Assembly: GCA_016206785.1 (NCBI GenBank)
Contig: JACQQV010000002.1
Location: forward strand, 1,554 to 65,553
Source: Candidatus Omnitrophota bacterium
Lineage (GTDB): Bacteria > Omnitrophota > Gorgyraeia > JACQQV01
Length of the DNA stretch: 64,000 nt
Reading direction: 5' to 3'
Part shown: in pieces, positions 1 to 64,000 of the stretch
Numbering within the stretch: the first letter of the stretch is position 1
Layout: every line of letters starts with the position of its first letter
The notes under the pieces: model-generated
Told to the model about the DNA's origin: nothing
Seen by the model: the letters and a program-made list of their open reading frames with translations, nothing else
The model's database searches: none
Position numbers and translations under genes: made by a program

Positions 1-1900
1 TCTTGGAACGGAAATAGCCCTCCACCCCGACGGCGCGATTCAGGGCCGCCACCGCGATATGATAATTGGCCAACGCTTCGAGATACGTGGTCTTGACCTG
101 CAGGAGGCGCGCAGCGGTATCAAAAAGGTCTTGCACCCTTGCTTCGTCGAGCCCCGCCTGAGCCCGCACCACCTTTGCGCTCTCCTCTGCAAAGGCCACC
201 TCCAGACCCGTTCCTCTGATCTGATCGACCGCGCGCCGGTAATCATAAAAAGCCTGTTGGATTTCAAAAGTGACGATGCGTTTGGTCCGTTCCAGTTCCT
301 CCATCGCCTCATCCAGTCGGACCGAGGCCTCCACCTTTCCCGACTTCAACCGATCAAAAAGCGAGAGGCGGAGCGTATGGCTTTTAAATTTGGTGCTCGT
401 AAACTGGCCGACGGCGGGAAGACGATCCTGGGTAATCGATTCAGACGAGATCGTGTTCGGGCCCCAAGGATGAGAAACGTTGAGTCCCAAAAACCATTCG
501 GTCTTGAGGTTTAAGTCCTGGACTTCAAAAATCTCCGCACGCCTTCCCAAAGAACCGGTGACGTTCACCTGCAATTTATCCAGGCTCTCTGCCGCCTCTT
601 TCCCGAATTGATTAAACTGAACGAGGAGCTCTCCAAGTTCTATCTCGGGACGATTGGCAAGGCCCAGAAAGATGGCGCTCTCGAGGGTGACCGCGGTCTC
701 CTCGTACCCCAACAGTCCCTCGATATCGATGGACTGCGTCGGCGGAAGACTCATCGCCTGCGCCAAAGCAAGATGGGCCAACACCAGATCCCGTTCAAGG
801 GCCTGGGCACGATTCACAAGATCCCGATATTGGCTTTCGACCGCCAGAAGATCAAGGGGCCGGTTAAGCCCCAGATCAAACCGACGACGGTTCCGCTCAA
901 GATCCCCTTCCGCCTCTCCGACCGCGGCACGGGTCGTCTTCACGACATGCTTTAAACGGGCGAAGTTGTAATAGGCCTGTGTGATGTCAAAACGGGCATC
1001 GGCGAGGAGTCGGTCATAGGTGGCCTGAAGGATTTCGTAATTCACCTCGGCCTGTTTGTAAAGAGCCAGGGCCCGGCCGCCGTCAAAGAGAAGTTGCTGT
1101 GCCTCCGCAGTAAATTCGCGACCGAGGAAATCGGCTGTGGTGAGACCCGCCTCGCCGCGCGTTTCGGTCCATTTGACGGAGGCGGTCGGGTAAAGCCCCC
1201 GCCGCGCCTCTGCAACCCGGACCCTTGCAAGACGCGCCTGTTCCTCCGCCACCTTGACCGCACCATGATTCGAGAGTCCGATCTGAATGCATTCTTCTAA
1301 GGATAAAAAAGTGGCCCCTGGCAGCCGATCCGCCGGACCGAGTTTGGAACTCCAAATTTTTTTCGTAAGAACCTCGAGTTCCTCTTCGGCGCTCCGCTTC
1401 TGAGAAGGAAGGCTTTTTAAGAAGAAAGAGGAGGGTGCGGGGGCGGGTCGTGGTGTTAAAAAAGCCTCTACCCCCTCTCCCTGTTCTACTTCAACAATGA
1501 TGTTTCCATTTTCCTTGGAGATGCGGTAGAGGGCATCGGCGCGGAGTTCCACGGTGACCGAATCGACCTTCCGACCGGGATAAACGTCTGAAGGCTCCTT
1601 CCGGTAAAATCCGCTCCGGATCTCTTTAATGGATCCGCGGTCAAAAAGAAGGGTGTCGTTCGCCATGCTATAGATATTCTCCCCCACAAGGTCCAGAACC
1701 ACGCGGGGGGGGTTGGTGAGTTTAAAATCAAGGAGGTCGACCGGTGCGGAGGTCTTCAGGGTGATTTGTGAGACCCTTCCAATCTCTTGAACCCCGATAT
1801 CGGTCAGTTTAATCACCCCTTCGGAAGCGACCAAGGCTGGCCAGAGGAGTATAAAGAGGAAGGAGAGAAAGGAACTGAGACGGCGACTCTTCTTGAGCAT
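1..1900 (-). CDS. TolC-family outer membrane efflux protein with N-terminal AMIN-like domain (3' end runs off window)
   Basis: I translated the minus strand by hand. It reads MLKKSRRLSSFLSFLFILLWPALVAS (signal peptide), then an AMIN-like beta-rich segment (VDLLDFKLTNPPRVVLDL...VTVELRADALYRISKENGNIIVEV), then long OEP/TolC-like repeats (LSLEECIQIGLSNH..., NRAVGVEGYFRSK at the window edge). There is no stop inside the window, so it is absent from the ORF track. The ATG at 1898-1900 is preceded by GGAGG. Confidence 0.65.
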   Translation of the reverse strand, partial: MLKKSRRLSSFLSFLFILLWPALVASEGVIKLTDIGVQEIGRVSQITLKTSAPVDLLDFKLTNPPRVVLDLVGENIYSMANDTLLFDRGSIKEIRSGFYRKEPSDVYPGRKVDSVTVELRADALYRISKENGNIIVEVEQGEGVEAFLTPRPAPAPSSFFLKSLPSQKRSAEEELEVLTKKIWSSKLGPADRLPGATFLSLEECIQIGLSNHGAVKVAEEQARLARVRVAEARRGLYPTASVKWTETRGEAGLTTADFLGREFTAEAQQLLFDGGRALALYKQAEVNYEILQATYDRLLADARFDITQAYYNFARLKHVVKTTRAAVGEAEGDLERNRRRFDLGLNRPLDLLAVESQYRDLVNRAQALERDLVLAHLALAQAMSLPPTQSIDIEGLLGYEETAVTLESAIFLGLANRPEIELGELLVQFNQFGKEAAESLDKLQVNVTGSLGRRAEIFEVQDLNLKTEWFLGLNVSHPWGPNTISSESITQDRLPAVGQFTSTKFKSHTLRLSLFDRLKSGKVEASVRLDEAMEELERTKRIVTFEIQQAFYDYRRAVDQIRGTGLEVAFAEESAKVVRAQAGLDEARVQDLFDTAARLLQVKTTYLEALANYHIAVAALNRAVGVEGYFRSK

Positions 1901-1923
1901 GAAGACTCCTCCAGAATGGTGGT

Positions 1924-1952
1924 AGTATAGCATAATTAAACATTTTTGTCAA
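1924..1952 (-). promoter_or_regulatory. sigma70-type promoter: TTGACA-N17-TATACT with TGn extended -10
   Basis: On the minus strand the sequence reads TTGACAaaaatgtttaattaTGcTATACT, followed by about 20 nt and then GGAGG and the ATG of the TolC-like gene. It shares the 11-mer ATTATGCTATA with the promoter at 39488-39516. Confidence 0.5.
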
Positions 1953-2004
1953 CTGATTGCTTTAAAAGAGGTTAGGTAGGGTTCTGATATGGTTTTGATA
2001 CGGT

Positions 2005-3345
2005 CTAAGTGGCTTGTTGAAGGAGCCTTACGGCCCCTTGCTTGGTAGGGGCCTCGGCGATGAGGCGGAGGACCGGTTCGGTGTTCGAGGGCCTTGCATG
2101 AATCCATCTATCTTTAAAGTCGATCCGGATTCCATCCAGGCGATTCACCTTTCCCCCTTTAAACCGCTTGGGAAGTGCTTTGAGGAGGGCGCGGGAACGG
2201 GCTTTGGAAAGCGTGAGTTTCTTCTGAACCATTTCATAATGGGGGAGGGCCTCGACGAGCTCGGAAAGGGGTCTATTCCGTTCGGAAAGTGACTCAAGAA
2301 TGAGTCCCATGCCGACAAGACTGTCACGGGCGGGATTGATGGTGGGATAGATCACCCCGCCATTTCCTTCTCCGCCGATCGCCGCTTTCACCTTTCGCAT
2401 CTTTTCAACCACGTGGCGCTCTCCGATCTTCGAACGGTAGACCTTTACCCCTTTCTGACGGGCTACTTCTTCCACCATCCGGGATGTGGAAAGATTAATC
2501 ACAACGGGCGAGCGTCTGCGAGAGAGAATATGCTGGACCGCAAGGGCAAGCGTATACTCACCGCTTAAGGGAGTCCCTTTCTCTGTGACGATGGCTAACC
2601 GATCCGCGTCCGGATCCTGGGCAAAACCGATCTGTGCACCACTTTTTTTCACGCATCGGGAAAGCTGTTGTAAGTTCTCCTCTCTCGGTTCAGGGGGATG
2701 GGCAAAGCGTCCATTGGGTCGATTGTTGATCGCTGTCACCCGGCACCCGAGCCTTCGCAAAAATGGGGCGGTCACGACAGCGCCCGTTCCGTTACAGGGA
2801 TCGATGGCGACGCGGAAACGGCATGAGCGGATTTTCTGAACGTTTAAATGGCGGAGCACCTGCTGGATGTGGCGTGCGAGGGCCGATCGATTCCGCACTC
2901 GAGGGCCGCGTCGACGGGAGGCGGGAAAGAAACGGCTGGACCCAATGCGAAGGAAAGAATCCATTTTTTTCTGATCCAGGAACTGTCCATCTTCTCCCAC
3001 AAACTTAAGCCCATTCCACTTGGAAGGATTATGACTTGCCGTGACGACGACCCCGCCCCGGGCGTGGAGAAAACGGACCATGAAAAGAACAGTGGGAGTA
3101 GGAGAAACTCCGATATCGACGACGCTGCAACCGATTTCCCGAAGGCCCTGAATGATCTTCCTGCGAAAACGGTGGCCGCTCGGTCGCGTGTCTTGGGCGA
3201 CCACCATCTTTCCCCTTTTCGAAAAAAGGGCAAAGGCCTTGGCGAAATCGCAGACCCTTTCGTCGGTAAGAGTTCGGCCGACGATGCCCCGGATTCCTGA
3301 AATACTGATCTGAAGAGTCTCTGGAAGGGTTCTGGGGGGAGCCAC
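2005..3345 (-). CDS. alpha-D-phosphohexomutase (phosphomannomutase/phosphoglucosamine mutase family)
   Basis: It has the active-site phosphoserine motif TASHNP (VVVTASHNPSKWNGLKF), and the ISGIRGIVG N-terminal motif with DTRPSGH. The start was trimmed to the in-frame GTG at 3345, 2 nt after the ROK stop; the track ORF extends to 3411. Confidence 0.8.
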   Translation of the reverse strand: MAPPRTLPETLQISISGIRGIVGRTLTDERVCDFAKAFALFSKRGKMVVAQDTRPSGHRFRRKIIQGLREIGCSVVDIGVSPTPTVLFMVRFLHARGGVVVTASHNPSKWNGLKFVGEDGQFLDQKKMDSFLRIGSSRFFPASRRRGPRVRNRSALARHIQQVLRHLNVQKIRSCRFRVAIDPCNGTGAVVTAPFLRRLGCRVTAINNRPNGRFAHPPEPREENLQQLSRCVKKSGAQIGFAQDPDADRLAIVTEKGTPLSGEYTLALAVQHILSRRRSPVVINLSTSRMVEEVARQKGVKVYRSKIGERHVVEKMRKVKAAIGGEGNGGVIYPTINPARDSLVGMGLILESLSERNRPLSELVEALPHYEMVQKKLTLSKARSRALLKALPKRFKGGKVNRLDGIRIDFKDRWIHARPSNTEPVLRLIAEAPTKQGAVRLLQQAT

Positions 3346-3347
3346 TG

Positions 3348-4607
3348 TTAGGCAAAGAGTCCGGTGGGGGTAAAGAGGTTGGAGAGAACCAGGAAACTTG
3401 CCCCCACACACCCGCCGAATTCGCCGCGCAGTTCAGAGAGTTTGATGGTGACCGTCTGGGCAGGAACCTCAAACGCAAGATGCCCGACGACTTCCCGGAT
3501 CGGGTCCAGAAGGAGATTTTCTGCATGGACGAGATCTCCCCCCAGAATGACAAGTTCCGGGTTCATGAAGTTTACCAGGAAAGCGATCCGCACACCCAAT
3601 TTTCGGGCAACCTCCTGCAACACCTCCAAAGAGACGCGGTCATTTTTCCGCGCCGCTTCAATGACGGTATCAGTGGTAATGGCAGCGAGATTGTCCTTCA
3701 CCATCTTCTTCAAAAGACTCTGTGCGCCGGAGACAATCTTCTCAACCGCTTGTTCGGGGATGGGCGGATCGATTTCCCACGGTTTAAAGTTAATCCAGTC
3801 TTCCTCCCGGAGTCCTTCAATCAGTTTCCTATCCGAAAGACGGAGCCCCAATTCTCCGGAGGTCTGACTCGCCCCCCGATAGATGCGGCCATCCAGAACG
3901 AAACTGCATCCTAAACTCATCCGGTCTTCTGCATACCGTTTGATATGAAGATAGAGGATGTTTTTGACATCCCGCCCGACGCCGAGATACCGTTCCCCCA
4001 AGACACCAACGTTGGCATCATTATCGATAGAGATGGGATAGGTGAAATGTTTTCTCAAAAGGTCGCGGAGCGGAATATTTTTCTCATCCACCACGTGACC
4101 GAAAAGGATAACCCCTTTTTCAGCGTCGATAAGACCTGGAATGGAAACGCCGATCCCTCTGATCTTGTCGAGCCGGATGTCGGTTCGGATGTCGGATTTC
4201 TCAAGGAGTTCATCCACCACCCCCTTGATCTTCTGCACGAGTTCCTCTCGCGTTTGGGAGACTTCGTTTTTCCGTTTCACCCCCATCAGGATATTCCCTT
4301 TGAGATCCGTGATCCCTGCACGGATACTCTCAAGCCCCACATCCACACCAATCGTGAATCCGGATTCCGGATGGAGTTCCAGAAGGATCGGACGCCGGCC
4401 ACCGCTTGAAATGTCGAGGCCGGTCTCCCGCACCACCTCCTCTTCAAGGAGTTCCTTGACCAGTCGCGTAATCGTGACCTTGCTGAGTTGCGTGAGACGT
4501 GTCAGTTCTGCTCTCGAGATGGGTCCTTGTCTATGGATGATGGAAAGTACAAGACTCTTATTGCGTCGCTTGAGCGCTTCGAGATCCCCAGAACCGATTT
4601 TATCCAT
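3348..4607 (-). CDS. ROK-family transcriptional regulator (N-terminal HTH plus sugar-kinase-like fold)
   Basis: The N-terminus MDKIGSGDLEALKRRNKSLVLSIIHRQGPISRAELTRLT is a wHTH. The body carries ROK glycine-rich motifs (IGVDVG, GIGVSIPGLID) and a DNDANV-type motif. A purine-rich RBS (GGGGGAGGGGAAGG) precedes the ATG at 4607; the track ORF extends to 4655. Confidence 0.8.
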   Translation of the reverse strand: MDKIGSGDLEALKRRNKSLVLSIIHRQGPISRAELTRLTQLSKVTITRLVKELLEEEVVRETGLDISSGGRRPILLELHPESGFTIGVDVGLESIRAGITDLKGNILMGVKRKNEVSQTREELVQKIKGVVDELLEKSDIRTDIRLDKIRGIGVSIPGLIDAEKGVILFGHVVDEKNIPLRDLLRKHFTYPISIDNDANVGVLGERYLGVGRDVKNILYLHIKRYAEDRMSLGCSFVLDGRIYRGASQTSGELGLRLSDRKLIEGLREEDWINFKPWEIDPPIPEQAVEKIVSGAQSLLKKMVKDNLAAITTDTVIEAARKNDRVSLEVLQEVARKLGVRIAFLVNFMNPELVILGGDLVHAENLLLDPIREVVGHLAFEVPAQTVTIKLSELRGEFGGCVGASFLVLSNLFTPTGLFA

Positions 4608-4620
4608 CCTTCCCCTCCCC

Positions 4621-7017
4621 CTACCGCTCGGACCGTTTGGACCGTTTTCCTGCATGACCCATGACGACTTTTACGCGATGGAGTTTGCCATCGCCGTGAG
4701 GTGGAATAAGATTGGAATGCCACTTTTTCCCATCGAGGAAAATCTGTTTCACACCCTTCTCTACCCCTTCTGGATTGAGAAGTGTGACTTCATACGTTGA
4801 GCCCCGGAAAGGCCTCCGGATCGAGGCCCTTTTCCAATGCCGGGGTAGACACGGATCGATGAGGAGTCCTTCAAATTCCCGACGGACACCGAGGATCCAC
4901 TCGGTCGCCGCGATAAACATCCAGGGGGTGGTCCCCGTATTCCAGGTGAAATTTCCCTCCCCGAATTTGGACCGGGATCCTGGGCCGACGACATATTCCG
5001 CCCAGACATAAGGCTCTGCCGTGTATTGGGTGTGGTCGCTCTTGGCGGGACTCATCGGATAGAGTTTGGTGAACGTTTCATACGCCTTATCTCCCCGCCC
5101 AATGGTACAGTCTGCCACAATTTTGAAGGCACAGGCATGGGAGAAGACCGCCGCGTTCTCTTTCGTCCCTTCTGCAAATGCGGTGACGCGGCCGATGCCG
5201 GGGTTAAATCGGGTATAACTCGGTAAAAAGAGTGCTGGGCCGTATGCGGTATCGAGATATTCATCAATGAGTTTCAAGATCTTTTTCTCACGATCCGGAG
5301 GAGCCACACCGCTTAAGATCGCCCAGGTCTGACTGTTCAAGGGGACCCTTCCTTCTTCATTCTTTGCCGAACCGATCCGATATCCCTCATCATTAAAGGC
5401 GGCGAGATACCACCCGCCGTCCCAGCCGACCCGGTTTATGACTTGGTTTAAGGTCTGGTATTTCTTCCGCATCTCCAGTTCGGTCTTCCGATCTTTCAGA
5501 AAATGGGCGAGGGATTCCATCTGTCTGCAGGCGCGCGCGAGCGCCATGCCAAGCCAGATACTCTCTCCCTTTCCACCGATCCCGACGTGGTCATAGGCGT
5601 CGTTCCAGTCCGCTTTCCGGATAAAGGGGAGTCCATGTTTCCCCCGATGCTGGTAAAGATACCGGACCGCCCGTTTGATATGTTCATAGACAGTGGCTTC
5701 CCCTCCGTCATGAAAACGATATTTTTTCTTGAGAAAGTCAACGTCTCCCGTCTCCTTGATATAAGAAATGATCGTGTACGGGAGCCAGACGGCCACATCC
5801 GCTTTACCGGTCACGACCGCCTGATGATTTTTATCCCAGGAGCCTTCCGAATAGGAAAAACCAGAGACCGCATGGCCCGTATGATACTGGTAGAAAAGAA
5901 GCTTCTCGATTTTCTCTATCGCCGCATCTCTCCGGAGGGCCAGAAGCCCTTCGCTATCTTGGGCGGTATCCCGGTAGCCGAGTCCTCCCTCGGTTCCATG
6001 ATAACTGGAGGTGCCGCGGGAATGGATGATGGCAAAGAGTTGATACTTTCCCCAGATATTCACCATCAGGTCAAAGTTCGGGTCTGGGGTATGAACGCGA
6101 ATCCGATCGACAACCCCCTCCCAATAACTTTTAATGTCCAGAAGCTCTTCCTCGGCCACCTCTTCCCGACGGTATTTCCGTAAATAGGAGGCGGCCTCTT
6201 GGATCGTGCGAGCAAATCCTAAGCAGACCACAAAAGAAACTTCTTCTTTAGGACCGAGATGAAAACGTGACTCAAAGACACCCACCATATCCTCACCGCG
6301 GACCGCGTTTTTCTTCAGGGCCCCCTCACGGATCTCATTGGGGCAAGACAGGTCGTTGTAACGGCCGATGAAACTTTCCTTGGAGGTCTCAAACCCATGG
6401 ATCCGTGCGCTCGTGCTGAAGAAATTAAGCCACTCCGCTTGACCCCGTCGGAAAGGGTACTTCCGGGCAATGATCGCTTTGAGTCGCTCGTCGTAATAGG
6501 CCTCATTATAAAGAGAGAGGATATTCCGATAGCAGGTTTCCAGTTCAATATCCCCAGAAATAAATTCAACGAAAGGATAGGCCCGAATCCGCCGGGGCCG
6601 CTTTTCAAGATTCTTGATCTTGACCATCCAGAGTTCTACGGGGCTATCTTGGGCCACAAGGTAGGTGATCTTTCCTTCAATCCCATTCGCCCGCGAGAGG
6701 AGGGTGGTGTAGCCTAAGCCGTGGCGGGTTTCCCAGGCATCGTACGCTTTGCGAACCGGCTGCCAGTTCACCGACCAGAACTCCCCCGTTTCCTCATCTC
6801 TCAAATACACATACCGGCCGGGGCGATCGGTCTGGATATGCTCGTAGCGAAGGATGCGATTCGACTTTGGGTCGTCGTAGTAACTGTAGCCACCTCCCGT
6901 CTGGGACGTTAAGACGTGATAGAGTTCGTTAAACAGGTAATTGAACCAAGGTTTCGGCGTATCCGGTCGCGTGATGATATATTCTTTCCCGTTTTTCGAA
7001 AAATGTCCGTATTGCAT
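4621..7017 (-). CDS. GH94-family glycoside phosphorylase (cellobiose/chitobiose/cellodextrin phosphorylase-like)
   Basis: The 798-aa ORF starts MQYGHFSKNGKEYIITRPDTPKPWFNYL, which is typical of GH94 phosphorylases, and is long enough for the (alpha/alpha)6 catalytic region. Confidence 0.8.
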   Translation of the reverse strand: MQYGHFSKNGKEYIITRPDTPKPWFNYLFNELYHVLTSQTGGGYSYYDDPKSNRILRYEHIQTDRPGRYVYLRDEETGEFWSVNWQPVRKAYDAWETRHGLGYTTLLSRANGIEGKITYLVAQDSPVELWMVKIKNLEKRPRRIRAYPFVEFISGDIELETCYRNILSLYNEAYYDERLKAIIARKYPFRRGQAEWLNFFSTSARIHGFETSKESFIGRYNDLSCPNEIREGALKKNAVRGEDMVGVFESRFHLGPKEEVSFVVCLGFARTIQEAASYLRKYRREEVAEEELLDIKSYWEGVVDRIRVHTPDPNFDLMVNIWGKYQLFAIIHSRGTSSYHGTEGGLGYRDTAQDSEGLLALRRDAAIEKIEKLLFYQYHTGHAVSGFSYSEGSWDKNHQAVVTGKADVAVWLPYTIISYIKETGDVDFLKKKYRFHDGGEATVYEHIKRAVRYLYQHRGKHGLPFIRKADWNDAYDHVGIGGKGESIWLGMALARACRQMESLAHFLKDRKTELEMRKKYQTLNQVINRVGWDGGWYLAAFNDEGYRIGSAKNEEGRVPLNSQTWAILSGVAPPDREKKILKLIDEYLDTAYGPALFLPSYTRFNPGIGRVTAFAEGTKENAAVFSHACAFKIVADCTIGRGDKAYETFTKLYPMSPAKSDHTQYTAEPYVWAEYVVGPGSRSKFGEGNFTWNTGTTPWMFIAATEWILGVRREFEGLLIDPCLPRHWKRASIRRPFRGSTYEVTLLNPEGVEKGVKQIFLDGKKWHSNLIPPHGDGKLHRVKVVMGHAGKRSKRSER

Positions 7018-7020
7018 TAT

Positions 7021-7068
7021 TCGTCGCTCGTTGCTCGTGAAGCGAGATACGCTTCACGCTTCACGAAC
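7021..7068. repeat. Copy A of a CGTGAAGCG / CGCTTCACGAACGAC palindromic repeat family
   Basis: The sequence is tcgtcgctcgttgctCGTGAAGCGagataCGCTTCACGcttcacgaac, with a 9-bp stem and a 5-nt loop. It lies in the 66-nt gap between the ROK-2 stop and the GH94 start. Related copies are at about 41608-41666 and 50960-51015. Confidence 0.55.
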
Positions 7069-7083
7069 CCTCTGTTTCCCAGA

Positions 7084-8328
7084 TTACGCTTGGGCAAACG
7101 CACTCTGAATCACAAGACTCGCCGCACCGAGGGCGACCGCGTTCTCTCCCAGTTGGGAGGGAATGATCCGAACATCGGCGGCATGTTCTGAAAAAGAGCT
7201 TTTCTTCACGATCCGCTTGATCGGTTCCAAGATAATAGAACCCGCCTCCTCCATCCCCCCACCAATCACGACGACCTCGGGATTTACGAAATTGACCAAA
7301 AACGCGATCTTGATGCCGAGGGCCACCCCCGCATCCTCCACGAGTTCCGTGGCCAACGTATCTCCTTCCTTGGCAGCCTCGATGATTTTCTTGGCGGAGA
7401 GCTCTGGCACATGCTTCAAAGAGGAGTTGATTCCTTTGGCAATGGCGTCCCGTGCCTTTTCAATCATCCCCATGTCGAGTCCGACCATCTTCAGAGGGCC
7501 GAGGGGATGGTTTCCCTTCTCTTCAAACGGATCGTAAATCGTCACTTCCCCCGCGCCACCGCTTGTTCCCCGATACACTTCACCGTTAATGATGATGCCG
7601 CAACCCACACCCGAATACATATAAATCAGGTTTTTGATGCCCGGCTCAAGCCCGAGCCATAAGACCCCGAAGGCGGCAACGGTCGCATCATTTTCGATAA
7701 AGGTGGGGATATTAAAGCGATTTTCGAAAAGATCTTTCACAGAGATGGCGATGGAGACGTCATAGGGGCTCTCTTTCCCGGGGGCACCGATTTGGGAGGT
7801 CCAACGGACGGTACGGCCCGGTTCGTCGATGATCCCTGGGATGCCGACGCCGATCCCTTTGATTTTAGTGATGTCTATCTTCGATTCCGCGATGAGATCA
7901 CTGGCGAGCTGAATCAAGCCGTGGATGATCGCCTCGGCCGATTCCTGGGAAAGGGGGCTATTCCGCGTCGCCACGACAGGAGGCTTTTCCCGCTTGAGGT
8001 CCGTAATGACGCCTCCGGCAAGGTCCGTCAGTGTTCCAACCATGTTCGACATCGAAAGCCCCAGCCCGATCACATAGCCGACCTTCGGGTTAAGTTCCAA
8101 AAGAAGAGGGCGGCGTCCGCCGCCCGAAATGTCAAACCCCTTTTCGATCACGAGCCCTTCTTCGATAAAGTGATTCACATAGTTGGAGATCGTGACGATA
8201 TTGAGTTTGGTGAGTTTCGAAATTTCAGTCTTGGTGGTCTCTCTTTGCCGCCGGATCGCCTCCAGGATGAGGAGGTTCTTCCGCTCACGGTCGGTGAGGT
8301 CTTCATCAGTCGAGTAAACGCGTCTCAT
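7084..8328 (-). CDS. ROK-family transcriptional regulator (second paralog)
   Basis: It has an N-terminal HTH (LILEAIRRQRETTKTEISKLTKLNIVTISNYV) and ROK motifs (IGLGLS, GIGVGIPGIID, ENDATVAA). Confidence 0.8.
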   Translation of the reverse strand: MRRVYSTDEDLTDRERKNLLILEAIRRQRETTKTEISKLTKLNIVTISNYVNHFIEEGLVIEKGFDISGGGRRPLLLELNPKVGYVIGLGLSMSNMVGTLTDLAGGVITDLKREKPPVVATRNSPLSQESAEAIIHGLIQLASDLIAESKIDITKIKGIGVGIPGIIDEPGRTVRWTSQIGAPGKESPYDVSIAISVKDLFENRFNIPTFIENDATVAAFGVLWLGLEPGIKNLIYMYSGVGCGIIINGEVYRGTSGGAGEVTIYDPFEEKGNHPLGPLKMVGLDMGMIEKARDAIAKGINSSLKHVPELSAKKIIEAAKEGDTLATELVEDAGVALGIKIAFLVNFVNPEVVVIGGGMEEAGSIILEPIKRIVKKSSFSEHAADVRIIPSQLGENAVALGAASLVIQSAFAQA

Positions 8329-8410
8329 CTTACTTTCTTATCCCTTTTAAAAAGTCGCCTACTTAAGGTAACATAAGGCCAAAATGATGTCAATACTTTG
8401 TTTCAAAGGG

Positions 8411-9424
8411 CTATTTTCGCTTTTGAAAAGTAAGGTAGGTGCGGGTGAGTGTGCGCCAGACTTTCTCAGGATCGTCGCTTTTGAGGCAGGACATCTGGCC
8501 CGTTCCTTGATAGGACCATGCGGCGAAATTCCGGACCCCTTCCTCGTAGGCTGCCTCGAGGGCGATTCCGATCTTCTCCTCCTCCCCTTTTTTGATTTTA
8601 AAATTTAAGACCCAGACCTGGGGTTCCTTTCCGTAACGGAGGCAGAGATGGAAGACCTGACGTGCGTAATGCCGCACAAGTCCTTCGACATCTTTTACAC
8701 CGGCATGCCAGTAGGGATCGGTGCCGAGGACATCGAGGCTTTTGATCCGCGCCACAGGGGACCAATCCTGGAGCGTATGAATGGAGTAGACCTGCGGAAG
8801 AAGACAGACCGCATTCCGGAACCCTTCTTGCTTCGTGTAATCGCAAAATTTCTTAAGGAATCGGACAACCGTCTCCTCGCGAAAGAGAAGGACTTCCTCC
8901 GTGAGCGTCTTCGGCATCGGCTTTCCGAACTTCCCTGAAAAAAGTTTCTGACAGACCGGACAGCGACAGGCCCAGAGTTCTTTTTCTTTCTTCCCTTTAA
9001 AAATATAAAAGTGGGGCTCATCCCAGAAAAAAGTGTCCGTTTTGCAGTCAAAACCGGCGTCGCACCAGTTTTTGAGAAATTTCTGGAAGACCGGATGGTT
9101 GGGACAGGCAATGGGAAGGATTTTTCCGACGGAACTCACCTGTCTTGCTTCAGGATGGTGCACGAGAAATTCCGAGTAAGACTCTCCCCCGAAAACCCGT
9201 CCGACCGCCCAAGGGTCGAGATATACCTCGAGGTCCGCGTCGTGGGAGGCCTTCACAAAGTCTTTGAGGGTCCCGGGGTAATACTGGAGGTCTTGTTCGC
9301 TAAAGGTCAGAACGATGAAATGGCATCCCCCTCGAACGATCTCCTGAAGATCCTTCCTGAAGTGGTTCAGAAAATAATTCCCGAAATAGGAAACGCCGCA
9401 CTTCAAAGGAAACGCTTTCGCCAC
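8411..9424 (-). CDS. hypothetical protein (possible TIM-barrel sugar-active enzyme, Cys-rich)
   Basis: The 337-aa ORF is compact and in an operon position after ROK-2. I recognise no family. It contains a CRCPVCQ motif. Confidence 0.45.
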   Translation of the reverse strand: MAKAFPLKCGVSYFGNYFLNHFRKDLQEIVRGGCHFIVLTFSEQDLQYYPGTLKDFVKASHDADLEVYLDPWAVGRVFGGESYSEFLVHHPEARQVSSVGKILPIACPNHPVFQKFLKNWCDAGFDCKTDTFFWDEPHFYIFKGKKEKELWACRCPVCQKLFSGKFGKPMPKTLTEEVLLFREETVVRFLKKFCDYTKQEGFRNAVCLLPQVYSIHTLQDWSPVARIKSLDVLGTDPYWHAGVKDVEGLVRHYARQVFHLCLRYGKEPQVWVLNFKIKKGEEEKIGIALEAAYEEGVRNFAAWSYQGTGQMSCLKSDDPEKVWRTLTRTYLTFQKRK

Positions 9425-9426
9425 GG

Positions 9427-10476
9427 CTATTTTTTCCCCTTCTTCAATTGGTCAAGGGCTCTCTGGACCTGTACGTAATCCGGGTTGATGAGGAGTGCTT
9501 TCTGGTACTCCTGCATCGCCTCTTCATGCCGCCCCAACTGGTGAAGGGCATGTCCAAGGCCGTAGTGAAAATCGGCATAGTGTGGGTGCGCCGCCAAGGC
9601 GTCTTGATAGATCTGAACGAGGGTGTTGTAAAACCCGATATCCTTTTGGGCCTTCCGGAGCGCCATGAAAGTATCCGCGAGATTCGGGTCGATCATCAGG
9701 GCGCGTGAGAATTCCTCTTCTGCCTGCCGGAGAAAGGCCTCTTTGGCTTCTGGTGTTTCCTTTTTGAGAAGCGCAAGACCTTCTTGTAATTCGCGATTTT
9801 CCGGTGAGAGCGACAGTGCATGATGAAAGGTTTCGCTCGCCTTGGTCAGATCTCCAGAAAAGGCATAGGCGTATCCGAGTTTGAGATGGGCCTCGAGATA
9901 TCTCGCATTGAGTCGAATCGCTTCGCGGAAAGAGGCGATCGCGCCGGCATACTCCTTTTTGTGATTGAGAATCACACCGAGGAAATAGTGGAGGTCTGCA
10001 TGACGATTCTCCATCTCAATCGCCTTGCGAACCTCTAAAATCGCCTCATCGTATCGGCCGCTGTTACAATAAGCCAGGGAGAGCCGCAGGTGCCCCTGAG
10101 AATCGGCCGGTTCCTCTTCGATGACATAGGTGAGCTCCCGCAACGCCTCTGCATATCTTCCTTCATTGTTATAGCAGACCCCCAGATACGCATGGATCTC
10201 AAGATTTTCAGGGGTGAGTGTCACCGCTTTCTCAAATCTGGGAATCGCCTCGGCATAGCGGCCGGCATGCATGTCTACAAGCCCCAAATTGCGATACGCC
10301 TGTCCGGCATAGAAGAGGGCGAGTCGCGGATAAAGCCGGCCCCCCATCAACGGGCTCCTTGTGATCTTCTCAAATTCCTGAATCGCCTCCATGTAGGCGG
10401 CGCGATTGTAAAAGGCCATCGCCCGGTTGTAGGTTTCGTTACCCCCCAATGTCAGAATCTTCTTAAAAAGAGACAT
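9427..10476 (-). CDS. TPR-repeat protein
   Basis: Multiple 34-aa TPR units are present (AxxYxxLG..., EAIxxFxKAL...). The start was trimmed to the ATG at 10476, which is preceded by GGAGGATAAC. Confidence 0.75.
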   Translation of the reverse strand: MSLFKKILTLGGNETYNRAMAFYNRAAYMEAIQEFEKITRSPLMGGRLYPRLALFYAGQAYRNLGLVDMHAGRYAEAIPRFEKAVTLTPENLEIHAYLGVCYNNEGRYAEALRELTYVIEEEPADSQGHLRLSLAYCNSGRYDEAILEVRKAIEMENRHADLHYFLGVILNHKKEYAGAIASFREAIRLNARYLEAHLKLGYAYAFSGDLTKASETFHHALSLSPENRELQEGLALLKKETPEAKEAFLRQAEEEFSRALMIDPNLADTFMALRKAQKDIGFYNTLVQIYQDALAAHPHYADFHYGLGHALHQLGRHEEAMQEYQKALLINPDYVQVQRALDQLKKGKK

Positions 10477-10493
10477 GTTATCCTCCAATTTAC

Positions 10494-10550
10494 TGTTTAC
10501 GGTTTACGGTGTACGGTAATACCGTAAACCGTACACTGTCCACCGTACAC
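10494..10550. repeat. Heptad-periodic imperfect palindrome (GGTTTAC GGTGTAC GGTAATA | CCGTAAA CCGTACA CTGTCCA CCGTACA)
   Basis: The sequence read directly is tgtttacggtttacggtgtacggtaataccgtaaaccgtacactgtccaccgtacac. It can fold into a stem of about 20 bp with 3 mismatches and lies between the sugar-transferase stop (10554) and the TPR RBS. Confidence 0.5.
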
Positions 10551-10553
10551 TTT

Positions 10554-11180
10554 CTAATACGCTCCCCGGCGTGAAAGAACCGCCGGAAGGGTGCGAATTA
10601 AAATCTTGACATCCAAAAGAAACGACTGGTGTTGGATATAATAAAGATCGAGTTGAACCCATTCTGAAAAAGAGATCTCGCTCCGTCCGCTCACCTGCCA
10701 AAGACAGGTGAGGCCTGGTGTCACTTCAAGCCTTTTTCTCTGAAGCGGCGTGTAGACGGCCACCTCCTCTGGAAGGGGTGGCCTCGGTCCTACCAGACTC
10801 ATCTGTCCTTTCAGCACATTGATAAGCTGTGGAAGTTCATCCAATGTGGAGCGTCGCAGCAGGCGACCGACCCGCGTGACCCGTGGATCATTCTTGATTT
10901 TAAAGATGGGGCCTTCTGCAACGTTGAGATGTTTCAGTTGTTCCTTCATCTCTTCCGCCCCCGCCTGCATGGAACGGAATTTGTACAGGACGAAAGACTT
11001 CCCCCCTTTTCCGATGCGGACCTGTTTAAAAATGATCGGGCCTTTGGAATCGGCTCTGATGCAGAGGGCGATCAGCACCCAGAGTGGAAAAGACAAAAGG
11101 ATTCCGAGGAGAGACATGACAATGTCCATGAGCCTTTTGATCAAGTGATACCAGATGCCGTAAGAGTCTTTTTGGGTCAT
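10554..11180 (-). CDS. polyprenyl-phosphate sugar phosphotransferase (bacterial sugar transferase family, WbaP/PglC-like priming enzyme)
   Basis: It has a single N-terminal TM segment and the catalytic-domain motifs PIIFKQVRIGKGGKSFVLYKFRSM and DELPQLINVLKGQMSLVGPRP. The start was trimmed to an ATG that overlaps the upstream stop (ATGA). Confidence 0.85.
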   Translation of the reverse strand: MTQKDSYGIWYHLIKRLMDIVMSLLGILLSFPLWVLIALCIRADSKGPIIFKQVRIGKGGKSFVLYKFRSMQAGAEEMKEQLKHLNVAEGPIFKIKNDPRVTRVGRLLRRSTLDELPQLINVLKGQMSLVGPRPPLPEEVAVYTPLQRKRLEVTPGLTCLWQVSGRSEISFSEWVQLDLYYIQHQSFLLDVKILIRTLPAVLSRRGAY

Positions 11181-11926
11181 AGCGTGACGAGACGCCGCAA
11201 GAGATCCCTCCAAAAGGAGGCCAAATTTGCTTTAATAAGAATATCTACGAGCACAAAACCGAGGCCCACAAAAAAATATTGATAACACTTGTGACGATCC
11301 ATTCGGAAACGGAGGAGTTGGGATAAAAGAGGTTCCGAAAGTGCAATACCACACAACACAAATCCGATCGCCCTCAGAACGCTCCAGGGAGGCCATCCCA
11401 CAAGAGACGAAAGGAGAGGATGGTGGCTATGAAGCGAAAGGCTTCCGACGTAAAAATTCATATAATTGAGAAGAAGCGAGCCAAAAGCGAGTCCCCACAC
11501 CCCCGCCGTGAAAAAGGAACTGGCACAGAAAAGGAGAAAATGCTTCAAATGTTCCGGGAGGAAAAGTTTGAGGCTTCCTTCCCTCCCTTCACCGGTCAAA
11601 ATCCATTGAAACATTTCATCGCGGTATTCGATTCCCTTGAAGACCGCCTGCGCCATCCGTACATCGTCATACCGGACCAGGAGGATCATGCAGACAGAAG
11701 AAGCGAAGGCCCAAAAAAGGGTGTGGAAGAGAGCGAGGTCCCGACGACCCTGGCTTAAATCTAACGCGTAGACAGGATAAATGACAAGGGTCATCAAGGC
11801 CGGGAAAAAAGCTTTTGAACCGCTCGCTCGGGCCATGAAAAAAGTGATCGCTGTCCCCAGAAGAAGGTAGAGATAGCACTTCCTCGACCGCACCCATTTC
11901 TCGAGTTGCCGCTTCATGTGAAACAC
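11177..11926 (-). CDS. hypothetical polytopic membrane protein
   Basis: The 249-aa ORF has several hydrophobic segments and no recognised motif. Confidence 0.45.
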   Translation of the reverse strand: MFHMKRQLEKWVRSRKCYLYLLLGTAITFFMARASGSKAFFPALMTLVIYPVYALDLSQGRRDLALFHTLFWAFASSVCMILLVRYDDVRMAQAVFKGIEYRDEMFQWILTGEGREGSLKLFLPEHLKHFLLFCASSFFTAGVWGLAFGSLLLNYMNFYVGSLSLHSHHPLLSSLVGWPPWSVLRAIGFVLCGIALSEPLLSQLLRFRMDRHKCYQYFFVGLGFVLVDILIKANLASFWRDLLRRLVTL

Positions 11927-11964
11927 CTTATCTTTTTCGTTTTGACTTCTGAATTAGGAGTGCC

Positions 11965-12849
11965 CTAGTGACCCACTCCCCAATACGCCCAAGCGAGCCC
12001 CGCCTGAGCCGCCATCAGTATCAGATACATATGTTTCCAGGAAACATGATTTCGGTCTACCGCCAGCGCTTCCGGTTTACGCAGGATAAGCCGGGTGACA
12101 TAGCAACCCCACAGAGAAAGAAAAATTCCCAAAAACCAAAGGGCCCCCGCAGGCGCCTTCAACACATCCAACGATTTTCCGAACGGCAAAGCAAGAAAAG
12201 GAAAAATGAGAAAAGGGGCCATAAAGAGGGCTGCGCCGCGAAACCCCAAAAGATCCGGCAGGGTGCGGCAACCGTAGCGCCGGTCCCCTTCCACGTCGCT
12301 AAAATCTTTGGTGGTCGTCGCCCCGAAAACAAAAAGTCCAAACACCCCGCCGATAAACCAAGCCTCTTTCTCCCAGATATCCCGAACAGCGGCCCAGCCA
12401 CTGACCATGAGAAGCGTGCCGCGCGGGATGGCGATCCAGAGATTGGATAAAAAAGGAAATCGTTTCACTCGAAGGGGCGGACTTGAATAAAAAAAAGTGA
12501 TCCCTGCTGCAAGAAGGACGATGATAAAAAATTGCTTGTTGGGGACCGCCCAGGCGGCAAGAAAGGAGAGGAGAAAGAAAAAGAGAGTGCTCATTTTTGC
12601 TTCGAGAAGGGAGAGACGACCTGAAGGGAGCACGCGGTCCGGTTTGTTGAGACGATCAATGTCCAGATCGAATATCTGATTCACCCCATTCGAGGCAGCG
12701 TTGAGAAAGGCGGCAGAGGCGACCCCCCACAAGGTGGAAAGCGGTGGCCATCCCCTCGAACCGATCATTGCACCGGCCAAAACCCCGACGGACGGAGCCA
12801 GAAGCGTAAAAGGTCTTACCCATTCCCACAAGAGAAGCGGCGTCATCAT
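11965..12849 (-). CDS. UbiA-family prenyltransferase
   Basis: It has the NQIFDLDIDRLNKPDRVLPSG Asp-rich motif (NxxxDxxxD), a second Asp-containing region (KDFSDVEGDRRYG), and about 8 TM segments. Confidence 0.8.
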   Translation of the reverse strand: MMTPLLLWEWVRPFTLLAPSVGVLAGAMIGSRGWPPLSTLWGVASAAFLNAASNGVNQIFDLDIDRLNKPDRVLPSGRLSLLEAKMSTLFFFLLSFLAAWAVPNKQFFIIVLLAAGITFFYSSPPLRVKRFPFLSNLWIAIPRGTLLMVSGWAAVRDIWEKEAWFIGGVFGLFVFGATTTKDFSDVEGDRRYGCRTLPDLLGFRGAALFMAPFLIFPFLALPFGKSLDVLKAPAGALWFLGIFLSLWGCYVTRLILRKPEALAVDRNHVSWKHMYLILMAAQAGLAWAYWGVGH

Positions 12850-12852
12850 CGG

Positions 12853-13578
12853 TCACAAAAAAAGAGATGCCAAAATGATCACGGCGATCGCCCCGAAAAA
12901 AGTATTCAAAAAATTGCGTGTTTCATGACCTCCCAGGAAGGCGGAGCGGATGAGAAAACTTTCCACCAAAAATCCGATGGCGGAACCGACGACCACCAGA
13001 GGCATCTCCTCCTTTCGAACGAGCGTAAGAAAACAGGCGAGAAGCGTAAGGACGGTTCCCGCCCCGATTCCGAGAAGGGTCCCCTCAAACGAAACGCCTC
13101 CTGGCGTTCCGGGTGATACTTTTTTAAAAGAAGGGACCAAAAAGGTGGTCCGTCCATAGAGGGGCCCGAGTTCCGTCGCAGTCGTGTCGGCAAGCGCTGT
13201 CGCGAAAGAAGCGACAAACGCGAGCTGATAAAAAGACTTTCCTGTGAAAAAGACAAGGGAGGCGAGGAGGGCGCCCACCGAACAGTTCGCCAAGACTTCC
13301 CGGTAGGTCCGTCTCCCTTCCCGCTTCTGTGCAATGCCCCGTTCTTTTTTCGTCCCATAGCCCCATCGGGTAAAAAGTGTTCCGAGGATGAAGAAAGTGG
13401 CCATGACGGAAAAACCGCGAACGCCAAGACACCCGTAAATCCATGTCCCGAGCAAAAAACCGCTTGAGGCCCCTGAAAGCGTTACACTTTTTGCTGCCAA
13501 GGCGACCGTTGCAAAAAATAAATTCACGAAAAAACCAACCCACAGATTTGGAAAAATTAGATCGTCTCCTTGAGCCAC
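12853..13578 (-). CDS. DUF92/TMEM19-family membrane protein (VTE6 phytyl-phosphate-kinase-like)
   Basis: It carries the motifs TKKERGIAQKREGRRTYREVLANCSVGAL and ALADTTATELG, which are characteristic of DUF92 (COG1836). The 5' end overlaps the epimerase 3' end by about 22 nt, so the start may lie a little further in. Confidence 0.65.
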   Translation of the reverse strand: MAQGDDLIFPNLWVGFFVNLFFATVALAAKSVTLSGASSGFLLGTWIYGCLGVRGFSVMATFFILGTLFTRWGYGTKKERGIAQKREGRRTYREVLANCSVGALLASLVFFTGKSFYQLAFVASFATALADTTATELGPLYGRTTFLVPSFKKVSPGTPGGVSFEGTLLGIGAGTVLTLLACFLTLVRKEEMPLVVVGSAIGFLVESFLIRSAFLGGHETRNFLNTFFGAIAVIILASLFL

Positions 13579-14522
13579 CCGATCGTTGCCGCAAGTGCCT
13601 CTCTGAAAGGAGTAGGGGTATACCCTAAATCCCGTCTCGCTTTCTCGTCGCTAAAAACCCAGTCATGACGATACATGGCGAGGGACCCTTTCGTCAACGA
13701 TGGCTCCCGGCGGAAAAGATGCGCCAAGACTTCCTGAAAAACCGCATAGCCTTGTAGAAAAGAGATCGGGATTTCCCTCTTTGGAACAGGACAACCGGCC
13801 AACTCCGAGGCAAGCGTGAAGAACTCTCTCAAGGAAACTGTTTCTCCTCCTAAAAGATATTCTTCTCCAACCCTTCCGCCCTCCAACGCAAGACGGTGGC
13901 CTTCGGCCACATCCCGCACGTAAGCGAAATTCCAGCGCCATCTCCCTCCATCAAAATACCCTCTGAATTTCCTTTCCAGAAGTTCTTTCAGCATGAGCGA
14001 GATATGATTCCCTTCGGTCCATCTCCCCGGTCCGTACAATACCGTCGGGATAAGGGTGACGAGAGGATGCCCTTTTTTCTGATACGCCCGGGCCACCTCC
14101 AGCGCCTCCGCCTTAGAACGTTCGTACGCAGTGTGAAATGTCCGGTTCCCTCCGGTCGGGTCTGTCGGGCCGAGCGCAAACAAACTGGAAGTATAAAGAA
14201 AACGTCGGATTCCCGCATCCCAGGAGGCCTCGGCCAGATTCCGGAATCCCTCGACATTCACTTCATGAAAAAGGGATGCCTGTGGAACCCATTGTTTGAC
14301 CAGGGCGGCAAGGTGGAAGACCGCGTCGCACCCTTGAAGGGCCTTTTGAAGAGAGGGACGGTCCCGCACATCCCCCCACACGACCTGAACGTGGTTCAAC
14401 CGTTCCAAAGAGGCGGTGTTAGTTTTATCCCGGGCGAGGAGGCGCACAGAAAATTTTTTTGAAAGAGCCTCGACGAGGCAAGAGCCCAGATATCCGGTTC
14501 CCCCTGTCACAAGAAGTTGCAT
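13557..14522 (-). CDS. NAD-dependent epimerase/dehydratase (extended SDR)
   Basis: The N-terminus carries the Rossmann motif MQLLVTGGTGYLGS, and a YxxxK catalytic motif is present (YERSKAEAL). Confidence 0.85.
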   Translation of the reverse strand: MQLLVTGGTGYLGSCLVEALSKKFSVRLLARDKTNTASLERLNHVQVVWGDVRDRPSLQKALQGCDAVFHLAALVKQWVPQASLFHEVNVEGFRNLAEASWDAGIRRFLYTSSLFALGPTDPTGGNRTFHTAYERSKAEALEVARAYQKKGHPLVTLIPTVLYGPGRWTEGNHISLMLKELLERKFRGYFDGGRWRWNFAYVRDVAEGHRLALEGGRVGEEYLLGGETVSLREFFTLASELAGCPVPKREIPISFLQGYAVFQEVLAHLFRREPSLTKGSLAMYRHDWVFSDEKARRDLGYTPTPFREALAATIGWLKETI

Positions 14523-15182
14523 TCAAAATCCTACAAGAAAATAGCAAAGTGCGGCGCTCCCGAGAGGAACGGTGAGATTATCCATGCCTCGACCAGAAAC
14601 TGCCTCTACGAGCGTCGCGACCGTTGCAACGATGCCACTGTAAGCAAGCGTCCCTTGTAAAGGTCCCGGTTGAAAGAGAAGGAAACTGACCAGACCCCCC
14701 AAGAAAGTTCCTCCCCACATCATGGCCGATCCCTCGAGGGATTTCTCGGCCCCTCCGAGGCGATACCGGTGACGGCCCCACCGCTTTCCCGCCAGGGCCG
14801 CGAGTGGATCTCCCCACGCCATTCCCAAAATACCGACGGAGGCGAAGAGTCGAAGAGGCCCTTCCCAACAAAAGGTGAGAAGGATCACGAAAGAGATGGG
14901 AAAATAGACCGCCCCAAAGTTTCGATCCGTTGTGCCGAAAGAAAAAAAGCGTTTCCGTTCCAGATAAAGATTCACCCAAACAAAAGAGAACGGGGGAACG
15001 ATCGCGATGAACCAGTGGTCAAAAAGAAAAAAGGTGGGGAGGACCCAGCTACCGACGAAAAGATGGACAAGCTTCCTCGCCGTGAAGGGTGAAACCCATC
15101 CTTTCCCCTCTGCCCCTTTTGCGAGTGAAAGTATCGCCATCACGTAGGCAAAGGAAAGGAGGACTCCCCACCCTTCTTCCAT
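14523..15182 (-). CDS. CTP-dependent polyprenol kinase (dolichol/phytol kinase, VTE5-like, CdsA superfamily)
   Basis: It is a polytopic protein with the motifs RKLVH and DPLAALAGKRWGRHRY, which are typical of the dolichol/phytol kinase family. Confidence 0.6.
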   Translation of the reverse strand: MEEGWGVLLSFAYVMAILSLAKGAEGKGWVSPFTARKLVHLFVGSWVLPTFFLFDHWFIAIVPPFSFVWVNLYLERKRFFSFGTTDRNFGAVYFPISFVILLTFCWEGPLRLFASVGILGMAWGDPLAALAGKRWGRHRYRLGGAEKSLEGSAMMWGGTFLGGLVSFLLFQPGPLQGTLAYSGIVATVATLVEAVSGRGMDNLTVPLGSAALCYFLVGF

Positions 15183-15188
15183 GATTTC

Positions 15189-15374
15189 TTATTTCTTCTC
15201 AGAAAGTTTCTTCAACGACAAGGCGATGGAGAGCGCCAGACATCCCATCGCAAACCGCCAATAGACAAGCGGAGAAAAAAGGACCTCTTGTCCTGCAACC
15301 TTCAAGAGGATTCCCACCGCGAAAGAGAGACCTCCCATGAGAATGAGTACGTCAACGAGTTCTTTGTCTTTCAT
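15189..15374 (-). CDS. small 2-TM membrane protein (61 aa)
   Basis: It fills the gap between two operon genes and has two hydrophobic helices. There is no other support. Confidence 0.3.
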   Translation of the reverse strand: MKDKELVDVLILMGGLSFAVGILLKVAGQEVLFSPLVYWRFAMGCLALSIALSLKKLSEKK

Positions 15375-15388
15375 GACCCCTCCTTTCG

Positions 15389-17527
15389 TTATTGAAGAGA
15401 CGGTTTAAACGAGCTCCCATCCATCTCAGAAGGAACCGGCAACGCAAAAATCTCCAAGAGGGTGGGTGCGATATCCATCACATGAACGTTCTTCCGGGTG
15501 AGTTTCCGATTGCAAAAAAAGATACCGGAAGTGATCGAGGGATCGTAGGAACAGTGATCCCCACTCCATTTTTTCAGGTTGTCCTCAAAGATTTCTTTTG
15601 GAATCCCCCCTAAGGCGGTCTGCCAAGAAACACGATATCCTTCCTGAAACCCAAGGACGAGGTCCGGCGTCTCCTCCACGTAAGGGCCGGAATAGACTTC
15701 TTCCCGTCGATACACCTGCAAAAGAGGATGGATCCCCGTTGTGGGATCTTCAAGGGCTAAAAGCCCTTCCCTCAGACGGTTCCGAACGGCATCCGCCTCT
15801 GTCGGGGAGAGGATGCCTTCAGGTTCCCGGCCTACCCGATTGAGGTAGATCCCTGCGAGGCCGATCGCATAGGCCTCCGTTTTCGACCAATCGACATTGG
15901 GCCAGAATTCTCCGCGGCCAAAAAGATCTTCCAGGTTTCGGTCTCTCACCTGTTCCATCCCCTTTAACGTCATATACCCCTGTTGGACAAGCCAGGTGTT
16001 GAGATTCACCGATCGGCGAAAACTGTGAAATCCATGATCTGAGAGAACGAAAAGGATCGTGCCCGCATCTACAAAGCGATCCACGACCTCTCCCACGGTC
16101 CGATCCATTTCCTGATAAACCTTCAAAATCGCATCGCCATCCCTTGCTGCCTCCGCCGCATCGTAGGCCGGATGGTCCGGATCGAGCGTCCGCCAAAACA
16201 TATGTTGCACCCGGTCGGTTCCTTCAAAGACGCCGACAAAAAGTTTCCAGTCGGATTTTGCCAATTCATGGAACATGATCTCTTTTCTTTTGTTTTCCGT
16301 GAAGAAAAGATCCTCGAGGAAGGCCTTTTCATCCATCCGGTTCTCGTTCAAGGACCAGGTGTCGATCGCCCATCCCAAGGTCTTAAAAAGCCCCACTTCT
16401 TCCACAAGATCTTTTGAAAATCGTCGAGGGGAAGAGATGGAAAAACTGAAAGGAATTCTTGCCGGATGAAAATTGATCGGGGAAAGGTAGAGTTTAAAGG
16501 GAGACAGAGAGAGAAGGTAAAACCGGCCGATGCCATACACATGAAGGAGGGGATTAAAATCAAACTGGAAGGTAACCCAGGGACTCCACTGGCTTTCCTT
16601 GAGAGGATAAGACTTTCCTTGAAATTGAATCGTGCAGTTTTTCTCAGTCGGGTCGACCAAGAATTGAATCTCCGGCAGAATCGGAGGAGAGCCCTTCCGC
16701 GCAAAGTTCTTAGGTCCCCAGACAAAGGTTTTGATCTTCCCTTTCTGAATGACGACGGGGATGACCTTTCCTCCCATTTCGGTATCTTCCTGGTGAACTT
16801 CCTCCGACGTATAAAAGGAAAAGGTACCATAGGTTTTCCGCACATCGGGAACTCCCAACCCTGACAATAACCGACTGTTGAGGGGAAGCGCTTCCGCGGG
16901 AAAGGTCACAGGGGTTTGAATCACAACGGTTGGAATCCCATGACGCGAGGTGATCTTCCAAAACGACTCTCCCCCTCGCCGGAAAATCGGTTTCGGGATC
17001 TCCGTTGGAAGCCATTGTAAGAGGAAAAAAGAGGCGCAGAAGACAAGAAGCGCTGTCCCCACCGAAAGGAGAAGTCGCTTTTTTCTCCGAATGAAGAGAA
17101 GAGAAGTGACCCAAAAAGCAAAAAGTCCGAAGAAGGCGGAAACAAGAAGACGGTGTAGCGGATGAGGCAAAAGAACAATTTTCCCCTCACCCACCATCGC
17201 AAAATCAGGGTAATAACTTCCCGGCATCCGCGTTAAAAAATCAAAGATGCGGGTTTTGCCGGGGTTCATGCCTGTCGCAAAACTCGCCCACGAGACGGGA
17301 GACTGAGGAGGAAGTGTCGTTCCCAGGGGAAGATAGGTCCCCTTCCCCCGCAACGCGGCAAGATGTGGAAGGGCTCCTTGGGTCATGAATTTCTCAAGGA
17401 GGGTCGGATCGACCCCATCAAACCCCAAGACGATCACCCGGTTCGCATCTTTTGCGGAGAACGATTCGGAGAGGGAACTGAGTGTTAAAAAGAGGATTAG
17501 GAAAAGAACAAAAATTTTTGTAACCAT
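15389..17527 (-). CDS. alkaline-phosphatase-family enzyme (type I phosphodiesterase/nucleotide pyrophosphatase-like), exported with internal TM segments
   Basis: It has the metal-site motifs VIVLGFDGVDPTLL and TTLPPQSPVSWASFATGMNPGKT, a signal peptide (MVTKIFVLFLILFLTLSSLS) and a central hydrophobic hairpin. The start was trimmed to the ATG at 17527. Confidence 0.65.
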   Translation of the reverse strand: MVTKIFVLFLILFLTLSSLSESFSAKDANRVIVLGFDGVDPTLLEKFMTQGALPHLAALRGKGTYLPLGTTLPPQSPVSWASFATGMNPGKTRIFDFLTRMPGSYYPDFAMVGEGKIVLLPHPLHRLLVSAFFGLFAFWVTSLLFIRRKKRLLLSVGTALLVFCASFFLLQWLPTEIPKPIFRRGGESFWKITSRHGIPTVVIQTPVTFPAEALPLNSRLLSGLGVPDVRKTYGTFSFYTSEEVHQEDTEMGGKVIPVVIQKGKIKTFVWGPKNFARKGSPPILPEIQFLVDPTEKNCTIQFQGKSYPLKESQWSPWVTFQFDFNPLLHVYGIGRFYLLSLSPFKLYLSPINFHPARIPFSFSISSPRRFSKDLVEEVGLFKTLGWAIDTWSLNENRMDEKAFLEDLFFTENKRKEIMFHELAKSDWKLFVGVFEGTDRVQHMFWRTLDPDHPAYDAAEAARDGDAILKVYQEMDRTVGEVVDRFVDAGTILFVLSDHGFHSFRRSVNLNTWLVQQGYMTLKGMEQVRDRNLEDLFGRGEFWPNVDWSKTEAYAIGLAGIYLNRVGREPEGILSPTEADAVRNRLREGLLALEDPTTGIHPLLQVYRREEVYSGPYVEETPDLVLGFQEGYRVSWQTALGGIPKEIFEDNLKKWSGDHCSYDPSITSGIFFCNRKLTRKNVHVMDIAPTLLEIFALPVPSEMDGSSFKPSLQ

Positions 17528-17528
17528 A

Positions 17529-18746
17529 TCATTTAAAAGAGGTTCTAATTTTCGTATTATAACATAATGAAAGAACCCCGTCAACGCATTTAAGGAATGC
17601 GAGTGTTACAAAGACGACCAGATAGGGTTCGATGACCATCCGATATTTCGCCCGGCCGAAAAAGATGAGAGAACAGAGAAGGTATTGAAGGATCACGCCG
17701 TAAAGGAGCGTGGGCCTTCCCCCCAGACGGAGACTTAACACGAGCCCCCAAGGGAGAAAGACCAAATAGACCAGACTAAAACCAAAGAGCGCTGGCAGAT
17801 TTTTCCCTCCGTGAAGACTGAAAGCGGCGAGCCCTTTGCGGAGAAATAGGTAGAGGAGCGCAGGAGGGTTTTCTCTCAAGAGCTTTTTCCAAAAAAGAAA
17901 CCCTTGCTTGAAAAGGACGCGGTCCCCTTCGACCTCCGACAAAAGAATCTCTCGGCCTTCTACCCTCTTCACGACTTTCCCCGGCGGCACCCAATGGGAA
18001 GCAAGGCCTGCCTTGGCCGGATCGAGAAGGGCATTCGGATTATTGGCATCCCAGAAAGTGGTCCCCCCGTGGGTCGCCAACGGGACAAAGGCATGAAGCA
18101 GCCGATAATTCCGGAAGGTCCATGGGGATAAGACCACGATCAGCGCCATGCAAAATCCAACGAGTGAATGAAAGGGGCGCTTCCCTTCTCGAACGAGATG
18201 GACCATCACAAAAGGAAGGAAAAAGATAAGAGGGGATCGGCACAAAAGGAGAACTCCGAAGAGAAACCCCCCTCCCCAAGAGCGAGCGTGACTTTCTCCC
18301 TTAAGGAAAACCAGTAAAAAAAGCGCTAGGAGAAAAAGCCCCAATGTTTCCGAGAGGATGTTTCCGGCATAAGAGATGAGGATCGGGTGACACGCGCATA
18401 GAAACGTTGCCCACAGGCTCACCCTTTTTGAAAAATAGAGACGAAAAATTGCGTAAAATAGGAGGGTCGAGAAAGCCCCCAAAAGCGATTGTGTGAGACG
18501 GACGGCAAGATAAGAATGGCCGAAGAAAAAGTAAATCGCGGCGAGAAAAAGAGGATAGAGGGGCGTTCGACTGGCCCACGTGGTTCCGTTGGTGAACCCC
18601 TTTCCAGAAAGAAGGTTCATCGCATACCGGTCATAATCCCGCGCATCAAAAAAAGTAAGATCCTTGTCAAATCCGACGCCGAGGCATACGACAAGGAGCC
18701 GAAGAAAAAGGGCAAGAAGAAAGATCCAAAAAAGAGGTTCTTTCAT
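17529..18746 (-). CDS. GT-C glycosyltransferase, family 39/83-like (ArnT/PMT-like, polyprenyl-phosphate-sugar dependent)
   Basis: It has many TM helices and the N-terminal loop motif DARDYDRYAMNLLSGKGF (the DE/Dxx motif of ArnT/PMT enzymes). The start at 18746 overlaps the upstream stop (ATGA). Confidence 0.65.
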   Translation of the reverse strand: MKEPLFWIFLLALFLRLLVVCLGVGFDKDLTFFDARDYDRYAMNLLSGKGFTNGTTWASRTPLYPLFLAAIYFFFGHSYLAVRLTQSLLGAFSTLLFYAIFRLYFSKRVSLWATFLCACHPILISYAGNILSETLGLFLLALFLLVFLKGESHARSWGGGFLFGVLLLCRSPLIFFLPFVMVHLVREGKRPFHSLVGFCMALIVVLSPWTFRNYRLLHAFVPLATHGGTTFWDANNPNALLDPAKAGLASHWVPPGKVVKRVEGREILLSEVEGDRVLFKQGFLFWKKLLRENPPALLYLFLRKGLAAFSLHGGKNLPALFGFSLVYLVFLPWGLVLSLRLGGRPTLLYGVILQYLLCSLIFFGRAKYRMVIEPYLVVFVTLAFLKCVDGVLSLCYNTKIRTSFK

Positions 18747-20815
18747 TTCTGACCCCAGAGGAAAATTGCAAAAAGAGCGACCCCACAAAGGCCGATCAGA
18801 GACAAAAAAAGATACCGGGGATAACGGAACGTAACGGACATGTCGCCTTCCCGGGGCACTTTGAATGCGATCTGCCCGTCGCGAGAATAAAGGGAAAGGG
18901 GCATCCCGTCACAATAGGCGCGAAAGGCGGGAAAATAATTCACGCGCAAAACCGCCTCATCGTCTTTGCGGGCCCCTTTGAGGCGAATCGTCATCTCTGT
19001 ATATCGTTCCTCCACCATCTCCCCTTTTCCGACCGGTAATACGACCCCCCGGGGGTCAGCCTCCTTGAAACGAAAAACTTTCCAAGGAGGCTCCTCCCAA
19101 CTTTTTTCATAAAACGCGGGGTATGCTGAAAAGAAGGCGCTCGCCGTTTTACTCCAGACCACGATGGAACGGACCCCCCACTTCCTAAGGAATACGTTCA
19201 CCTCTTCGGCGCTGTACTGGTTCAGAAACTTTCCTCCCCAGATGCCGGACATAAGACAATTCTTTCGATACAGGGAGAAAGGGTAGCCATCTTTCCCATG
19301 GGAAAGATACCGTTTTCCTGTCTCAAGCGCCAAGAGCATCTCCATATGGACATGGGGTCCCGGGAAGGCCTCTCCCCTTCGCCCATCCTCTGTTTCGATC
19401 CAAAGGGCTTGTGTCTCCAACAAAATCGTATGCCCCTCCAAGGTTTTAAGCTTTTGGGTGAGTGCCGGTAAGAAAGCCTCAAGCGTCGGCTGATGGGGCA
19501 TCGCGTCGGGAGAAGGAAGTCCCACCGTCCCCAAAAGGAGGGCAGGAACCATGATCAAGGCGGCTGTCCCTTTGCGTTCAGAAAAAAACTGAAGCCCCTG
19601 GGCGAGTACCAAAGAAAGAAGGACCGGGAGGAGAAAGTAGGTTCGTTTGAGTGCAAGACCGATCCCGGTTTTCAAAGGAAGGGTGCAGAGCACAAGAAAA
19701 ATGAGGCCGATGAGGAGACGGGATTTTTTCTGATTCCAAAAAAGAAATAAAAGAAAAGGAGAGAGAAGGACTGCGGAGGCCCCATAATTTCCTCCATGAA
19801 CGCCTTCATACCCCGCCGTAAACCACGCCGTCCCCCTCGAAAGCCACGATACTTTCTGGAGAGACTGCACAGAGGCTTGTTTGAAGGTTAACGGAGAAGC
19901 CTCGTACCGTTTGGCATCAAGATTGAATGCATGGGGATTCCTTAAAAAGTGAATGGCGTACGGTAAAACCGCGGCCGAAACGACGAGACTCACCAGAAAA
20001 AAATAGAAAAGATGTTTTCGATGTCTTAAGGCCAAAAGCGAGAAGCCGACAAGAAAGAGGGCGTAGAAAAAATAAGCAAGATGGGCGTACGCAAGGAGGA
20101 CGAGGAGAACGGAGAGCCAAAAAGTGCCCCTCGGATTTCGGCCACTTTTCTGGAGGGCCAAGAGGGTGAGGAGGAAAAGGTCTAATCCGAGAAGATTATC
20201 GATATTTCCCCAGAGGAGCATATTCCTGAAAAAACTGATTGCAAAAAAACTGGCGAGCCAAAAGGCGATCGCCGCATTTCCCCCTGCTCCGCCGAGGTGA
20301 CGTGAAAGCGCATACAGAAGCAAAGGAAACAGAAGATAAAGAATAAAAATAAAAAGATGGTACCCGACGGGGGCTCCGAAGCAAAGAAAGAAGGGCCATA
20401 CGAAAAGACCGAGGTTAAAGTTCAAATCAGAAACCGTATAGTATCCGCCGAGGAGATGGTTATCCCACCCAAATAGTGCTCCTTCCTTAAGCAGCCGGAG
20501 GGTTCGAAGAGAAGCGGCATAGAGAGAGGTAAAATCGTCCTGAAAAATAATGGAGGAGAAACTTTGGAGGGGAAACTTCCTCAAGAAGAAGGCCGCCAGG
20601 AGAAGAAGCGGTACCGAAAACACAAAAAAGGGATGCTGGGGAAATGCCCACTTCTTTTTTGAAAAAAGAAAAAGGAGGGCGAATCCAAAAAGACTCAGGA
20701 GAAACGACCTTAAAGGAAAATCGCGAAGGACAAACGCAAAGGCAGAGGAAGGAAGGAAAGCGTAAAAGACAACAGAGAAGGCGATCCATAAGAGAAGAAA
20801 GCCTTTTTCCTTCAC
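18743..20815 (-). CDS. large polytopic membrane protein, GT-C-like (YfhO/arabinosyltransferase-like), with C-terminal soluble domain
   Basis: The 690-aa ORF has about 12 or more TM segments followed by a C-terminal soluble region of roughly 250 aa. It starts with GTG. I recognise no definitive motif. Confidence 0.5.
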   Translation of the reverse strand: MKEKGFLLLWIAFSVVFYAFLPSSAFAFVLRDFPLRSFLLSLFGFALLFLFSKKKWAFPQHPFFVFSVPLLLLAAFFLRKFPLQSFSSIIFQDDFTSLYAASLRTLRLLKEGALFGWDNHLLGGYYTVSDLNFNLGLFVWPFFLCFGAPVGYHLFIFILYLLFPLLLYALSRHLGGAGGNAAIAFWLASFFAISFFRNMLLWGNIDNLLGLDLFLLTLLALQKSGRNPRGTFWLSVLLVLLAYAHLAYFFYALFLVGFSLLALRHRKHLFYFFLVSLVVSAAVLPYAIHFLRNPHAFNLDAKRYEASPLTFKQASVQSLQKVSWLSRGTAWFTAGYEGVHGGNYGASAVLLSPFLLFLFWNQKKSRLLIGLIFLVLCTLPLKTGIGLALKRTYFLLPVLLSLVLAQGLQFFSERKGTAALIMVPALLLGTVGLPSPDAMPHQPTLEAFLPALTQKLKTLEGHTILLETQALWIETEDGRRGEAFPGPHVHMEMLLALETGKRYLSHGKDGYPFSLYRKNCLMSGIWGGKFLNQYSAEEVNVFLRKWGVRSIVVWSKTASAFFSAYPAFYEKSWEEPPWKVFRFKEADPRGVVLPVGKGEMVEERYTEMTIRLKGARKDDEAVLRVNYFPAFRAYCDGMPLSLYSRDGQIAFKVPREGDMSVTFRYPRYLFLSLIGLCGVALFAIFLWGQK

Positions 20816-20871
20816 GGAAGTATTATACCACTCTCCGAAGTCGTTGTACCAGGAAGAGGGATTGGGGTATA

Positions 20872-21552
20872 ATGAGAAAAATGACTGTGTTTGTGGTTGT
20901 ATCTGTCTTTAACGAGGCGCCGGTCCTCCGCGGGGTGATTGAGGAACTTCTTTCTCTCTACCCTCATGTGGTTGTGGTGGATGATGGTTCGACAGACGAG
21001 TCTCTTAAAACCGTTGAAGGTCTTCCCATTTTTACCCTCCGGCATCTCGTAAACCGTGGACAGGGAGCCGCCCTGCAGACGGGAATCGCCTTTGCAATGG
21101 AAAAAGGGGCCGCACTTCTTGTCACCTTTGATGGGGACGGACAACATGATCCGCGCGATATCGAAAAATTGCTGACACCGATTCGAAGCGGAGAGGCAGA
21201 GGTTTCTCTCGGTTCCCGCTTTCTGGAAAAAGGATCCCGACTCCCCCTGTTTCGCCGTCTCCTCCTTCAAGGGGGAATCCTCTTCACCCGTTTGAGCACG
21301 GGACTTCCGATCACCGATACCCACAATGGCCTCCGCGCTTTCTCCCGGGAGGCCGCCTCAAAAATCAACTTCACGATGGACCGGATGGCCCACGCCTCTG
21401 AACTCTTCGAGATTCTCCAAAAAGAAAAATTACGGTATCGGGAAGTGCCGGTAACGATCCGGTACACCTCTTATAGCCTCCACAAGGGTCAAAGCACGTG
21501 GGACCTTTTTAGAATCCTCGGGTCCCTGTTGGAAAGGAGCTTCTTAAAATGA
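20872..21552 (+). CDS. GT2 polyprenol-phosphate glycosyltransferase (DPM1/GtrB/ArnC-like)
   Basis: It has the motifs VVVSVFNEAP, VVVDDGSTDES and the DGD/DxD region TFDGDGQHD. The track ORF (20644..) has a K/R-rich spurious N-terminal extension, so the start was trimmed to MRKMTVF at 20872. Confidence 0.8.
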   Translation: MRKMTVFVVVSVFNEAPVLRGVIEELLSLYPHVVVVDDGSTDESLKTVEGLPIFTLRHLVNRGQGAALQTGIAFAMEKGAALLVTFDGDGQHDPRDIEKLLTPIRSGEAEVSLGSRFLEKGSRLPLFRRLLLQGGILFTRLSTGLPITDTHNGLRAFSREAASKINFTMDRMAHASELFEILQKEKLRYREVPVTIRYTSYSLHKGQSTWDLFRILGSLLERSFLK

Positions 21553-21893
21553 TTTTCCAGATCCTCGTCATTTCCTACGCTGTCCTTACCATTTTGAATG
21601 CCGTCTTTAGGCGTCAGAAATTCCAGATCACCTTCTGGTTTTTTGCCTCTCTTGTCCTCTCCCACCTCGGCATCATTGTGATTACCCTTTTCCCCAATGT
21701 CACCTATCCGATCGCCCATTTTTTTGGTATCGGAAGAGGGGCCGATTTCGTCCTCTATACGGCGGTGATCATCATCCTCCGCATTCTTTTCTATCTCTAC
21801 AGTCAAAACCGCCGGCTGGAACAACAGCTTACCCATATCGTGCGACACCTGGCCCTGACCGAGAAGGAGGGCAATCATTCTAAACGTTCGTGA
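21549..21893 (+). CDS. DUF2304-family small membrane protein (partner of DPM1-like GT2)
   Basis: The 114-aa protein has 3 TM helices and an ATGA overlap with the GT2 gene. This gene order is typical for GtrA/DUF2304 partners of DPM1-like enzymes. Confidence 0.6.
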   Translation: MIFQILVISYAVLTILNAVFRRQKFQITFWFFASLVLSHLGIIVITLFPNVTYPIAHFFGIGRGADFVLYTAVIIILRILFYLYSQNRRLEQQLTHIVRHLALTEKEGNHSKRS

Positions 21894-22545
21894 TGCGGAT
21901 CAGAAAACGTATTGGGAGCGTCACGCCCATGGTCGCAAATGGGACCATCCGGTCACCTCTTTTTTTGTTCGGCAGCGCCTTTCTTTTCTCGATCGGTTCA
22001 TCCGTTGGGAAAACCTTCACACGCTTCTGGATGTCGGATGCGGATATGGAAATACCCTTACCTATTGTCGAGAAAAGGTCGGCCTCCGCGTTGGCGTGGA
22101 CCGGTCTTTTGCCATGCTCTCCGGATGCCCGAAGGAAGCAGGATTTCTGGTTCAGGCCCCTGTGACCCAGCTTCCCTTTAAAGACAACTCCTTTGATTGC
22201 CTCTTCGGATGGGAGATTCTGCATCACCTTGAGAGTCCGGAAAAAGCGGTTCAAGAGTTTGTACGGGTCGCCCGCCGATATGTCGTCCTCTTTGAACCGA
22301 ATCGATACAACCCGGCGCAGTTTCTCTTCGGACTCCTGGATCGGTCGGAGCGGGGGACCCTCCATTTCTCAAAACAAAAGGTGGAAGCGCTTCTCCGTCA
22401 ATCAGGGCTCACGGTGCTCTTTTCAGCGACGGTGGGAGCCACCTTTCCGAATCGGATGCCGACGTTTCTCCTGCCTCTCGTTCAAAAGTGCCCGTTTCAT
22501 CTTCCCTGGATCGGTATTTCCTCTATGGCGATCGGTGGCAAATAG
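21893..22545 (+). CDS. class I SAM-dependent methyltransferase (start codon/frame anomaly)
   Basis: The LLDVGCGYGNT SAM-binding motif lies in the frame of track ORF 22096..22545. That frame is open back to 21859 but has no ATG/GTG/TTG. The nearest ATG (21893) is in another frame, so either the start is non-canonical or there is a frameshift. Confidence 0.55.
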
Positions 22546-22549
22546 ACGG

Positions 22550-24496
22550 CTACTGTTTCTGCCAAAAGACAAAAAGAGGATCCCGGCCTACCGGAATTTC
22601 CACTTTCTCCCTCGACAGGGCGAGCGGGTTCCCCATCATATCGATTCCCTGAAGATCCTTCCCTTTCGGAAGGATAACGGGACGCTCTTGAAGAGACCAG
22701 AGGATGAGGACCACTTCTTCCTCTCCCTCGAAACGGTATGCGAAAATTCCCTTGCCGAAATCCTCTCTCTTCACGAACTGCTTTCCGGTCAAACGCTGAA
22801 TCAGCGTGCGATAAGCGATCAAGGAAGGTTTCGGAGAGAGGTCTCTAAAGACAAGACCTGAATTTTGAACGCCGGAAGCAAGATCCTCTCCGAAATTTTC
22901 AAACGTAAACCAAAAAATCTTTTTAACCTCTGGATAGGACAAGGCGACGGCCATGGTTCTCACCAAAAGAGAGGCCTGTTCTCTCAAGGAGGCTCCGGAT
23001 GTCGAGGTGTGCCATCCGATTTCGGTCAGCCACAATTTCCGTCCCGGATCATGCTTGGCAAGAATGGACCGGGCCGCCTGGATCCTTCCTGCCAAAGAGC
23101 GCTTTCCCGATTCCGGCGCATCCGCATACGGATGAATCGCCACAATATCCATAACGCCTTTGGCCCCCGCCCGATAGAGTTCGCCGAGATACCAGTAATT
23201 CCCGACGACCAGACCCCCATTCAGGACGGTGCAAGAAGGAGAGACCTCTTTGAGAGATCGATGCACTTCTTTAAGCAAGGCAAAATATCTTTTCCAATCG
23301 CGGTCTCCCCAAAAAGCGATCGTATCCGGTTCGTTCCAGATCTCCCAATGGGTGATGGAGGGGTATCGTTGGGCAACCTCTGCGGTGTACCGCGCAAAGG
23401 CTTTCCGGCTTTTTTCCGTCGAGAAATCTCCTGTCCTGGGAGGAGCCCCCAGAAACATACCCATTATTTGAAGTCCCTGTGCGTTGGCCGCATGAACCGC
23501 TTCATCCAACGCCTTCCAATCGGCTTTCCCCGTTGCATAAATCTGTTCCCCCCGAATCCCTTGCCGGAACCAAAAAATTCCTGAGTCCTTCAGAAGCTTT
23601 GCTTTGGGTGTGGCAAAAGGGGTGACCAACTCCGTGCAGACCCCAAAAGGGGAATCGGTCCAATTTTCTTTTAAGGTCACGGGCAAAGAAACGCCAAAGG
23701 AGAAGTCGACCTTCTCCAACACACTCTCCCCTCTTTTGAGGGTCACGGTCAGTGCGTATGCACCCAGGGGAAGCGGCGGAAGAAGAATTTCTTCAGCGAC
23801 GGAAAAACCGGACTTGGCGAGAACCTCCGCATGCCCCGAATGGATCTCTTCTGCTTTCCAATCCTTGACATCCCATTGGAGAACCCACTTCTCCGGTGCA
23901 CCCCGTTTAAAAAGTTTGGCACGAAGGGTGATCGCTTCGCCCGGTTTAAAAAGATTTCCGACCCTTCCCGTTTCCAGGTGAAGATAAGGAATCCTGACGC
24001 GAACCGTCCGGATGAATTCTTCGCCATCCCACCGGTTATGGATGAGAAGGTCGGCTTCGGTTGCGCGATCCTCCCGGGGACCAAAAAGGGGGGCCAAGAC
24101 CGACGAGGAGTAGGAGAGCCAGCGGCCTGAATTTTCTTTTTCGATGATCCGACCGACCCGGCGCCGAGGTCCTTCTAAAGTTCTTGCGAGTGTTGTAAAG
24201 GTATCCTTCCCGCCGTCAAAATATTCTACCGTGACCTCTACTCTTGGCGGGTTTCCCTCGAAAAAGCGATCTTCCACATCCAGCAAAATGAAGTGTGACT
24301 GTTTTCCGCCGGTGCGCCGACAAAACCGCCCGCCTTTTTTATCGAGGGGATTTTGCTGGGACGAAAGAAGCCGGATCCCTTTCTCACGAGGAACTCTCCC
24401 CAAATAGACCCACGCCTCCTGCACGTTGCGAAACTCCATCGCCTCCGCCTGTGGGGAAAGGAAAAGAAAAAAAGCCAGAAGAACGAGACGCTTCAT
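22550..24496 (-). CDS. secreted clan GH-A glycoside hydrolase (GH5/GH39-like; candidate polymer-processing hydrolase)
   Basis: It has a signal peptide (MKRLVLLAFFLFLSPQAEA) and the acid/base motif HWEIWNEPD and nucleotide-phile motif KLWLTEIGW that are typical of clan GH-A. Confidence 0.7.
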   Translation of the reverse strand: MKRLVLLAFFLFLSPQAEAMEFRNVQEAWVYLGRVPREKGIRLLSSQQNPLDKKGGRFCRRTGGKQSHFILLDVEDRFFEGNPPRVEVTVEYFDGGKDTFTTLARTLEGPRRRVGRIIEKENSGRWLSYSSSVLAPLFGPREDRATEADLLIHNRWDGEEFIRTVRVRIPYLHLETGRVGNLFKPGEAITLRAKLFKRGAPEKWVLQWDVKDWKAEEIHSGHAEVLAKSGFSVAEEILLPPLPLGAYALTVTLKRGESVLEKVDFSFGVSLPVTLKENWTDSPFGVCTELVTPFATPKAKLLKDSGIFWFRQGIRGEQIYATGKADWKALDEAVHAANAQGLQIMGMFLGAPPRTGDFSTEKSRKAFARYTAEVAQRYPSITHWEIWNEPDTIAFWGDRDWKRYFALLKEVHRSLKEVSPSCTVLNGGLVVGNYWYLGELYRAGAKGVMDIVAIHPYADAPESGKRSLAGRIQAARSILAKHDPGRKLWLTEIGWHTSTSGASLREQASLLVRTMAVALSYPEVKKIFWFTFENFGEDLASGVQNSGLVFRDLSPKPSLIAYRTLIQRLTGKQFVKREDFGKGIFAYRFEGEEEVVLILWSLQERPVILPKGKDLQGIDMMGNPLALSREKVEIPVGRDPLFVFWQKQ

Positions 24497-25671
24497 TTTT
24501 CTCTTTTCTTTTCGGTCAGGAGGCGTTCGTAGAGGGCTTCGGTTTTTTGGACATGGGTTTCAAGGGTAAAGTCTTGCTCGACGAGGAAACGCCCCTTTTC
24601 TCCCATCTTCCGGGCAAGAGGGGGGTCTAAAAGAAGGGTTAAAATCTTCTCGGCCATCCCTTTTTCATCGTGGAGACCCACAAGAAACCCCGTGACCCCT
24701 TCTTGGACAACGTCGCGGGTTCCACGGGCCGCCGTCGCCACGACCGGTTTCCGGAGGACCATCGCCTCAAGCACCGTGTAGGGAAGCCCTTCCCAGAGAG
24801 AAGAGAGGACATAGACATCGCAAGAGGCGATGATCTCTTTGACGTCAGAGCGCCACTCCAACAGGAAAAGGCGGTCTCTAAAATTCCCCTTGTGAACGCG
24901 CTCCAAAACCCGCTGGAAGAGGGGTCCGTCTCCGATCATGACAAAGGTGACATCCCGATTTTCGGCAAGGACCCGTTCGGCGGCGTCGATAAAAACACCG
25001 GGTGCCTTTTGGGGTGCAAAACGGCCCACGGTGAGGACCATCGGCCTTTCTTCAGGAATGCCAAGCGCCTTTTTTTTCATCCTCGGATCGACCTCGAATT
25101 CAAATTCCTTCAAGTCGACACCGTTACAGATCTGAACGATCTTTTGGGCGGGAAGTACTTTCGCCGACCGCGCCAGCTCCCCCTCGGAGGGTGAGACAGC
25201 GATCAGGGCGTCGCAGAAATATCCCGCGATCCTCTCAAGGAAGGCGTAAAAGAAATTAAGGAAAAGATGCGGAGGACGGTCAAAGGCAAAGGCGTTTGGG
25301 GTGTGAATGACGACGGGAACGCCTACGAGCCGCGCAGCGATCCTTCCTAAAAAACCGGCCTTGGAACTATGGGTGTGAACAATGTCCCATCTTTCCTGCT
25401 TGAGGATGCGCAGGAGCCCTAAAAACGCTTTGACATCCTGGAAGGGGCGGATCTCCCGATACATATCCAGAGGGATTGTCCGGAATCCGAATCGATGAAA
25501 TGCATCAAAAAAAGTTTCTTTGCCGGATGTGATTCCCTTGACACGATCCAGAGGAGGAAAGCAACCGGTCACCTCAAACCGGTCTTGGTCCAGATGACTG
25601 ACGAGGAGGGTGATGTGGCGCTGCACCCCTCCAGAGGCTTGGGAAATGTAGAGAACTTTAACGCGCGCCAT
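24493..25671 (-). CDS. GT4-family glycosyltransferase (GT-B, retaining)
   Basis: Its N-terminus (MARVKVLYISQASGGVQRH) and EX7E-type C-terminal region (SLWEGLPYTVLEAM) are typical. GGAGGG precedes the ATG at 25671. Confidence 0.85.
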   Translation of the reverse strand: MARVKVLYISQASGGVQRHITLLVSHLDQDRFEVTGCFPPLDRVKGITSGKETFFDAFHRFGFRTIPLDMYREIRPFQDVKAFLGLLRILKQERWDIVHTHSSKAGFLGRIAARLVGVPVVIHTPNAFAFDRPPHLFLNFFYAFLERIAGYFCDALIAVSPSEGELARSAKVLPAQKIVQICNGVDLKEFEFEVDPRMKKKALGIPEERPMVLTVGRFAPQKAPGVFIDAAERVLAENRDVTFVMIGDGPLFQRVLERVHKGNFRDRLFLLEWRSDVKEIIASCDVYVLSSLWEGLPYTVLEAMVLRKPVVATAARGTRDVVQEGVTGFLVGLHDEKGMAEKILTLLLDPPLARKMGEKGRFLVEQDFTLETHVQKTEALYERLLTEKKREK

Positions 25672-26596
25672 GGTCCCTCCGGAAAAACCCCACAAAGTAT
25701 CCAGAAAGTTGTGAAAGGTCCTTGATTAAAAAAAGTAACGGAAGATAGAAAATGGCACGCACATCTTTGAGTCTCAAAAATCCCCTGAAGGTGACAAATC
25801 CCAGATAACCGATTAAAAGGGCGGCTGCACTCTTTTTCTGACCCTGAGACAAGAGAAGGAGAAGAGAGCCGTAGAAAAGAATTCTTAAAAAATACCGATA
25901 CGGAACAAAAGAACCCTCTCCATCCCCACGGCCATAAAGAAAATACTGTTTCAAAAAGGACCAGAGGGTGGGCCGACTTTTCCAATAGACCACGGCGCGC
26001 TTGGAGAAAACGGGGCGACCTCTTTTCCTCTGGACCTGTGCCAAAAAATATTTATCTTCACAGGGGTAAAGCCATTCCGGATACCCCCCCACCTTCTCCC
26101 AAAGCCGTTTCCTGAAGGCGATGGAGGCCGATCCTGAAAAGATAAACGGCTTGCGGCTTCTCGCCTCGAGGGTGGCGTAGAAGGTGCAGCGCTCAAAAAA
26201 ATTTTTTGCATCGGGTCTGCAGTTCCCGATCACCATCTCACAGGCAGGATCTGCCTTCAAGGGTTCCACCAAATCCTCCAACCAATGGGAATCGACATGT
26301 CCTCCCGCATCCGTGCACGCGATCAGCGTGCAGGAGGTCTTGCGGACCCCTTCGTTCCGGCCGCGGCCCGGTAGGGCTTGGGCAAGAATCATGACCTGGA
26401 TGTTATAAGGAAACTCCCTCCCTTCAAGATATCGGGTAATCACTTCTACGGTATGATCGGTCGATCCGCCGTCGACCAGGACCACCTCCTTGGGAAAGAG
26501 GGTCAGCCGCTCGAAGGATTCCAGTAAAGAAAGAATGCTCTTCTCCTCATTTAAAATCGGAACCACGATGGCCACATCAGGGTCTTGTCTAGCCAT
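25658..26596 (-). CDS. GT2-family glycosyltransferase
   Basis: It has the motifs VAIVVPILNEE, VVLVDGGSTD and DAGG. The start was trimmed to MARQ at 26596. Confidence 0.75.
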   Translation of the reverse strand: MARQDPDVAIVVPILNEEKSILSLLESFERLTLFPKEVVLVDGGSTDHTVEVITRYLEGREFPYNIQVMILAQALPGRGRNEGVRKTSCTLIACTDAGGHVDSHWLEDLVEPLKADPACEMVIGNCRPDAKNFFERCTFYATLEARSRKPFIFSGSASIAFRKRLWEKVGGYPEWLYPCEDKYFLAQVQRKRGRPVFSKRAVVYWKSRPTLWSFLKQYFLYGRGDGEGSFVPYRYFLRILFYGSLLLLLSQGQKKSAAALLIGYLGFVTFRGFLRLKDVRAIFYLPLLFLIKDLSQLSGYFVGFFRRDHGAR

Positions 26597-27488
26597 GGAA
26601 GAAAGTATTGAGTCTCCCTTTTCCGAAACGGCCGCTTCCATAGTCCAAAAGTCCGTACAGGATGGCCTTGGAGATCTCCTTTTCCCCTTTGAGGAGGAAT
26701 AGAAAAAGAAGTGCTAGATCTTTGGCCATCCGCATCGCAAAAGTCCATGGGCGGATCCAGAGAGAAGCATGTTTTGAAATAAAAAGGAGCCGATTGCGTG
26801 TGTAGAAATAACGGGTTGCGGCACTCTCACGACCGAAGGTCGCCCCCTCCTCGTGTTGAAGGGAGACTCGGGGGTCATAGAGGACACGAAAGCCTCTCTT
26901 CCGAGCACGGTAACAAAAGTCGGTCTCTTCAAAATAGATAAAAAAGCGCTCGTCCAAAAGACCGACTTTCTCCAGACATTCTTTTTGAATCAAAAAACAG
27001 GCCCCGCTCACACAAGGCACCTCCTTTCCTTCTTGGGTCGGCAGACACCGCACGACCTTTGTCCTTAAAAAATCAAACCGCATGCCGGAAAGAAAAGGGC
27101 GAATCGGATCTTCTGCGCGGTAAATCACTGCCCCGACCACTCCCACAGCAGGACCTTCAGAAGAGGTCTCCACCATTTTCGCTAAAAAATCGGGTTGGGT
27201 CACGGCATCGTTGTTTAAAAGAAGGATCGCTTCTGCACCTCGGGAAAGGCCCCAACGGATTCCCTGATTGCAGCCAGCGGCAAAACCGATGTTCTCGCGG
27301 AGGCCCATCCAATGGACCGTTGGAAAACGGTCTTTGAGTTTCATTTCCGGATCCTCTCGAGAGCCGTTGTCGACGACCAGTACCTCAAAAGAGGGATAGG
27401 CAAGGTGCTTCAACGATTCAAGACACCGGCTTGTCCCTTGGGCCTGATTATAATTCAACAGAACGATGGCAACCTTGGGTGTGTTCAT
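26589..27488 (-). CDS. GT2-family glycosyltransferase
   Basis: It has the motifs VAIVLLNYNQ, VLVVDNGS and LLNNDA. Confidence 0.85.
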   Translation of the reverse strand: MNTPKVAIVLLNYNQAQGTSRCLESLKHLAYPSFEVLVVDNGSREDPEMKLKDRFPTVHWMGLRENIGFAAGCNQGIRWGLSRGAEAILLLNNDAVTQPDFLAKMVETSSEGPAVGVVGAVIYRAEDPIRPFLSGMRFDFLRTKVVRCLPTQEGKEVPCVSGACFLIQKECLEKVGLLDERFFIYFEETDFCYRARKRGFRVLYDPRVSLQHEEGATFGRESAATRYFYTRNRLLFISKHASLWIRPWTFAMRMAKDLALLFLFLLKGEKEISKAILYGLLDYGSGRFGKGRLNTFFHG

Positions 27489-28867
27489 CCTCCCGACGCC
27501 TCACGCCGTTTCGCCTCTCGGTCGATGACCGCAAGGGCTCCGAGAAAAAAACCGGTCCAGATCGTCCGTGAGGGATTATTCAGTTCATTTCCCGCAATCG
27601 AAGAAAAGATCTGGAAGACGAGAGAAGCGGTCATCCCCAACGCCAGTCCCTTAAGGTCCGCATGCGCAATGCCCCGATAGACCCGTATGCCATATTTTAC
27701 TGCACGGAGAATAAACCAGAGAAAAATCGCTAAACCCAGAGGTCCTGTATTCAGGAGGTAATAAATGTAACTGGAGTGAATATACCGCTCGGTGGTCAAA
27801 GGGTGGCTTGCAAAATCGTACCGGATGAACTGAATTTGTGTCCCGAGTCCGTTTCCGGTCCAAGGATGTTCAGCGGACTGTGTGAGCGCCGCCTTCCATT
27901 CCGCATAGCGGGTCTGTATCGTCGCTCCGGTGCCGGTGACGTCGGTAAAGATGGATAAGAAACGGTTCATCAGATACGTGGGCATTTTCACAACCAGATT
28001 GTCCGTGGGCAAAATCCAAGAAAGGGTAAAAACCAGAGAGGTGATGACAAAAATGCCTCCCATCCATCTCAGCAGGCGCCGCTTTGTTGGAGAGGGTAGG
28101 ACGAGCAGAATAAAACCGATCGTCCCGATCTGGGAAATCCAGGTGACACGCACAAAAGACAAGAATTGGTGAAGTCCAAAGAAGCAACTCGCCAGAAATA
28201 ACCCTTTCCTTCTCAAGCGGCCCGGATCAGAAAATAAAAAGAGGCAGATGCAAAGGATAAAAAAGGTGCTGCTGAAAGCCATGCCGCGGGGAAAGCCGGG
28301 GGCGATCCCGGTCATGACCATGCCTTCCATGATCCGCTTCGTCATACCCCATACCACAACAGCCGCTGTGATCCAAAACGTGGGCCATAGGACCTTGTAA
28401 AGATCCTCTATCCCTGAGAGACTTACCGTGACCACAAAATAGAGCCAGAAAAAGAGAATAAAATTAAGGTCACTGGTCCAGTGGGCAAACGCATGCCCAT
28501 GGAGAATCGCCACCAACGTTCCCCACGCCCCGACCAACCCCATTCCCAAAAGAGGGAGGGTCATCGGCGTGTCCCAACCCGAGCCTTTTGGGGAGGGTTT
28601 TCTTAAAAACTCCCGAAGGAAAGAGAACCCCAACAGAAAGAGAAAGAGGACACTGTACACCAGTTCCTGCGGAGCGATCCCTCCACCCAACCAGAGGATC
28701 CGGAAAGGGGTCATTCCCAAAAGAAAGATGATGACCCAAAAGGGAGAAAGAACAATGAGTAGAAAACTGACAACGGCCAATGGGAGAACAAGATTCATCG
28801 GGAAGGAAAAAACGACAAGGCTAACGCCGAGGGCGATCCCGAGAAGAAATAAAAGGAAAAATATCAT
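27485..28867 (-). CDS. O-antigen ligase/polymerase-like membrane protein (Wzy_C-type)
   Basis: It has about 11 TM helices with a periplasmic loop carrying the motif HSSYIYYLLNTGPLG. Confidence 0.7.
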   Translation of the reverse strand: MIFFLLFLLGIALGVSLVVFSFPMNLVLPLAVVSFLLIVLSPFWVIIFLLGMTPFRILWLGGGIAPQELVYSVLFLFLLGFSFLREFLRKPSPKGSGWDTPMTLPLLGMGLVGAWGTLVAILHGHAFAHWTSDLNFILFFWLYFVVTVSLSGIEDLYKVLWPTFWITAAVVVWGMTKRIMEGMVMTGIAPGFPRGMAFSSTFFILCICLFLFSDPGRLRRKGLFLASCFFGLHQFLSFVRVTWISQIGTIGFILLVLPSPTKRRLLRWMGGIFVITSLVFTLSWILPTDNLVVKMPTYLMNRFLSIFTDVTGTGATIQTRYAEWKAALTQSAEHPWTGNGLGTQIQFIRYDFASHPLTTERYIHSSYIYYLLNTGPLGLAIFLWFILRAVKYGIRVYRGIAHADLKGLALGMTASLVFQIFSSIAGNELNNPSRTIWTGFFLGALAVIDREAKRREASGG

Positions 28868-30729
28868 CGGTTTCTCTGACTCACAGTGACAACGTCCTGC
28901 GAAGCGCTCAAAAGATCCCGAAAAGGAATCTGGTGAAGCATGCGGTATCCTTTCGGAAGATCTGTCGATACCCGATATTCGTTATCGACCACCCACCATC
29001 CTTCTGACCGCCACCCTCTGTCGGTCCCCTCAAATCCTTCCCTCTGCCTTTTTTCATAAAGGTGCCAGCCGTTAAACACGAAGCCCGCATCAATTTTTTC
29101 CGGAGAAATCCCCTGGCCCAGGAGCCAATAGCCCCCCTCCCATAACGCCCCGACCCGTTGGATGGTGCGGTCCGTATGCAAAAAGGACGGGATGAGAACG
29201 CAGAAGATGAGGAAAACTGAAAGTACCTTATGAGAGGGTACAAGACGGGCCGCCCTTAACGAAAGAAGGATGGCGGAAGGAAAAACCGGAAAAAGATAAC
29301 GGTCCGTTGTCACGGGAATGAAAAGGAGAAAAAGAAGATAGAGAAGACTCGCCCCATGCAGGATTTTTTCCGATCTCTCCATCGGACCGGCGGAAAGATC
29401 CCCTTTCCACCTTTTCATCAAGCATGGGATGCCGAGGAAAAGTATGCTGCTTAAGCAGAGGATCCCGAAAAGAGCAAGAAGGATGTGATGGTACAAAAGA
29501 GGAAGCCGGTTCTGCCACGTCTGAAGCGTCTGATACAGAGTGAGCCTCTCCGAGAAAAAATGATAGATCGGGGGGAGAAGTTGCGAAGCCACCGATAACA
29601 CCCCCGAACGGACCGGCGGAAGAACCGATCCCAAGAGGATCAAAAAGAGAATGGCGAGGAGAGATCGCGTCTCTTTGGCTTTGACACGGAGCGCCACGGA
29701 GGGGGTGTAGATCGAGATAAAGAACGCTGCGCCTGTTAACCCGCAGAGTGTCACAAGGGTGTAGAGAAAAATGCCGGATCCTTTGAGGTGAAATCCTTTG
29801 GGGAAATAATCTGGCATCCAAAGCCCTTGTCCCAGGCCGAGCGATAGAATGCCGATCCCGAACGCGATCCCTGCCAAAAGGAAAAGGCGCCATGTCTTTG
29901 GATGAACGGCTCCTTGGGCCGAGAGACTCAAGGCACCCGCGACAAGGAGAGGGCTTGCGTAATAACCGAAATAAAGAAACGTGAAAAAGGGGATGCGGAG
30001 AACATCCGTCAAGATTTTATCAAGACGCAATGCATAGGCACTTAACAGAAGATTGGCCGGCGGAATCCCGTGAAACACAGCGTGTTGCCAAAGGGTAAAG
30101 ATCCCGAGGCTTAAAAAAGGGATGAGCACGCTGACCCTCCAGAGGAGTGGGAACTCTTTTGGGTCACGCATCAACACGAAAAAGAGAAGAAGAGGCAGAA
30201 AAATCCCAACCTGCCGCACCAAAAGTGCCATGGACACAAAGAGGCTGCCGATGAGAAGCCAGGGACCTGACCGACGAGAGAGCCCCTTGGCATAAGCCCA
30301 TGCCGCCGCAAGATAGAGGGTCAAAAACGGAAGGTCTGTGTAAAAGGTTCTGGTCAGAAAAATAAAAGGGGGACTTACGATCAAAAGAAGGCATCCCCAG
30401 AAACGCTCCCTCTTTTCAAACTGAAGAGACGCCATGAGGAGATCAAAAAAAAGGATCGCCAGAGCCCCCATGACAGCATTGGAAAGATGAAGCGCAGAGA
30501 AGGAGAAACCAAAAGGAAGAAGAAAAAGAAAGGCCCATCCGATTTGAAACACGAGGCTTTGCCCATACCAGCTTAAGATCTGAAATCTCCCCGTCTCATA
30601 AAAATGCTTCGCCACTTTTGCATAGGTCCAATCATCCCCGATGGGAGTTTCGTAGAAAGGAGAAACAAGAAAGAAAGTAAGACTATAAATCAAGTAGATG
30701 AGGATAAGATAAAGGGGTAGCTTCTTCAT
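28864..30729 (-). CDS. GT-C glycosyltransferase, family 39/83-like (second ArnT/PMT-like paralog)
   Basis: The first loop carries the motif PIGDDWTYAKVAKHFYETGRF, and the protein is polytopic. The start was trimmed to MKKLPLY at 30729. Confidence 0.65.
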   Translation of the reverse strand: MKKLPLYLILIYLIYSLTFFLVSPFYETPIGDDWTYAKVAKHFYETGRFQILSWYGQSLVFQIGWAFLFLLPFGFSFSALHLSNAVMGALAILFFDLLMASLQFEKRERFWGCLLLIVSPPFIFLTRTFYTDLPFLTLYLAAAWAYAKGLSRRSGPWLLIGSLFVSMALLVRQVGIFLPLLLFFVLMRDPKEFPLLWRVSVLIPFLSLGIFTLWQHAVFHGIPPANLLLSAYALRLDKILTDVLRIPFFTFLYFGYYASPLLVAGALSLSAQGAVHPKTWRLFLLAGIAFGIGILSLGLGQGLWMPDYFPKGFHLKGSGIFLYTLVTLCGLTGAAFFISIYTPSVALRVKAKETRSLLAILFLILLGSVLPPVRSGVLSVASQLLPPIYHFFSERLTLYQTLQTWQNRLPLLYHHILLALFGILCLSSILFLGIPCLMKRWKGDLSAGPMERSEKILHGASLLYLLFLLFIPVTTDRYLFPVFPSAILLSLRAARLVPSHKVLSVFLIFCVLIPSFLHTDRTIQRVGALWEGGYWLLGQGISPEKIDAGFVFNGWHLYEKRQREGFEGTDRGWRSEGWWVVDNEYRVSTDLPKGYRMLHQIPFRDLLSASQDVVTVSQRNR

Positions 30730-30739
30730 CCAGTCATTT

Positions 30740-31789
30740 TCACCCACAAAGGACGTTATGCCGCACGGAACCCACCCAACGGCCCAATTCCGTCGCCAGA
30801 CGGGCAAACGCCCAGTCGAGGGGGACCGTCAAGAGATCGAAAAAGGCGAAGGAAACCTCAGCCGACAGAAGCCGACGGAGCATCTTCCCTTCCCACATCA
30901 AAAGAAGCCCAAGAAAAAAGGCGACCGCCCAGAAAGGGTAGAACCGCCCCACCCCCACAAGGGCCAAAATGATCTTTGCAAGAGAGATCGGTTCGATCGC
31001 AATCGTCACAGGCGAAGGACATCGCCAAGAGGTACGAAGCATTGAAATCGTAAGGAACTTCCGAAAATCCCTTTTGACTATTTTTGACTGTAGCAGCCCG
31101 TGAGAAAAGGCACGACGGATCCTTTTCAAAAGAGAGGATTGCACGTGATGGATTACTCCAAGATCCGGTCTATACTGAAGAGACATCCCTTCCTTTTTAA
31201 GGCGAAGGGAGAGATCCCAGTCTTCACCGGTATGAAGGGATTCGTCAAAGCCTCCTCCCTTCTCCCAGGCTCGTCGCAAAAGAGCGAGATTCCCTCCCAA
31301 AAGGAACTGGGATGTGAAAGGATTCGAGAGAGAGTGCTGAAGATCCGTTTCGCCGGACGGCCAACTTGCAGCAGCATATTTTTCAATCACCGACGCAGAG
31401 GGATGAGCCACATAAGGGCCCCCGACCGCTTGAAGGCCTTCATCCAATCTTCTATCGATTGTCTCAAGCCAGTCTGGAGGGGCTTCGCAATCTGCATCGA
31501 GAAAGGCGAGGACTTCTCCTTTGGCCATCCGCCCACCCCGGTTACGGGCAGCAGACGGACCTTTCTTTGTTTCGGTCACAAGTTGCAGGGGAATCTCCGG
31601 ATGCGCGAGGACCCACTGCTTGACCCGTGGGATCGTTTCATCCGTGGAGCCATTGTCCACGACGATGATTTCATCCGGCCGATGCCGCTGGAAGAGGAGA
31701 CTATTGAGACAGTGGGTGATCACGCTCTCTCCATTGAGGACAGGGATCACGACACTCATCAAACGCCCCGACGGTTCCTGAACATTCAT
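30740..31789 (-). CDS. GT2-family glycosyltransferase
   Basis: It has the motifs SVVIPVLNGE, IIVVDNGSTD and the DxD motif LDADC. The start overlaps the sulfatase stop (ATGA). Confidence 0.8.
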   Translation of the reverse strand: MNVQEPSGRLMSVVIPVLNGESVITHCLNSLLFQRHRPDEIIVVDNGSTDETIPRVKQWVLAHPEIPLQLVTETKKGPSAARNRGGRMAKGEVLAFLDADCEAPPDWLETIDRRLDEGLQAVGGPYVAHPSASVIEKYAAASWPSGETDLQHSLSNPFTSQFLLGGNLALLRRAWEKGGGFDESLHTGEDWDLSLRLKKEGMSLQYRPDLGVIHHVQSSLLKRIRRAFSHGLLQSKIVKRDFRKFLTISMLRTSWRCPSPVTIAIEPISLAKIILALVGVGRFYPFWAVAFFLGLLLMWEGKMLRRLLSAEVSFAFFDLLTVPLDWAFARLATELGRWVGSVRHNVLCG

Positions 31790-33645
31790 TGAAGGTACCC
31801 AAGGCTTTTTAATTTTTCGCGCGTCAGCCCCTCCATGGGGGGCCGTCTCGAACGTCTCACCTTCCCCCCCATCCACTGGACAAGCTTCGCCACCATCTTT
31901 TTCGTCCGCTCCGGTTCTTTAGAGGAAAGATCCGTCATTTCCTGGGGGTCTTCCAACAGGTGATAGAGCTCTGCAGGTCGGCCTTCGGGGGAATAGATGA
32001 GTTTCCAAGGACCTTCTCGGAGAGACCAGAGGTCCCCCCTGGTAGGATAGAGCGCTCGACGAGAAAGCTCTGCATAGGCAGAAGAACTCTGTTGCGAAAG
32101 GGTTCCTTCTTTCTCAAACAGATTTCTTCCGTCGCTAGGAGGTGCCGAAAGTTTGAGAAGGGACAAAATCGTTGGAAAAAGATCGATGCTCTGAATCACT
32201 TCGTCGGAAATGACTTTTTGCGGAACGGCCCCCGGATAAGAGAGCATTGCGGGGATCCGGATGCACGACTCGTACAAACGATCCCCATGATCAAAATAAT
32301 AATCATGATCGAAACTTTCCCCATGATCGGCGATAAAAAGAAGGAGTATTTTCTCCCCGAGTCCTTGATTCTCCAAGAATGAAGTGATCTGTCCGATATC
32401 CTGATCGACAAAAGCGATTTCCTCATCATACAGGGTCTTCATGTTCTCAATGAGTTGGGGTGTCAACTCGCTCTCCCGCCTTCCCCACAAATGGCTTTGT
32501 TGGCGCCGCAGGCGTTGCAGGGTTGCGGAGTCTTCCACCGATGAGAGGAAAGGAGGTCGGTAGGGGACGTGCGGATCGTAATAATGGAGCCAGACGAAAA
32601 AGGGTTGACCTTTGTGGCGCGCGATCCAAGGGAGAGAGAGGCGACTCACACCATCTGCCCGCCGGTCCAATTGAAACTCCACGACGCCGAACCGCTCTAG
32701 AAACCGAAAAAGTTTAAAGCCGTCCCAGAAAGAAAAACGATCCTGATAGAGATCGAAGCCTTTGGAGAGGCTGCACAGTTCGCGTTTTAAAGGATAGCCG
32801 CTCACAAAGGCGGCGGTCCGGTAGCCTGCGGCACGGAGGGTCTCGGCCAGTGTCGTGACGGAAGGATGCATGGCCATCGCATTTTCACGCGAGCCATGCG
32901 TTTTGGGATAGAGACCGGTCATGATTGAGGAAAAAGAGGGCACTGTGAGGGGAATCTGTGCATAGGCCTGGCGAAAAAGGATTCCGCGGGAAGCGAGCCG
33001 GTCGATGTGGGGGGTAAGCGCCTGACGATTCCCATAGCATCCCAAACGATCGGGACGGAGGGTGTCCACTGAAAGAATGAGCACATGCGGAAGAGAGGAG
33101 TGAATTGCGGGGGGACTCCACCAGGGAATGCGCAGGAGAAACGGTGTTGCGAAGGAGATGAGAATGAAAAGTATTGTAGCTTTCTGCTTCACCCACGTTG
33201 GAACCCATTTCTGAAAACATAAAACCGCTCCCACCGCAAAAAGTCCCAAAAGGATCGTGGCGATAAACAATAATAAAAGGGAGAGTTGCCCTTTCAGGAA
33301 AAGAAATTTCCGGAGTGCCCAGAAACCATAAATCACGAGAAGCGCACTTCCCCCAATCGTTGTCGCATGTCGGGCAAAGAGCGCTTCTCCCTTTTTCCCT
33401 TTTAGAAGAAAAAGAATCCAGACCCCTACCCAACCGATTCCACCCGCGAGGGCATAGGCCAGACCCAATCCAAGAAAATCCCGATAGAGCCAAAGAAGAG
33501 GGAAATCTTTGAGATATTGGCGAAAAGCGTCACTGGTTGAGGAGGCGATATCGATCTCGAGGAAGGCCACAAACATGGATAAAAAAATCCATGTTGTGAA
33601 ACCTGTGATCAAGGACGCAGAGCTACGAGCGGGCCGCTTCGGCAT
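31786..33645 (-). CDS. membrane-anchored sulfatase-family enzyme (alkaline phosphatase superfamily; LtaS/EptA-like phospho-substituent transferase or sulfatase)
   Basis: It has N-terminal TM helices followed by the motifs ILSVDTLRPDRLGCYGN and SFSSIMTGLYP. Confidence 0.75.
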   Translation of the reverse strand: MPKRPARSSASLITGFTTWIFLSMFVAFLEIDIASSTSDAFRQYLKDFPLLWLYRDFLGLGLAYALAGGIGWVGVWILFLLKGKKGEALFARHATTIGGSALLVIYGFWALRKFLFLKGQLSLLLLFIATILLGLFAVGAVLCFQKWVPTWVKQKATILFILISFATPFLLRIPWWSPPAIHSSLPHVLILSVDTLRPDRLGCYGNRQALTPHIDRLASRGILFRQAYAQIPLTVPSFSSIMTGLYPKTHGSRENAMAMHPSVTTLAETLRAAGYRTAAFVSGYPLKRELCSLSKGFDLYQDRFSFWDGFKLFRFLERFGVVEFQLDRRADGVSRLSLPWIARHKGQPFFVWLHYYDPHVPYRPPFLSSVEDSATLQRLRRQQSHLWGRRESELTPQLIENMKTLYDEEIAFVDQDIGQITSFLENQGLGEKILLLFIADHGESFDHDYYFDHGDRLYESCIRIPAMLSYPGAVPQKVISDEVIQSIDLFPTILSLLKLSAPPSDGRNLFEKEGTLSQQSSSAYAELSRRALYPTRGDLWSLREGPWKLIYSPEGRPAELYHLLEDPQEMTDLSSKEPERTKKMVAKLVQWMGGKVRRSRRPPMEGLTREKLKSLGYLQ

Positions 33646-34498
33646 AGATCACCACCTCATCCTGTCGCTGAATCAGATGAGACACGACAATCACTGCGAA
33701 AGCCCCCCACCGCACCAGGGGATGCTTGGCCCATTCCTTACGCGCGAGGGCATGGGGATCCATGTAGTCCTCGCGATAGCTGTGGATCGGATGGAACCCG
33801 CAACGTTCCAATAAGAGGCGTAGTCCCTTCTCGGTGAAATGAAACAGGTGTTCCTGAAAGAGCTTTTCAAATCCGGAACGGAATTTTCCGAGACTGACAC
33901 GGTAAAGGAGGTCTAAAACCCAGGGGAGGAGGCTATCGCAGACAGGGGTACGGATGACGACTAACCCTTTCGGGAGCAGTCGCGTGTGAATCCTAAGAAG
34001 TGTTCCCTTCGGATCTGGGAGATGTTCCAACACATCCCACAAGGTCACCACCTCATACCGATCGGTCTTAAGAGATGCACTTTCGAGAGTTCCCACCTGA
34101 ATAGGAAGCTTAAGCGTCTGACGCGCATGATCTGCCATCTTCTCAGAGAGCTCAAGCCCCTCTACCTTCCAACCCTTGCGACGGGCCTCATCCAAAAAAA
34201 ATCCGAGTCCCGGTCCTACATCCAAAAGGTTCCCCCGCCGTCCCAGCCTCGAAAGTGTCTTAAGTCCTCTTTCGAAACTCTTTGAACGGAGATCCTGAAA
34301 ACTTTCAAAGTATTTCTGCTGAAACTCTGATACAGCATCGTCGTAAGAGGACCTAAGACTTGCCGCATGAGGAAAAGGATCGATAAAAAAGAGGCGGCAG
34401 GCATGACACCAAAAAACCCTTTTCTCTCGCAGGGAATAGCGTAAACGCGCATCCGGCGTTTGGCAAATGGGGCAAGAAGGGTGTGTCAACGGTTGCAA
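33623..34498 (-). CDS. class I SAM-dependent methyltransferase with N-terminal Cys4 zinc ribbon
   Basis: It has CPICQ...CHAC and the SAM-binding motif LLDVGPGLGFFL. The start codon is TTG. Confidence 0.75.
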   Translation of the reverse strand: MQPLTHPSCPICQTPDARLRYSLREKRVFWCHACRLFFIDPFPHAASLRSSYDDAVSEFQQKYFESFQDLRSKSFERGLKTLSRLGRRGNLLDVGPGLGFFLDEARRKGWKVEGLELSEKMADHARQTLKLPIQVGTLESASLKTDRYEVVTLWDVLEHLPDPKGTLLRIHTRLLPKGLVVIRTPVCDSLLPWVLDLLYRVSLGKFRSGFEKLFQEHLFHFTEKGLRLLLERCGFHPIHSYREDYMDPHALARKEWAKHPLVRWGAFAVIVVSHLIQRQDEVVIYAEAARS

Positions 34499-34510
34499 GG
34501 GTCCACTCCA

Positions 34511-35938
34511 TTAAAAGACAAGTTCTTTCCAAAGGGCCTTGATCGCACGAAGTTCCTTCGACAATCGCCGATGGAGGAGCCAAGCAAGAAGTCCGTATAG
34601 GAGAAGGCCCGTCGGCAAGAGAATCCAAAAGGAGAGGTGTGTTAAGGTCGAAAGAAAAAGAGTCCACAAAAGAAGAAGCCAAGGCATCGATCCCCCCTTT
34701 ACAAAGGAAAGGCCCCCAAACGTCCTGGCAATCTGAAATCCCATCAGAGAAAAGGTGACCGCCTCTGAAAGGAGGGTCACGGCACTCGCCCCTAAGAATC
34801 CGAAACGGGGGATCGCCCAAAGGTTCAGGACAAGATTCAAGAGCGTGCAGAAAAAAGTGAGTCCCAGTACCATCCTCTCCTTCCCCATGGCAATCAAGAA
34901 ATGGCCATTCAGTCCTCCAAAGATAAAAAAGAGAGAACCGGAAAGGAGGATATAGAGTGCAGGAAGCGCGCCCTGAAAGGAGGTGCCGTAGAAGGAAAGG
35001 AGGAGGGTGCGCGCCCCAAAAAGCGCGAGGATGCCAAAGGGGATAAAGAGAAAAAAGACGGTGCGCAACAGCTCTTCATAAAACGCAAGAAGCTGCTGGG
35101 TGGAACCTTTCGCCAGTCTCGAGAAGACCGGGAAAGCGACTGTCGTGAGAATCGCTGAAGCCACGAAAAGGACTTCGAGAAAACTATAGGCCGCCTGGTA
35201 GAGCCCTACCTCCGCAATGTCCCGGAAGAAAGAAAGTAGGACGGTATCCAGATAAAGATAAAGGGTGACAACGCTCTGGATAAGCCAGAGGGGGATCACC
35301 CCCGAAAGTCGCATCGGTTCCCACGCCATTCCTCTCCATCCGATCCGTCGACGGTATAACCAAAGAGCATGGACGAGACCGACCAGGCTGGAAAGGATAA
35401 ACATGCCGAAGAAAAGGTCGAGTGATTTCTGGGTGAGGGCAAAGACGCCTCCCCCCATGAGAAACAGATTCTTTGAAAGGCTCACCTCCCATTCCCCTTC
35501 CATCTTCTCAAAGGCCCGGAAAAAATTGAGAATGAAACTGATGAGATGAATGAAGAAAAAGGAAAACCCACTTAAGAGCATATGGCGTTTGAGAGAAGAT
35601 GCGTAAGGAAACACAAGAAGAAAACCGCCGAGGAGAAGGAGAACCAAAACGCCCGTTGCAATTCGGTAAAGGCCAACCGTGTAGAAAAAATGGCCGGCCC
35701 TTTCACGGGACTGCGACACTTCCCGTACGAGCCATGTTCCGAACCCGAAATCTCCGATTGTAAAAAAAGTTCTGGCCAGGAGGAGGCTTAAGGCATAATC
35801 CCCAAACGCTGTCCTTCCCATCGACCGCGCGATCACAATGCCGAGGATAAGATAGGTTCCCTTGTTGAGCAGTTCCCGGAGGGAAAGGAAAATGATGTTC
35901 CGGGTCACCCGCCACCAGGAAACGGTGTGTGCCGTCAT
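34511..35938 (-). CDS. Wzx-like flippase (MOP/polysaccharide biosynthesis protein family)
   Basis: The 475-aa protein has about 12 to 14 TM helices and the typical N-terminal KGTYLILGIVIARSMG region. Confidence 0.8.
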   Translation of the reverse strand: MTAHTVSWWRVTRNIIFLSLRELLNKGTYLILGIVIARSMGRTAFGDYALSLLLARTFFTIGDFGFGTWLVREVSQSRERAGHFFYTVGLYRIATGVLVLLLLGGFLLVFPYASSLKRHMLLSGFSFFFIHLISFILNFFRAFEKMEGEWEVSLSKNLFLMGGGVFALTQKSLDLFFGMFILSSLVGLVHALWLYRRRIGWRGMAWEPMRLSGVIPLWLIQSVVTLYLYLDTVLLSFFRDIAEVGLYQAAYSFLEVLFVASAILTTVAFPVFSRLAKGSTQQLLAFYEELLRTVFFLFIPFGILALFGARTLLLSFYGTSFQGALPALYILLSGSLFFIFGGLNGHFLIAMGKERMVLGLTFFCTLLNLVLNLWAIPRFGFLGASAVTLLSEAVTFSLMGFQIARTFGGLSFVKGGSMPWLLLLWTLFLSTLTHLSFWILLPTGLLLYGLLAWLLHRRLSKELRAIKALWKELVF

Positions 35939-35960
35939 GGCCTAAGGGGGGGACCGATGG

Positions 35961-36728
35961 CTACAGCTTCTCATAAATAGGACGCGGGATGACATACTCG
36001 ACGCTGTTTAACACAACGCCCAAAAATTTATCCTCGGCCTTGTTCAAGAGATCTTTCGCCCGCCGGATGACTTCTCTTCGCGTCTCCCGTGCCCGGACGA
36101 CCAAAATAACGCCGTCCACATTCGCGGCAAGAATCACAGAATCGGTAAAAGGAATGACCGGAGGGGAATCGAAAAGGATCATGTCAAATTGAGGTTTGAG
36201 AAGTTCGATCATCTCTTTGAGCCGAGGAGAATGAAGAAGTTCTGCGGAGCCTTGAAGCACATGGCCGCTCGGAATGACTTTCAGATTTCCGATACGGGTG
36301 GTTCGGATGATCTCTTCCATGCCGATCGTCCCCTGGAGGAGATTCGAGAGGCCGGGCGCCTTTTCCACGTCAAAGATCTCATGAATCTTGGGATCCCGGA
36401 GATCCCCATCGATCAAAAGTGTTTTGTTCCCCTCGAGGGCAGCGAGAATAACCGCAAGGTTCACCACGGTTTGGGTTCTTCCCTCTCCTGGTGCGGCGCT
36501 GGCCACTAAAATGCTCCGGATCGGTTTTGAGCGGCTCTGCCGCTGGATATTGGTCCGAAGGGTGCGATAGGATTCCGCGAGGGGGGAGTCAGGATCGGTA
36601 AAGTCGACGATAGGATGGGAGTAGCCTGAAAAGGTTGCCTCTGGAGAGAGGGTGCTTTGGCCTGGCGGGTTCTCCTTCGATTCTTTCCCCCCGCCTATCT
36701 TACGAAGGGCATCATCGATCTTCCCCAT
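35961..36728 (-). CDS. BY-kinase-type cytoplasmic ATPase (CpsD/Wzc C-terminal domain-like)
   Basis: It has a Walker A-like motif (SAAPGEGRT), a Walker A-prime motif (LLIDGDLRDP) and Walker B (ILFDSPP). Confidence 0.75.
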   Translation of the reverse strand: MGKIDDALRKIGGGKESKENPPGQSTLSPEATFSGYSHPIVDFTDPDSPLAESYRTLRTNIQRQSRSKPIRSILVASAAPGEGRTQTVVNLAVILAALEGNKTLLIDGDLRDPKIHEIFDVEKAPGLSNLLQGTIGMEEIIRTTRIGNLKVIPSGHVLQGSAELLHSPRLKEMIELLKPQFDMILFDSPPVIPFTDSVILAANVDGVILVVRARETRREVIRRAKDLLNKAEDKFLGVVLNSVEYVIPRPIYEKL

Positions 36729-36749
36729 GGAATTTCTCCTCTTCCGTCT

Positions 36750-38213
36750 CTACCGTTTTTTCTTCCCGATTTTCCCCGAGGGTCCCTTGGGAATCGAACC
36801 CAATACCGGAAGACCGAGAAATCGCTCCACATCATCGACATTTTTAAAAGAGTGATCAAAATATTCAAAGAGAGACGCTGTCCCGATCCCTGTCACAAGC
36901 CCGACGACGCACCCTAAGGTAATATTCAACGTTTTATTGGGTCGGATCGGATTCTGAGGAGGGACCGCCGGGTCCAAGACCTTCACCGTTGAAATCCCTT
37001 CCTCTTTGAGCGATTCGGCGGCGGCCGCTTCTTCCCGGCGATTCTGGAGAAGGGTATAGATATTTTCCTTCGCCTGGATCTGCCGCATCAGTCGATTGTG
37101 CTCTTTCTCCTTCTCCGCCAGATCCGCTACCTGGGCGCGGTATTCCTCAAGATTTTTCTCCACATGCTGTTTGCGGACCTTGACCGCCTCAAGGTTCGCT
37201 TCCAAGGTAACCATCTCTTTGACGAGGCTCTGGTAAACGGGGTTATTCCCTGAAAATTCAAGGGCGGTCTCTTTGAGGAGCTCCTGGTTTAACTTTTCTC
37301 TGGCCCCTTCAATCTCTTTTTTGAGCTTCACAACAGGAGTGCTCGTCTCGGTATAGGTCCCTTCTAAGGTAGCGAGGTCGAGTTCCAGATCCAATATTTT
37401 TCTCCGGAGGGCTTCGACCTGGGGGCTGGAAGGGGTTTGGGCGGTGGCCAATACGGTGGCATCCGGATTACTCAGTTCCGCACGGATTTTATTCAGCTTG
37501 GTCTCGGTCTCTTCCTCTTCCGAAAGGGCCTTTCGCTGTTCCGCCTCGAATTCTGAAAGCCGTGCCAAAGCGGTTCTCACCTGCTCCTCGACGGAAACGA
37601 GTCCCCCTTCTTCCTTTAAAGCAAGGAGTTCGTTCTCTGCTTCGGTCAGTTCTTTACCCAGCGAACCGAGTTGTTTATCCAAATGGGTTAAAACGCCGCT
37701 CGCCCTCCCCTTCTTCCGCTCCACATACCAATGGACGTAGGCTTGGGCCACGGCATTGGCCAGGTCTGCCGCCGTTTGAGGGTTTGCATCCTGAACGCGG
37801 ATATAGATGAGATCTGTCGTCTCTTTTGCGACCCCCACCGAAATGCTCTGCTGAAGCTGTGCGATCTTTTCCTCCAACATCCTTTCCTGCATGCCGGTCA
37901 TTTTGAGTTGCTCGAGGGCCTTCCGGAGGACGACGCGGCTTTTAATAATCTCGCTCTGCGTCTTCGCCATCTCTGCCGCTTCTTGGGAGGTGGAGAGAAT
38001 GGTGGGTACGGCAATCTGTTGGGCGCTTTGCATCGTCGATGGGGGAATAGGCTCTTTCTCAATGACCAACGTTGTGGAAGCTTCAAAAACAGGCGTCGCC
38101 AAAAGCGTGGCCACGATGGCGCTTAGGGCGACGGTGACAAAAAGGGTCAGAATCACATTCTTCCGATAAAAGAGGGATTGTAAAAAATCACGCGCGCTGG
38201 TTTTAAGTTCCAT
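36750..38213 (-). CDS. polysaccharide co-polymerase (Wzz/GumC-like chain-length determinant)
   Basis: It has an N-terminal TM helix, a long coiled-coil periplasmic region, and a C-terminal TM helix (LGCVVGLVTGIGTASLF). Confidence 0.75.
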   Translation of the reverse strand: MELKTSARDFLQSLFYRKNVILTLFVTVALSAIVATLLATPVFEASTTLVIEKEPIPPSTMQSAQQIAVPTILSTSQEAAEMAKTQSEIIKSRVVLRKALEQLKMTGMQERMLEEKIAQLQQSISVGVAKETTDLIYIRVQDANPQTAADLANAVAQAYVHWYVERKKGRASGVLTHLDKQLGSLGKELTEAENELLALKEEGGLVSVEEQVRTALARLSEFEAEQRKALSEEEETETKLNKIRAELSNPDATVLATAQTPSSPQVEALRRKILDLELDLATLEGTYTETSTPVVKLKKEIEGAREKLNQELLKETALEFSGNNPVYQSLVKEMVTLEANLEAVKVRKQHVEKNLEEYRAQVADLAEKEKEHNRLMRQIQAKENIYTLLQNRREEAAAAESLKEEGISTVKVLDPAVPPQNPIRPNKTLNITLGCVVGLVTGIGTASLFEYFDHSFKNVDDVERFLGLPVLGSIPKGPSGKIGKKKR

Positions 38214-38228
38214 CTTAAATTTGAAACC

Positions 38229-39473
38229 TTAACGGAGTTCGACCGGATCGCCGATCACGAAGGGAGAACCGCCGACGAGTGATCCTCTCAGATGTTTGGT
38301 GAAAAAGAAAAGGAAGTTGTCGAGTTTTTTCACAAAGTTGCGGGGAATAAACACCACGTCGCCGTTTTGAAGCACCATGTCCTTGGCGGTATTCCCTTGG
38401 GTCACGACCTGTGCCAGATTCACCCGATAGATGTGCGGGTGTTGGCTCCACCCCCGCCTTACCACCAGCACACTGGTCAGGACCCCGCTATCCAACCATT
38501 GCCCCGCCTCTGAAATCATCTCGACCGCTGTGCGAGGTTGTGGAAGAGGATAACGTCCCGGCTTACGCACCTCCCCCAAGACATAGACTCCCCTGCTCCC
38601 GAATCCTGTCATAATCACAGTGACCGTCGGGGTACGCAAGGTGTTTGAGAGGCGCCGGGTGAGTTCCACATCCACCTGTTGAGGCGTAAGCCCACTCACA
38701 TACACATCATCCACCAGGGGAAAGGAGACCCGGCCATCCGGCCTCACCGTCACGGTGCGGGTTAACTCAGGCTGCTGCCAGACGGAAATTTCAAGAGCAT
38801 CTCCCGGCCCGATCGAATAATAGAGGTCGGTCGGCGGTGCTCCAAACTCTTCAAATTCCGTCGGGATTCCCTGAAACGGTATAGAGGCCCTCCCCCAAGG
38901 TTTCCTCTGCTGTCTTTCGGAGGAGGCCAAAGACAATCTTTCCTCCTCGGCCCCTTCTTGGGCCGGTAACGGAGGATAAGAAACGACGATCTCCTCCTTG
39001 GAGAGAGACCCCAATCGTTCCATCGCCTTTCGGGTCCAGGGATCATTGGGATGTCCGTAATCGATCCTCTTCCTCCAATAAAGGACCGCCTTCTCCTTTT
39101 TGCCCGCCTTCTCATAAAGGAGTGCGAGATTCGCGTAGGCATCCAGAAAATGGGGATCGAGGGAAACCGCTTTCAGATATTCCGATTCCGCTTCTTCCGA
39201 TTTACCCTGCTTCTCATAAAGGATGCCGAGGTCATTGTGAGGAGTGGCGTACTGGGGATCGATGGCGATCGCTTTTTGATAATGCTGCATCGCCAGTTCA
39301 AGTTGTCCTTTCTGCTGCGCCTGGTATCCTCGGTCGCGGTAGGTGGGGGCTTCGAGCTCCAAGCGGGCCTGAAGAGGAGGAGCGGTTCCAAGGTGATAAA
39401 GAGAAAGAAAGAGCCCCAGAGACAAAATGAGCCCTCTTCCCCTTATATGGAAAGGAGTTACGAAAGTGTGCAT
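38229..39473 (-). CDS. polysaccharide export protein (Wza-like Poly_export/SLBB) with N-terminal TPR repeats
   Basis: TPR units are followed by GPGDALEISVWQQPEL...RVSFPLV...GLTPQQ (the Poly_export motif) and SLBB-like repeats. Confidence 0.8.
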   Translation of the reverse strand: MHTFVTPFHIRGRGLILSLGLFLSLYHLGTAPPLQARLELEAPTYRDRGYQAQQKGQLELAMQHYQKAIAIDPQYATPHNDLGILYEKQGKSEEAESEYLKAVSLDPHFLDAYANLALLYEKAGKKEKAVLYWRKRIDYGHPNDPWTRKAMERLGSLSKEEIVVSYPPLPAQEGAEEERLSLASSERQQRKPWGRASIPFQGIPTEFEEFGAPPTDLYYSIGPGDALEISVWQQPELTRTVTVRPDGRVSFPLVDDVYVSGLTPQQVDVELTRRLSNTLRTPTVTVIMTGFGSRGVYVLGEVRKPGRYPLPQPRTAVEMISEAGQWLDSGVLTSVLVVRRGWSQHPHIYRVNLAQVVTQGNTAKDMVLQNGDVVFIPRNFVKKLDNFLFFFTKHLRGSLVGGSPFVIGDPVELR

Positions 39474-39487
39474 TTTACGTTACCGCA

Positions 39488-39516
39488 ATTATAGCATAAT
39501 CTTATGATAAAGTCAA
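39488..39516 (-). promoter_or_regulatory. consensus sigma70-type promoter TTGACT-N17-TATAAT with TGn extended -10
   Basis: On the minus strand the sequence reads TTGACTttatcataagattaTGcTATAAT, ending 14 nt before the ATG of the export operon. It shares the 11-mer ATTATGCTATA with the promoter at 1924-1952. Confidence 0.55.
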
Positions 39517-39559
39517 GCAATACAAGAAGTTACTGACAAAAGAGGGCAACTGTGTTAAG

Positions 39560-40834
39560 ATGGTACCCGCTATGGAAAAGCGGATCGAGGAAATCAATCG
39601 ACTCATCAAGTTCTTCCCAGGAGAAAGGGGACGGGAACTCTGGATCGGCACCCTTGTTCAAGACTTCATCGGGATTTATAACGACCTCTTTGAGGAACTC
39701 CCCGGCTACGTCCGCTACACCTTCCTCGAACGGTTCGGGGAATTCATCGAACGGGAACTGAAAGAAATTAAGGAACTGAGGAGCGCTTACGGAAAAGAAT
39801 TTGAGAAGATCCGTGAGGCGAAGGACGCGCTGGAGTTGGCACAGGTCCGGAAAACGCTCACGCGCATTACTGGAAAACTCTTTGAAAAGACCTACGCCGT
39901 CATGGAGACTCATGAATTCTGCACTCAGTACCATGACCACCTCACCCAGCAGGCTGTTCGTCTTGTTGAAGCGTCATTGCGTAAAGAAAAAGGGAAGCCA
40001 CGGGGACAGTACGCCTGGATCCGGATGGGAAGCGCAGGCCGGGAAGAACAGACACTTACCGCAGACCAAGACCATCTCCTTGTCTATGAACGGGCGGAGG
40101 ATGCCTCTTATTTCAGGCGTTTTTCCGAACGGATGGTCTCGGGACTTGAGAAAATAGGATTCGCCCAGTGTCTGGGAGATACCATGGCGACAAATCCCAG
40201 GTGGCGGGGAACTTTTTCCGAATGGAAAAAAAGAATCAAAGAAATGACTCAAAAAGAGGAAGAGCAGATCGGTCTCATGATTCTCATGGATGCCAAATAT
40301 TCCGCCGGCGATCCGGAACTGGCTCAACAGTTCATCCAGATGGTTCGGAAAGAAACGCTTGAGACGCGGGGGTTCCTTCGGGAATTTGCAAAAACCGCAA
40401 CGCTCATGCCGGTCGCACTCACCCTCTTCCGCCGGTTTAAGACCGAGCGCTCCGGAAAACACAAAGGAAAATTTAATGCAAAACTGGAGGGATGGATGCC
40501 ACTTGTCATGACAACGCTCGTCTTCGCTTTAAAATACGGCGTCTTGGATACCAATACCGTCAAGCGGATCCGGGCCCTCGAGAAACAGGGCCATTTCGAA
40601 CCGGACTTTTCGGCGAATCTTCAGGAGGCCTATTTTATGCTCACCCGTGTGAAGATTTTAAAACAGATCGCGGCCCTCAAGGAGCACCGCAAGCCCGATT
40701 ACTATGTGAATCCCAACGACCTTCCTCCCAAACAGCGGCAGAAACTCCATGAAGCGCTTCTGTGTGTGGACCAACTCAAACGGATCGCTTATTCCAGTTT
40801 CCACTTAAGCGCCGCGGATATTCGGGGAGTATGA
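39560..40834 (+). CDS. DUF294-type putative nucleotidyltransferase with DUF294_C substrate-binding domain
   Basis: It has the nucleotidyltransferase motif WIRMGSAGREEQTLTADQDHLLVYE (GS...D.D), followed by a helical C-terminal domain. Confidence 0.65.
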   Translation: MVPAMEKRIEEINRLIKFFPGERGRELWIGTLVQDFIGIYNDLFEELPGYVRYTFLERFGEFIERELKEIKELRSAYGKEFEKIREAKDALELAQVRKTLTRITGKLFEKTYAVMETHEFCTQYHDHLTQQAVRLVEASLRKEKGKPRGQYAWIRMGSAGREEQTLTADQDHLLVYERAEDASYFRRFSERMVSGLEKIGFAQCLGDTMATNPRWRGTFSEWKKRIKEMTQKEEEQIGLMILMDAKYSAGDPELAQQFIQMVRKETLETRGFLREFAKTATLMPVALTLFRRFKTERSGKHKGKFNAKLEGWMPLVMTTLVFALKYGVLDTNTVKRIRALEKQGHFEPDFSANLQEAYFMLTRVKILKQIAALKEHRKPDYYVNPNDLPPKQRQKLHEALLCVDQLKRIAYSSFHLSAADIRGV

Positions 40835-41622
40835 AAATCCTTTTATCCAATGGAAGCTTTTACCATTTCTCCTGCGAGAAGGTGGCGCAGCTCGCGAAGG
40901 CCTCCGGATTTGACGGCCTCGCCCTCATGATTACACGGGAATTTGAGGGGCGTAACGAAAGAGAACTGGTTGAGAAGTGCCAGAAGATTCTTCCGGTCTT
41001 GTCTATCCATTCTCCTTTCCTTGCACTCAGACATTGGGGAGATCCGATCGATAAAATCGAGCGTTCTGTGGAATTGTGTCTTGCGACCGGCATTCCGCTT
41101 CTCACTTTTCATCCCCCGGCTTGGCTTTTCCTAGAAGTGGGGTTTAGTGTTTGGTTTGCCGGTATCCGCGATTTCCAAGAGGAGGTCGGGAAAAACAGGG
41201 TGATGGTCAGCATCGAAAATATGTCCCGCCTCAAACGTTACTTTTGTGATCCCCATCTTCTTTCACGAACGGCGAGCCTCATGCATTTTATAGAAAAAAG
41301 AAATCTCTACTTAAGTTTCGACAGTTCGCATATGGGAACAAAGAAGGCTGATTTTTTGGAAGACTTCGATCGGCTCTACCAGACGGGAAAAGTGAAGCAG
41401 GTGCAGTATAGCGACTACCGGGACGGCCATGAACACTTAAGACCCGGCCGAGGCGTCCTCCCCCTCGATCAACTGCTTCGATACCTGCATGAAAAGAATT
41501 ATTCAGAGACACTCTGTATCGAACTTTTTCCGGAAGAATTCCCGAAAGAGGAAGAAGCGATTGTAAAAATTCTGAGAGATATCTTGAGAGAAATTCGTGA
41601 GAGAAAGTCTCGTATCTCGTGA
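40831..41622 (+). CDS. sugar phosphate isomerase/epimerase (xylose-isomerase-like TIM barrel)
   Basis: The 263-aa protein has an ATGA overlap with the upstream gene and GGGGAG just before the ATG. Histidine and glutamate residues are spaced as in the AP-endonuclease-2/xylose-isomerase-like fold. Confidence 0.6.
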   Translation: MKILLSNGSFYHFSCEKVAQLAKASGFDGLALMITREFEGRNERELVEKCQKILPVLSIHSPFLALRHWGDPIDKIERSVELCLATGIPLLTFHPPAWLFLEVGFSVWFAGIRDFQEEVGKNRVMVSIENMSRLKRYFCDPHLLSRTASLMHFIEKRNLYLSFDSSHMGTKKADFLEDFDRLYQTGKVKQVQYSDYRDGHEHLRPGRGVLPLDQLLRYLHEKNYSETLCIELFPEEFPKEEEAIVKILRDILREIRERKSRIS

Positions 41623-41666
41623 AGCGTATCTTTTATTTTGTTTGCGAACGACGCTTCACGAACGAC
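41608..41666. repeat. Copy B of the CGTGAAGCG / CGCTTCACGAACGAC palindromic repeat family (terminator-like)
   Basis: The sequence is tctcgtatcTCGTGAAGCGtatcttttattttgtttgcgaacgaCGCTTCACGAacgac. It spans the isomerase stop codon and sits between convergent genes. Confidence 0.55.
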
Positions 41667-41671
41667 AGCTT

Positions 41672-43447
41672 TTAAATTCCTTCCCAATCCATCTTAGAAA
41701 TCAGGAAAAACATCGCCCACCCGGATACTGCACAAAGCGCTGCAGCCATAAGTCCCAAGCGGTACTGCCCCATCACAAGCCACCCGATACTAAAAAGTGA
41801 GGCGTAAATACAGATCGTCCCCAGGAAGAAATTGGTCACCTCCGGCCAACCCAAATGGAGCTTTTTGATGTCCTTGCATTTTCGAGCGATCGGTCCCCAG
41901 AAGCCGCCAGGACGGACATGACGGAAAAATTCTTCAAGCTGTTTCTGCTCCACAGGCTTTGTGAGGAAGGTGACGACGAGCCAGATCACGGTACAAAGAC
42001 CGAGTGTGATGACAAGGCGCACCGCATAATAATCGGGGCCCTGAATGCTTCTAAAATAAGGGGCCTTTTCAAGAGTGAGTGAAATGAATAAAGACGAAAT
42101 CATCGCCGAGACCTCGGACCAGGCATTCACCCGCCACCAATACCAGCGAAGAAGCACCACCAGGGAGGTCCCCACCATCAAAAGCTGGATAAAGAGCCAC
42201 GCCTCGTAAATCGATTTCATCCGCCAGGCGGTAAGCCCCGCGAGAACGGCCATCATGAAGGTGGCGACCTGCGACATAAACACATAGTGCCTCTCCGGCG
42301 CATCTTTTTTCACAAACCGTTTGTAGACGTCGTTAATGAGATAAGAGGCGCCCCAGTTTAAATGTGTGGTAATCGTTGACATGAACGCGGCAAGAAATGC
42401 AGCAACCAGAAACCCTTTGAGCCCCACCGGCAAGAACAGGACCATCATCTTTGGATAAGACGATTCGGGATCTGCGATATTCGGAAAATAGATGAGGGAG
42501 CCAAGCCCCACAATGATCCAGGGCCAGGGCCGAACTGCATAATGGGCGAAGTTATACCAGAGGACCGCAAGCATCGAATGTTTTTCATTCTTGGTGGAGA
42601 AAAGACGCTGCGCCAAAAATCCTCCACCTTCCCCGCCCCCCAACCATTGAAAAAAGATGAAGACAAAAAATGAAAAGACGGCGAGCTTCGTCGCCCCGGG
42701 GGAAGGAACGAAACCGAGAAGTTGATCAGGGGCAACCACCTTTGAAAGGGTCTCTGACGCAGAAAGGGTTTTTGCCGCTGCCACCGATTTCATCGCGAGT
42801 GCAGCCGGCCCCCCCGTTTTCACGACAACGATCACCGCAAGCATGATGCAGCCGAGCATCGCCCAGATAAACTGGAAAAAGTCGGTCACGACTGCTCCCC
42901 AAAGTCCTGAAAGGAGAGTGTAAATGAGTGTCACGAAAACGAGTATCCCTACGGAGAAGGCCTTGTCCCAGCCAAGAAGTTCATGTACGATTTTTGTCAT
43001 GGCAAGGATTACCCACCCCATCGTCACACAGTTGAAGAGGGTGGAACGGTAGAGGGCGTGGAAAAGACGCAGAAGCGACGCCGCCTTCCCGCCATACCGG
43101 AGTTCGACGAATTCGACATCGGTGAGAATTCTTGCCCGTCGCCAGAGCCGCGCATAAAAAAAGACGCAGAGCATCCCTCCCATGAGGCCGCTCCACCAAT
43201 ACCAGTTTCCCTGAATCCCGCGGGTCCGGACAATGCCAGCGATCGCAAGGGGGGTGTCTGCAGCAAAGGAGGTGGCAACGATGGAGGTCCCCGCAAGCCA
43301 CCAACTTAAAGTGCGTCCGGCGACAAAATATTCGGTGAGGCTCCCTGTGGCGCGTTTTGTGTAATAGAGGCCAATCGACAGGGAGAGGACAAAATAGGCA
43401 AGAATGATGAGCCAATCGATGAGGGCGAGAGAGATGATTTCTGGCAT
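41672..43447 (-). CDS. sodium:solute symporter family (SSS) transporter
   Basis: It has 13 or more TM helices and begins MPEIISLALIDWLIILAYFVLSLSIGLYY...EYFVAGR, which is typical of the SSF family. The start was trimmed to 43447. Confidence 0.8.
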   Translation of the reverse strand: MPEIISLALIDWLIILAYFVLSLSIGLYYTKRATGSLTEYFVAGRTLSWWLAGTSIVATSFAADTPLAIAGIVRTRGIQGNWYWWSGLMGGMLCVFFYARLWRRARILTDVEFVELRYGGKAASLLRLFHALYRSTLFNCVTMGWVILAMTKIVHELLGWDKAFSVGILVFVTLIYTLLSGLWGAVVTDFFQFIWAMLGCIMLAVIVVVKTGGPAALAMKSVAAAKTLSASETLSKVVAPDQLLGFVPSPGATKLAVFSFFVFIFFQWLGGGEGGGFLAQRLFSTKNEKHSMLAVLWYNFAHYAVRPWPWIIVGLGSLIYFPNIADPESSYPKMMVLFLPVGLKGFLVAAFLAAFMSTITTHLNWGASYLINDVYKRFVKKDAPERHYVFMSQVATFMMAVLAGLTAWRMKSIYEAWLFIQLLMVGTSLVVLLRWYWWRVNAWSEVSAMISSLFISLTLEKAPYFRSIQGPDYYAVRLVITLGLCTVIWLVVTFLTKPVEQKQLEEFFRHVRPGGFWGPIARKCKDIKKLHLGWPEVTNFFLGTICIYASLFSIGWLVMGQYRLGLMAAALCAVSGWAMFFLISKMDWEGI

Positions 43448-43529
43448 CGGGATTTTTTGTAAGATGAAACGAAAGCCAGAGTAACATAAAAAGATGGTTT
43501 TGACAAGGAGTTTCTTGTAAAATCGAGAG

Positions 43530-45758
43530 GTGCGAATCCCTCGGTTCAATATTTATCTTATCTTACTTTTTTCACTTCTTTTGCTTCTTTCACTTCCATC
43601 CCCCGCCTCTGCCGAAAAAATCACGCTCACTCTCTGGGAATTCTCCGGCTACGAAGAACTGATGCAGGAGCTCCTCAAAAAATTCGAGGCCGAACACCCT
43701 CACATCAGGATCAAGGTGCAGCAACTTTCCTGGGAACATGGTCTTGAAAAGATCATCGTCTCGATCGCTGCAGGCAACGCCCCCGATGTGGTAGAACTTG
43801 GAACCGATTGGGTGCCCAAATTCGCCTCCGCGGGAGTCCTGCGCGACCTCACCGAAGAAACAAAAGACCTTCAAGAGGCTTATTTTCTATGGGAGGCTGC
43901 GACCTATGACAAGAAACGGTTCGGGGTTCCGTGGCTTGCCGGTACCCGTATCCTTTTTTATAACCGCGATCTTTTCAAGCGGGCAGGGCTCGATTCTGAA
44001 AAAGTACCCAAAACATGGGAAGAGCTTCTGGAAGCGGCAAAAAGCATCCGTCGTCTTGGAGAAAATATTTACGGATTTGCCATCTTCGTGGGAGAACCTT
44101 ACAGCCCCTGGCAGGAATTCCTTCCCTTCGCATGGGGAAATGGGGCAAAAATTTTAAGCGACGATCAAAAGCGGTGTCTCATCGACTCACCCGAGATGGT
44201 TGAGGCTCTTTCCTATTATCAGAAGTTAAAACCTTACTCGCTCATCGATCGACAGTCTCAGGTGAACAATCTTTTCGCCGACAACAAAGTAGGAATGCAG
44301 ATCTCCGGTGCATGGAATTTCCGACTTATTCCACGTCTCAATCCGCAGCTTAATTTTGGCGTTGCCCTCCTTCCGAAACCGGCCCCCGACCGGGGTTTCC
44401 CCGCCTCTTTCGCGGGAGGGGAGATCTTCTCGATCCTTAAAAGTTCGCCTCACCCGGAAGAGGCGATGGCTCTCATCCGGTTCATGACCGAAGAAGAAAA
44501 TGCGATTGAGGTTGTAAAACTCCAGCAGAACGTTGTCCCGACGTTTAAGAAAAGTATGGATCACTCCTATTTCAAGACCCATCCTGACCAGCGTCTCTTT
44601 TTCGAACAGATGGCAACCGCCGTCGCCCCTCCGAACCATCCCCTCTGGGTCGACATGCAAGAGCACCTCACCCGAGCCATTGAAGAAGTCATCGTTCAAA
44701 ATACCCCTCCCCAAAAAGCACTCCGTCGCGCCAAGGAGAGAATCGAGAGAATTCTCGTTGAAGAAAAGGCACCGTTTGCACTGAAGGAGCGGGTTGTTGC
44801 GCTTTCGTTGGGCGGCGGACTCTTCCTGATCGGGATGCTTCTTTTCATGCGGAAAAAATCAGCCGTATTTTCGGGGAAGACATTCCTCCGAGAAAATAGG
44901 ACAACATGGATTTTTCTTTCCCCATGGCTTCTGACCTTCCTTCTTTTCGGTCTCTACCCCCTCTTTCATTCCCTCCTCATCAGTCTTTCACGCTATAACC
45001 TTCTGAATGCGGAGGTCACATTTGTCGGTTTCCAGAATTATGCAGCACTCCTTAAAGACAGAGACTTTCATCATGCGTTCTGGCATACCCTTTTCTTTGC
45101 TGCAGGAACTATCCCTTTTACCCTTCTTCTTGCGCTCATCACCGCGATCCTCATCCACCGGAAGATTCCTTTCAAAGGCCTCTATCAGGCGGGCCTTTTC
45201 CTTCCCGTCTCTACCTCTGTGATCGTGATTGCAACCCTCTTCCTCTACCTCTATTCACCCGAGGGCCTCTTCAATGCGCTTCTCGATCAATTCGGTCTTC
45301 CCAAACCGGACCCGACGTGGCTCGTGAACATCCACTTCGCACTACCGAGCATCATGGTGATGAACATCTGGGCCAGTTTCGGTTATTACATGATTTTAAT
45401 CCTGGCAGGACTTCAAGCGATTCCAGAATCTCTGTATGAGGCGGCGGAAATCGACGGGGCGAATGAATGGCAACGGTTTTGGCATATTACACTCCCCCAG
45501 CTCCGCCCGATCCTCCTTTTTGTGGGGGTCATCCAGACCATCTATTCTTTTCAGGTCTTTCCGGAGGTCCTCACCATGACACAAGGGGGACCGTTGGGGG
45601 CTACGACAACGGTCGTCTACCACCTCTATGAGACCGGTTTTCAAAAATTTGAAATGGGCCTCGCCTCGGCGGTCGGATATTTTCTTTTCCTTGTGATCAT
45701 GATTTTTTCCTTGGCTCAAATGCGGCTCTTTAAATTGGGGGAGCAAACCGGGGAATGA
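43530..45758 (+). CDS. fused ABC sugar-binding protein (SBP family 1) and MalF/UgpA-type permease
   Basis: It has a signal peptide, an SBP_bac_1-like domain of about 420 aa, a TM linker, and a 6-TM permease with the EAA motif (ESLYEAAEIDGANEWQ). It forms a single ORF of 742 aa. Confidence 0.75.
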   Translation: MRIPRFNIYLILLFSLLLLLSLPSPASAEKITLTLWEFSGYEELMQELLKKFEAEHPHIRIKVQQLSWEHGLEKIIVSIAAGNAPDVVELGTDWVPKFASAGVLRDLTEETKDLQEAYFLWEAATYDKKRFGVPWLAGTRILFYNRDLFKRAGLDSEKVPKTWEELLEAAKSIRRLGENIYGFAIFVGEPYSPWQEFLPFAWGNGAKILSDDQKRCLIDSPEMVEALSYYQKLKPYSLIDRQSQVNNLFADNKVGMQISGAWNFRLIPRLNPQLNFGVALLPKPAPDRGFPASFAGGEIFSILKSSPHPEEAMALIRFMTEEENAIEVVKLQQNVVPTFKKSMDHSYFKTHPDQRLFFEQMATAVAPPNHPLWVDMQEHLTRAIEEVIVQNTPPQKALRRAKERIERILVEEKAPFALKERVVALSLGGGLFLIGMLLFMRKKSAVFSGKTFLRENRTTWIFLSPWLLTFLLFGLYPLFHSLLISLSRYNLLNAEVTFVGFQNYAALLKDRDFHHAFWHTLFFAAGTIPFTLLLALITAILIHRKIPFKGLYQAGLFLPVSTSVIVIATLFLYLYSPEGLFNALLDQFGLPKPDPTWLVNIHFALPSIMVMNIWASFGYYMILILAGLQAIPESLYEAAEIDGANEWQRFWHITLPQLRPILLFVGVIQTIYSFQVFPEVLTMTQGGPLGATTTVVYHLYETGFQKFEMGLASAVGYFLFLVIMIFSLAQMRLFKLGEQTGE

Positions 45759-46903
45759 ATACCGTGAAATTTAAAGAGTTATGGATCGTGGGAATTCTCA
45801 CCCTTCTCCTCATCTTGACCCTTGCCCCTTTGGTCTTGATGTTCTACTGGTCGGTGAAACCGGGCGGAACGCTCACAAAGCCGGTTCGTGAGATTGTCCT
45901 TACCCCCTCGGATTCCATCCCTCTTCGTCTCGATATGCGAAAATTCACACACCTTGAATTCTTCGTAAAAGGGGAAAAAGGAGGAGAATCTTTTAGGGTC
46001 GTTTTAAAGGATATCCTTGGAAATGAGGTCGCAGTTCCGATTCAAGAGATGCTGAAAGGAGGGGTCTCTCAGGACTGGCAAAAGGTTTCACTTCCGATAG
46101 ATCGCTTTGACCTCTCGCAACTCAATCCCGCGATTCTTGAGAAGGTGGCGGAAGAACTGATGTTTGTCCTCGATAAGGAAGGGGCGGAGAAAATTTTCAT
46201 AAAAGAAGTGCGCCTCGCGTTTAAACGCTTTACCCTTGTGAACTATGTGGATGTCTTGGTCGGCGGGTTTTTCGGACGGTATTTCATCAATAGCCTCCTC
46301 ATCACCCTCGTTGTAGTTTTGGGAAATCTTCTTTTTTCCTCGATGGTCGGTTACGCCTTCGCGCGGAAGGAATTTCCCGGAAAGGAATTTCTTTTCCTCC
46401 TCATCCTCGGAAATATCATGATCCCTTCACAGGTCCTCATGATACCGATCTTTATCCTCATGAAAAATCTCCATTGGCTGAATACCTACTGGGCCCTCAC
46501 GATTCCGGCGCTCGTCGCCCCCTTCAATATCTTCTTCATGCGGCAGTATATCTCGGCCCTCCCCTCCTCTTTGGAGGATGCGGCGCGTATCGACGGGGCG
46601 GGGGACTTTCAAATTTTTTTCCGAATTGTGCTCCCTCTTTCAAAACCGGCCCTTGCGGTCGTCGGGATCAACACCTTCATGGGAAGTTGGAACACATTCT
46701 TGTATCCTTTTCTCCTCACCAATACCCCTGAGATGCGCACCCTTCCTGTGGGACTTGCCCTCTATAAGAGCTTGATGGGGGTTGATTGGGTCCGCCTCAT
46801 GGCCGCCTCCAGCATCACCGCACTCCCTGTGATTCTTACCTTTCTTTTCTTCCAGCGCTACATCATTGCAGGCTTAACCGCCGGCACTGTCACCAAAAAA
46901 TAA
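45755..46903 (+). CDS. MalG/UgpE-type ABC permease with about 150-aa periplasmic insertion related to the VKGEKGGE domain family
   Basis: It has the EAA motif (SSLEDAARIDGAGDFQ) and 6 TM helices. The loop between TM1 and TM2 contains FFVKGEKGGESFRVVLKD...QDWQKVSLPIDRF, which matches the domain found in the proteins encoded at 49164-53355. Confidence 0.75.
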   Translation: MNTVKFKELWIVGILTLLLILTLAPLVLMFYWSVKPGGTLTKPVREIVLTPSDSIPLRLDMRKFTHLEFFVKGEKGGESFRVVLKDILGNEVAVPIQEMLKGGVSQDWQKVSLPIDRFDLSQLNPAILEKVAEELMFVLDKEGAEKIFIKEVRLAFKRFTLVNYVDVLVGGFFGRYFINSLLITLVVVLGNLLFSSMVGYAFARKEFPGKEFLFLLILGNIMIPSQVLMIPIFILMKNLHWLNTYWALTIPALVAPFNIFFMRQYISALPSSLEDAARIDGAGDFQIFFRIVLPLSKPALAVVGINTFMGSWNTFLYPFLLTNTPEMRTLPVGLALYKSLMGVDWVRLMAASSITALPVILTFLFFQRYIIAGLTAGTVTKK

Positions 46904-46937
46904 AAAACGGAGTGACGACCCTATGTCACTCCGTTTA
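46895..46937. terminator. bidirectional rho-independent terminator
   Basis: The sequence is aaaaaataaaaaACGGAGTGACgaccctatGTCACTCCGTtta, a 10-bp stem with an 8-nt loop. The minus-strand reading is followed by a long U tract and the plus-strand reading by UUU. Confidence 0.6.
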
Positions 46938-46955
46938 GAAACCGAAAAACTTAAC

Positions 46956-48209
46956 TTAGTCGCCGGCGCCGACGGTGGTCTTCCGTTCCTCCTTGGTGAG
47001 TTCGAAAATCCTCCGGAAAAGTTTCTCCTCCCGCGCTCCGAGTTTAACCTTCCGACGGGACATAACGCGTTCGGCCACCTCCAACCCCTTCTCGAGTTTG
47101 TAGGTGGTGAGTCCTGACGCGCCTCCCCACGAGAAGGAAGGAATATATTTCGGAGGGAAACCGGCACCGAAGACATTGGAGGAAACACCGACGACGGTTC
47201 CGGTATTTAACATCGTATTCACTCCCGTCTTCGAATGGTCTCCCATCGTAAGCCCGACAAACATTGAGCCGGAATCGACCATCCTCCCATCCACCCAGAC
47301 TTTCACGTTTCCGTAATTGTTCTTAAGGTCACTGTTAGAGGTTCCGGCACCCAAGTTACACCATTCGCCGATATAGGCGTGACCGAGAAATCCGTCATGC
47401 TGCTTGTTCGAGTAAGCATGGAGGATCGAGCCCTCGACCTCTCCTCCTATCTTGCAGACAGGACCGATACTCGTATTTTCATAGATCTTGGCGTTTATCT
47501 TGAGTTTGGTTTCATCCCCGATATAGGCGGGACCCTCAACGACAGAGTTCGGGAAGATCGTTACATTTTCGCCAATGTAGATAGGGCCGTTTTCTGCGTC
47601 GAGCACCACACAGGGTTTAATCTTCGAGCCTTTCCCAATATAGATCTGGGAAGGATTCAAAAGATACGTTCCGTCATAGACCTTGCCGTGGTTTGAACCT
47701 TTTTTCCCTACGAGAAGTTCAAAGTCCCGGACGATCTCGTTTCCATTATTCTGCACAAGGTCCCATGAATACTTGACGAGCTTTGCTTTGACCTTCCGGA
47801 CCTTCACCCCCTTTACGGTCTTGAGGAGCCTTTCTTCAAGGAAGACCTGAGGGGTGACTTTCTTTGCATTCTCCTGCGACAGACGCGCGTAGACGACGGT
47901 ATCATCCTGAACTCCGATCTCCTCTTTTCCTTCAAGAGGAATAACTTCGCCGATGAGGAGCCGGCTGTTGAGGAAAAGGGTGTTTTCTTTCTCAACGGTC
48001 AAGCGGTTTACGCCGAAGGAATCACGACCTTTGAGAAGGTCCGCGATATAGTCTCTGCAGAAAAGGGTGATCGATGCCTTGGGGTATCGGCGGACCACCT
48101 TTTCCTGCAAAAGAAGGATGCCGCAGCGGAGTGCTGAGACCGGCCGCATATAAACAAGCGGAAGGAGTGTGCGATAAGAGGCGTCTTCAAAAATGCGGAT
48201 TTCTTTCAT
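46956..48209 (-). CDS. GlmU-related left-handed beta-helix protein (putative sugar nucleotidyltransferase/acyltransferase, no classical NTP-transferase domain)
   Basis: The N-terminus MKEIRIFEDASYRTLLPLVYMRPVSALRCGILLLQEKV is followed by hexapeptide repeats (IGENVTIFPNSVVEGPAYIGDETKL...). It is homologous to an internal region of the 2256-aa protein. Confidence 0.65.
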   Translation of the reverse strand: MKEIRIFEDASYRTLLPLVYMRPVSALRCGILLLQEKVVRRYPKASITLFCRDYIADLLKGRDSFGVNRLTVEKENTLFLNSRLLIGEVIPLEGKEEIGVQDDTVVYARLSQENAKKVTPQVFLEERLLKTVKGVKVRKVKAKLVKYSWDLVQNNGNEIVRDFELLVGKKGSNHGKVYDGTYLLNPSQIYIGKGSKIKPCVVLDAENGPIYIGENVTIFPNSVVEGPAYIGDETKLKINAKIYENTSIGPVCKIGGEVEGSILHAYSNKQHDGFLGHAYIGEWCNLGAGTSNSDLKNNYGNVKVWVDGRMVDSGSMFVGLTMGDHSKTGVNTMLNTGTVVGVSSNVFGAGFPPKYIPSFSWGGASGLTTYKLEKGLEVAERVMSRRKVKLGAREEKLFRRIFELTKEERKTTVGAGD

Positions 48210-49051
48210 CGCCGGGTTCCCACCTTTTCACGCCGCGCACTTTTCCTGCGGGGCGTCTCCATGGAGCAACACGATTCCTCACGACCTTGCAGCTTCAGGA
48301 TGCTCGGTTCCGCCGGATATTCGCGTGTGAGTTTGCTAGCGGCCGCTTTGTCCGTAATGATCGTGGCTTTCGGATGAAGCTGGACGATAGTCGCCGGAAC
48401 CATCGCGGTAATCGGCCCCTCGACGGTCATTGCGATCGCATCCGCCTTGTTGTCTTTATTGGCGAGGAGGATCAGTTGACGCGCCTCCATGATCGTTCCG
48501 ATTCCCATCGTGACCGCATACCGCGGCACTTCATCGAGTGACTTGAAGAAACGGGCGTTGTCTTGCCTTGTCCGCTCATCGAGCGTTTTCACACGGGTTC
48601 TTGACCCGAGGCTCGATCCCGGTTCATTAAAGGCGATGTGGCCGTTGGCACCGATTCCCAAAAGCTGGATATCGAGCCCACCGGCCTTCTTGATCTTTCT
48701 CTCATACGCCTCGCAGGCGGCTGGAATGTCGTCCGCCATCCCATTGGGGACGTTGGTATTTTGCTTCTTAATGTTGATGTCCTTAAAGAGGTTTTTATTC
48801 ATGAAATAGCGGTAACTTTGATCGTGATCGGGGAGAAGTCCAACATATTCATCAAGGTTAAATGTCGTGACCTTGGAGAAATCAAGCCCTTCATTTTTAT
48901 GGAGACGGATGAGTTCTTTGTAGGTTCCGACCGGGGTGCTTCCTGTTGCGAGTCCCAACACACAGTTGGGTTTTTTGCGGATGAGATCCGCGATGATCTG
49001 GGCCGCAAGGGTGCTCATTTCTTCGTAACTATCCTTGACTATGACTTCCAT
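48206..49051 (-). CDS. nagB: glucosamine-6-phosphate deaminase
   Basis: It has the NagB signature GLATGSTP and LGIGANGHIAFNEPGSSL. GGAGG sits 7 nt before the ATG. A C-terminal extension of about 30 aa overlaps the next gene (ATGA). Confidence 0.85.
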   Translation of the reverse strand: MEVIVKDSYEEMSTLAAQIIADLIRKKPNCVLGLATGSTPVGTYKELIRLHKNEGLDFSKVTTFNLDEYVGLLPDHDQSYRYFMNKNLFKDINIKKQNTNVPNGMADDIPAACEAYERKIKKAGGLDIQLLGIGANGHIAFNEPGSSLGSRTRVKTLDERTRQDNARFFKSLDEVPRYAVTMGIGTIMEARQLILLANKDNKADAIAMTVEGPITAMVPATIVQLHPKATIITDKAAASKLTREYPAEPSILKLQGREESCCSMETPRRKSARREKVGTRR

Positions 49052-49071
49052 GTTTTTCCTCCTTTAATAAG

Positions 49072-49101
49072 CCCCGTTAGAAATGTCCATTTCTAACGGG
49101 G
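49072..49101. promoter_or_regulatory. perfect 14-bp inverted repeat with 2-nt loop upstream of nagB RBS
   Basis: The sequence read directly is CCCCGTTAGAAATGtcCATTTCTAACGGGG. It lies about 10 nt upstream of the nagB GGAGG. Confidence 0.4.
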
Positions 49102-49163
49102 TAAGCAAATGATTTAAGGCAAATTTTTATTTTAAGAGATATACCTCTTTTTGTCAAGTCCCC

Positions 49164-49769
49164 TCATTCCAACATCAAATCGTCAATATATATAGACCCC
49201 TGCCCTGCTCCGCCCGGAAAACACTCGGTTTCAAAGCAGATGGCGATCGCGGCGATCTCCGAAAGATCTATCCCGAAAACATCGAGGGGAATAGAGGCCC
49301 GTTGCCAATCGGTCGTGATCTTCCCTTCCGGAAGATAGGTCCCGACATCTTCTGACTTTACGGTATCGTCCAATTCATCCCAGTGGCGATCCGAAATTCC
49401 TATCCGGAAATTTTCATCCCCCTTCGCCCCCTTCACCCAGAAATGAAGGATCTTAAAATGGCTTGCGTCTAGGTGTTTCTCGGCGATCTTCACGCGGGTG
49501 TAAAATCCGCACCATCCTCCTTTTCCATAAGGTCCCCCGACCCCTTTCTTGTCATAATCGAGTTTGAGTGCCTTTCCCCCCGGATCATGGCTTACCTCTG
49601 CGCTGACCGTGGCGACCGCCCGCGAAGGGGCCTGCTGATAGACGCTGGAGGCGCCCCCGAGGACATTGGACCGTTTGTCAAATTTGTGGATGATAAATTC
49701 CTCGGCAAATGCACACGTTCCTAGCGACAAGAAACAAGCGACAAGAAACGGTGTCTTTTTCACAACCAT
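49164..49769 (-). CDS. secreted protein with one VKGEKGGE-type beta-sandwich/CBM-like domain
   Basis: It has a signal peptide (MVVKKTPFLVACFLSLGTCAFA). The domain contains LDYDKKG...GWCGFY...FWVKGAKGDENFRIGISD...YLPEGKITTDWQRASIPLDVF. GGAGG is immediately 5' of the ATG at 49769. Confidence 0.7.
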   Translation of the reverse strand: MVVKKTPFLVACFLSLGTCAFAEEFIIHKFDKRSNVLGGASSVYQQAPSRAVATVSAEVSHDPGGKALKLDYDKKGVGGPYGKGGWCGFYTRVKIAEKHLDASHFKILHFWVKGAKGDENFRIGISDRHWDELDDTVKSEDVGTYLPEGKITTDWQRASIPLDVFGIDLSEIAAIAICFETECFPGGAGQGSIYIDDLMLE

Positions 49770-49831
49770 CCTCCTGCAGTTCGGAGTGGGGAGTTGGGAA
49801 TGTGGATTCCACACTCCGCATTCCGCACTCA

Positions 49832-51028
49832 TCATTTCCTCAAATGGAATTTTAAGTCGTCGATATATAAAACCCCTTCCTGTTTCTTATAAAAATTGAT
49901 GACAAAAGATCCCATCTGGGAGAAATCGAGGAGACCGAAATCTTGCAGAGGAATCGTGACCTCTTGCCATTCGGTGGTGACCCCTCCGGGAAGATATGCT
50001 TCAATCGGTCCCGCCTTCACTGAATCTCCAATCGTGAGCCAATTGCGATCCGCCATCCCGATTTCAAAGATCTCTCCCCCCCTCTCTCCCTTCACCATAA
50101 ACGTGAGCCTGTCATACCAGGAAAGGTCGAAGAAGGCGCCGTCAATTTCATTGAGAAGCGTATAGTACCCGCACCAACCGGTCCCTTCTTTTTGATAGGA
50201 AAGCTGTAAAGAGCGCCCCTTTCCTCCCCAGCGAGGTTCAGAAACGTGATTGAAGACGCAAACGGAAGGAAGTTTTTTGTAGCAGTTCGTCTTCCGACCG
50301 AGGAGATTTAAGTCATCATGATCAAAGTTGTCGAGGAGAAGATACCCCTGCTTTTCGATCTCCGCTTCCCGGTCGACCCTCTGCTCGGTGTGAAAGGTCA
50401 CTTCATCAATCCAGAAAGCGCCCTTTCCTATTTCGTTAAAATGAAAAACAATGCTGTACACCCGTGAAAGATCGGGGCCGAACCAGTCGCTTAATGGAAC
50501 TGCGACGCGCTGCCACTCGGTCGTAATCCCCTGCGGGAGGTATCGATAGATCGAACCGACAAAGACGGCATCCTCGCGCTTATTGGAAATAACGTCGTTC
50601 AAGCCCAGCTCAAACGTCTCCCCTCCCTTTTCTCCTTTGATATAAAACGTCATTGTTTTGTATTGAGAAAGATTCGCCATAATAATAAGGTAGGTGCCAA
50701 CAAATTCTTTCTCGCTCCGCCGGTCGTAAAGATATTTGACCGCTTCCTTGTCTTTCCCTTCCGGGTAAAACATCGTACCGTCGACAAAACAGCCGTATCG
50801 GGAAGGTTCGAGATTAAACCCGCCGATCCGCCCTCGGAACCCGAATTTTCGCTCTGCGGGAGTAAGGAAAGTATCTTGAGGAAGTGGGGGAAGATCTTTA
50901 AGCAGGATCGACTCCGCCCATGTGGGGGTAATGAGAAGGAGAAGAACAATAAGAGCGTATTTCGTATCTCGTGAAGCGTGAAGCGAGATACGCTTCACGA
51001 ACGACGAACGACGAGATTTATTTCTCAT
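49832..51028 (-). CDS. secreted protein with two tandem VKGEKGGE-type domains
   Basis: Copy 1 reads FYIKGEKGGETFELGLND...YLPQGITTEWQRVAVPLSDW. Copy 2 reads LSYQKEGTGWCGYY...FMVKGERGGEIFEIGMAD...YLPGGVTTEWQEVTIPLQDF. The start overlaps the upstream stop (ATGA). Confidence 0.7.
   Translation of the reverse strand: MRNKSRRSSFVKRISLHASRDTKYALIVLLLLITPTWAESILLKDLPPLPQDTFLTPAERKFGFRGRIGGFNLEPSRYGCFVDGTMFYPEGKDKEAVKYLYDRRSEKEFVGTYLIIMANLSQYKTMTFYIKGEKGGETFELGLNDVISNKREDAVFVGSIYRYLPQGITTEWQRVAVPLSDWFGPDLSRVYSIVFHFNEIGKGAFWIDEVTFHTEQRVDREAEIEKQGYLLLDNFDHDDLNLLGRKTNCYKKLPSVCVFNHVSEPRWGGKGRSLQLSYQKEGTGWCGYYTLLNEIDGAFFDLSWYDRLTFMVKGERGGEIFEIGMADRNWLTIGDSVKAGPIEAYLPGGVTTEWQEVTIPLQDFGLLDFSQMGSFVINFYKKQEGVLYIDDLKFHLRK
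50960..51015. repeat. Copy C of the CGTGAAGCG / CGCTTCACGAACGAC palindromic repeat family (inside 5' coding end)
   Basis: The sequence is tcgtatctcgtgaagCGTGAAGCGagataCGCTTCACGaacgacgaacgacgag. It encodes the SSFVKRISLHASRDT n-region of the signal peptide of the 49832-51028 gene. Confidence 0.55.
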
Positions 51029-53355
51029 TTCAACTCCAGGGTCCCGAACGTCGTCGGATCCCCCCAAATCCTATTGGTAGACGTGGAGATGAGACACTTC
51101 TGGGGGGCGCGGGCGTCATCTGTATCACTCACGTCGACACTTATCCCGAACTTTCTCCCCTTTACAAGCCGGGTATCGCTTCCTTTCTTCGCGGTGGCAA
51201 AAAGAATCTTCGTAGGGATGCGCGCCTCCAGGGTATACCCTCTTTCTATTTTCTTTGCAGCAACGGTCGCCTCCAAAAGGAGCGTCTTGTCGAGGGGAGG
51301 GGTCCATAAATAAAGTTCGGGTTTCAACGTTCCAAAATTACCGGGGCTTAACCCAAACTGAAAATCATCATCACTATTCACCGCTTCTGTATAATCTCCT
51401 TCAAGATCCATATCGAGCCAAATTTCCACGTGGTCCCCTTCCCAAAGATCCTCTCCTACCTTCTCCTGTGCCAACCGATCATCAAAGACGGCGACAGCCA
51501 GATAAAGGGCTCCTTCATCCCAACGGACCGATGCTTTAAAAGAGAGGTCCTTCTTTCCCCGCCAGGCCCCCTGCCCATAGACAACGTTTTCTTTTTCCTC
51601 AACAGTCGGCGCCTGGATCAACTCTTCCCATTCAAAGAGATCTCCGTCGGTAGTGACCGGTTTCGAGACCTGCATCGCATCGACCGTATAAAAGATTTTT
51701 CTTTCCTTTGTAGGAACGTTACGGCTTTTCTGAAGGTTTTTGTAACTGGAATAATGATGAATCGAAAATCCTTCGAAGGAAGAATAGGCCTCTACTCCTT
51801 GGGCAACCTCTTTCAAGACCTCCTCCATCCCCTCCCACCCCTCCTCAAAAAAGGTGTTGCGCCGACCGCCCTGCTTCATGGCAACAAGGTCTTGCGTCTC
51901 GACGCCGATCGACACCTTCTTTCCCATCGCCTCGGCCAATTGAAGGTGCGAAACGGCATTCCCTCCGATTTCCCTAACGGTGTCGTAGTAATCCATGAGT
52001 GCAATCGTGTCGACCGCCTCAAAAATCGACTTTTCGAATTCGGGTCCCTCCGCATCATAGAAAATAGGGGCCACCACGCCAAATCGGAACTTCTGATCGG
52101 GATACTCACCCAAGAGGGCTCTGATCTTTTTCAAGAGCGAAAGGAAACTCGCCTTCACTTTCTCCCGATTCTCATTCCACGCTTGATCGAGATACGGCTC
52201 GATATCCAGGGAAATCCCGTCCATGCGTGCCTCGACCGGGCGCTTCTGGTTAAACTCGAGAAAGGCACGGATCCATTGAAGCGCAACGGCGTGATTTTCT
52301 TCAAACTGCCAGATCGGGTTTCCGGTCAAAGCTTCGATGCGCAGCTTCCGCTTGTGCGCCTCTCGCAAAAATCCTTCCAGATGCTCAGCATACTTCGGAT
52401 CTTCCTTTTCGGAAAACTCCCCGATATAGAGGTAGAGATTTTGAATCCCTGTACGATCGCACAATTCAAAAAGTTCTTTGCGGGCCTTCAAGTTTTGCGC
52501 CGGATCGATATTCCAGACCCAGAGACTTCGGGGATGAAGCGGATCTCTCAAGGCGCGGGGGGCGTTTTCCAAAAGGATCCTTTCCACCTCGGGATCGTTT
52601 TTAAACAGGACGTCTTCAAGGTAAATACGGCCCCTCCCTTCGTAACGGAACCAAAGGACAAAAGAGCCCATTTCTGAAAGGTTCATCTCTGCGGCCAGTT
52701 TGGTCATTGGAAGCTTGACCTCCTGCCACTCGGTCGTTACCCCTTTCGGAAGAAAATTGTTGACCGATCCGAAATAGACAGCGTCGATGCCGAGGTCCTG
52801 CATCCTTTGATCCGCAAGACCGATGTCAAACACCTCCCCTCCCTTTTCACCCTTTACCCAGAAAGAGAGGGTATTCAAACCCGATACATCGATCCCAGCC
52901 AAAAGGTTATAGTATCCGCACCATCCCCCATCCTTATAGTAGTCGATTGCAAGTCCACGTCCCTTTTCCCCTCGACGCACAGTGTCTGATTTGGAAAGAA
53001 GTGAATAGGAAGGACGGTGCGCCCAGCTCCCTTGGTAACTTCCAAGCGAATTGAAACGCTCGGTGAAAATGCCGCTTGTGGCACCGAGATCAAAGTTGTC
53101 GACCAGGATACTTTGGGGAACAATCTCCACCTCTACTTCCGGTCCGGGTGCCTCGGAAGGGGCCTCAGTCATTTCCTTTGGAAGAGGAGGATAAAGACGG
53201 AAGGCGGCTTCTTGTTCAGGAACTGTTTCGAAAGGACGGCCTTTGTGAAAACGAGGACTCACCAAAAGGATGATCATGATAAGGGCAAGTAACAAAAAAA
53301 CCCCTAGGAGAATGAGTTCTTTTCGAATCCCTCTGAATCGTTTTTCCGGCGTCAT
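51025..53355 (-). CDS. membrane-anchored multidomain glycan-active protein: VKGEKGGE domain + TIM-barrel-like hydrolase-like region + CBM9-like C-terminal domain
   Basis: It has an N-terminal TM segment (ILLGVFLLLALIMIILLV). The VKGEKGGE domain reads YYKDGGWCGYYNLL...FWVKGEKGGEVFDIGLAD...FLPKGVTTEWQEVKLP. The C-terminus (GDLFEWEE...GALYLAVAVFDD...GDHVEIWLDMD...RIWGDPTTFGTLEL) resembles CBM9/DOMON-like modules. Confidence 0.65.
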   Translation of the reverse strand: MTPEKRFRGIRKELILLGVFLLLALIMIILLVSPRFHKGRPFETVPEQEAAFRLYPPLPKEMTEAPSEAPGPEVEVEIVPQSILVDNFDLGATSGIFTERFNSLGSYQGSWAHRPSYSLLSKSDTVRRGEKGRGLAIDYYKDGGWCGYYNLLAGIDVSGLNTLSFWVKGEKGGEVFDIGLADQRMQDLGIDAVYFGSVNNFLPKGVTTEWQEVKLPMTKLAAEMNLSEMGSFVLWFRYEGRGRIYLEDVLFKNDPEVERILLENAPRALRDPLHPRSLWVWNIDPAQNLKARKELFELCDRTGIQNLYLYIGEFSEKEDPKYAEHLEGFLREAHKRKLRIEALTGNPIWQFEENHAVALQWIRAFLEFNQKRPVEARMDGISLDIEPYLDQAWNENREKVKASFLSLLKKIRALLGEYPDQKFRFGVVAPIFYDAEGPEFEKSIFEAVDTIALMDYYDTVREIGGNAVSHLQLAEAMGKKVSIGVETQDLVAMKQGGRRNTFFEEGWEGMEEVLKEVAQGVEAYSSFEGFSIHHYSSYKNLQKSRNVPTKERKIFYTVDAMQVSKPVTTDGDLFEWEELIQAPTVEEKENVVYGQGAWRGKKDLSFKASVRWDEGALYLAVAVFDDRLAQEKVGEDLWEGDHVEIWLDMDLEGDYTEAVNSDDDFQFGLSPGNFGTLKPELYLWTPPLDKTLLLEATVAAKKIERGYTLEARIPTKILFATAKKGSDTRLVKGRKFGISVDVSDTDDARAPQKCLISTSTNRIWGDPTTFGTLELK

Positions 53356-53401
53356 GTTGCACCATTATATTACACGTTCTCTCCCACCGCAAGCCCAAAG
53401 C

Positions 53402-54151
53402 GGGACTAAGTCCCTCCTGCGGTTAGACCCTTCCCCAAGCCTACCGAGACCCATTAAAAAAATCTAACTTTTTTGCAAGAAAATTTAACATTTTTACGTC
53501 ATGTATATTAGGAGCCTTGCTTATGATGAAAGGAGAAAACAATGCCCAGAACACATAGAGACGTATCGGATCCCGGTCTATACCACATCATCAATCGTGG
53601 AAACAATAGAATGCAAATCTTCCGAGACAACGATGACTACCAACATTATTTGAGACTCCTCAAAAGGTATAAGTCTTTGTTTAACTTCAAATTATATGCA
53701 TTTTGTCTGATGCCGAATCATGTCCATCTTCTCCTCGATACAATCGGCCCTCATAAAGGGGCCTCCCAGATCATGCATCGGCTCAACCTCGCCTATAGCA
53801 GTTGGTTTCAACTTCGCTATGAGTGGAAAGGCCACGTATGGCAAGGGCCGTTTCATAGTCTTCTCATTGACAAAGAGCGATACCTCTATGCCTGCGCAAG
53901 ATACATTGAATTGAATCCCTATCGAGCAGGTCTTGCCAGAGATCCAGTTGACTATCCATGGAGCAGTTTCCGCGACCATTTGCTTCCAAAGAGTTCTGGC
54001 CTGCTTGACCAACAGGAAATGGCTGATTATCTCTCATTAGGCCCAGACGAAAAATTCATCCAGGTCTACTCCGATCTTGTTCAATCCAGCCTTAGGGAAC
54101 AAGTCTAAGGCTCCTTGGGACTAAGTCCCAGCACAGACGGGACTTAGTCCC
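53402..54151. mobile_element. RAYT (REP-associated tyrosine transposase) unit with flanking GGGACTAAGTCCC hairpins
   Basis: One GGGACTAAGTCCC copy lies at 53402-53414, upstream of the gene. A doublet lies downstream: GGGACTAAGTCCC at 54117-54129 and its reverse complement GGGACTTAGTCCC at 54139-54151, separated by 9 nt and followed by TTTTT. Confidence 0.6.
53542..54108 (+). CDS. REP-associated tyrosine transposase (RAYT; IS200/IS605 Y1 TnpA-like)
   Basis: It has the HUH motif (PNHVHLLLD) and a catalytic Tyr region (YIELNPYRAGL). At 188 aa it has the size of a RAYT. AGGAG sits 7 nt before the ATG. Confidence 0.8.
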   Translation: MPRTHRDVSDPGLYHIINRGNNRMQIFRDNDDYQHYLRLLKRYKSLFNFKLYAFCLMPNHVHLLLDTIGPHKGASQIMHRLNLAYSSWFQLRYEWKGHVWQGPFHSLLIDKERYLYACARYIELNPYRAGLARDPVDYPWSSFRDHLLPKSSGLLDQQEMADYLSLGPDEKFIQVYSDLVQSSLREQV

Positions 54152-54156
54152 GGTTT

Positions 54157-57100
54157 TTACACGCCACTCCCAACTTCAACGGGTTTCTGCATCAAAGGAA
54201 ACTCCCCTGCCCGAGGAAGATCAAGTAATCGCCTGCCCCCATCTTGAGCGGGTCCTCTTTTCTTCTCCCAAATAGAAAAACTTCCTTCACCGAAGGGAAC
54301 ATCAATCTCTTTCCAAAAATTATTCTCAACCACTCCAGCCGGTGCAACAAGGTATCCCCCCTCCCTTAATCCACCGATTTGGAGGAGGGGCCCTCCTCCT
54401 CTCATGAAATAAAGATCAAAACCTTCCCTAAGGACTTTTTTAAGATGCTTGGGATAACTTTCTGGTTGAATCAGATCCACCTTTTCGAAAAAGGTGATCT
54501 TTCGAGGAATCCGTTTCCCATCATCCGGATGGGCCCAATTAAAATGGATCTCAAAGGTCTTCCTTCCGATGTGTCGAATCCCTTGAATCTCAGCCCCCAT
54601 CCCCACAAGGTCCCAAAGGAGGGGAACTTTTAACCCTCCCAGCTGGCGTAGTGAGAGTTCCCTTTGAAAACCACTGTCCCACACTGTTCTATCTATTAAA
54701 AACCATTCGAGGAGGAGTGGGTCGTTTATCCCCTCCTCCTTTCCAAAGGGAAGGAAATCCACAAAGAGGGCATCGGTAAGATTTGTGGCAAGGAAGAAAC
54801 TCGCAGCATCGCCTCCAGAAGCGTAATAAAACCCTCTCTGGAGTTCTCCATGAGGATTGACGATATTTTTGATTCGGGTGTAAGAGTCTATTTGAATCGA
54901 GCTGACCACTTTTTCCTCGAGTAATTTCTTAATCTCCGGCGAAATCTCCGGCGTAACCCATTTTCCTTTTCCACCCCCATCCCGGGAGGTACCTTCTTCT
55001 ACATCGTTCAAAGAGAGAAGTTCCTTTAGACTCGCAAGGTCTTCTCGAGGACCTTCGAGAAGCCGCGCTTCAATCCAATTTTTCAGATCCTCCTTCTCCT
55101 CTTCGGATAGGGAGACGATGCCGGCACCGATCGGTTGAAGCGCCATTACTTCTCGCACCCACTCATCCTCCATCGCGACCGGGAGACCCTTTTCGATGAT
55201 CGCCTTCTCAAATTGAAGTTTCGGAAGAAGGATCTTATCGAAGAGAGCTTTGGGGATGGAATTTTGAGTGATAAAAGCATCAACCCAAAGAACCGATCCT
55301 TTTTCATCCAAACCGATAAGTCCCTTCACAGGCTCGGAAGCCTCAAAGATAGGAATGCCCATTGGACGAAGTGCATGTTTCACTTCTTGATATTCGATAA
55401 AATGGGATCCGTCGTCGTGCGCGAAAGCGTCGGAATCCGGCCACAGGTGCTTGAAATTTTCGATGGAGTAGACTTCATAGGCACGGGTACGGTAGTGATT
55501 CACAAGGGAAGGCGGGGCAAAGTGCGAAAGTCTTTGCGCAGTGACTTCAATCGGATGCCCCCCAGCGACCTCCCATCCTCCCTGGTGGAGACGGGTCAAA
55601 AAGAACAAAGCCAGATCACGATCCTTGGTCAAATACCCCAAATCCCGGAGCACCACCCGCCCATTTCGAATCCTCGTATTTTTCAAGAAATGAAGGTCCA
55701 GATTCACAATGCGCTTTTCCTTGATAAGCCACACATCCAAGCGAAACACTTCTTCAATTTTCGCCATGGCCTCTTCCAGTTTCCCTTCCTGCACCAACTC
55801 TTTAAGAATATCGACCATAAATACGTCGTTTCTTTCCCTCACAATGGCATGCCGAAGGTGAATCACCGCCTCCTCCCCGTCTTTAGGGATTCGAAGCGTC
55901 ACGTTCTCTAAAATCACAAAAGGATCAATGTAGGTATCCTCTAGTGCAGCCGCGATTCGGTAACTCTCCAATCCATACCCGACGCTTAAATCTTCTCCGA
56001 ATAAATGACGGAGGACTAACTTGATTCTTTTCTTCGCTGCTTTGGCCCAGGGAGAGGTTTGGTGGTTGAGCGTCACTTCCGTATTTTCCTGCAAATCATA
56101 AATCGCCAAGTCTTCGCTTAGGTAAATCGTGCGTGCCTGGGCCCCTCCAAAAATCGGTGTGAAGCGCTGCCGAGCGATCTTTTGAAGGAGCTCTTCTACC
56201 AACCCTAGATGCGTGCCGCCATCTTTGGAAGTAGGCACAATCGTCGTTCCCGCTTTTCCTTCGAGCGCCTCTAAAAGATGCTGTCCGTCTGTGATGATGA
56301 CTTTTTCTCCGCCGTTTCCGAGGAAATCGATCGCCGCCTCGATCTTGGGGCCCATGCTCCCGGCCGGGAATTGACCTGCGGCAAAATACCGCTTCGCTTC
56401 ATCCATGGTAAGCGTCGAGAACGCTCTTTGCGTCGGTTTCCCGAAATCAAGTGCCACCTGATCCACCGCCGTCAAGATAATAAATTGCTCCGCCCCAATA
56501 CGCTTGGCAAGAAGTGCGGAGGTCCGGTCTTTATCAATCACCGCATCGAGACCTTTAAGCCCTCTCAAAGAAACGGGGATCCCCCCACCACCGGCCGCTA
56601 CAACGATCACCCCTTTCTCCAGAAGACCCTGAATAATCTTCTCTTCCACGATCTCTCTTGGAAGAGGTGACGGCACCACACGGCGCCATCTTCCCGGTTT
56701 ATATTCTTTGAATACCCAGCCCCTTTCATTGGAGAGTTGCTCTGTTTCTGCTTTTGTGTACTCTTTCCCGATGAATTTCGTGGGATTTTGGAAAGCGGGA
56801 TCATTAGTATCTACGACAACATTCGTGATGAGAGCGACAACCTCCTTCGGAACGCCCTCTTTTTGAAGGAGTCTCCGCAAAGTGGATGCGATCATATAAC
56901 CCATCGATCCCTGTGTCTGCGCCCCGACATATGGAAGTCGCATGGAAGGGGCTTCCTTCTTTTCCGCTGCAATCTCTATCCGAAGAAGTCCTTCTCCAAC
57001 CTGTGGTCCGTTTCCATGCGTGATGACGACTGTTTCTCCCCGCTTGATCAACTCCACTACTGGCTCCAGCATTCTTTCGAGGCTCGGTAACTGATCATCC

Positions 57101-60100
57101 GATGTCTCCCCTTCAAACGCATTTCCACCCAGCGCAACCACAAAGGGAGCACTCTTTGTGCCGCCGTCGTTTGATGAGGGGGGGAGATCCTTTCCCGCGA
57201 CGGGAAGGGTGAGGAGCCGTTCCTCCAGGCGCCCAAGTTCTCTTAGAGTGGCCTCATGGTTTTCCTTAAGTTTGATAACGAGTGGAATCCGATCAAATGG
57301 AATATGTGCCTCATCGAGAACTTCAAAAATCCCGATCCTTCTTTCCTCGTCCTTTTCCTTGGAGTGGAGAACCGCTACGTGGTAGATATTTTCTTGTTCT
57401 TTAAATTGTTCCAAAAGCCCGATGACAAACACCTTATCCCATGTGGCAATGCCCCTTTCAAAAAGCTTCTTGGCATATTCCCACTCTTCATCATCGGTTT
57501 CCAAAAGAAGTTCCTGCTTCACCTCATCCCAAGTCGCAGGGGCCGTTTCAAAAATAGCCTCGAGCCGCGCATTCAGCATCTTCCGGGCATAATAAGAAAT
57601 GTGAAATCGGTAAATCTCGATCGCCTTTCCCCGGCTTTTCTCCATCATGATATTTTTTCCGATACCGGGATAATCCTCTCCAGTGTAAACGGCCTCCACT
57701 GTAATACGCTTACCAGAAACAGGATCCCGATCCAAAAGTGCAACGGCTCGAATCATTTCATTGATGACTTCGGGCGTAAAGATGCGTGTATCGATATCTG
57801 TTCCCTTCTCTCGATTCACCTCCTCATTCTTATACTGCACCCGCTCATAATAGTAAGGCGTCATGGTGAGGCCTGCGCCGGGAAGAATTTCATTCATACG
57901 GGGATTGTAGGAGATGGAAGGGGTCGTTAATATAGAAAATGGGAGAAGGATCTTCTGGGATGGAACCACAAGGCCTGCGCCGACGAGAATACCTGTTTCG
58001 GCAGAAAAAGGATAAATGATATCTGTATTTGTGCCCAAGAAGGCGGCCGTTGGATAATAAGCCTCTTCGGTAGGTCCACGGCTCGGATGATTACTTCCCG
58101 TATGGTGGCCCCCCACATTTCCCATTCCGCCTGGCCAAAGGCCCGCGATCAAAATCGAAGGATGATTTTTGCCGACGAAGGGACCTGCCAAAAAGGCGAC
58201 CACATGCCCAAATCGCATGATGGAATGAGGTCCAATCACAGCATCTTCGACGACGACATTGTCCTTGGCTCCCGAGTGTGCCATGAAAATCGCGTTCCGA
58301 ACCGTTGCGCGCTCTCCAATATAGGTTCCTTCGTGGACGATAGTGTCCGAAACAATCGCGCCAGAGTTAATGACGGAGGGATAACGTCGACTGCTTAAGA
58401 CCGTCACGTCGTGGAGTTCCTCAGCATTTTTGATGGCCGCGTATTCGCCAATTTTTGCGTTGATGATTTCTTTCGTTCGTAGAATGGTGGCCCCTTGAGA
58501 GACCTTCCCCCGTTCAGACCTCAAGACATTTGCGTGCTCCTTTGCCGTCCTTCGATGCGTCTCCAAAAGGAGACGATCATTTCTTTTCATGACAATCCGC
58601 GCGATCTCCTTAAAGGTGAGTCGATCGTCACTGATGAGATCCGGCTTCCTCTCCTTCTCGGGTCCGATCGCGATCTCAATGCCATTTCCAAAAGTGCTTT
58701 TCCCTCGCATGGAAAGATAGGAATCCTCGATGCGAACATGGTCTTCAATGTCGTATCGTGATATAGAGGCGCTGAGAAGGGATGAGCCGTTTCCAATCGT
58801 GGAATGATCGATCTCTTTCCCGCGGATGATCTTGACGTTTTCTCCAATGACAGAACTATTGATGAGACCGCTGAGATGACTCCTGCGACCGATCTTGCTT
58901 CTGCCGGTAATACGCGTACCCATATCCATCACGCCATCCCAGAATTCGCTGATATCCACATGCGGGCCGATATAGATCCTCTCCAAAAGAATGCTTAAAG
59001 CACCTCCTCTCACTTTTACCCCTTGGCGCTCCAATTGTTTCGCAAGATCCACCTTCCGCTGAAAGTGGGGATCGCTCTTTAACTGCTTCAGCATCCCTTC
59101 AAATATCTCTCTAAAGTTTTTATTACCACCATCTCTGGCCACACTTCGTCTGTGCAAGACCTCTTTCTCAAGTGCCCAGACAGATTCAGGATCATTGGGC
59201 TGGATCAGTTTATAGACGTCCTCGGGTGGAACAGTCACCGCCTCTGCCGAAAGACCTGCTTCGATAACACCTATAATTCCGTATTCAATGAGCGGCTGCG
59301 TGCGGAAAGGACGAAGGGTGCGGAGAACCTGACGGAGTTTTTCTGTCCTTTTAAAGCCGTAAAATCCTGCATTGACGAGACGGATCGCCTTCAAGTCTCC
59401 CTGACGGTAAAGCCTTCCGCTGATCTTCTGATCCCCTTGATCGATTTCACTCTGTTCAACAATCTTTAAAATCTCACTGCCCTTTGAAAGGAGGATGCGA
59501 CCAAGACCATTCGGATTTTCGACCTCTTGAGCGACAAAAATGGCGTCACGGGTTGTTTGGTGAAGTGATTTTTCTAACCATGTCATAAACTTCCCATCAA
59601 TCGCGGCCGCATCTCCATTGATGACAAGAACAGGACCGTCGTATCCTTGGAGGGCTTGAAGACCCTGCAAAAGACCTTCCGCCGTCCCTCCCCGAGGAGG
59701 CGTCTGTTCAATATACGTCAAACCCGGAATTTCCCGGTCGAACGCCTCGACTACCCTAATTCTTCCGTATCCCACCACAACTACCGTCGGGATCCCTTTT
59801 TCTCGTAATGCAAGAATCGGCCAGAGGCTCATCGGTCTTCCCAAAAAGGGAAAAAGATGCTTGAGATGCGGCTTCATCCGTGTCCCTTCCCCTCCTGCAA
59901 GGACGATCGCAGCAATCCCCCGTTTTCTGACAAGGTCGAGATCGATCGGATTTTTCAGATAAAGATCCCCTCGGCTCAGTTTCTCGTCAAATGTCTCTCC
60001 GAGTGTTTTGTTGCTTCCGTCCTGCGCGGCCGGGCCTGAACGCCTCGCCTCTTCGACCGCCCGACGGAGGAGCTTAATTTTTTCCATATTATTCGGTCCC

Positions 60101-60927
60101 ACATCGAGACGCAGGATGGTTACCTCAGAGACAGCGCGGGATTTCAGTTCAGAAATGTACAAGCGGATGATGGCATTGATAACGACACCGGCGACAGTAA
60201 TTTTTATCTCGTCCAAATTTTCTCTTCGTGTTTCTCTGAGATGAGAAAGAAGCCAAACGGTTGAGACCATCTCTTCAACTTTCTGAATAAGCCATATAAG
60301 CGGTAAACCAATCAAAAGTGTGCCTATCGCCCACGCCACCCACACCGCAAGAGCCGCCTTCCCCACTGACGGCAACACTGACTCAGGAGTTATGTCCTCT
60401 ACACCGTGCGTAATGATGAGATGGACGATAAAACCGATAACACCCACCGCCGGCAGAATACCTGATAAGTTCACAATAGTCGATCTGGCTGTGGAATCAT
60501 CTTTTATCCACCCGCTTTCAAAATTCCGGTGATGCATTAAAAGAATATCCCGATAACGGTGGAGAGGCAAATGGTGCCGCGAGAGTTGATTCGAGGTTTC
60601 CGTAAGAACTTGGGAACGCTCTTCTGGGGTAAGGCCTTCTAGAAAGGACAGCACATATGTGAGGTCTTCTTTTCTTAAGAGATAGTGGGAAAGGTCGTGT
60701 TCTCCTCCATCCCTTGCAAAGGGGGCCTTCGTTCCAGAAGAAATTGGAGAGAGAGGGGGTGTTTGGACAAGTGCTGTCCGAAGAGCGGCACTTTTTTGCC
60801 GGGCCGCTTTTGGACGAAGCGCTTCCTGGGGGCCAAAGGCATACGAGAGATCCGTGTAAAGTACTGACCACAAAAAGGTTTGGGTCAAAATGAAACAAAC
60901 TGGTCTAAAAAAAGGCTTTTTTACCAT
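54157..60927 (-). CDS. 2256-aa multidomain protein: N-terminal TM anchor + sugar-1-phosphate nucleotidyltransferase + GlmU-like LbH + carbamate-kinase-like (amino-acid-kinase fold) + about 650-aa uncharacterised C-terminus
   Basis: TM helices occur at roughly aa 160-215. The nucleotidyltransferase motif is AAIVLAGGEGTRMKP. Hexapeptide LbH tracts are homologous to the protein encoded at 46956-48209. The carbamate kinase signature is APFVVALGGNAFEG...VVITHGNGPQVG...VVAAGGGGIPV. The ORF is single and uninterrupted. Confidence 0.75.
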   Translation of the reverse strand: MVKKPFFRPVCFILTQTFLWSVLYTDLSYAFGPQEALRPKAARQKSAALRTALVQTPPLSPISSGTKAPFARDGGEHDLSHYLLRKEDLTYVLSFLEGLTPEERSQVLTETSNQLSRHHLPLHRYRDILLMHHRNFESGWIKDDSTARSTIVNLSGILPAVGVIGFIVHLIITHGVEDITPESVLPSVGKAALAVWVAWAIGTLLIGLPLIWLIQKVEEMVSTVWLLSHLRETRRENLDEIKITVAGVVINAIIRLYISELKSRAVSEVTILRLDVGPNNMEKIKLLRRAVEEARRSGPAAQDGSNKTLGETFDEKLSRGDLYLKNPIDLDLVRKRGIAAIVLAGGEGTRMKPHLKHLFPFLGRPMSLWPILALREKGIPTVVVVGYGRIRVVEAFDREIPGLTYIEQTPPRGGTAEGLLQGLQALQGYDGPVLVINGDAAAIDGKFMTWLEKSLHQTTRDAIFVAQEVENPNGLGRILLSKGSEILKIVEQSEIDQGDQKISGRLYRQGDLKAIRLVNAGFYGFKRTEKLRQVLRTLRPFRTQPLIEYGIIGVIEAGLSAEAVTVPPEDVYKLIQPNDPESVWALEKEVLHRRSVARDGGNKNFREIFEGMLKQLKSDPHFQRKVDLAKQLERQGVKVRGGALSILLERIYIGPHVDISEFWDGVMDMGTRITGRSKIGRRSHLSGLINSSVIGENVKIIRGKEIDHSTIGNGSSLLSASISRYDIEDHVRIEDSYLSMRGKSTFGNGIEIAIGPEKERKPDLISDDRLTFKEIARIVMKRNDRLLLETHRRTAKEHANVLRSERGKVSQGATILRTKEIINAKIGEYAAIKNAEELHDVTVLSSRRYPSVINSGAIVSDTIVHEGTYIGERATVRNAIFMAHSGAKDNVVVEDAVIGPHSIMRFGHVVAFLAGPFVGKNHPSILIAGLWPGGMGNVGGHHTGSNHPSRGPTEEAYYPTAAFLGTNTDIIYPFSAETGILVGAGLVVPSQKILLPFSILTTPSISYNPRMNEILPGAGLTMTPYYYERVQYKNEEVNREKGTDIDTRIFTPEVINEMIRAVALLDRDPVSGKRITVEAVYTGEDYPGIGKNIMMEKSRGKAIEIYRFHISYYARKMLNARLEAIFETAPATWDEVKQELLLETDDEEWEYAKKLFERGIATWDKVFVIGLLEQFKEQENIYHVAVLHSKEKDEERRIGIFEVLDEAHIPFDRIPLVIKLKENHEATLRELGRLEERLLTLPVAGKDLPPSSNDGGTKSAPFVVALGGNAFEGETSDDQLPSLERMLEPVVELIKRGETVVITHGNGPQVGEGLLRIEIAAEKKEAPSMRLPYVGAQTQGSMGYMIASTLRRLLQKEGVPKEVVALITNVVVDTNDPAFQNPTKFIGKEYTKAETEQLSNERGWVFKEYKPGRWRRVVPSPLPREIVEEKIIQGLLEKGVIVVAAGGGGIPVSLRGLKGLDAVIDKDRTSALLAKRIGAEQFIILTAVDQVALDFGKPTQRAFSTLTMDEAKRYFAAGQFPAGSMGPKIEAAIDFLGNGGEKVIITDGQHLLEALEGKAGTTIVPTSKDGGTHLGLVEELLQKIARQRFTPIFGGAQARTIYLSEDLAIYDLQENTEVTLNHQTSPWAKAAKKRIKLVLRHLFGEDLSVGYGLESYRIAAALEDTYIDPFVILENVTLRIPKDGEEAVIHLRHAIVRERNDVFMVDILKELVQEGKLEEAMAKIEEVFRLDVWLIKEKRIVNLDLHFLKNTRIRNGRVVLRDLGYLTKDRDLALFFLTRLHQGGWEVAGGHPIEVTAQRLSHFAPPSLVNHYRTRAYEVYSIENFKHLWPDSDAFAHDDGSHFIEYQEVKHALRPMGIPIFEASEPVKGLIGLDEKGSVLWVDAFITQNSIPKALFDKILLPKLQFEKAIIEKGLPVAMEDEWVREVMALQPIGAGIVSLSEEEKEDLKNWIEARLLEGPREDLASLKELLSLNDVEEGTSRDGGGKGKWVTPEISPEIKKLLEEKVVSSIQIDSYTRIKNIVNPHGELQRGFYYASGGDAASFFLATNLTDALFVDFLPFGKEEGINDPLLLEWFLIDRTVWDSGFQRELSLRQLGGLKVPLLWDLVGMGAEIQGIRHIGRKTFEIHFNWAHPDDGKRIPRKITFFEKVDLIQPESYPKHLKKVLREGFDLYFMRGGGPLLQIGGLREGGYLVAPAGVVENNFWKEIDVPFGEGSFSIWEKKRGPAQDGGRRLLDLPRAGEFPLMQKPVEVGSGV

Positions 60928-61045
60928 TTTCCTTCCTTATATATAGAGTCTCCCGTCGTATACAACTATACACCAAAATCAGCCTCACTGTATGTTACTT
61001 TTGTGTCGTTTTACGTATCTCGGGGATGCGTTGGAAACGTCCCTT

Positions 61046-63994
61046 TTAGACTCCCTTTTCGATGGTTTCCATCTCAAGCGCCTGATGTTTCAGGTCATCC
61101 AGTTGTTGACGCTGTGCCGGGGTAAAGAGAAGGCCCATCACCTCTCCCAAAGAGAAGTTCTGTCGTTCATGAGAATTCTGAATGATCCCCAGATCAATAG
61201 CTGTTCTGAGACCTTCTGCATCAAATGTAAGACCTTCGGGAAGCTTGATCTCCTTCGCTTCCACGCCTTCGAAGTAACGGGCGAGCACTTCATACCATTG
61301 AAGGGCTTCATCTACCGTGACACGACTGTCCTGAATCACTTTTCTGATAGAATTCGGAAGAGTGAGTTGATCCGAAATCTTTCCAATGAGATTGCGCGTC
61401 CTCGGATCGAGAAGGCGGATCTTTTGTACAAAGAGCTTTGCATTTATCCCTGTTCTAAGTGAAAGCTGTGACGCAATTGCTGCTTCATATATTTCTTCAT
61501 TCGGATGCGACAAAGGACTTAAAGAAGCGATTCCTTCTTGAACGCCAGGGATCGGATTCGCAGGAAGTTGTGGGCGGCTCCACTCCAAAGGCTTTCCTGT
61601 TCTCAGATGAACTCCTGTTCCTTCTAACATCCCTTTGGGATCCTGAAGAGACCCCAATGGTTCCAAAGAAGAAGGTGGGATTCCTCCCGAGAGACTGGGA
61701 CGATTCGGCGTCGATGGACTCTTTCCCCATCTCCCTTGAATGCCTGCACCATATTCCCATTCGCCACGATCCCTACCCAGTGAGGCGTGGAGGTTGATTT
61801 CACCTATTCGACGCATCGTTCGGATATTCATGCGCTCCTCGGCAACGGCGATATTCCACATATTTCCAAAAAGGGAACCTTGAAGTCTTCCTTCGTAATA
61901 TCCTTCGCCTGCGGCAAGACCCAGGGAAAGGTTATCCCAAGAATAAGAAAGACTTCCCCTCGTGAAGATATTTTCCAAAGCAAAGGAGGTGGAAATCCCA
62001 CGTTCATCCAAAGCGCGCAATACCGCCTCACGGGCCTGAATGACCTTGAGATACTCATCAAATGAAGCTTTAAGGTAAAGCCAACCGTGTTCGATTCCGA
62101 GCCGCAGGCGCTCTGCGAAAACGGCATGCGCCTGAACAAAATCGCTGAAGAGTGTCCATACACCCGGATCAGAAATGAGCGCTGCACTGTACCCCGCCTC
62201 AAGAATATCCTGATAGTGCCAGGCGATTGCATGGGAAAGTTCATAAGGGGGCATCTCGAGGCGGACTCCGTGGCGCCGTAAGGAGGGGAGATAATCGTAA
62301 CCAATGACAGTCTTTTCGAAACGGAGCGGAGAACCGAATTTGACGCGAGAGCTCATCACAAAGTTTGAGTCCGGTAAATAATCCAATCCGAGACCAAAGA
62401 AAAGGTTATCGCGGAGATGGAGAAGCCGCTTTGCATTTTCAAGTTCTGCAGACTGATCCTCTAAGCTCACCAATCTTTTCCGAAGCAAACGTTCCTGTTC
62501 CGCCAAACGGGCGATATCATTCGGGTCTGTTGCTTGTTGCAACTGTCTTTGCACTTCTATCAGCGAACGACTTGTTTCTTTAGACTGGTCGCCGAGCTTT
62601 TCTTCCTCTGTTTTGGGAGAAAGATAAGGAACCCTCATCCGGTCTTCAACAGAGAACGAAAGATTTGAAGAACCCCATGGCCAGTTGTATTGAAAACGGT
62701 AAGCAAGATCCTCTGGTCCTTCCAAATTAAGAAACCTCACATATGCGTCCCCGTAAGAACGGCGTCTTTCCTCCCGATTTTTCTTAAGCCATTCGCGCGT
62801 TACGGTTGCACCCTGAGGGGATTCTGTAAGGGCGATATGTTCTGCTTCGCCAAGTGTTGCATCTTGACTCAGCCACTTACGAAGTGCTGTTAGGGCTTCC
62901 TCTTTTTCTTTTTCCGACCATGGTTGTTGTCCGATAAGTGCTCCCCAATTCGAAACAAGCGCATTGAGCTGGCTTGTCAGCCCTTCCTTTGCCCCACGGA
63001 GTGTCGAGGCTGCGTCGTTCATTTTTTCTGCGGCGCTCGCAATCTCCGATTCGGCGCGACTTAGATCATCTTCAGTCCTCATATAACCCAAAAGACCCTC
63101 GATGATAAAGCGTTGGGACTCCGGCACCCTCGAAAGCTTCGTCTCCAGTTCATGCATGTCGGTAGTACCAGAGGAAGTAGCCTCGGGACTTTCCACCATC
63201 GATGCAAAGAAGGACCCTGAGGAAGTTCCTTGTACGGGAACGGACGGCCGTATGAAAAGGAGCCGTTCTAGTTGGAGGATAGTGTTGGACCCTGCATCGT
63301 TGATCCACTTTAACCGGATGCGATGCGTTCCGCTCAGGTTTCCGAGTGTCGCACCACTCGTGCGAACCGCTCCTGTCGAATCTGCAGGAACGCGGATATG
63401 GTCGATGCGGCCGTCACCGTTGGAATCGAGCGGCTGGCCGTCCAGATACGCCTCCATGTCGAACCGGTAGCCTTCTGGCAAAGAGGCCGGCATACGATTC
63501 CTCGCGTACACCACAACACTCCATGTCGGCGCTTCCTGCCCGAAATCGACGGCATATCCCGCAGAACCATTTTCCTCGGCATAAAGGGCGTTCCCGTCGG
63601 CGAACCAAGTTCCCTCGGTGGCGGTGGTATCGGAAGCGGCTTTCTGGAGGCCACCAACCTGAAGGGTGCCTGATCGGATAACACGTGCCAACCGGTCATT
63701 GTCTTGTGTATTCGGGCCTTCGGCATCGACATCCAGCAGATTAAAACTGACCGTATAAGGCCCCGGCGGAATTTCAGTGACAGTTCCTGCCCGCGCTTCC
63801 TGAACCACTTTTGTGATCGGATAATCCGCAATCTTCACGGTTTCCACACCCGTACCACCCCGCGTGAGAATCGTTCTCATCGGAACGCCCACCACATATG
63901 AAACAATGGAACGCCGGGTGCTGTCCCGTTGATCGAGGCTTGCAAAGTTAAATTCTCCGTAAAGACCGCGGACTTCGGGAAGGGGCGCAAGCAC
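61046..63994 (-). CDS. large hypothetical protein, N-terminus probably beyond window end (at least 982 aa)
   Basis: The frame is open to the window edge upstream of the GTG at 63994. It has a central coiled-coil/acidic region. I recognise no catalytic motif. Confidence 0.5.
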   Translation of the reverse strand: MLAPLPEVRGLYGEFNFASLDQRDSTRRSIVSYVVGVPMRTILTRGGTGVETVKIADYPITKVVQEARAGTVTEIPPGPYTVSFNLLDVDAEGPNTQDNDRLARVIRSGTLQVGGLQKAASDTTATEGTWFADGNALYAEENGSAGYAVDFGQEAPTWSVVVYARNRMPASLPEGYRFDMEAYLDGQPLDSNGDGRIDHIRVPADSTGAVRTSGATLGNLSGTHRIRLKWINDAGSNTILQLERLLFIRPSVPVQGTSSGSFFASMVESPEATSSGTTDMHELETKLSRVPESQRFIIEGLLGYMRTEDDLSRAESEIASAAEKMNDAASTLRGAKEGLTSQLNALVSNWGALIGQQPWSEKEKEEALTALRKWLSQDATLGEAEHIALTESPQGATVTREWLKKNREERRRSYGDAYVRFLNLEGPEDLAYRFQYNWPWGSSNLSFSVEDRMRVPYLSPKTEEEKLGDQSKETSRSLIEVQRQLQQATDPNDIARLAEQERLLRKRLVSLEDQSAELENAKRLLHLRDNLFFGLGLDYLPDSNFVMSSRVKFGSPLRFEKTVIGYDYLPSLRRHGVRLEMPPYELSHAIAWHYQDILEAGYSAALISDPGVWTLFSDFVQAHAVFAERLRLGIEHGWLYLKASFDEYLKVIQAREAVLRALDERGISTSFALENIFTRGSLSYSWDNLSLGLAAGEGYYEGRLQGSLFGNMWNIAVAEERMNIRTMRRIGEINLHASLGRDRGEWEYGAGIQGRWGKSPSTPNRPSLSGGIPPSSLEPLGSLQDPKGMLEGTGVHLRTGKPLEWSRPQLPANPIPGVQEGIASLSPLSHPNEEIYEAAIASQLSLRTGINAKLFVQKIRLLDPRTRNLIGKISDQLTLPNSIRKVIQDSRVTVDEALQWYEVLARYFEGVEAKEIKLPEGLTFDAEGLRTAIDLGIIQNSHERQNFSLGEVMGLLFTPAQRQQLDDLKHQALEMETIEKGV

Positions 63995-64000
63995 AAGATC

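Follow-up and report, generated by a model that had tools for sequence, protein, structure and literature searches.

A reading frame from a 64,000-nucleotide stretch of a Candidatus Omnitrophota genome (the window) encodes a chain of 2256 aa in which each element, leader and tail included, is joined to the next via one connector, [AS]-[RQSN]-D-G-G-x-[KR]. Its sequence suggests, as the likeliest reading and one that we hold with middling confidence, that the protein belongs to a small family of modular polyproteins, "framed" in this way and found in Omnitrophota, that would be exported and cut at these DGG junctions. Ten or more related proteins of Omnitrophota share the framing (leader, DGG, tail) but carry different cargo, including aminotransferase, acyl-CoA dehydrogenase, NAGPA, and transmembrane (TM) blocks; the family is known from only about 7 independent contigs. 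A literature search found no publication on this architecture, as the initial annotation had supposed, and the framing appears to be unreported.

The gene (54157..60927, minus strand) is a single unbroken ORF of 6771 nt with an ATG start, a stop codon at 54157-54159, and even GC content, and NCBI holds an identical 2256-aa protein, named "carbamate kinase," from a Candidatus Omnitrophica MAG; its continuity, claimed at the outset, is thereby confirmed. The source is a metagenome-assembled genome, and the matching modules occupy two genes in a related locus (L005), but it is exceedingly improbable that misassembly or sequencing error fused two or more genes. Beyond the open frame and even composition, the joint between carbamate kinase (M4) and M5 is a clean in-frame DGG, where simple concatenation would leave a tail, a stop codon, and a leader, and further members are independently long (1358-2006 aa) in separate assemblies.

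Table 1. Elements of the polyprotein (leader, modules M1-M7, junctions J1-J8, tail) and of its neighborhood, in window coordinates.
Feature	Residues	Nucleotides	Strand	Remarks
Leader	aa 1-72	60712..60927	-	aligned with 9 other leaders
J1	aa 73-75 (ARDGGEH)	60703..60711	-	leader/M1
M1	aa 76-302	60022..60702	-	helical module with two-TM hairpin
J2	aa 303-305 (AQDGSNK)	60013..60021	-	DGS variant; DGG in P0002, P0003, P0004
M2	aa 306-598	59134..60012	-	sugar-1-phosphate nucleotidyltransferase; G-x-G-T-R-M signature (LAGGEGTRMKP)
J3	aa 599-601 (ARDGGNK)	59125..59133	-	motif scan
M3	aa 602-1253 (652 aa)	57169..59124	-	DUF4954 left-handed beta-helix protein
J4	aa 1254-1256 (SNDGGTK)	57160..57168	-	motif scan and alignment
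M4	aa 1257-1568	56224..57159	-	complete carbamate kinase
J5	aa 1569-1571 (SKDGGTH)	56215..56223	-	two L005 genes are one ORF here
M5	aa 1572-1837	55417..56214	-	atypical protein-kinase-like fold (AceK/Bud32/RIO-like)
J6	aa 1838-1840 (AHDDGSH)	55408..55416	-	degenerate DDG variant; M5/M6 homology boundary
M6	aa 1841-1982	54982..55407	-	small module, confined to polyprotein family
J7	aa 1983-1985 (SRDGGGK)	54973..54981	-	motif scan
M7	aa 1986-2228	54244..54972	-	widespread uncharacterized domain
J8	aa 2229-2231 (AQDGGRR)	54235..54243	-	precedes tail
Tail	aa 2232-2256 (RRLLDLPRAGEFPLMQKPVEVGSGV)	54160..54234	-	proline-rich, S-G-V-COOH end
Upstream neighbor		61046..64000	-	984 aa visible, incomplete at window edge
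IS200-type Y1 transposase		53542..54108	+	PF01797, E 3e-18
Conserved downstream block		46956..53355	-	profile matches
CBM9/CBM30 protein		51025-53355	-	downstream block
Two CBM30 proteins		49832-51067, 49164-49835	-	downstream block
NagB-like Glucosamine_iso protein		48206-49051	-	downstream block
NTP_transf_4 + Hexapep protein (417 aa)		46956-48209	-	downstream block

The chain consists of seven modules, each with the size and extent of a stand-alone protein. M2 matches PF00483 (51.7 bits) and PF12804 (59.3 bits) over aa 340-527, in agreement with the nucleotidyltransferase initially proposed; it also matches PDB structures of the N-terminal domain of GlmU (E about 1e-10) and is 54-56% identical to the counterpart module in P0002-P0004. 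The hexapeptide-type region of M3 matches DUF4954 (PF16314; aa 671-1000, E 1.6e-28), and M3 is 46-53% identical to P0002, P0003, and L5_1655, so that the beta-helix of the initial annotation stands and its GlmU-like type does not. GlmU itself was considered and rejected: the equivalog model hits only its N-terminal domain and, at 98 bits, stays far below the cutoff of 367. M4 matches TIGR00746 (E 1.3e-101) over aa 1262-1564 and model positions 3-308 of 309, exceeds the NF009007 cutoff (299.6 bits against 266), and aligns to residues 5-314 of 314 of the P. furiosus carbamate kinase 1e19, catalytic-site motifs included. Judged by these matches, it is a genuine, full-length carbamate kinase, as first suspected, and not the generic amino-acid kinase that profile searches might have returned. 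All motifs previously quoted (LAGGEGTRMKP; VALGGNA, ITHGNGPQVG, and AAGGGGIPV) lie inside the matching domain hits.

Nothing from Pfam or NCBIfam matches aa 1572-2256, consistent with the earlier description of the last ~650 aa as lacking motifs, but the region resolves into three modules, one with a protein-kinase-like fold. In the kinase-like module, M5, the residues K65, D173, N179, D191, and G193 (module numbering) are conserved. M6, without a Pfam match, shares 43% identity with aa 1246-1416 of P0005 and 41% with the gene upstream of P0007. M7 carries the motif Y-G-x-S-G-x-D … F-V-D … G-I-D-x-Y-x-x-K-A and has neither a PDB nor a Pfam match; an hhalign comparison showed no similarity to methyltransferases. 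This domain is shared with Omnitrophota giant proteins, and it occurs in ~280-aa stand-alone proteins, ~790-aa proteins, and giants of up to 6460 aa. Stand-alone relatives of M5 and M7 measure 250-320 aa, a length close to that of M5 (266 aa) and M7 (243 aa) in this protein.

The original module list missed the junction as organizing principle. Exact DGG occurs 6 times in this protein against 0.87 expected, besides the DGS and DDG variants, and 32 times against 4.4 expected in eight family members, where it is the top-enriched tripeptide; the remaining window proteins carry it at chance rate only. Position -2 is A or S in 27 of these 32 sites, and position +4 is K or R in 24. All seven strict junctions fall outside the evidence-based module envelopes, in 18% of the chain (0.18^7, about 6e-6). 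M4 illustrates the fit: it matches 1e19 through the last residue of the latter, leaving only TSK before DGG, and in the same alignment its native N-terminus would sit ~1 residue from the position after the preceding DGG. All five relatives have a junction after DUF4954 regardless of the next module, and a J8-type junction stands before the tail of eight members, as it does at the ends of the L7/L8 upstream genes. Degenerate forms (DGS, DGA, DGQ, DDG) also occur in the family, and the J3 equivalent is DGA in P0003, duplicated in P0004, and lost in P0002; because P0002 lacks this M2-M3 junction and several others are degenerate, the motif is dispensable at some boundaries, a point against cutting.

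Junction conservation is at the peptide level, not the DNA level. The codons differ at every site, and the DNA shared between junctions amounts to about 6 nucleotides (GAYGGNGG). The DGG could be an evolutionary scar of cassette joining by recombination, with no present function; module shuffling is visible at the junctions, and polymorphic toxin systems carry conserved motifs at cassette borders. Such an origin is quite improbable, since the shared nucleotides are too few for homology-driven or site-specific recombination, the conservation is of amino acids, positions -2 and +4 included, and the motif is fixed among orthologs of 32-59% identity while the flanking linker residues diverge.

At syntenic loci, modules are split or fused between neighboring genes exactly at DGG junctions. 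In L005, leader, nucleotidyltransferase, DUF4954, carbamate kinase, and tail, the last three joined to what precedes them by DGG, form one gene, and 6 nt separate it from a second that begins with a leader, DGS, and an M5-like module; in the window protein, carbamate kinase, DGG, and M5 lie within one ORF. Carbamate kinase is followed by DGG, an M6-like module, and the tail in L007, and by another module in L008; across relatives, the next element may be M5, M6, another module, or the tail, and that after DUF4954 may be carbamate kinase, an aminotransferase, or a helical module. With these successors differing, no fixed pathway order is conserved. This counts against the initial proposal, taken here as a cytoplasm-facing, membrane-anchored polypeptide channeling sugar-1-phosphate activation, beta-helix acylation, and carbamoyl phosphate/ATP supply, which we regard as unlikely. 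The nucleotidyltransferase-DUF4954 pair does recur in P0002, P0003, and L5_1655, in the last followed again by carbamate kinase, and DUF4954 precedes carbamate kinase in the partial L8_up; the enzymes, moreover, require cytoplasmic cofactors. The module identities of that proposal stand, but variable module sets, complete DGG-bounded modules, and split or fused genes do not fit its pathway logic.

Topology and composition also bear on this proposal. The leader opens with a basic stretch (MVKKPFFR), followed by a hydrophobic core of ~20 residues that contains a conserved polar Q/E; an A-x-A-like site (LSYA|F) comes next, and the conserved motif LRP[KR] leads into a spacer of low complexity. These features are common to 10 proteins, with L37 and R38 invariant across the alignment, and inspection by eye suggests a cleavable leader for export at the N-terminus. 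M1, which has no family match in Pfam profile searches, contains hydrophobic segments at aa 149-179 and 183-217, both stronger than that at the protein N-terminus, and a weaker one at aa 240-261; as a third TM segment, the latter could place the rest of the chain inside. However, in relatives without M1 the sole hydrophobic segment is N-terminal and follows a basic N-terminus, directing the body outward. The protein has 1 Cys in 2256 aa, at leader position 11 (background 0.92%), and seven other members have none; five of seven stand-alone M5/M7 relatives contain 1.0-2.5% Cys, and the neighboring CBM proteins are not depleted. This near-total cysteine exclusion is family-specific. An export-leader-like N-terminus and a cysteine-free body thus speak against a cytoplasm-facing complex. 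Against export, enzymes that depend on ATP, NTP, PLP, and FAD would have no obvious substrate supply once they had left the cytoplasm.

It is possible, though clearly less probable than cutting, that the chain stays intact as a multi-enzyme scaffold held by leader and TM hairpin, with DGG as a conserved hinge or as a short motif that docks onto one shared partner (a surface layer, secretion component, or scaffold, for example). Searches across all 64 kb of the window turned up no peptidase domain, and none is on record for genes called in five syntenic loci; Omnitrophota giants are by default read as long, uncut, multi-enzyme proteins with SP and TM; P0002 keeps both M2 and M3 without a junction; and multi-copy short linear motifs often bind one partner repeatedly. 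A hinge, however, does not call for a fixed D-G-G or for constraint at positions -2 and +4, and leader and tail are attached by the same connector. Free fusion and fission of modules would be easier to tolerate if covalent linkage were irrelevant to the mature products. Carbamate kinase is dimeric and LbH proteins are trimeric, and acyl-CoA dehydrogenases assemble as dimers or tetramers; because connectors of ~10 residues link modules of such unlike oligomeric state, joint folding of the uncut chain would be sterically awkward.

The gene neighborhood is partly conserved. The upstream neighbor is an ortholog of the 1372-aa leader-bearing L005 gene (E 1e-109 to L5_1372); its visible 984 aa have no Pfam match, it is cysteine-free, and its C-terminal ~150 aa are common to P0004. 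The downstream block has identical gene order in L005 and is kept in part in L001, L007, and L008. Its NTP_transf_4 + Hexapep protein, initially called a stand-alone paralog of the beta-helix module, resembles the DUF4954 module at no detectable level (E 3.9). The transposase, reported earlier as a RAYT upstream of the gene, sits between the polyprotein gene and the conserved downstream block; it is of IS200 type, is encoded on the other strand directly beyond the 3′ end, and is absent from the corresponding position in all four of these loci.

In the polyprotein model, the leader, with its basic N-terminus, hydrophobic core, A-x-A-like site, and LRP[KR]S, would be of Sec type; after it come the TM hairpin, nucleotidyltransferase, DUF4954, carbamate kinase, AceK/RIO-like kinase, M6, and M7, with a proline-rich, SGV-ending tail as the close of the chain. 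No NCBIfam model matches the tail; related tails end …QKPIEVGSGV, …QRPVAVESGV, …LLESGV, …LVESGV, …AVTSGV, …ALGNGV, and …AVERSL. The chain would be exported, probably having to cross a membrane channel unfolded, and a putative dedicated protease would recognize and cut the DGG connectors, freeing the individual enzymes and removing leader and tail; mature products would then be identical whether modules sit in one gene or two. Module content and neighboring CBM, NagB-like, and sugar-transporter genes suggest capture and processing of (amino-)sugar polymers, a role in keeping with the proposal that Omnitrophota degrade cell walls and depend on hosts. For the puzzlingly large proteins of this phylum, the DGG peptides provide the first concrete candidates for cut sites. 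Against cutting, giant proteins reported with C39 domains show no DGG excess. Classical double-glycine (C39) leaders have an upstream hydrophobic pattern, whereas the DGG motif described here lacks one.

The 2256-residue reading frame is uninterrupted, its base composition is even along its length, and an identical protein has been deposited from a Candidatus Omnitrophica MAG under the label 'carbamate kinase'; an assembly artefact is an unlikely explanation for its fused architecture. Searches with Pfam and NCBIfam bear out the initial annotation's recognition of a nucleotidyltransferase, a beta-helix, and a carbamate kinase within one chain. The nucleotidyltransferase (M2) scores 51.7 bits against PF00483, where the gathering score is 21.2, and its G-x-G-T-R-M loop is present in the translation as LAGGEGTRMKP. 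The beta-helix that follows (M3) had been described as GlmU-like; the region instead belongs to DUF4954 (100 bits, gathering score 26.2). Membership of GlmU, for which the equivalog TIGR01173 demands a match to both domains, was rejected: the match scores 98.3 bits where the cutoff is 366.85, and it covers just positions 2–200 of 452, corresponding to the N-terminal domain, and its acetyltransferase part, a left-handed beta-helix, is unmatched. The carbamate kinase (M4) scores 299.6 bits against the NF009007 subfamily (cutoff 266; model positions 5–314 of 316) and 339.7 bits against the TIGR00746 equivalog, just below the cutoff of 358.25. Because it is colinear with the P. furiosus carbamate kinase 1e19 over residues 5–314 of 314 (E 2e-78), with the active-site motifs GGNA, HGNGPQVG, GGGGIP, IDKD, and GSMGPK all kept, M4 is assigned as a true carbamate kinase, its catalysis being predicted from sequence, and a generic amino-acid kinase is ruled out.

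Coordinates of the protein's parts (aa), of related arrangements, and of neighboring features of the window (nucleotides, with strand)
Feature	Location	Match or content
2256-aa ORF	54157..60927 (-)	ATG start; stop codon 54157-54159
Leader	aa 1-72	
M1	aa 76-302	two-TM hairpin; no family match
M2, sugar-1-phosphate nucleotidyltransferase	aa 340-527	PF00483, PF12804
M3, DUF4954 match	aa 671-1000	PF16314, E 1.6e-28
M4, carbamate kinase, full length	aa 1262-1564	TIGR00746 E 1.3e-101; NF009007 above curated cutoff
M6	aa 1841-1982	confined to this family
M7	aa 1986-2228	no Pfam or PDB match
Tail	aa 2232-2256	
Junction sites	aa 73, 303, 599, 1254, 1569, 1838, 1983, 2229	each exactly between modules
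First gene of syntenic locus L005, 1655-aa protein		leader, nucleotidyltransferase, DGG, DUF4954, DGG, carbamate kinase, DGG, tail …GNGV
Second gene of L005, P0005		leader, DGS, M5-like kinase, TM block, acyl-CoA dehydrogenase, M6-like module, tail
Recurrent multi-TM module	P0005 aa 355-591; P0007 aa 358-630; P0099 aa ~812-1070 and ~1361-1617	Pfam no match at E<0.01
~150-aa C-terminal domain, upstream ORF	61046-61500 (-)	ends …[KR]-[QG]-V
IS200-type Y1 transposase	53542-54108 (+)	PF01797
Three CBM30/CBM9 proteins in a row	49164-53355 (-)	
Transporter fusions	43530-45758 (+); 45755-46903 (+)	
Stand-alone DUF294 protein	39560-40834 (+)	putative nucleotidyltransferase
GH94 phosphorylase	4621-7017 (-)	cellobiose/chitobiose-type
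ROK proteins	3348-4655 (-); 7084-8328 (-)	

What joins these modules is a short peptide of the form [AS]-[RQSN]-D-G-G-x-[KR]. The tripeptide DGG occurs six times in the window protein where 0.87 occurrences are expected, with DGS/DDG variants at two further positions, and cutting at all of these sites yields the 72-aa leader, seven modules (M1–M7), and a 25-aa tail; the links from leader to first module and from last module to tail are made by the same peptide. The fit to enzyme borders is close: the sites at residues 1254 and 1569 bracket the carbamate kinase, whose native C-terminus is followed by three residues only (TSK) before the next DGG and whose native N-terminus would start directly behind the preceding one, give or take about one residue. 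Module envelopes drawn from the evidence cover about 82% of residues 76–2256, and the strict junctions all (7/7) fall in the remaining 18%. Across eight family members (13,720 aa) DGG is the most enriched tripeptide, at 32 occurrences against 4.4 expected; position −2 is A or S in 27 of the 32 sites, R and Q predominate at −1, and 24 of 32 sites have K or R at +4. Homologous junctions read DGG with DGS and DGA variants, and among orthologs the DGG is fixed while the surrounding linker residues have diverged. Because the codons differ at every junction of the ORF, the conservation lies at the level of the peptide, and a DNA-level repeat or recombination site is ruled out; an organism-wide habit of using DGG is likewise ruled out by the other proteins of the window, in which the tripeptide occurs at chance frequency and in unrelated contexts.

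Close relatives of the window protein are P0002 (1814 aa), P0003 (1942 aa), and P0004 (1358 aa); with the C-terminal third as query, exhaustive scanning by HMMER also brought in P0005 (1449 aa), P0007 (1629 aa), and P0099 (2006 aa), and further members are neighboring genes in the relatives' loci. Held in common are the leader, the junction peptide, and, in most members, the tail, with a variable set of modules between them—aminotransferase, acyl-CoA dehydrogenase, NAGPA phosphodiester glycosidase, DUF294, multi-TM blocks, a large helical module, and relatives of M5 and M6. The leader starts with basic residues; its hydrophobic core contains a conserved E/Q, and an A-x-A-like site precedes L-R-[PAST]-[KRQ]-S, in which the L and R are invariant in the alignment. 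The n-, h-, and c-region features of a candidate Sec signal peptide are visible by inspection in 10 aligned leaders, and a hydrophobic segment is detected. The tail is proline-rich and usually ends …ESGV or …GSGV. NCBIfam holds no known sorting-signal model for either leader or tail. The family is set by its framing, not by its enzyme content, and is defined here by an LR[PASTQ][KRQ][SAP] leader, at least three [AS]x-DG[GAS]-x[KR] junctions at module borders, a Pro-rich tail ending [SN]GV or similar, and a near-absence of Cys, all of which the window protein displays. A census of this DGG-framed family in species-representative genomes and metagenome contigs returned two contigs only, both already known; the word-indexed protein search is insensitive, having missed the window protein's own database entry (P0001) with aa 1572–2256 as query and known members with the leader profile, and negatives from it do not equate to absence.

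The window protein has a single cysteine in 2256 residues, located in the leader, and there is none in P0002, P0005, P0007, P0099, both L005 genes, the partial gene upstream of P0099, or the window's upstream ORF. Against a background of 0.92% cysteine in the other proteins of the window, the per-protein binomial probabilities range from 1e-4 to 1e-8. The neighboring CBM proteins are not depleted, and stand-alone relatives of M5 and M7 contain 1.0–2.5% cysteine in five of seven cases and none in the other two.

The modules recur in relatives in other combinations. In the window the order on the minus strand is the upstream ORF, the 2256-aa ORF, the IS200-type transposase, a CBM9/CBM30 gene, two CBM30 genes, a NagB-like gene, and an NTP_transf_4/Hexapep gene; locus L005 (GCA_964374045.1) keeps this order apart from the transposase, preceded by a gene for a 6100-aa giant protein. 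Between that giant, which lies two genes upstream, and the family there is a single gene, the leader-bearing 1372-aa ortholog (E 1e-109) of the window's upstream ORF, ~400 aa of which extend past the window edge. There, the modules of the window protein are spread over two neighboring genes 6 nt apart, and the BLAST alignment between the window protein and the first of these stops exactly at the DGG after the carbamate kinase in both. In locus L007 an M6-like module and a tail follow the carbamate kinase, and in locus L008 a different module does. These arrangements indicate that modules have been reassorted between adjacent genes precisely at the junctions, with leader and tail gained or lost as needed. 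The initial annotation had read the protein as a membrane-anchored enzyme that channels substrates along a single pathway; a nucleotidyltransferase, a beta-helix, and a carbamate kinase do share one chain here, but module order is not conserved, and the reading is less likely. The IS200-type element lies in the short gap between the framed gene and the CBM9/CBM30 gene; because it is lacking from four syntenic loci, in which the flanking called genes are directly adjacent, it is considered a recent insertion peculiar to this genome. As separate observations, a ~150-aa C-terminal domain ending …[KR]-[QG]-V is found in the upstream ORF, in P0004 (aa 1210–1358), and at the C-terminus of the 1372-aa L005 protein, and may be an alternative to the SGV tail; and the three consecutive CBM30/CBM9 proteins are kept directly downstream of framed genes: L005 has all three, L007 and L008 have at least the first two, and locus L001 has the first. 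They are likely to be functional partners of the framed proteins.

The C-terminal modules are less readily named. M5 qualifies as a protein-kinase-like, bilobal fold. Among 11 sequences, K65 is nearly invariant and D173, N179, D191, and G193 are invariant, residues that by analogy would represent the conserved Lys, the catalytic Asp, the Mg-binding Asn, and the D-x-G Asp. No Pfam, NCBIfam, or PDB sequence-profile match places it in a named kinase family, and profile searches with M5 and M7 against PDB sequences gave spurious matches only. A single-sequence AlphaFold model of aa 1572–2228 reached a pLDDT of 35 and was unusable. M7 is widespread, occurring in stand-alone proteins of ~280 aa, in proteins of ~790 aa, and in giants of up to 6460 aa (MCG3176805.1), one giant being an annotated Omnitrophota protein. 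A G-x-G-x-D … V-D pattern raised the idea of a SAM methyltransferase, which was not supported by the one test made, an admittedly weak comparison with the window's Methyltransf_23 protein (hhalign probability 0.4%, with stray sub-threshold Pfam matches only). In distantly related giant proteins, 4-mer enrichment recovers no junction motif, and the M7 core motif YYQR(A) alone stands out. Many large or giant M7 proteins (among P0012–P0097) have family-like leaders (…F-L-x-x-D-L-S-Y-A, then L-x-P-x-S), show no DGG excess, and end …A-A-COOH (for instance QIGAAA, IKQAA, TAAQAA) and not SGV, which suggests a second, wider class with a putative C-terminal signal of its own. Proteins of ~770–800 aa (P0019, P0032, P0048, P0056, P0057, P0062, and others) carry M7 near aa 480–700 and end …(I/L)-L-N-L-R-Q-K. 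Elsewhere in the family, a recurrent multi-TM module bears the motif Y-x-W-Q-x-x-x-x-x-G-A-x-x-x-G-x-S-D-x-x-G-Q-W, which we take to resemble the Mpv17/PMP22 signature.

The rest of the window is devoted to glycan uptake, synthesis, export, and breakdown, with a sugar ABC transporter, an SSF symporter, Wza/Wzz/BY-kinase, a flippase, GT2/GT4, Wzy, a sulfatase, a GH94 phosphorylase, and ROK proteins; the GH94 gene lies between two ROK genes, and this cluster is consistent with a locus-wide theme of glycan salvage. The 417-aa NTP_transf_4/Hexapep neighbor, which had been taken for a stand-alone paralog of the beta-helix module, has no detectable kinship to the DUF4954 module. Two transporter genes are unusual fusions: a 742-aa protein combines an SBP_bac_1 solute-binding protein with an ABC permease domain, and the next permease has an N-terminal CBM30. 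The stand-alone DUF294 protein shares its domain with a module in the N-terminal part of P0004.

Proteins that have to pass through an outer membrane in the unfolded state typically contain few cysteines; examples are autotransporter passengers and, among RTX toxins, HlyA and CyaA. From the features of the leader, the exclusion of cysteine, and the outward orientation predicted from the basic N-terminus in relatives without other TM segments, we infer with moderate confidence that the chain is exported. Whether the junctions are also protease sites, and the protein a polyprotein, we judge about evenly balanced. In favor of cleavage, a floppy linker would need neither the shortness nor the specificity that the connector has; the targeting peptides, leader and tail, are attached through this connector as well; if the modules were released as the mature products, it would be neutral whether genes fuse or split at junctions; and dimeric, trimeric, and tetrameric enzymes would be hard to co-fold on links of ~10 residues. 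The main rival is a membrane-tethered multi-enzyme scaffold that stays uncut, with DGG serving as a hinge or docking motif. Against cleavage, no protease lies nearby, Pfam detecting no peptidase domain in the 64-kb window or in the syntenic loci; a junction is now and then missing or degenerate; the motif is without the pattern that classical double-glycine leaders show upstream; and cofactor-dependent enzymes would be hard to account for outside the cytoplasm. On the cleavage reading, a cysteine-free chain made up of cytoplasm-type enzymes would be directed outside the cell by the leader and the Pro-rich …SGV tail, perhaps reaching the surface or the interior of a prey or host cell, whereupon a specific protease would cut [AS][RQ]DGG-x[KR] and free each enzyme; gene fusion and fission would therefore be selectively neutral. 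In its full form—a bacterial cellular polyprotein system that is routed out and cut at its junctions to release each enzyme, providing the first cleavage-site grammar for the oversized proteins of Omnitrophota—this is a tentative proposal that we consider rather doubtful.

Omnitrophota encode the longest known bacterial proteins, of which the 2256-aa protein and its relatives are small, tractable cousins. Since the modules here are complete, recognizable enzymes whose borders are marked by one explicit and statistically robust peptide, a vague question about cleavage becomes directly testable. If cleavage does occur, bacteria would be making ordinary metabolic enzymes as polyproteins, much as viruses do, and coupling this to export. 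Such a system would be of a new kind for bacteria, and its junction grammar could help to take related large proteins apart computationally. Should there be no cleavage, there is still the puzzle of an export leader and cysteine exclusion in proteins built of ATP-, NTP-, PLP-, and FAD-dependent enzymes, in bacteria thought to depend on hosts or prey.

Several known systems invite comparison. Polyprotein precursors, both viral and those of the Porphyromonas gingipains (RgpA/Kgp/HagA), give rise to several mature proteins via cleavage between domains; here, too, one ORF would yield several mature proteins, cut at a recurring short site between complete domains, but cleavage is so far a prediction and the cargo consists of metabolic enzymes in changing sets. 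MARTX toxins of Vibrio and relatives are arrays of effector modules that vary between strains by cassette exchange and are released by cleavage of short inter-domain linkers; they have RTX repeats, an internal cysteine protease domain, and a C-terminal T1SS signal, with no Sec leader, and their modules are toxins against eukaryotic targets. RTX toxins as a class (e.g., HlyA, CyaA) lack cysteine. The window protein is similar in its array of independent modules, its variable content, and its lack of cysteine, and differs in its metabolic, housekeeping-type cargo; MARTX membership is excluded because a Pfam scan of the whole protein finds neither RTX repeats nor the internal cysteine protease domain, and no T1SS signal. 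The junction core G-G, with the same tolerated variants (GS, GA), recalls the double-glycine sites cut by C39 peptidases. However, classical double-glycine leaders conserve hydrophobic residues at −4, −7, and −12, whereas the junctions have Asp at −3, R/Q/S/N at −4, and nothing conserved further upstream; for this reason, and as no C39 domain occurs in the window or syntenic loci, they are not assigned to C39 substrates. As in GlmU, a sugar-1-P nucleotidyltransferase precedes a left-handed beta-helix, and the best PDB matches of M2 are GlmU N-terminal domains, but the beta-helix is of the 652-aa DUF4954 family and is parted from M2 by a junction. M4 matches stand-alone ArcC (PDB 1e19, 1b7b) over its full length with catalytic-site motifs conserved, but is embedded between two DGG junctions in a leader-bearing, cysteine-free chain.

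Within the phylum, the 'Archaeovorin' and 'Dockerin-type' giants are reported to carry C39 and S8 peptidase domains, and their post-translational cleavage, including by C39, has been proposed, the question being asked explicitly with no cleavage points known (bioRxiv 10.1101/2023.11.21.568195). Long multi-enzyme Omnitrophota proteins with a signal peptide and TM segments have also been described, whose metabolic content conflicts with a secreted topology (bioRxiv 10.64898/2026.06.07.730766). Neither work mentions junction motifs, linkers, polyproteins, a conserved tail, cysteine, carbamate kinase, or DUF4954, and a literature search on Omnitrophota polyproteins and on DUF4954 found nothing relevant. 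The family belongs to the same phylum as these proteins and, like them, pairs metabolic enzyme domains of cytoplasmic type with a signal peptide, TM helices, or both, and it is tied to the giants by the M7 domain common to both and by the 6100-aa giant nearby in L005. It differs in size (1.3–2.3 kaa against 10–147 kaa), in its explicit junction peptide, conserved tail, and cysteine exclusion, and in having no C39 or S8 peptidase domain, while no DGG excess is seen in the sampled giants, which end …AA, not SGV. At 2256 aa and without C39/S8 or SecA-related domains, the window protein is not one of the giant proteins of West-Roberts et al. In working principle it would most resemble MARTX-type modular autoprocessing toxins and polyprotein precursors, whose defining domains it lacks; among known kinds, the very long Omnitrophota proteins that unite several enzymes behind a signal peptide come closest to it.
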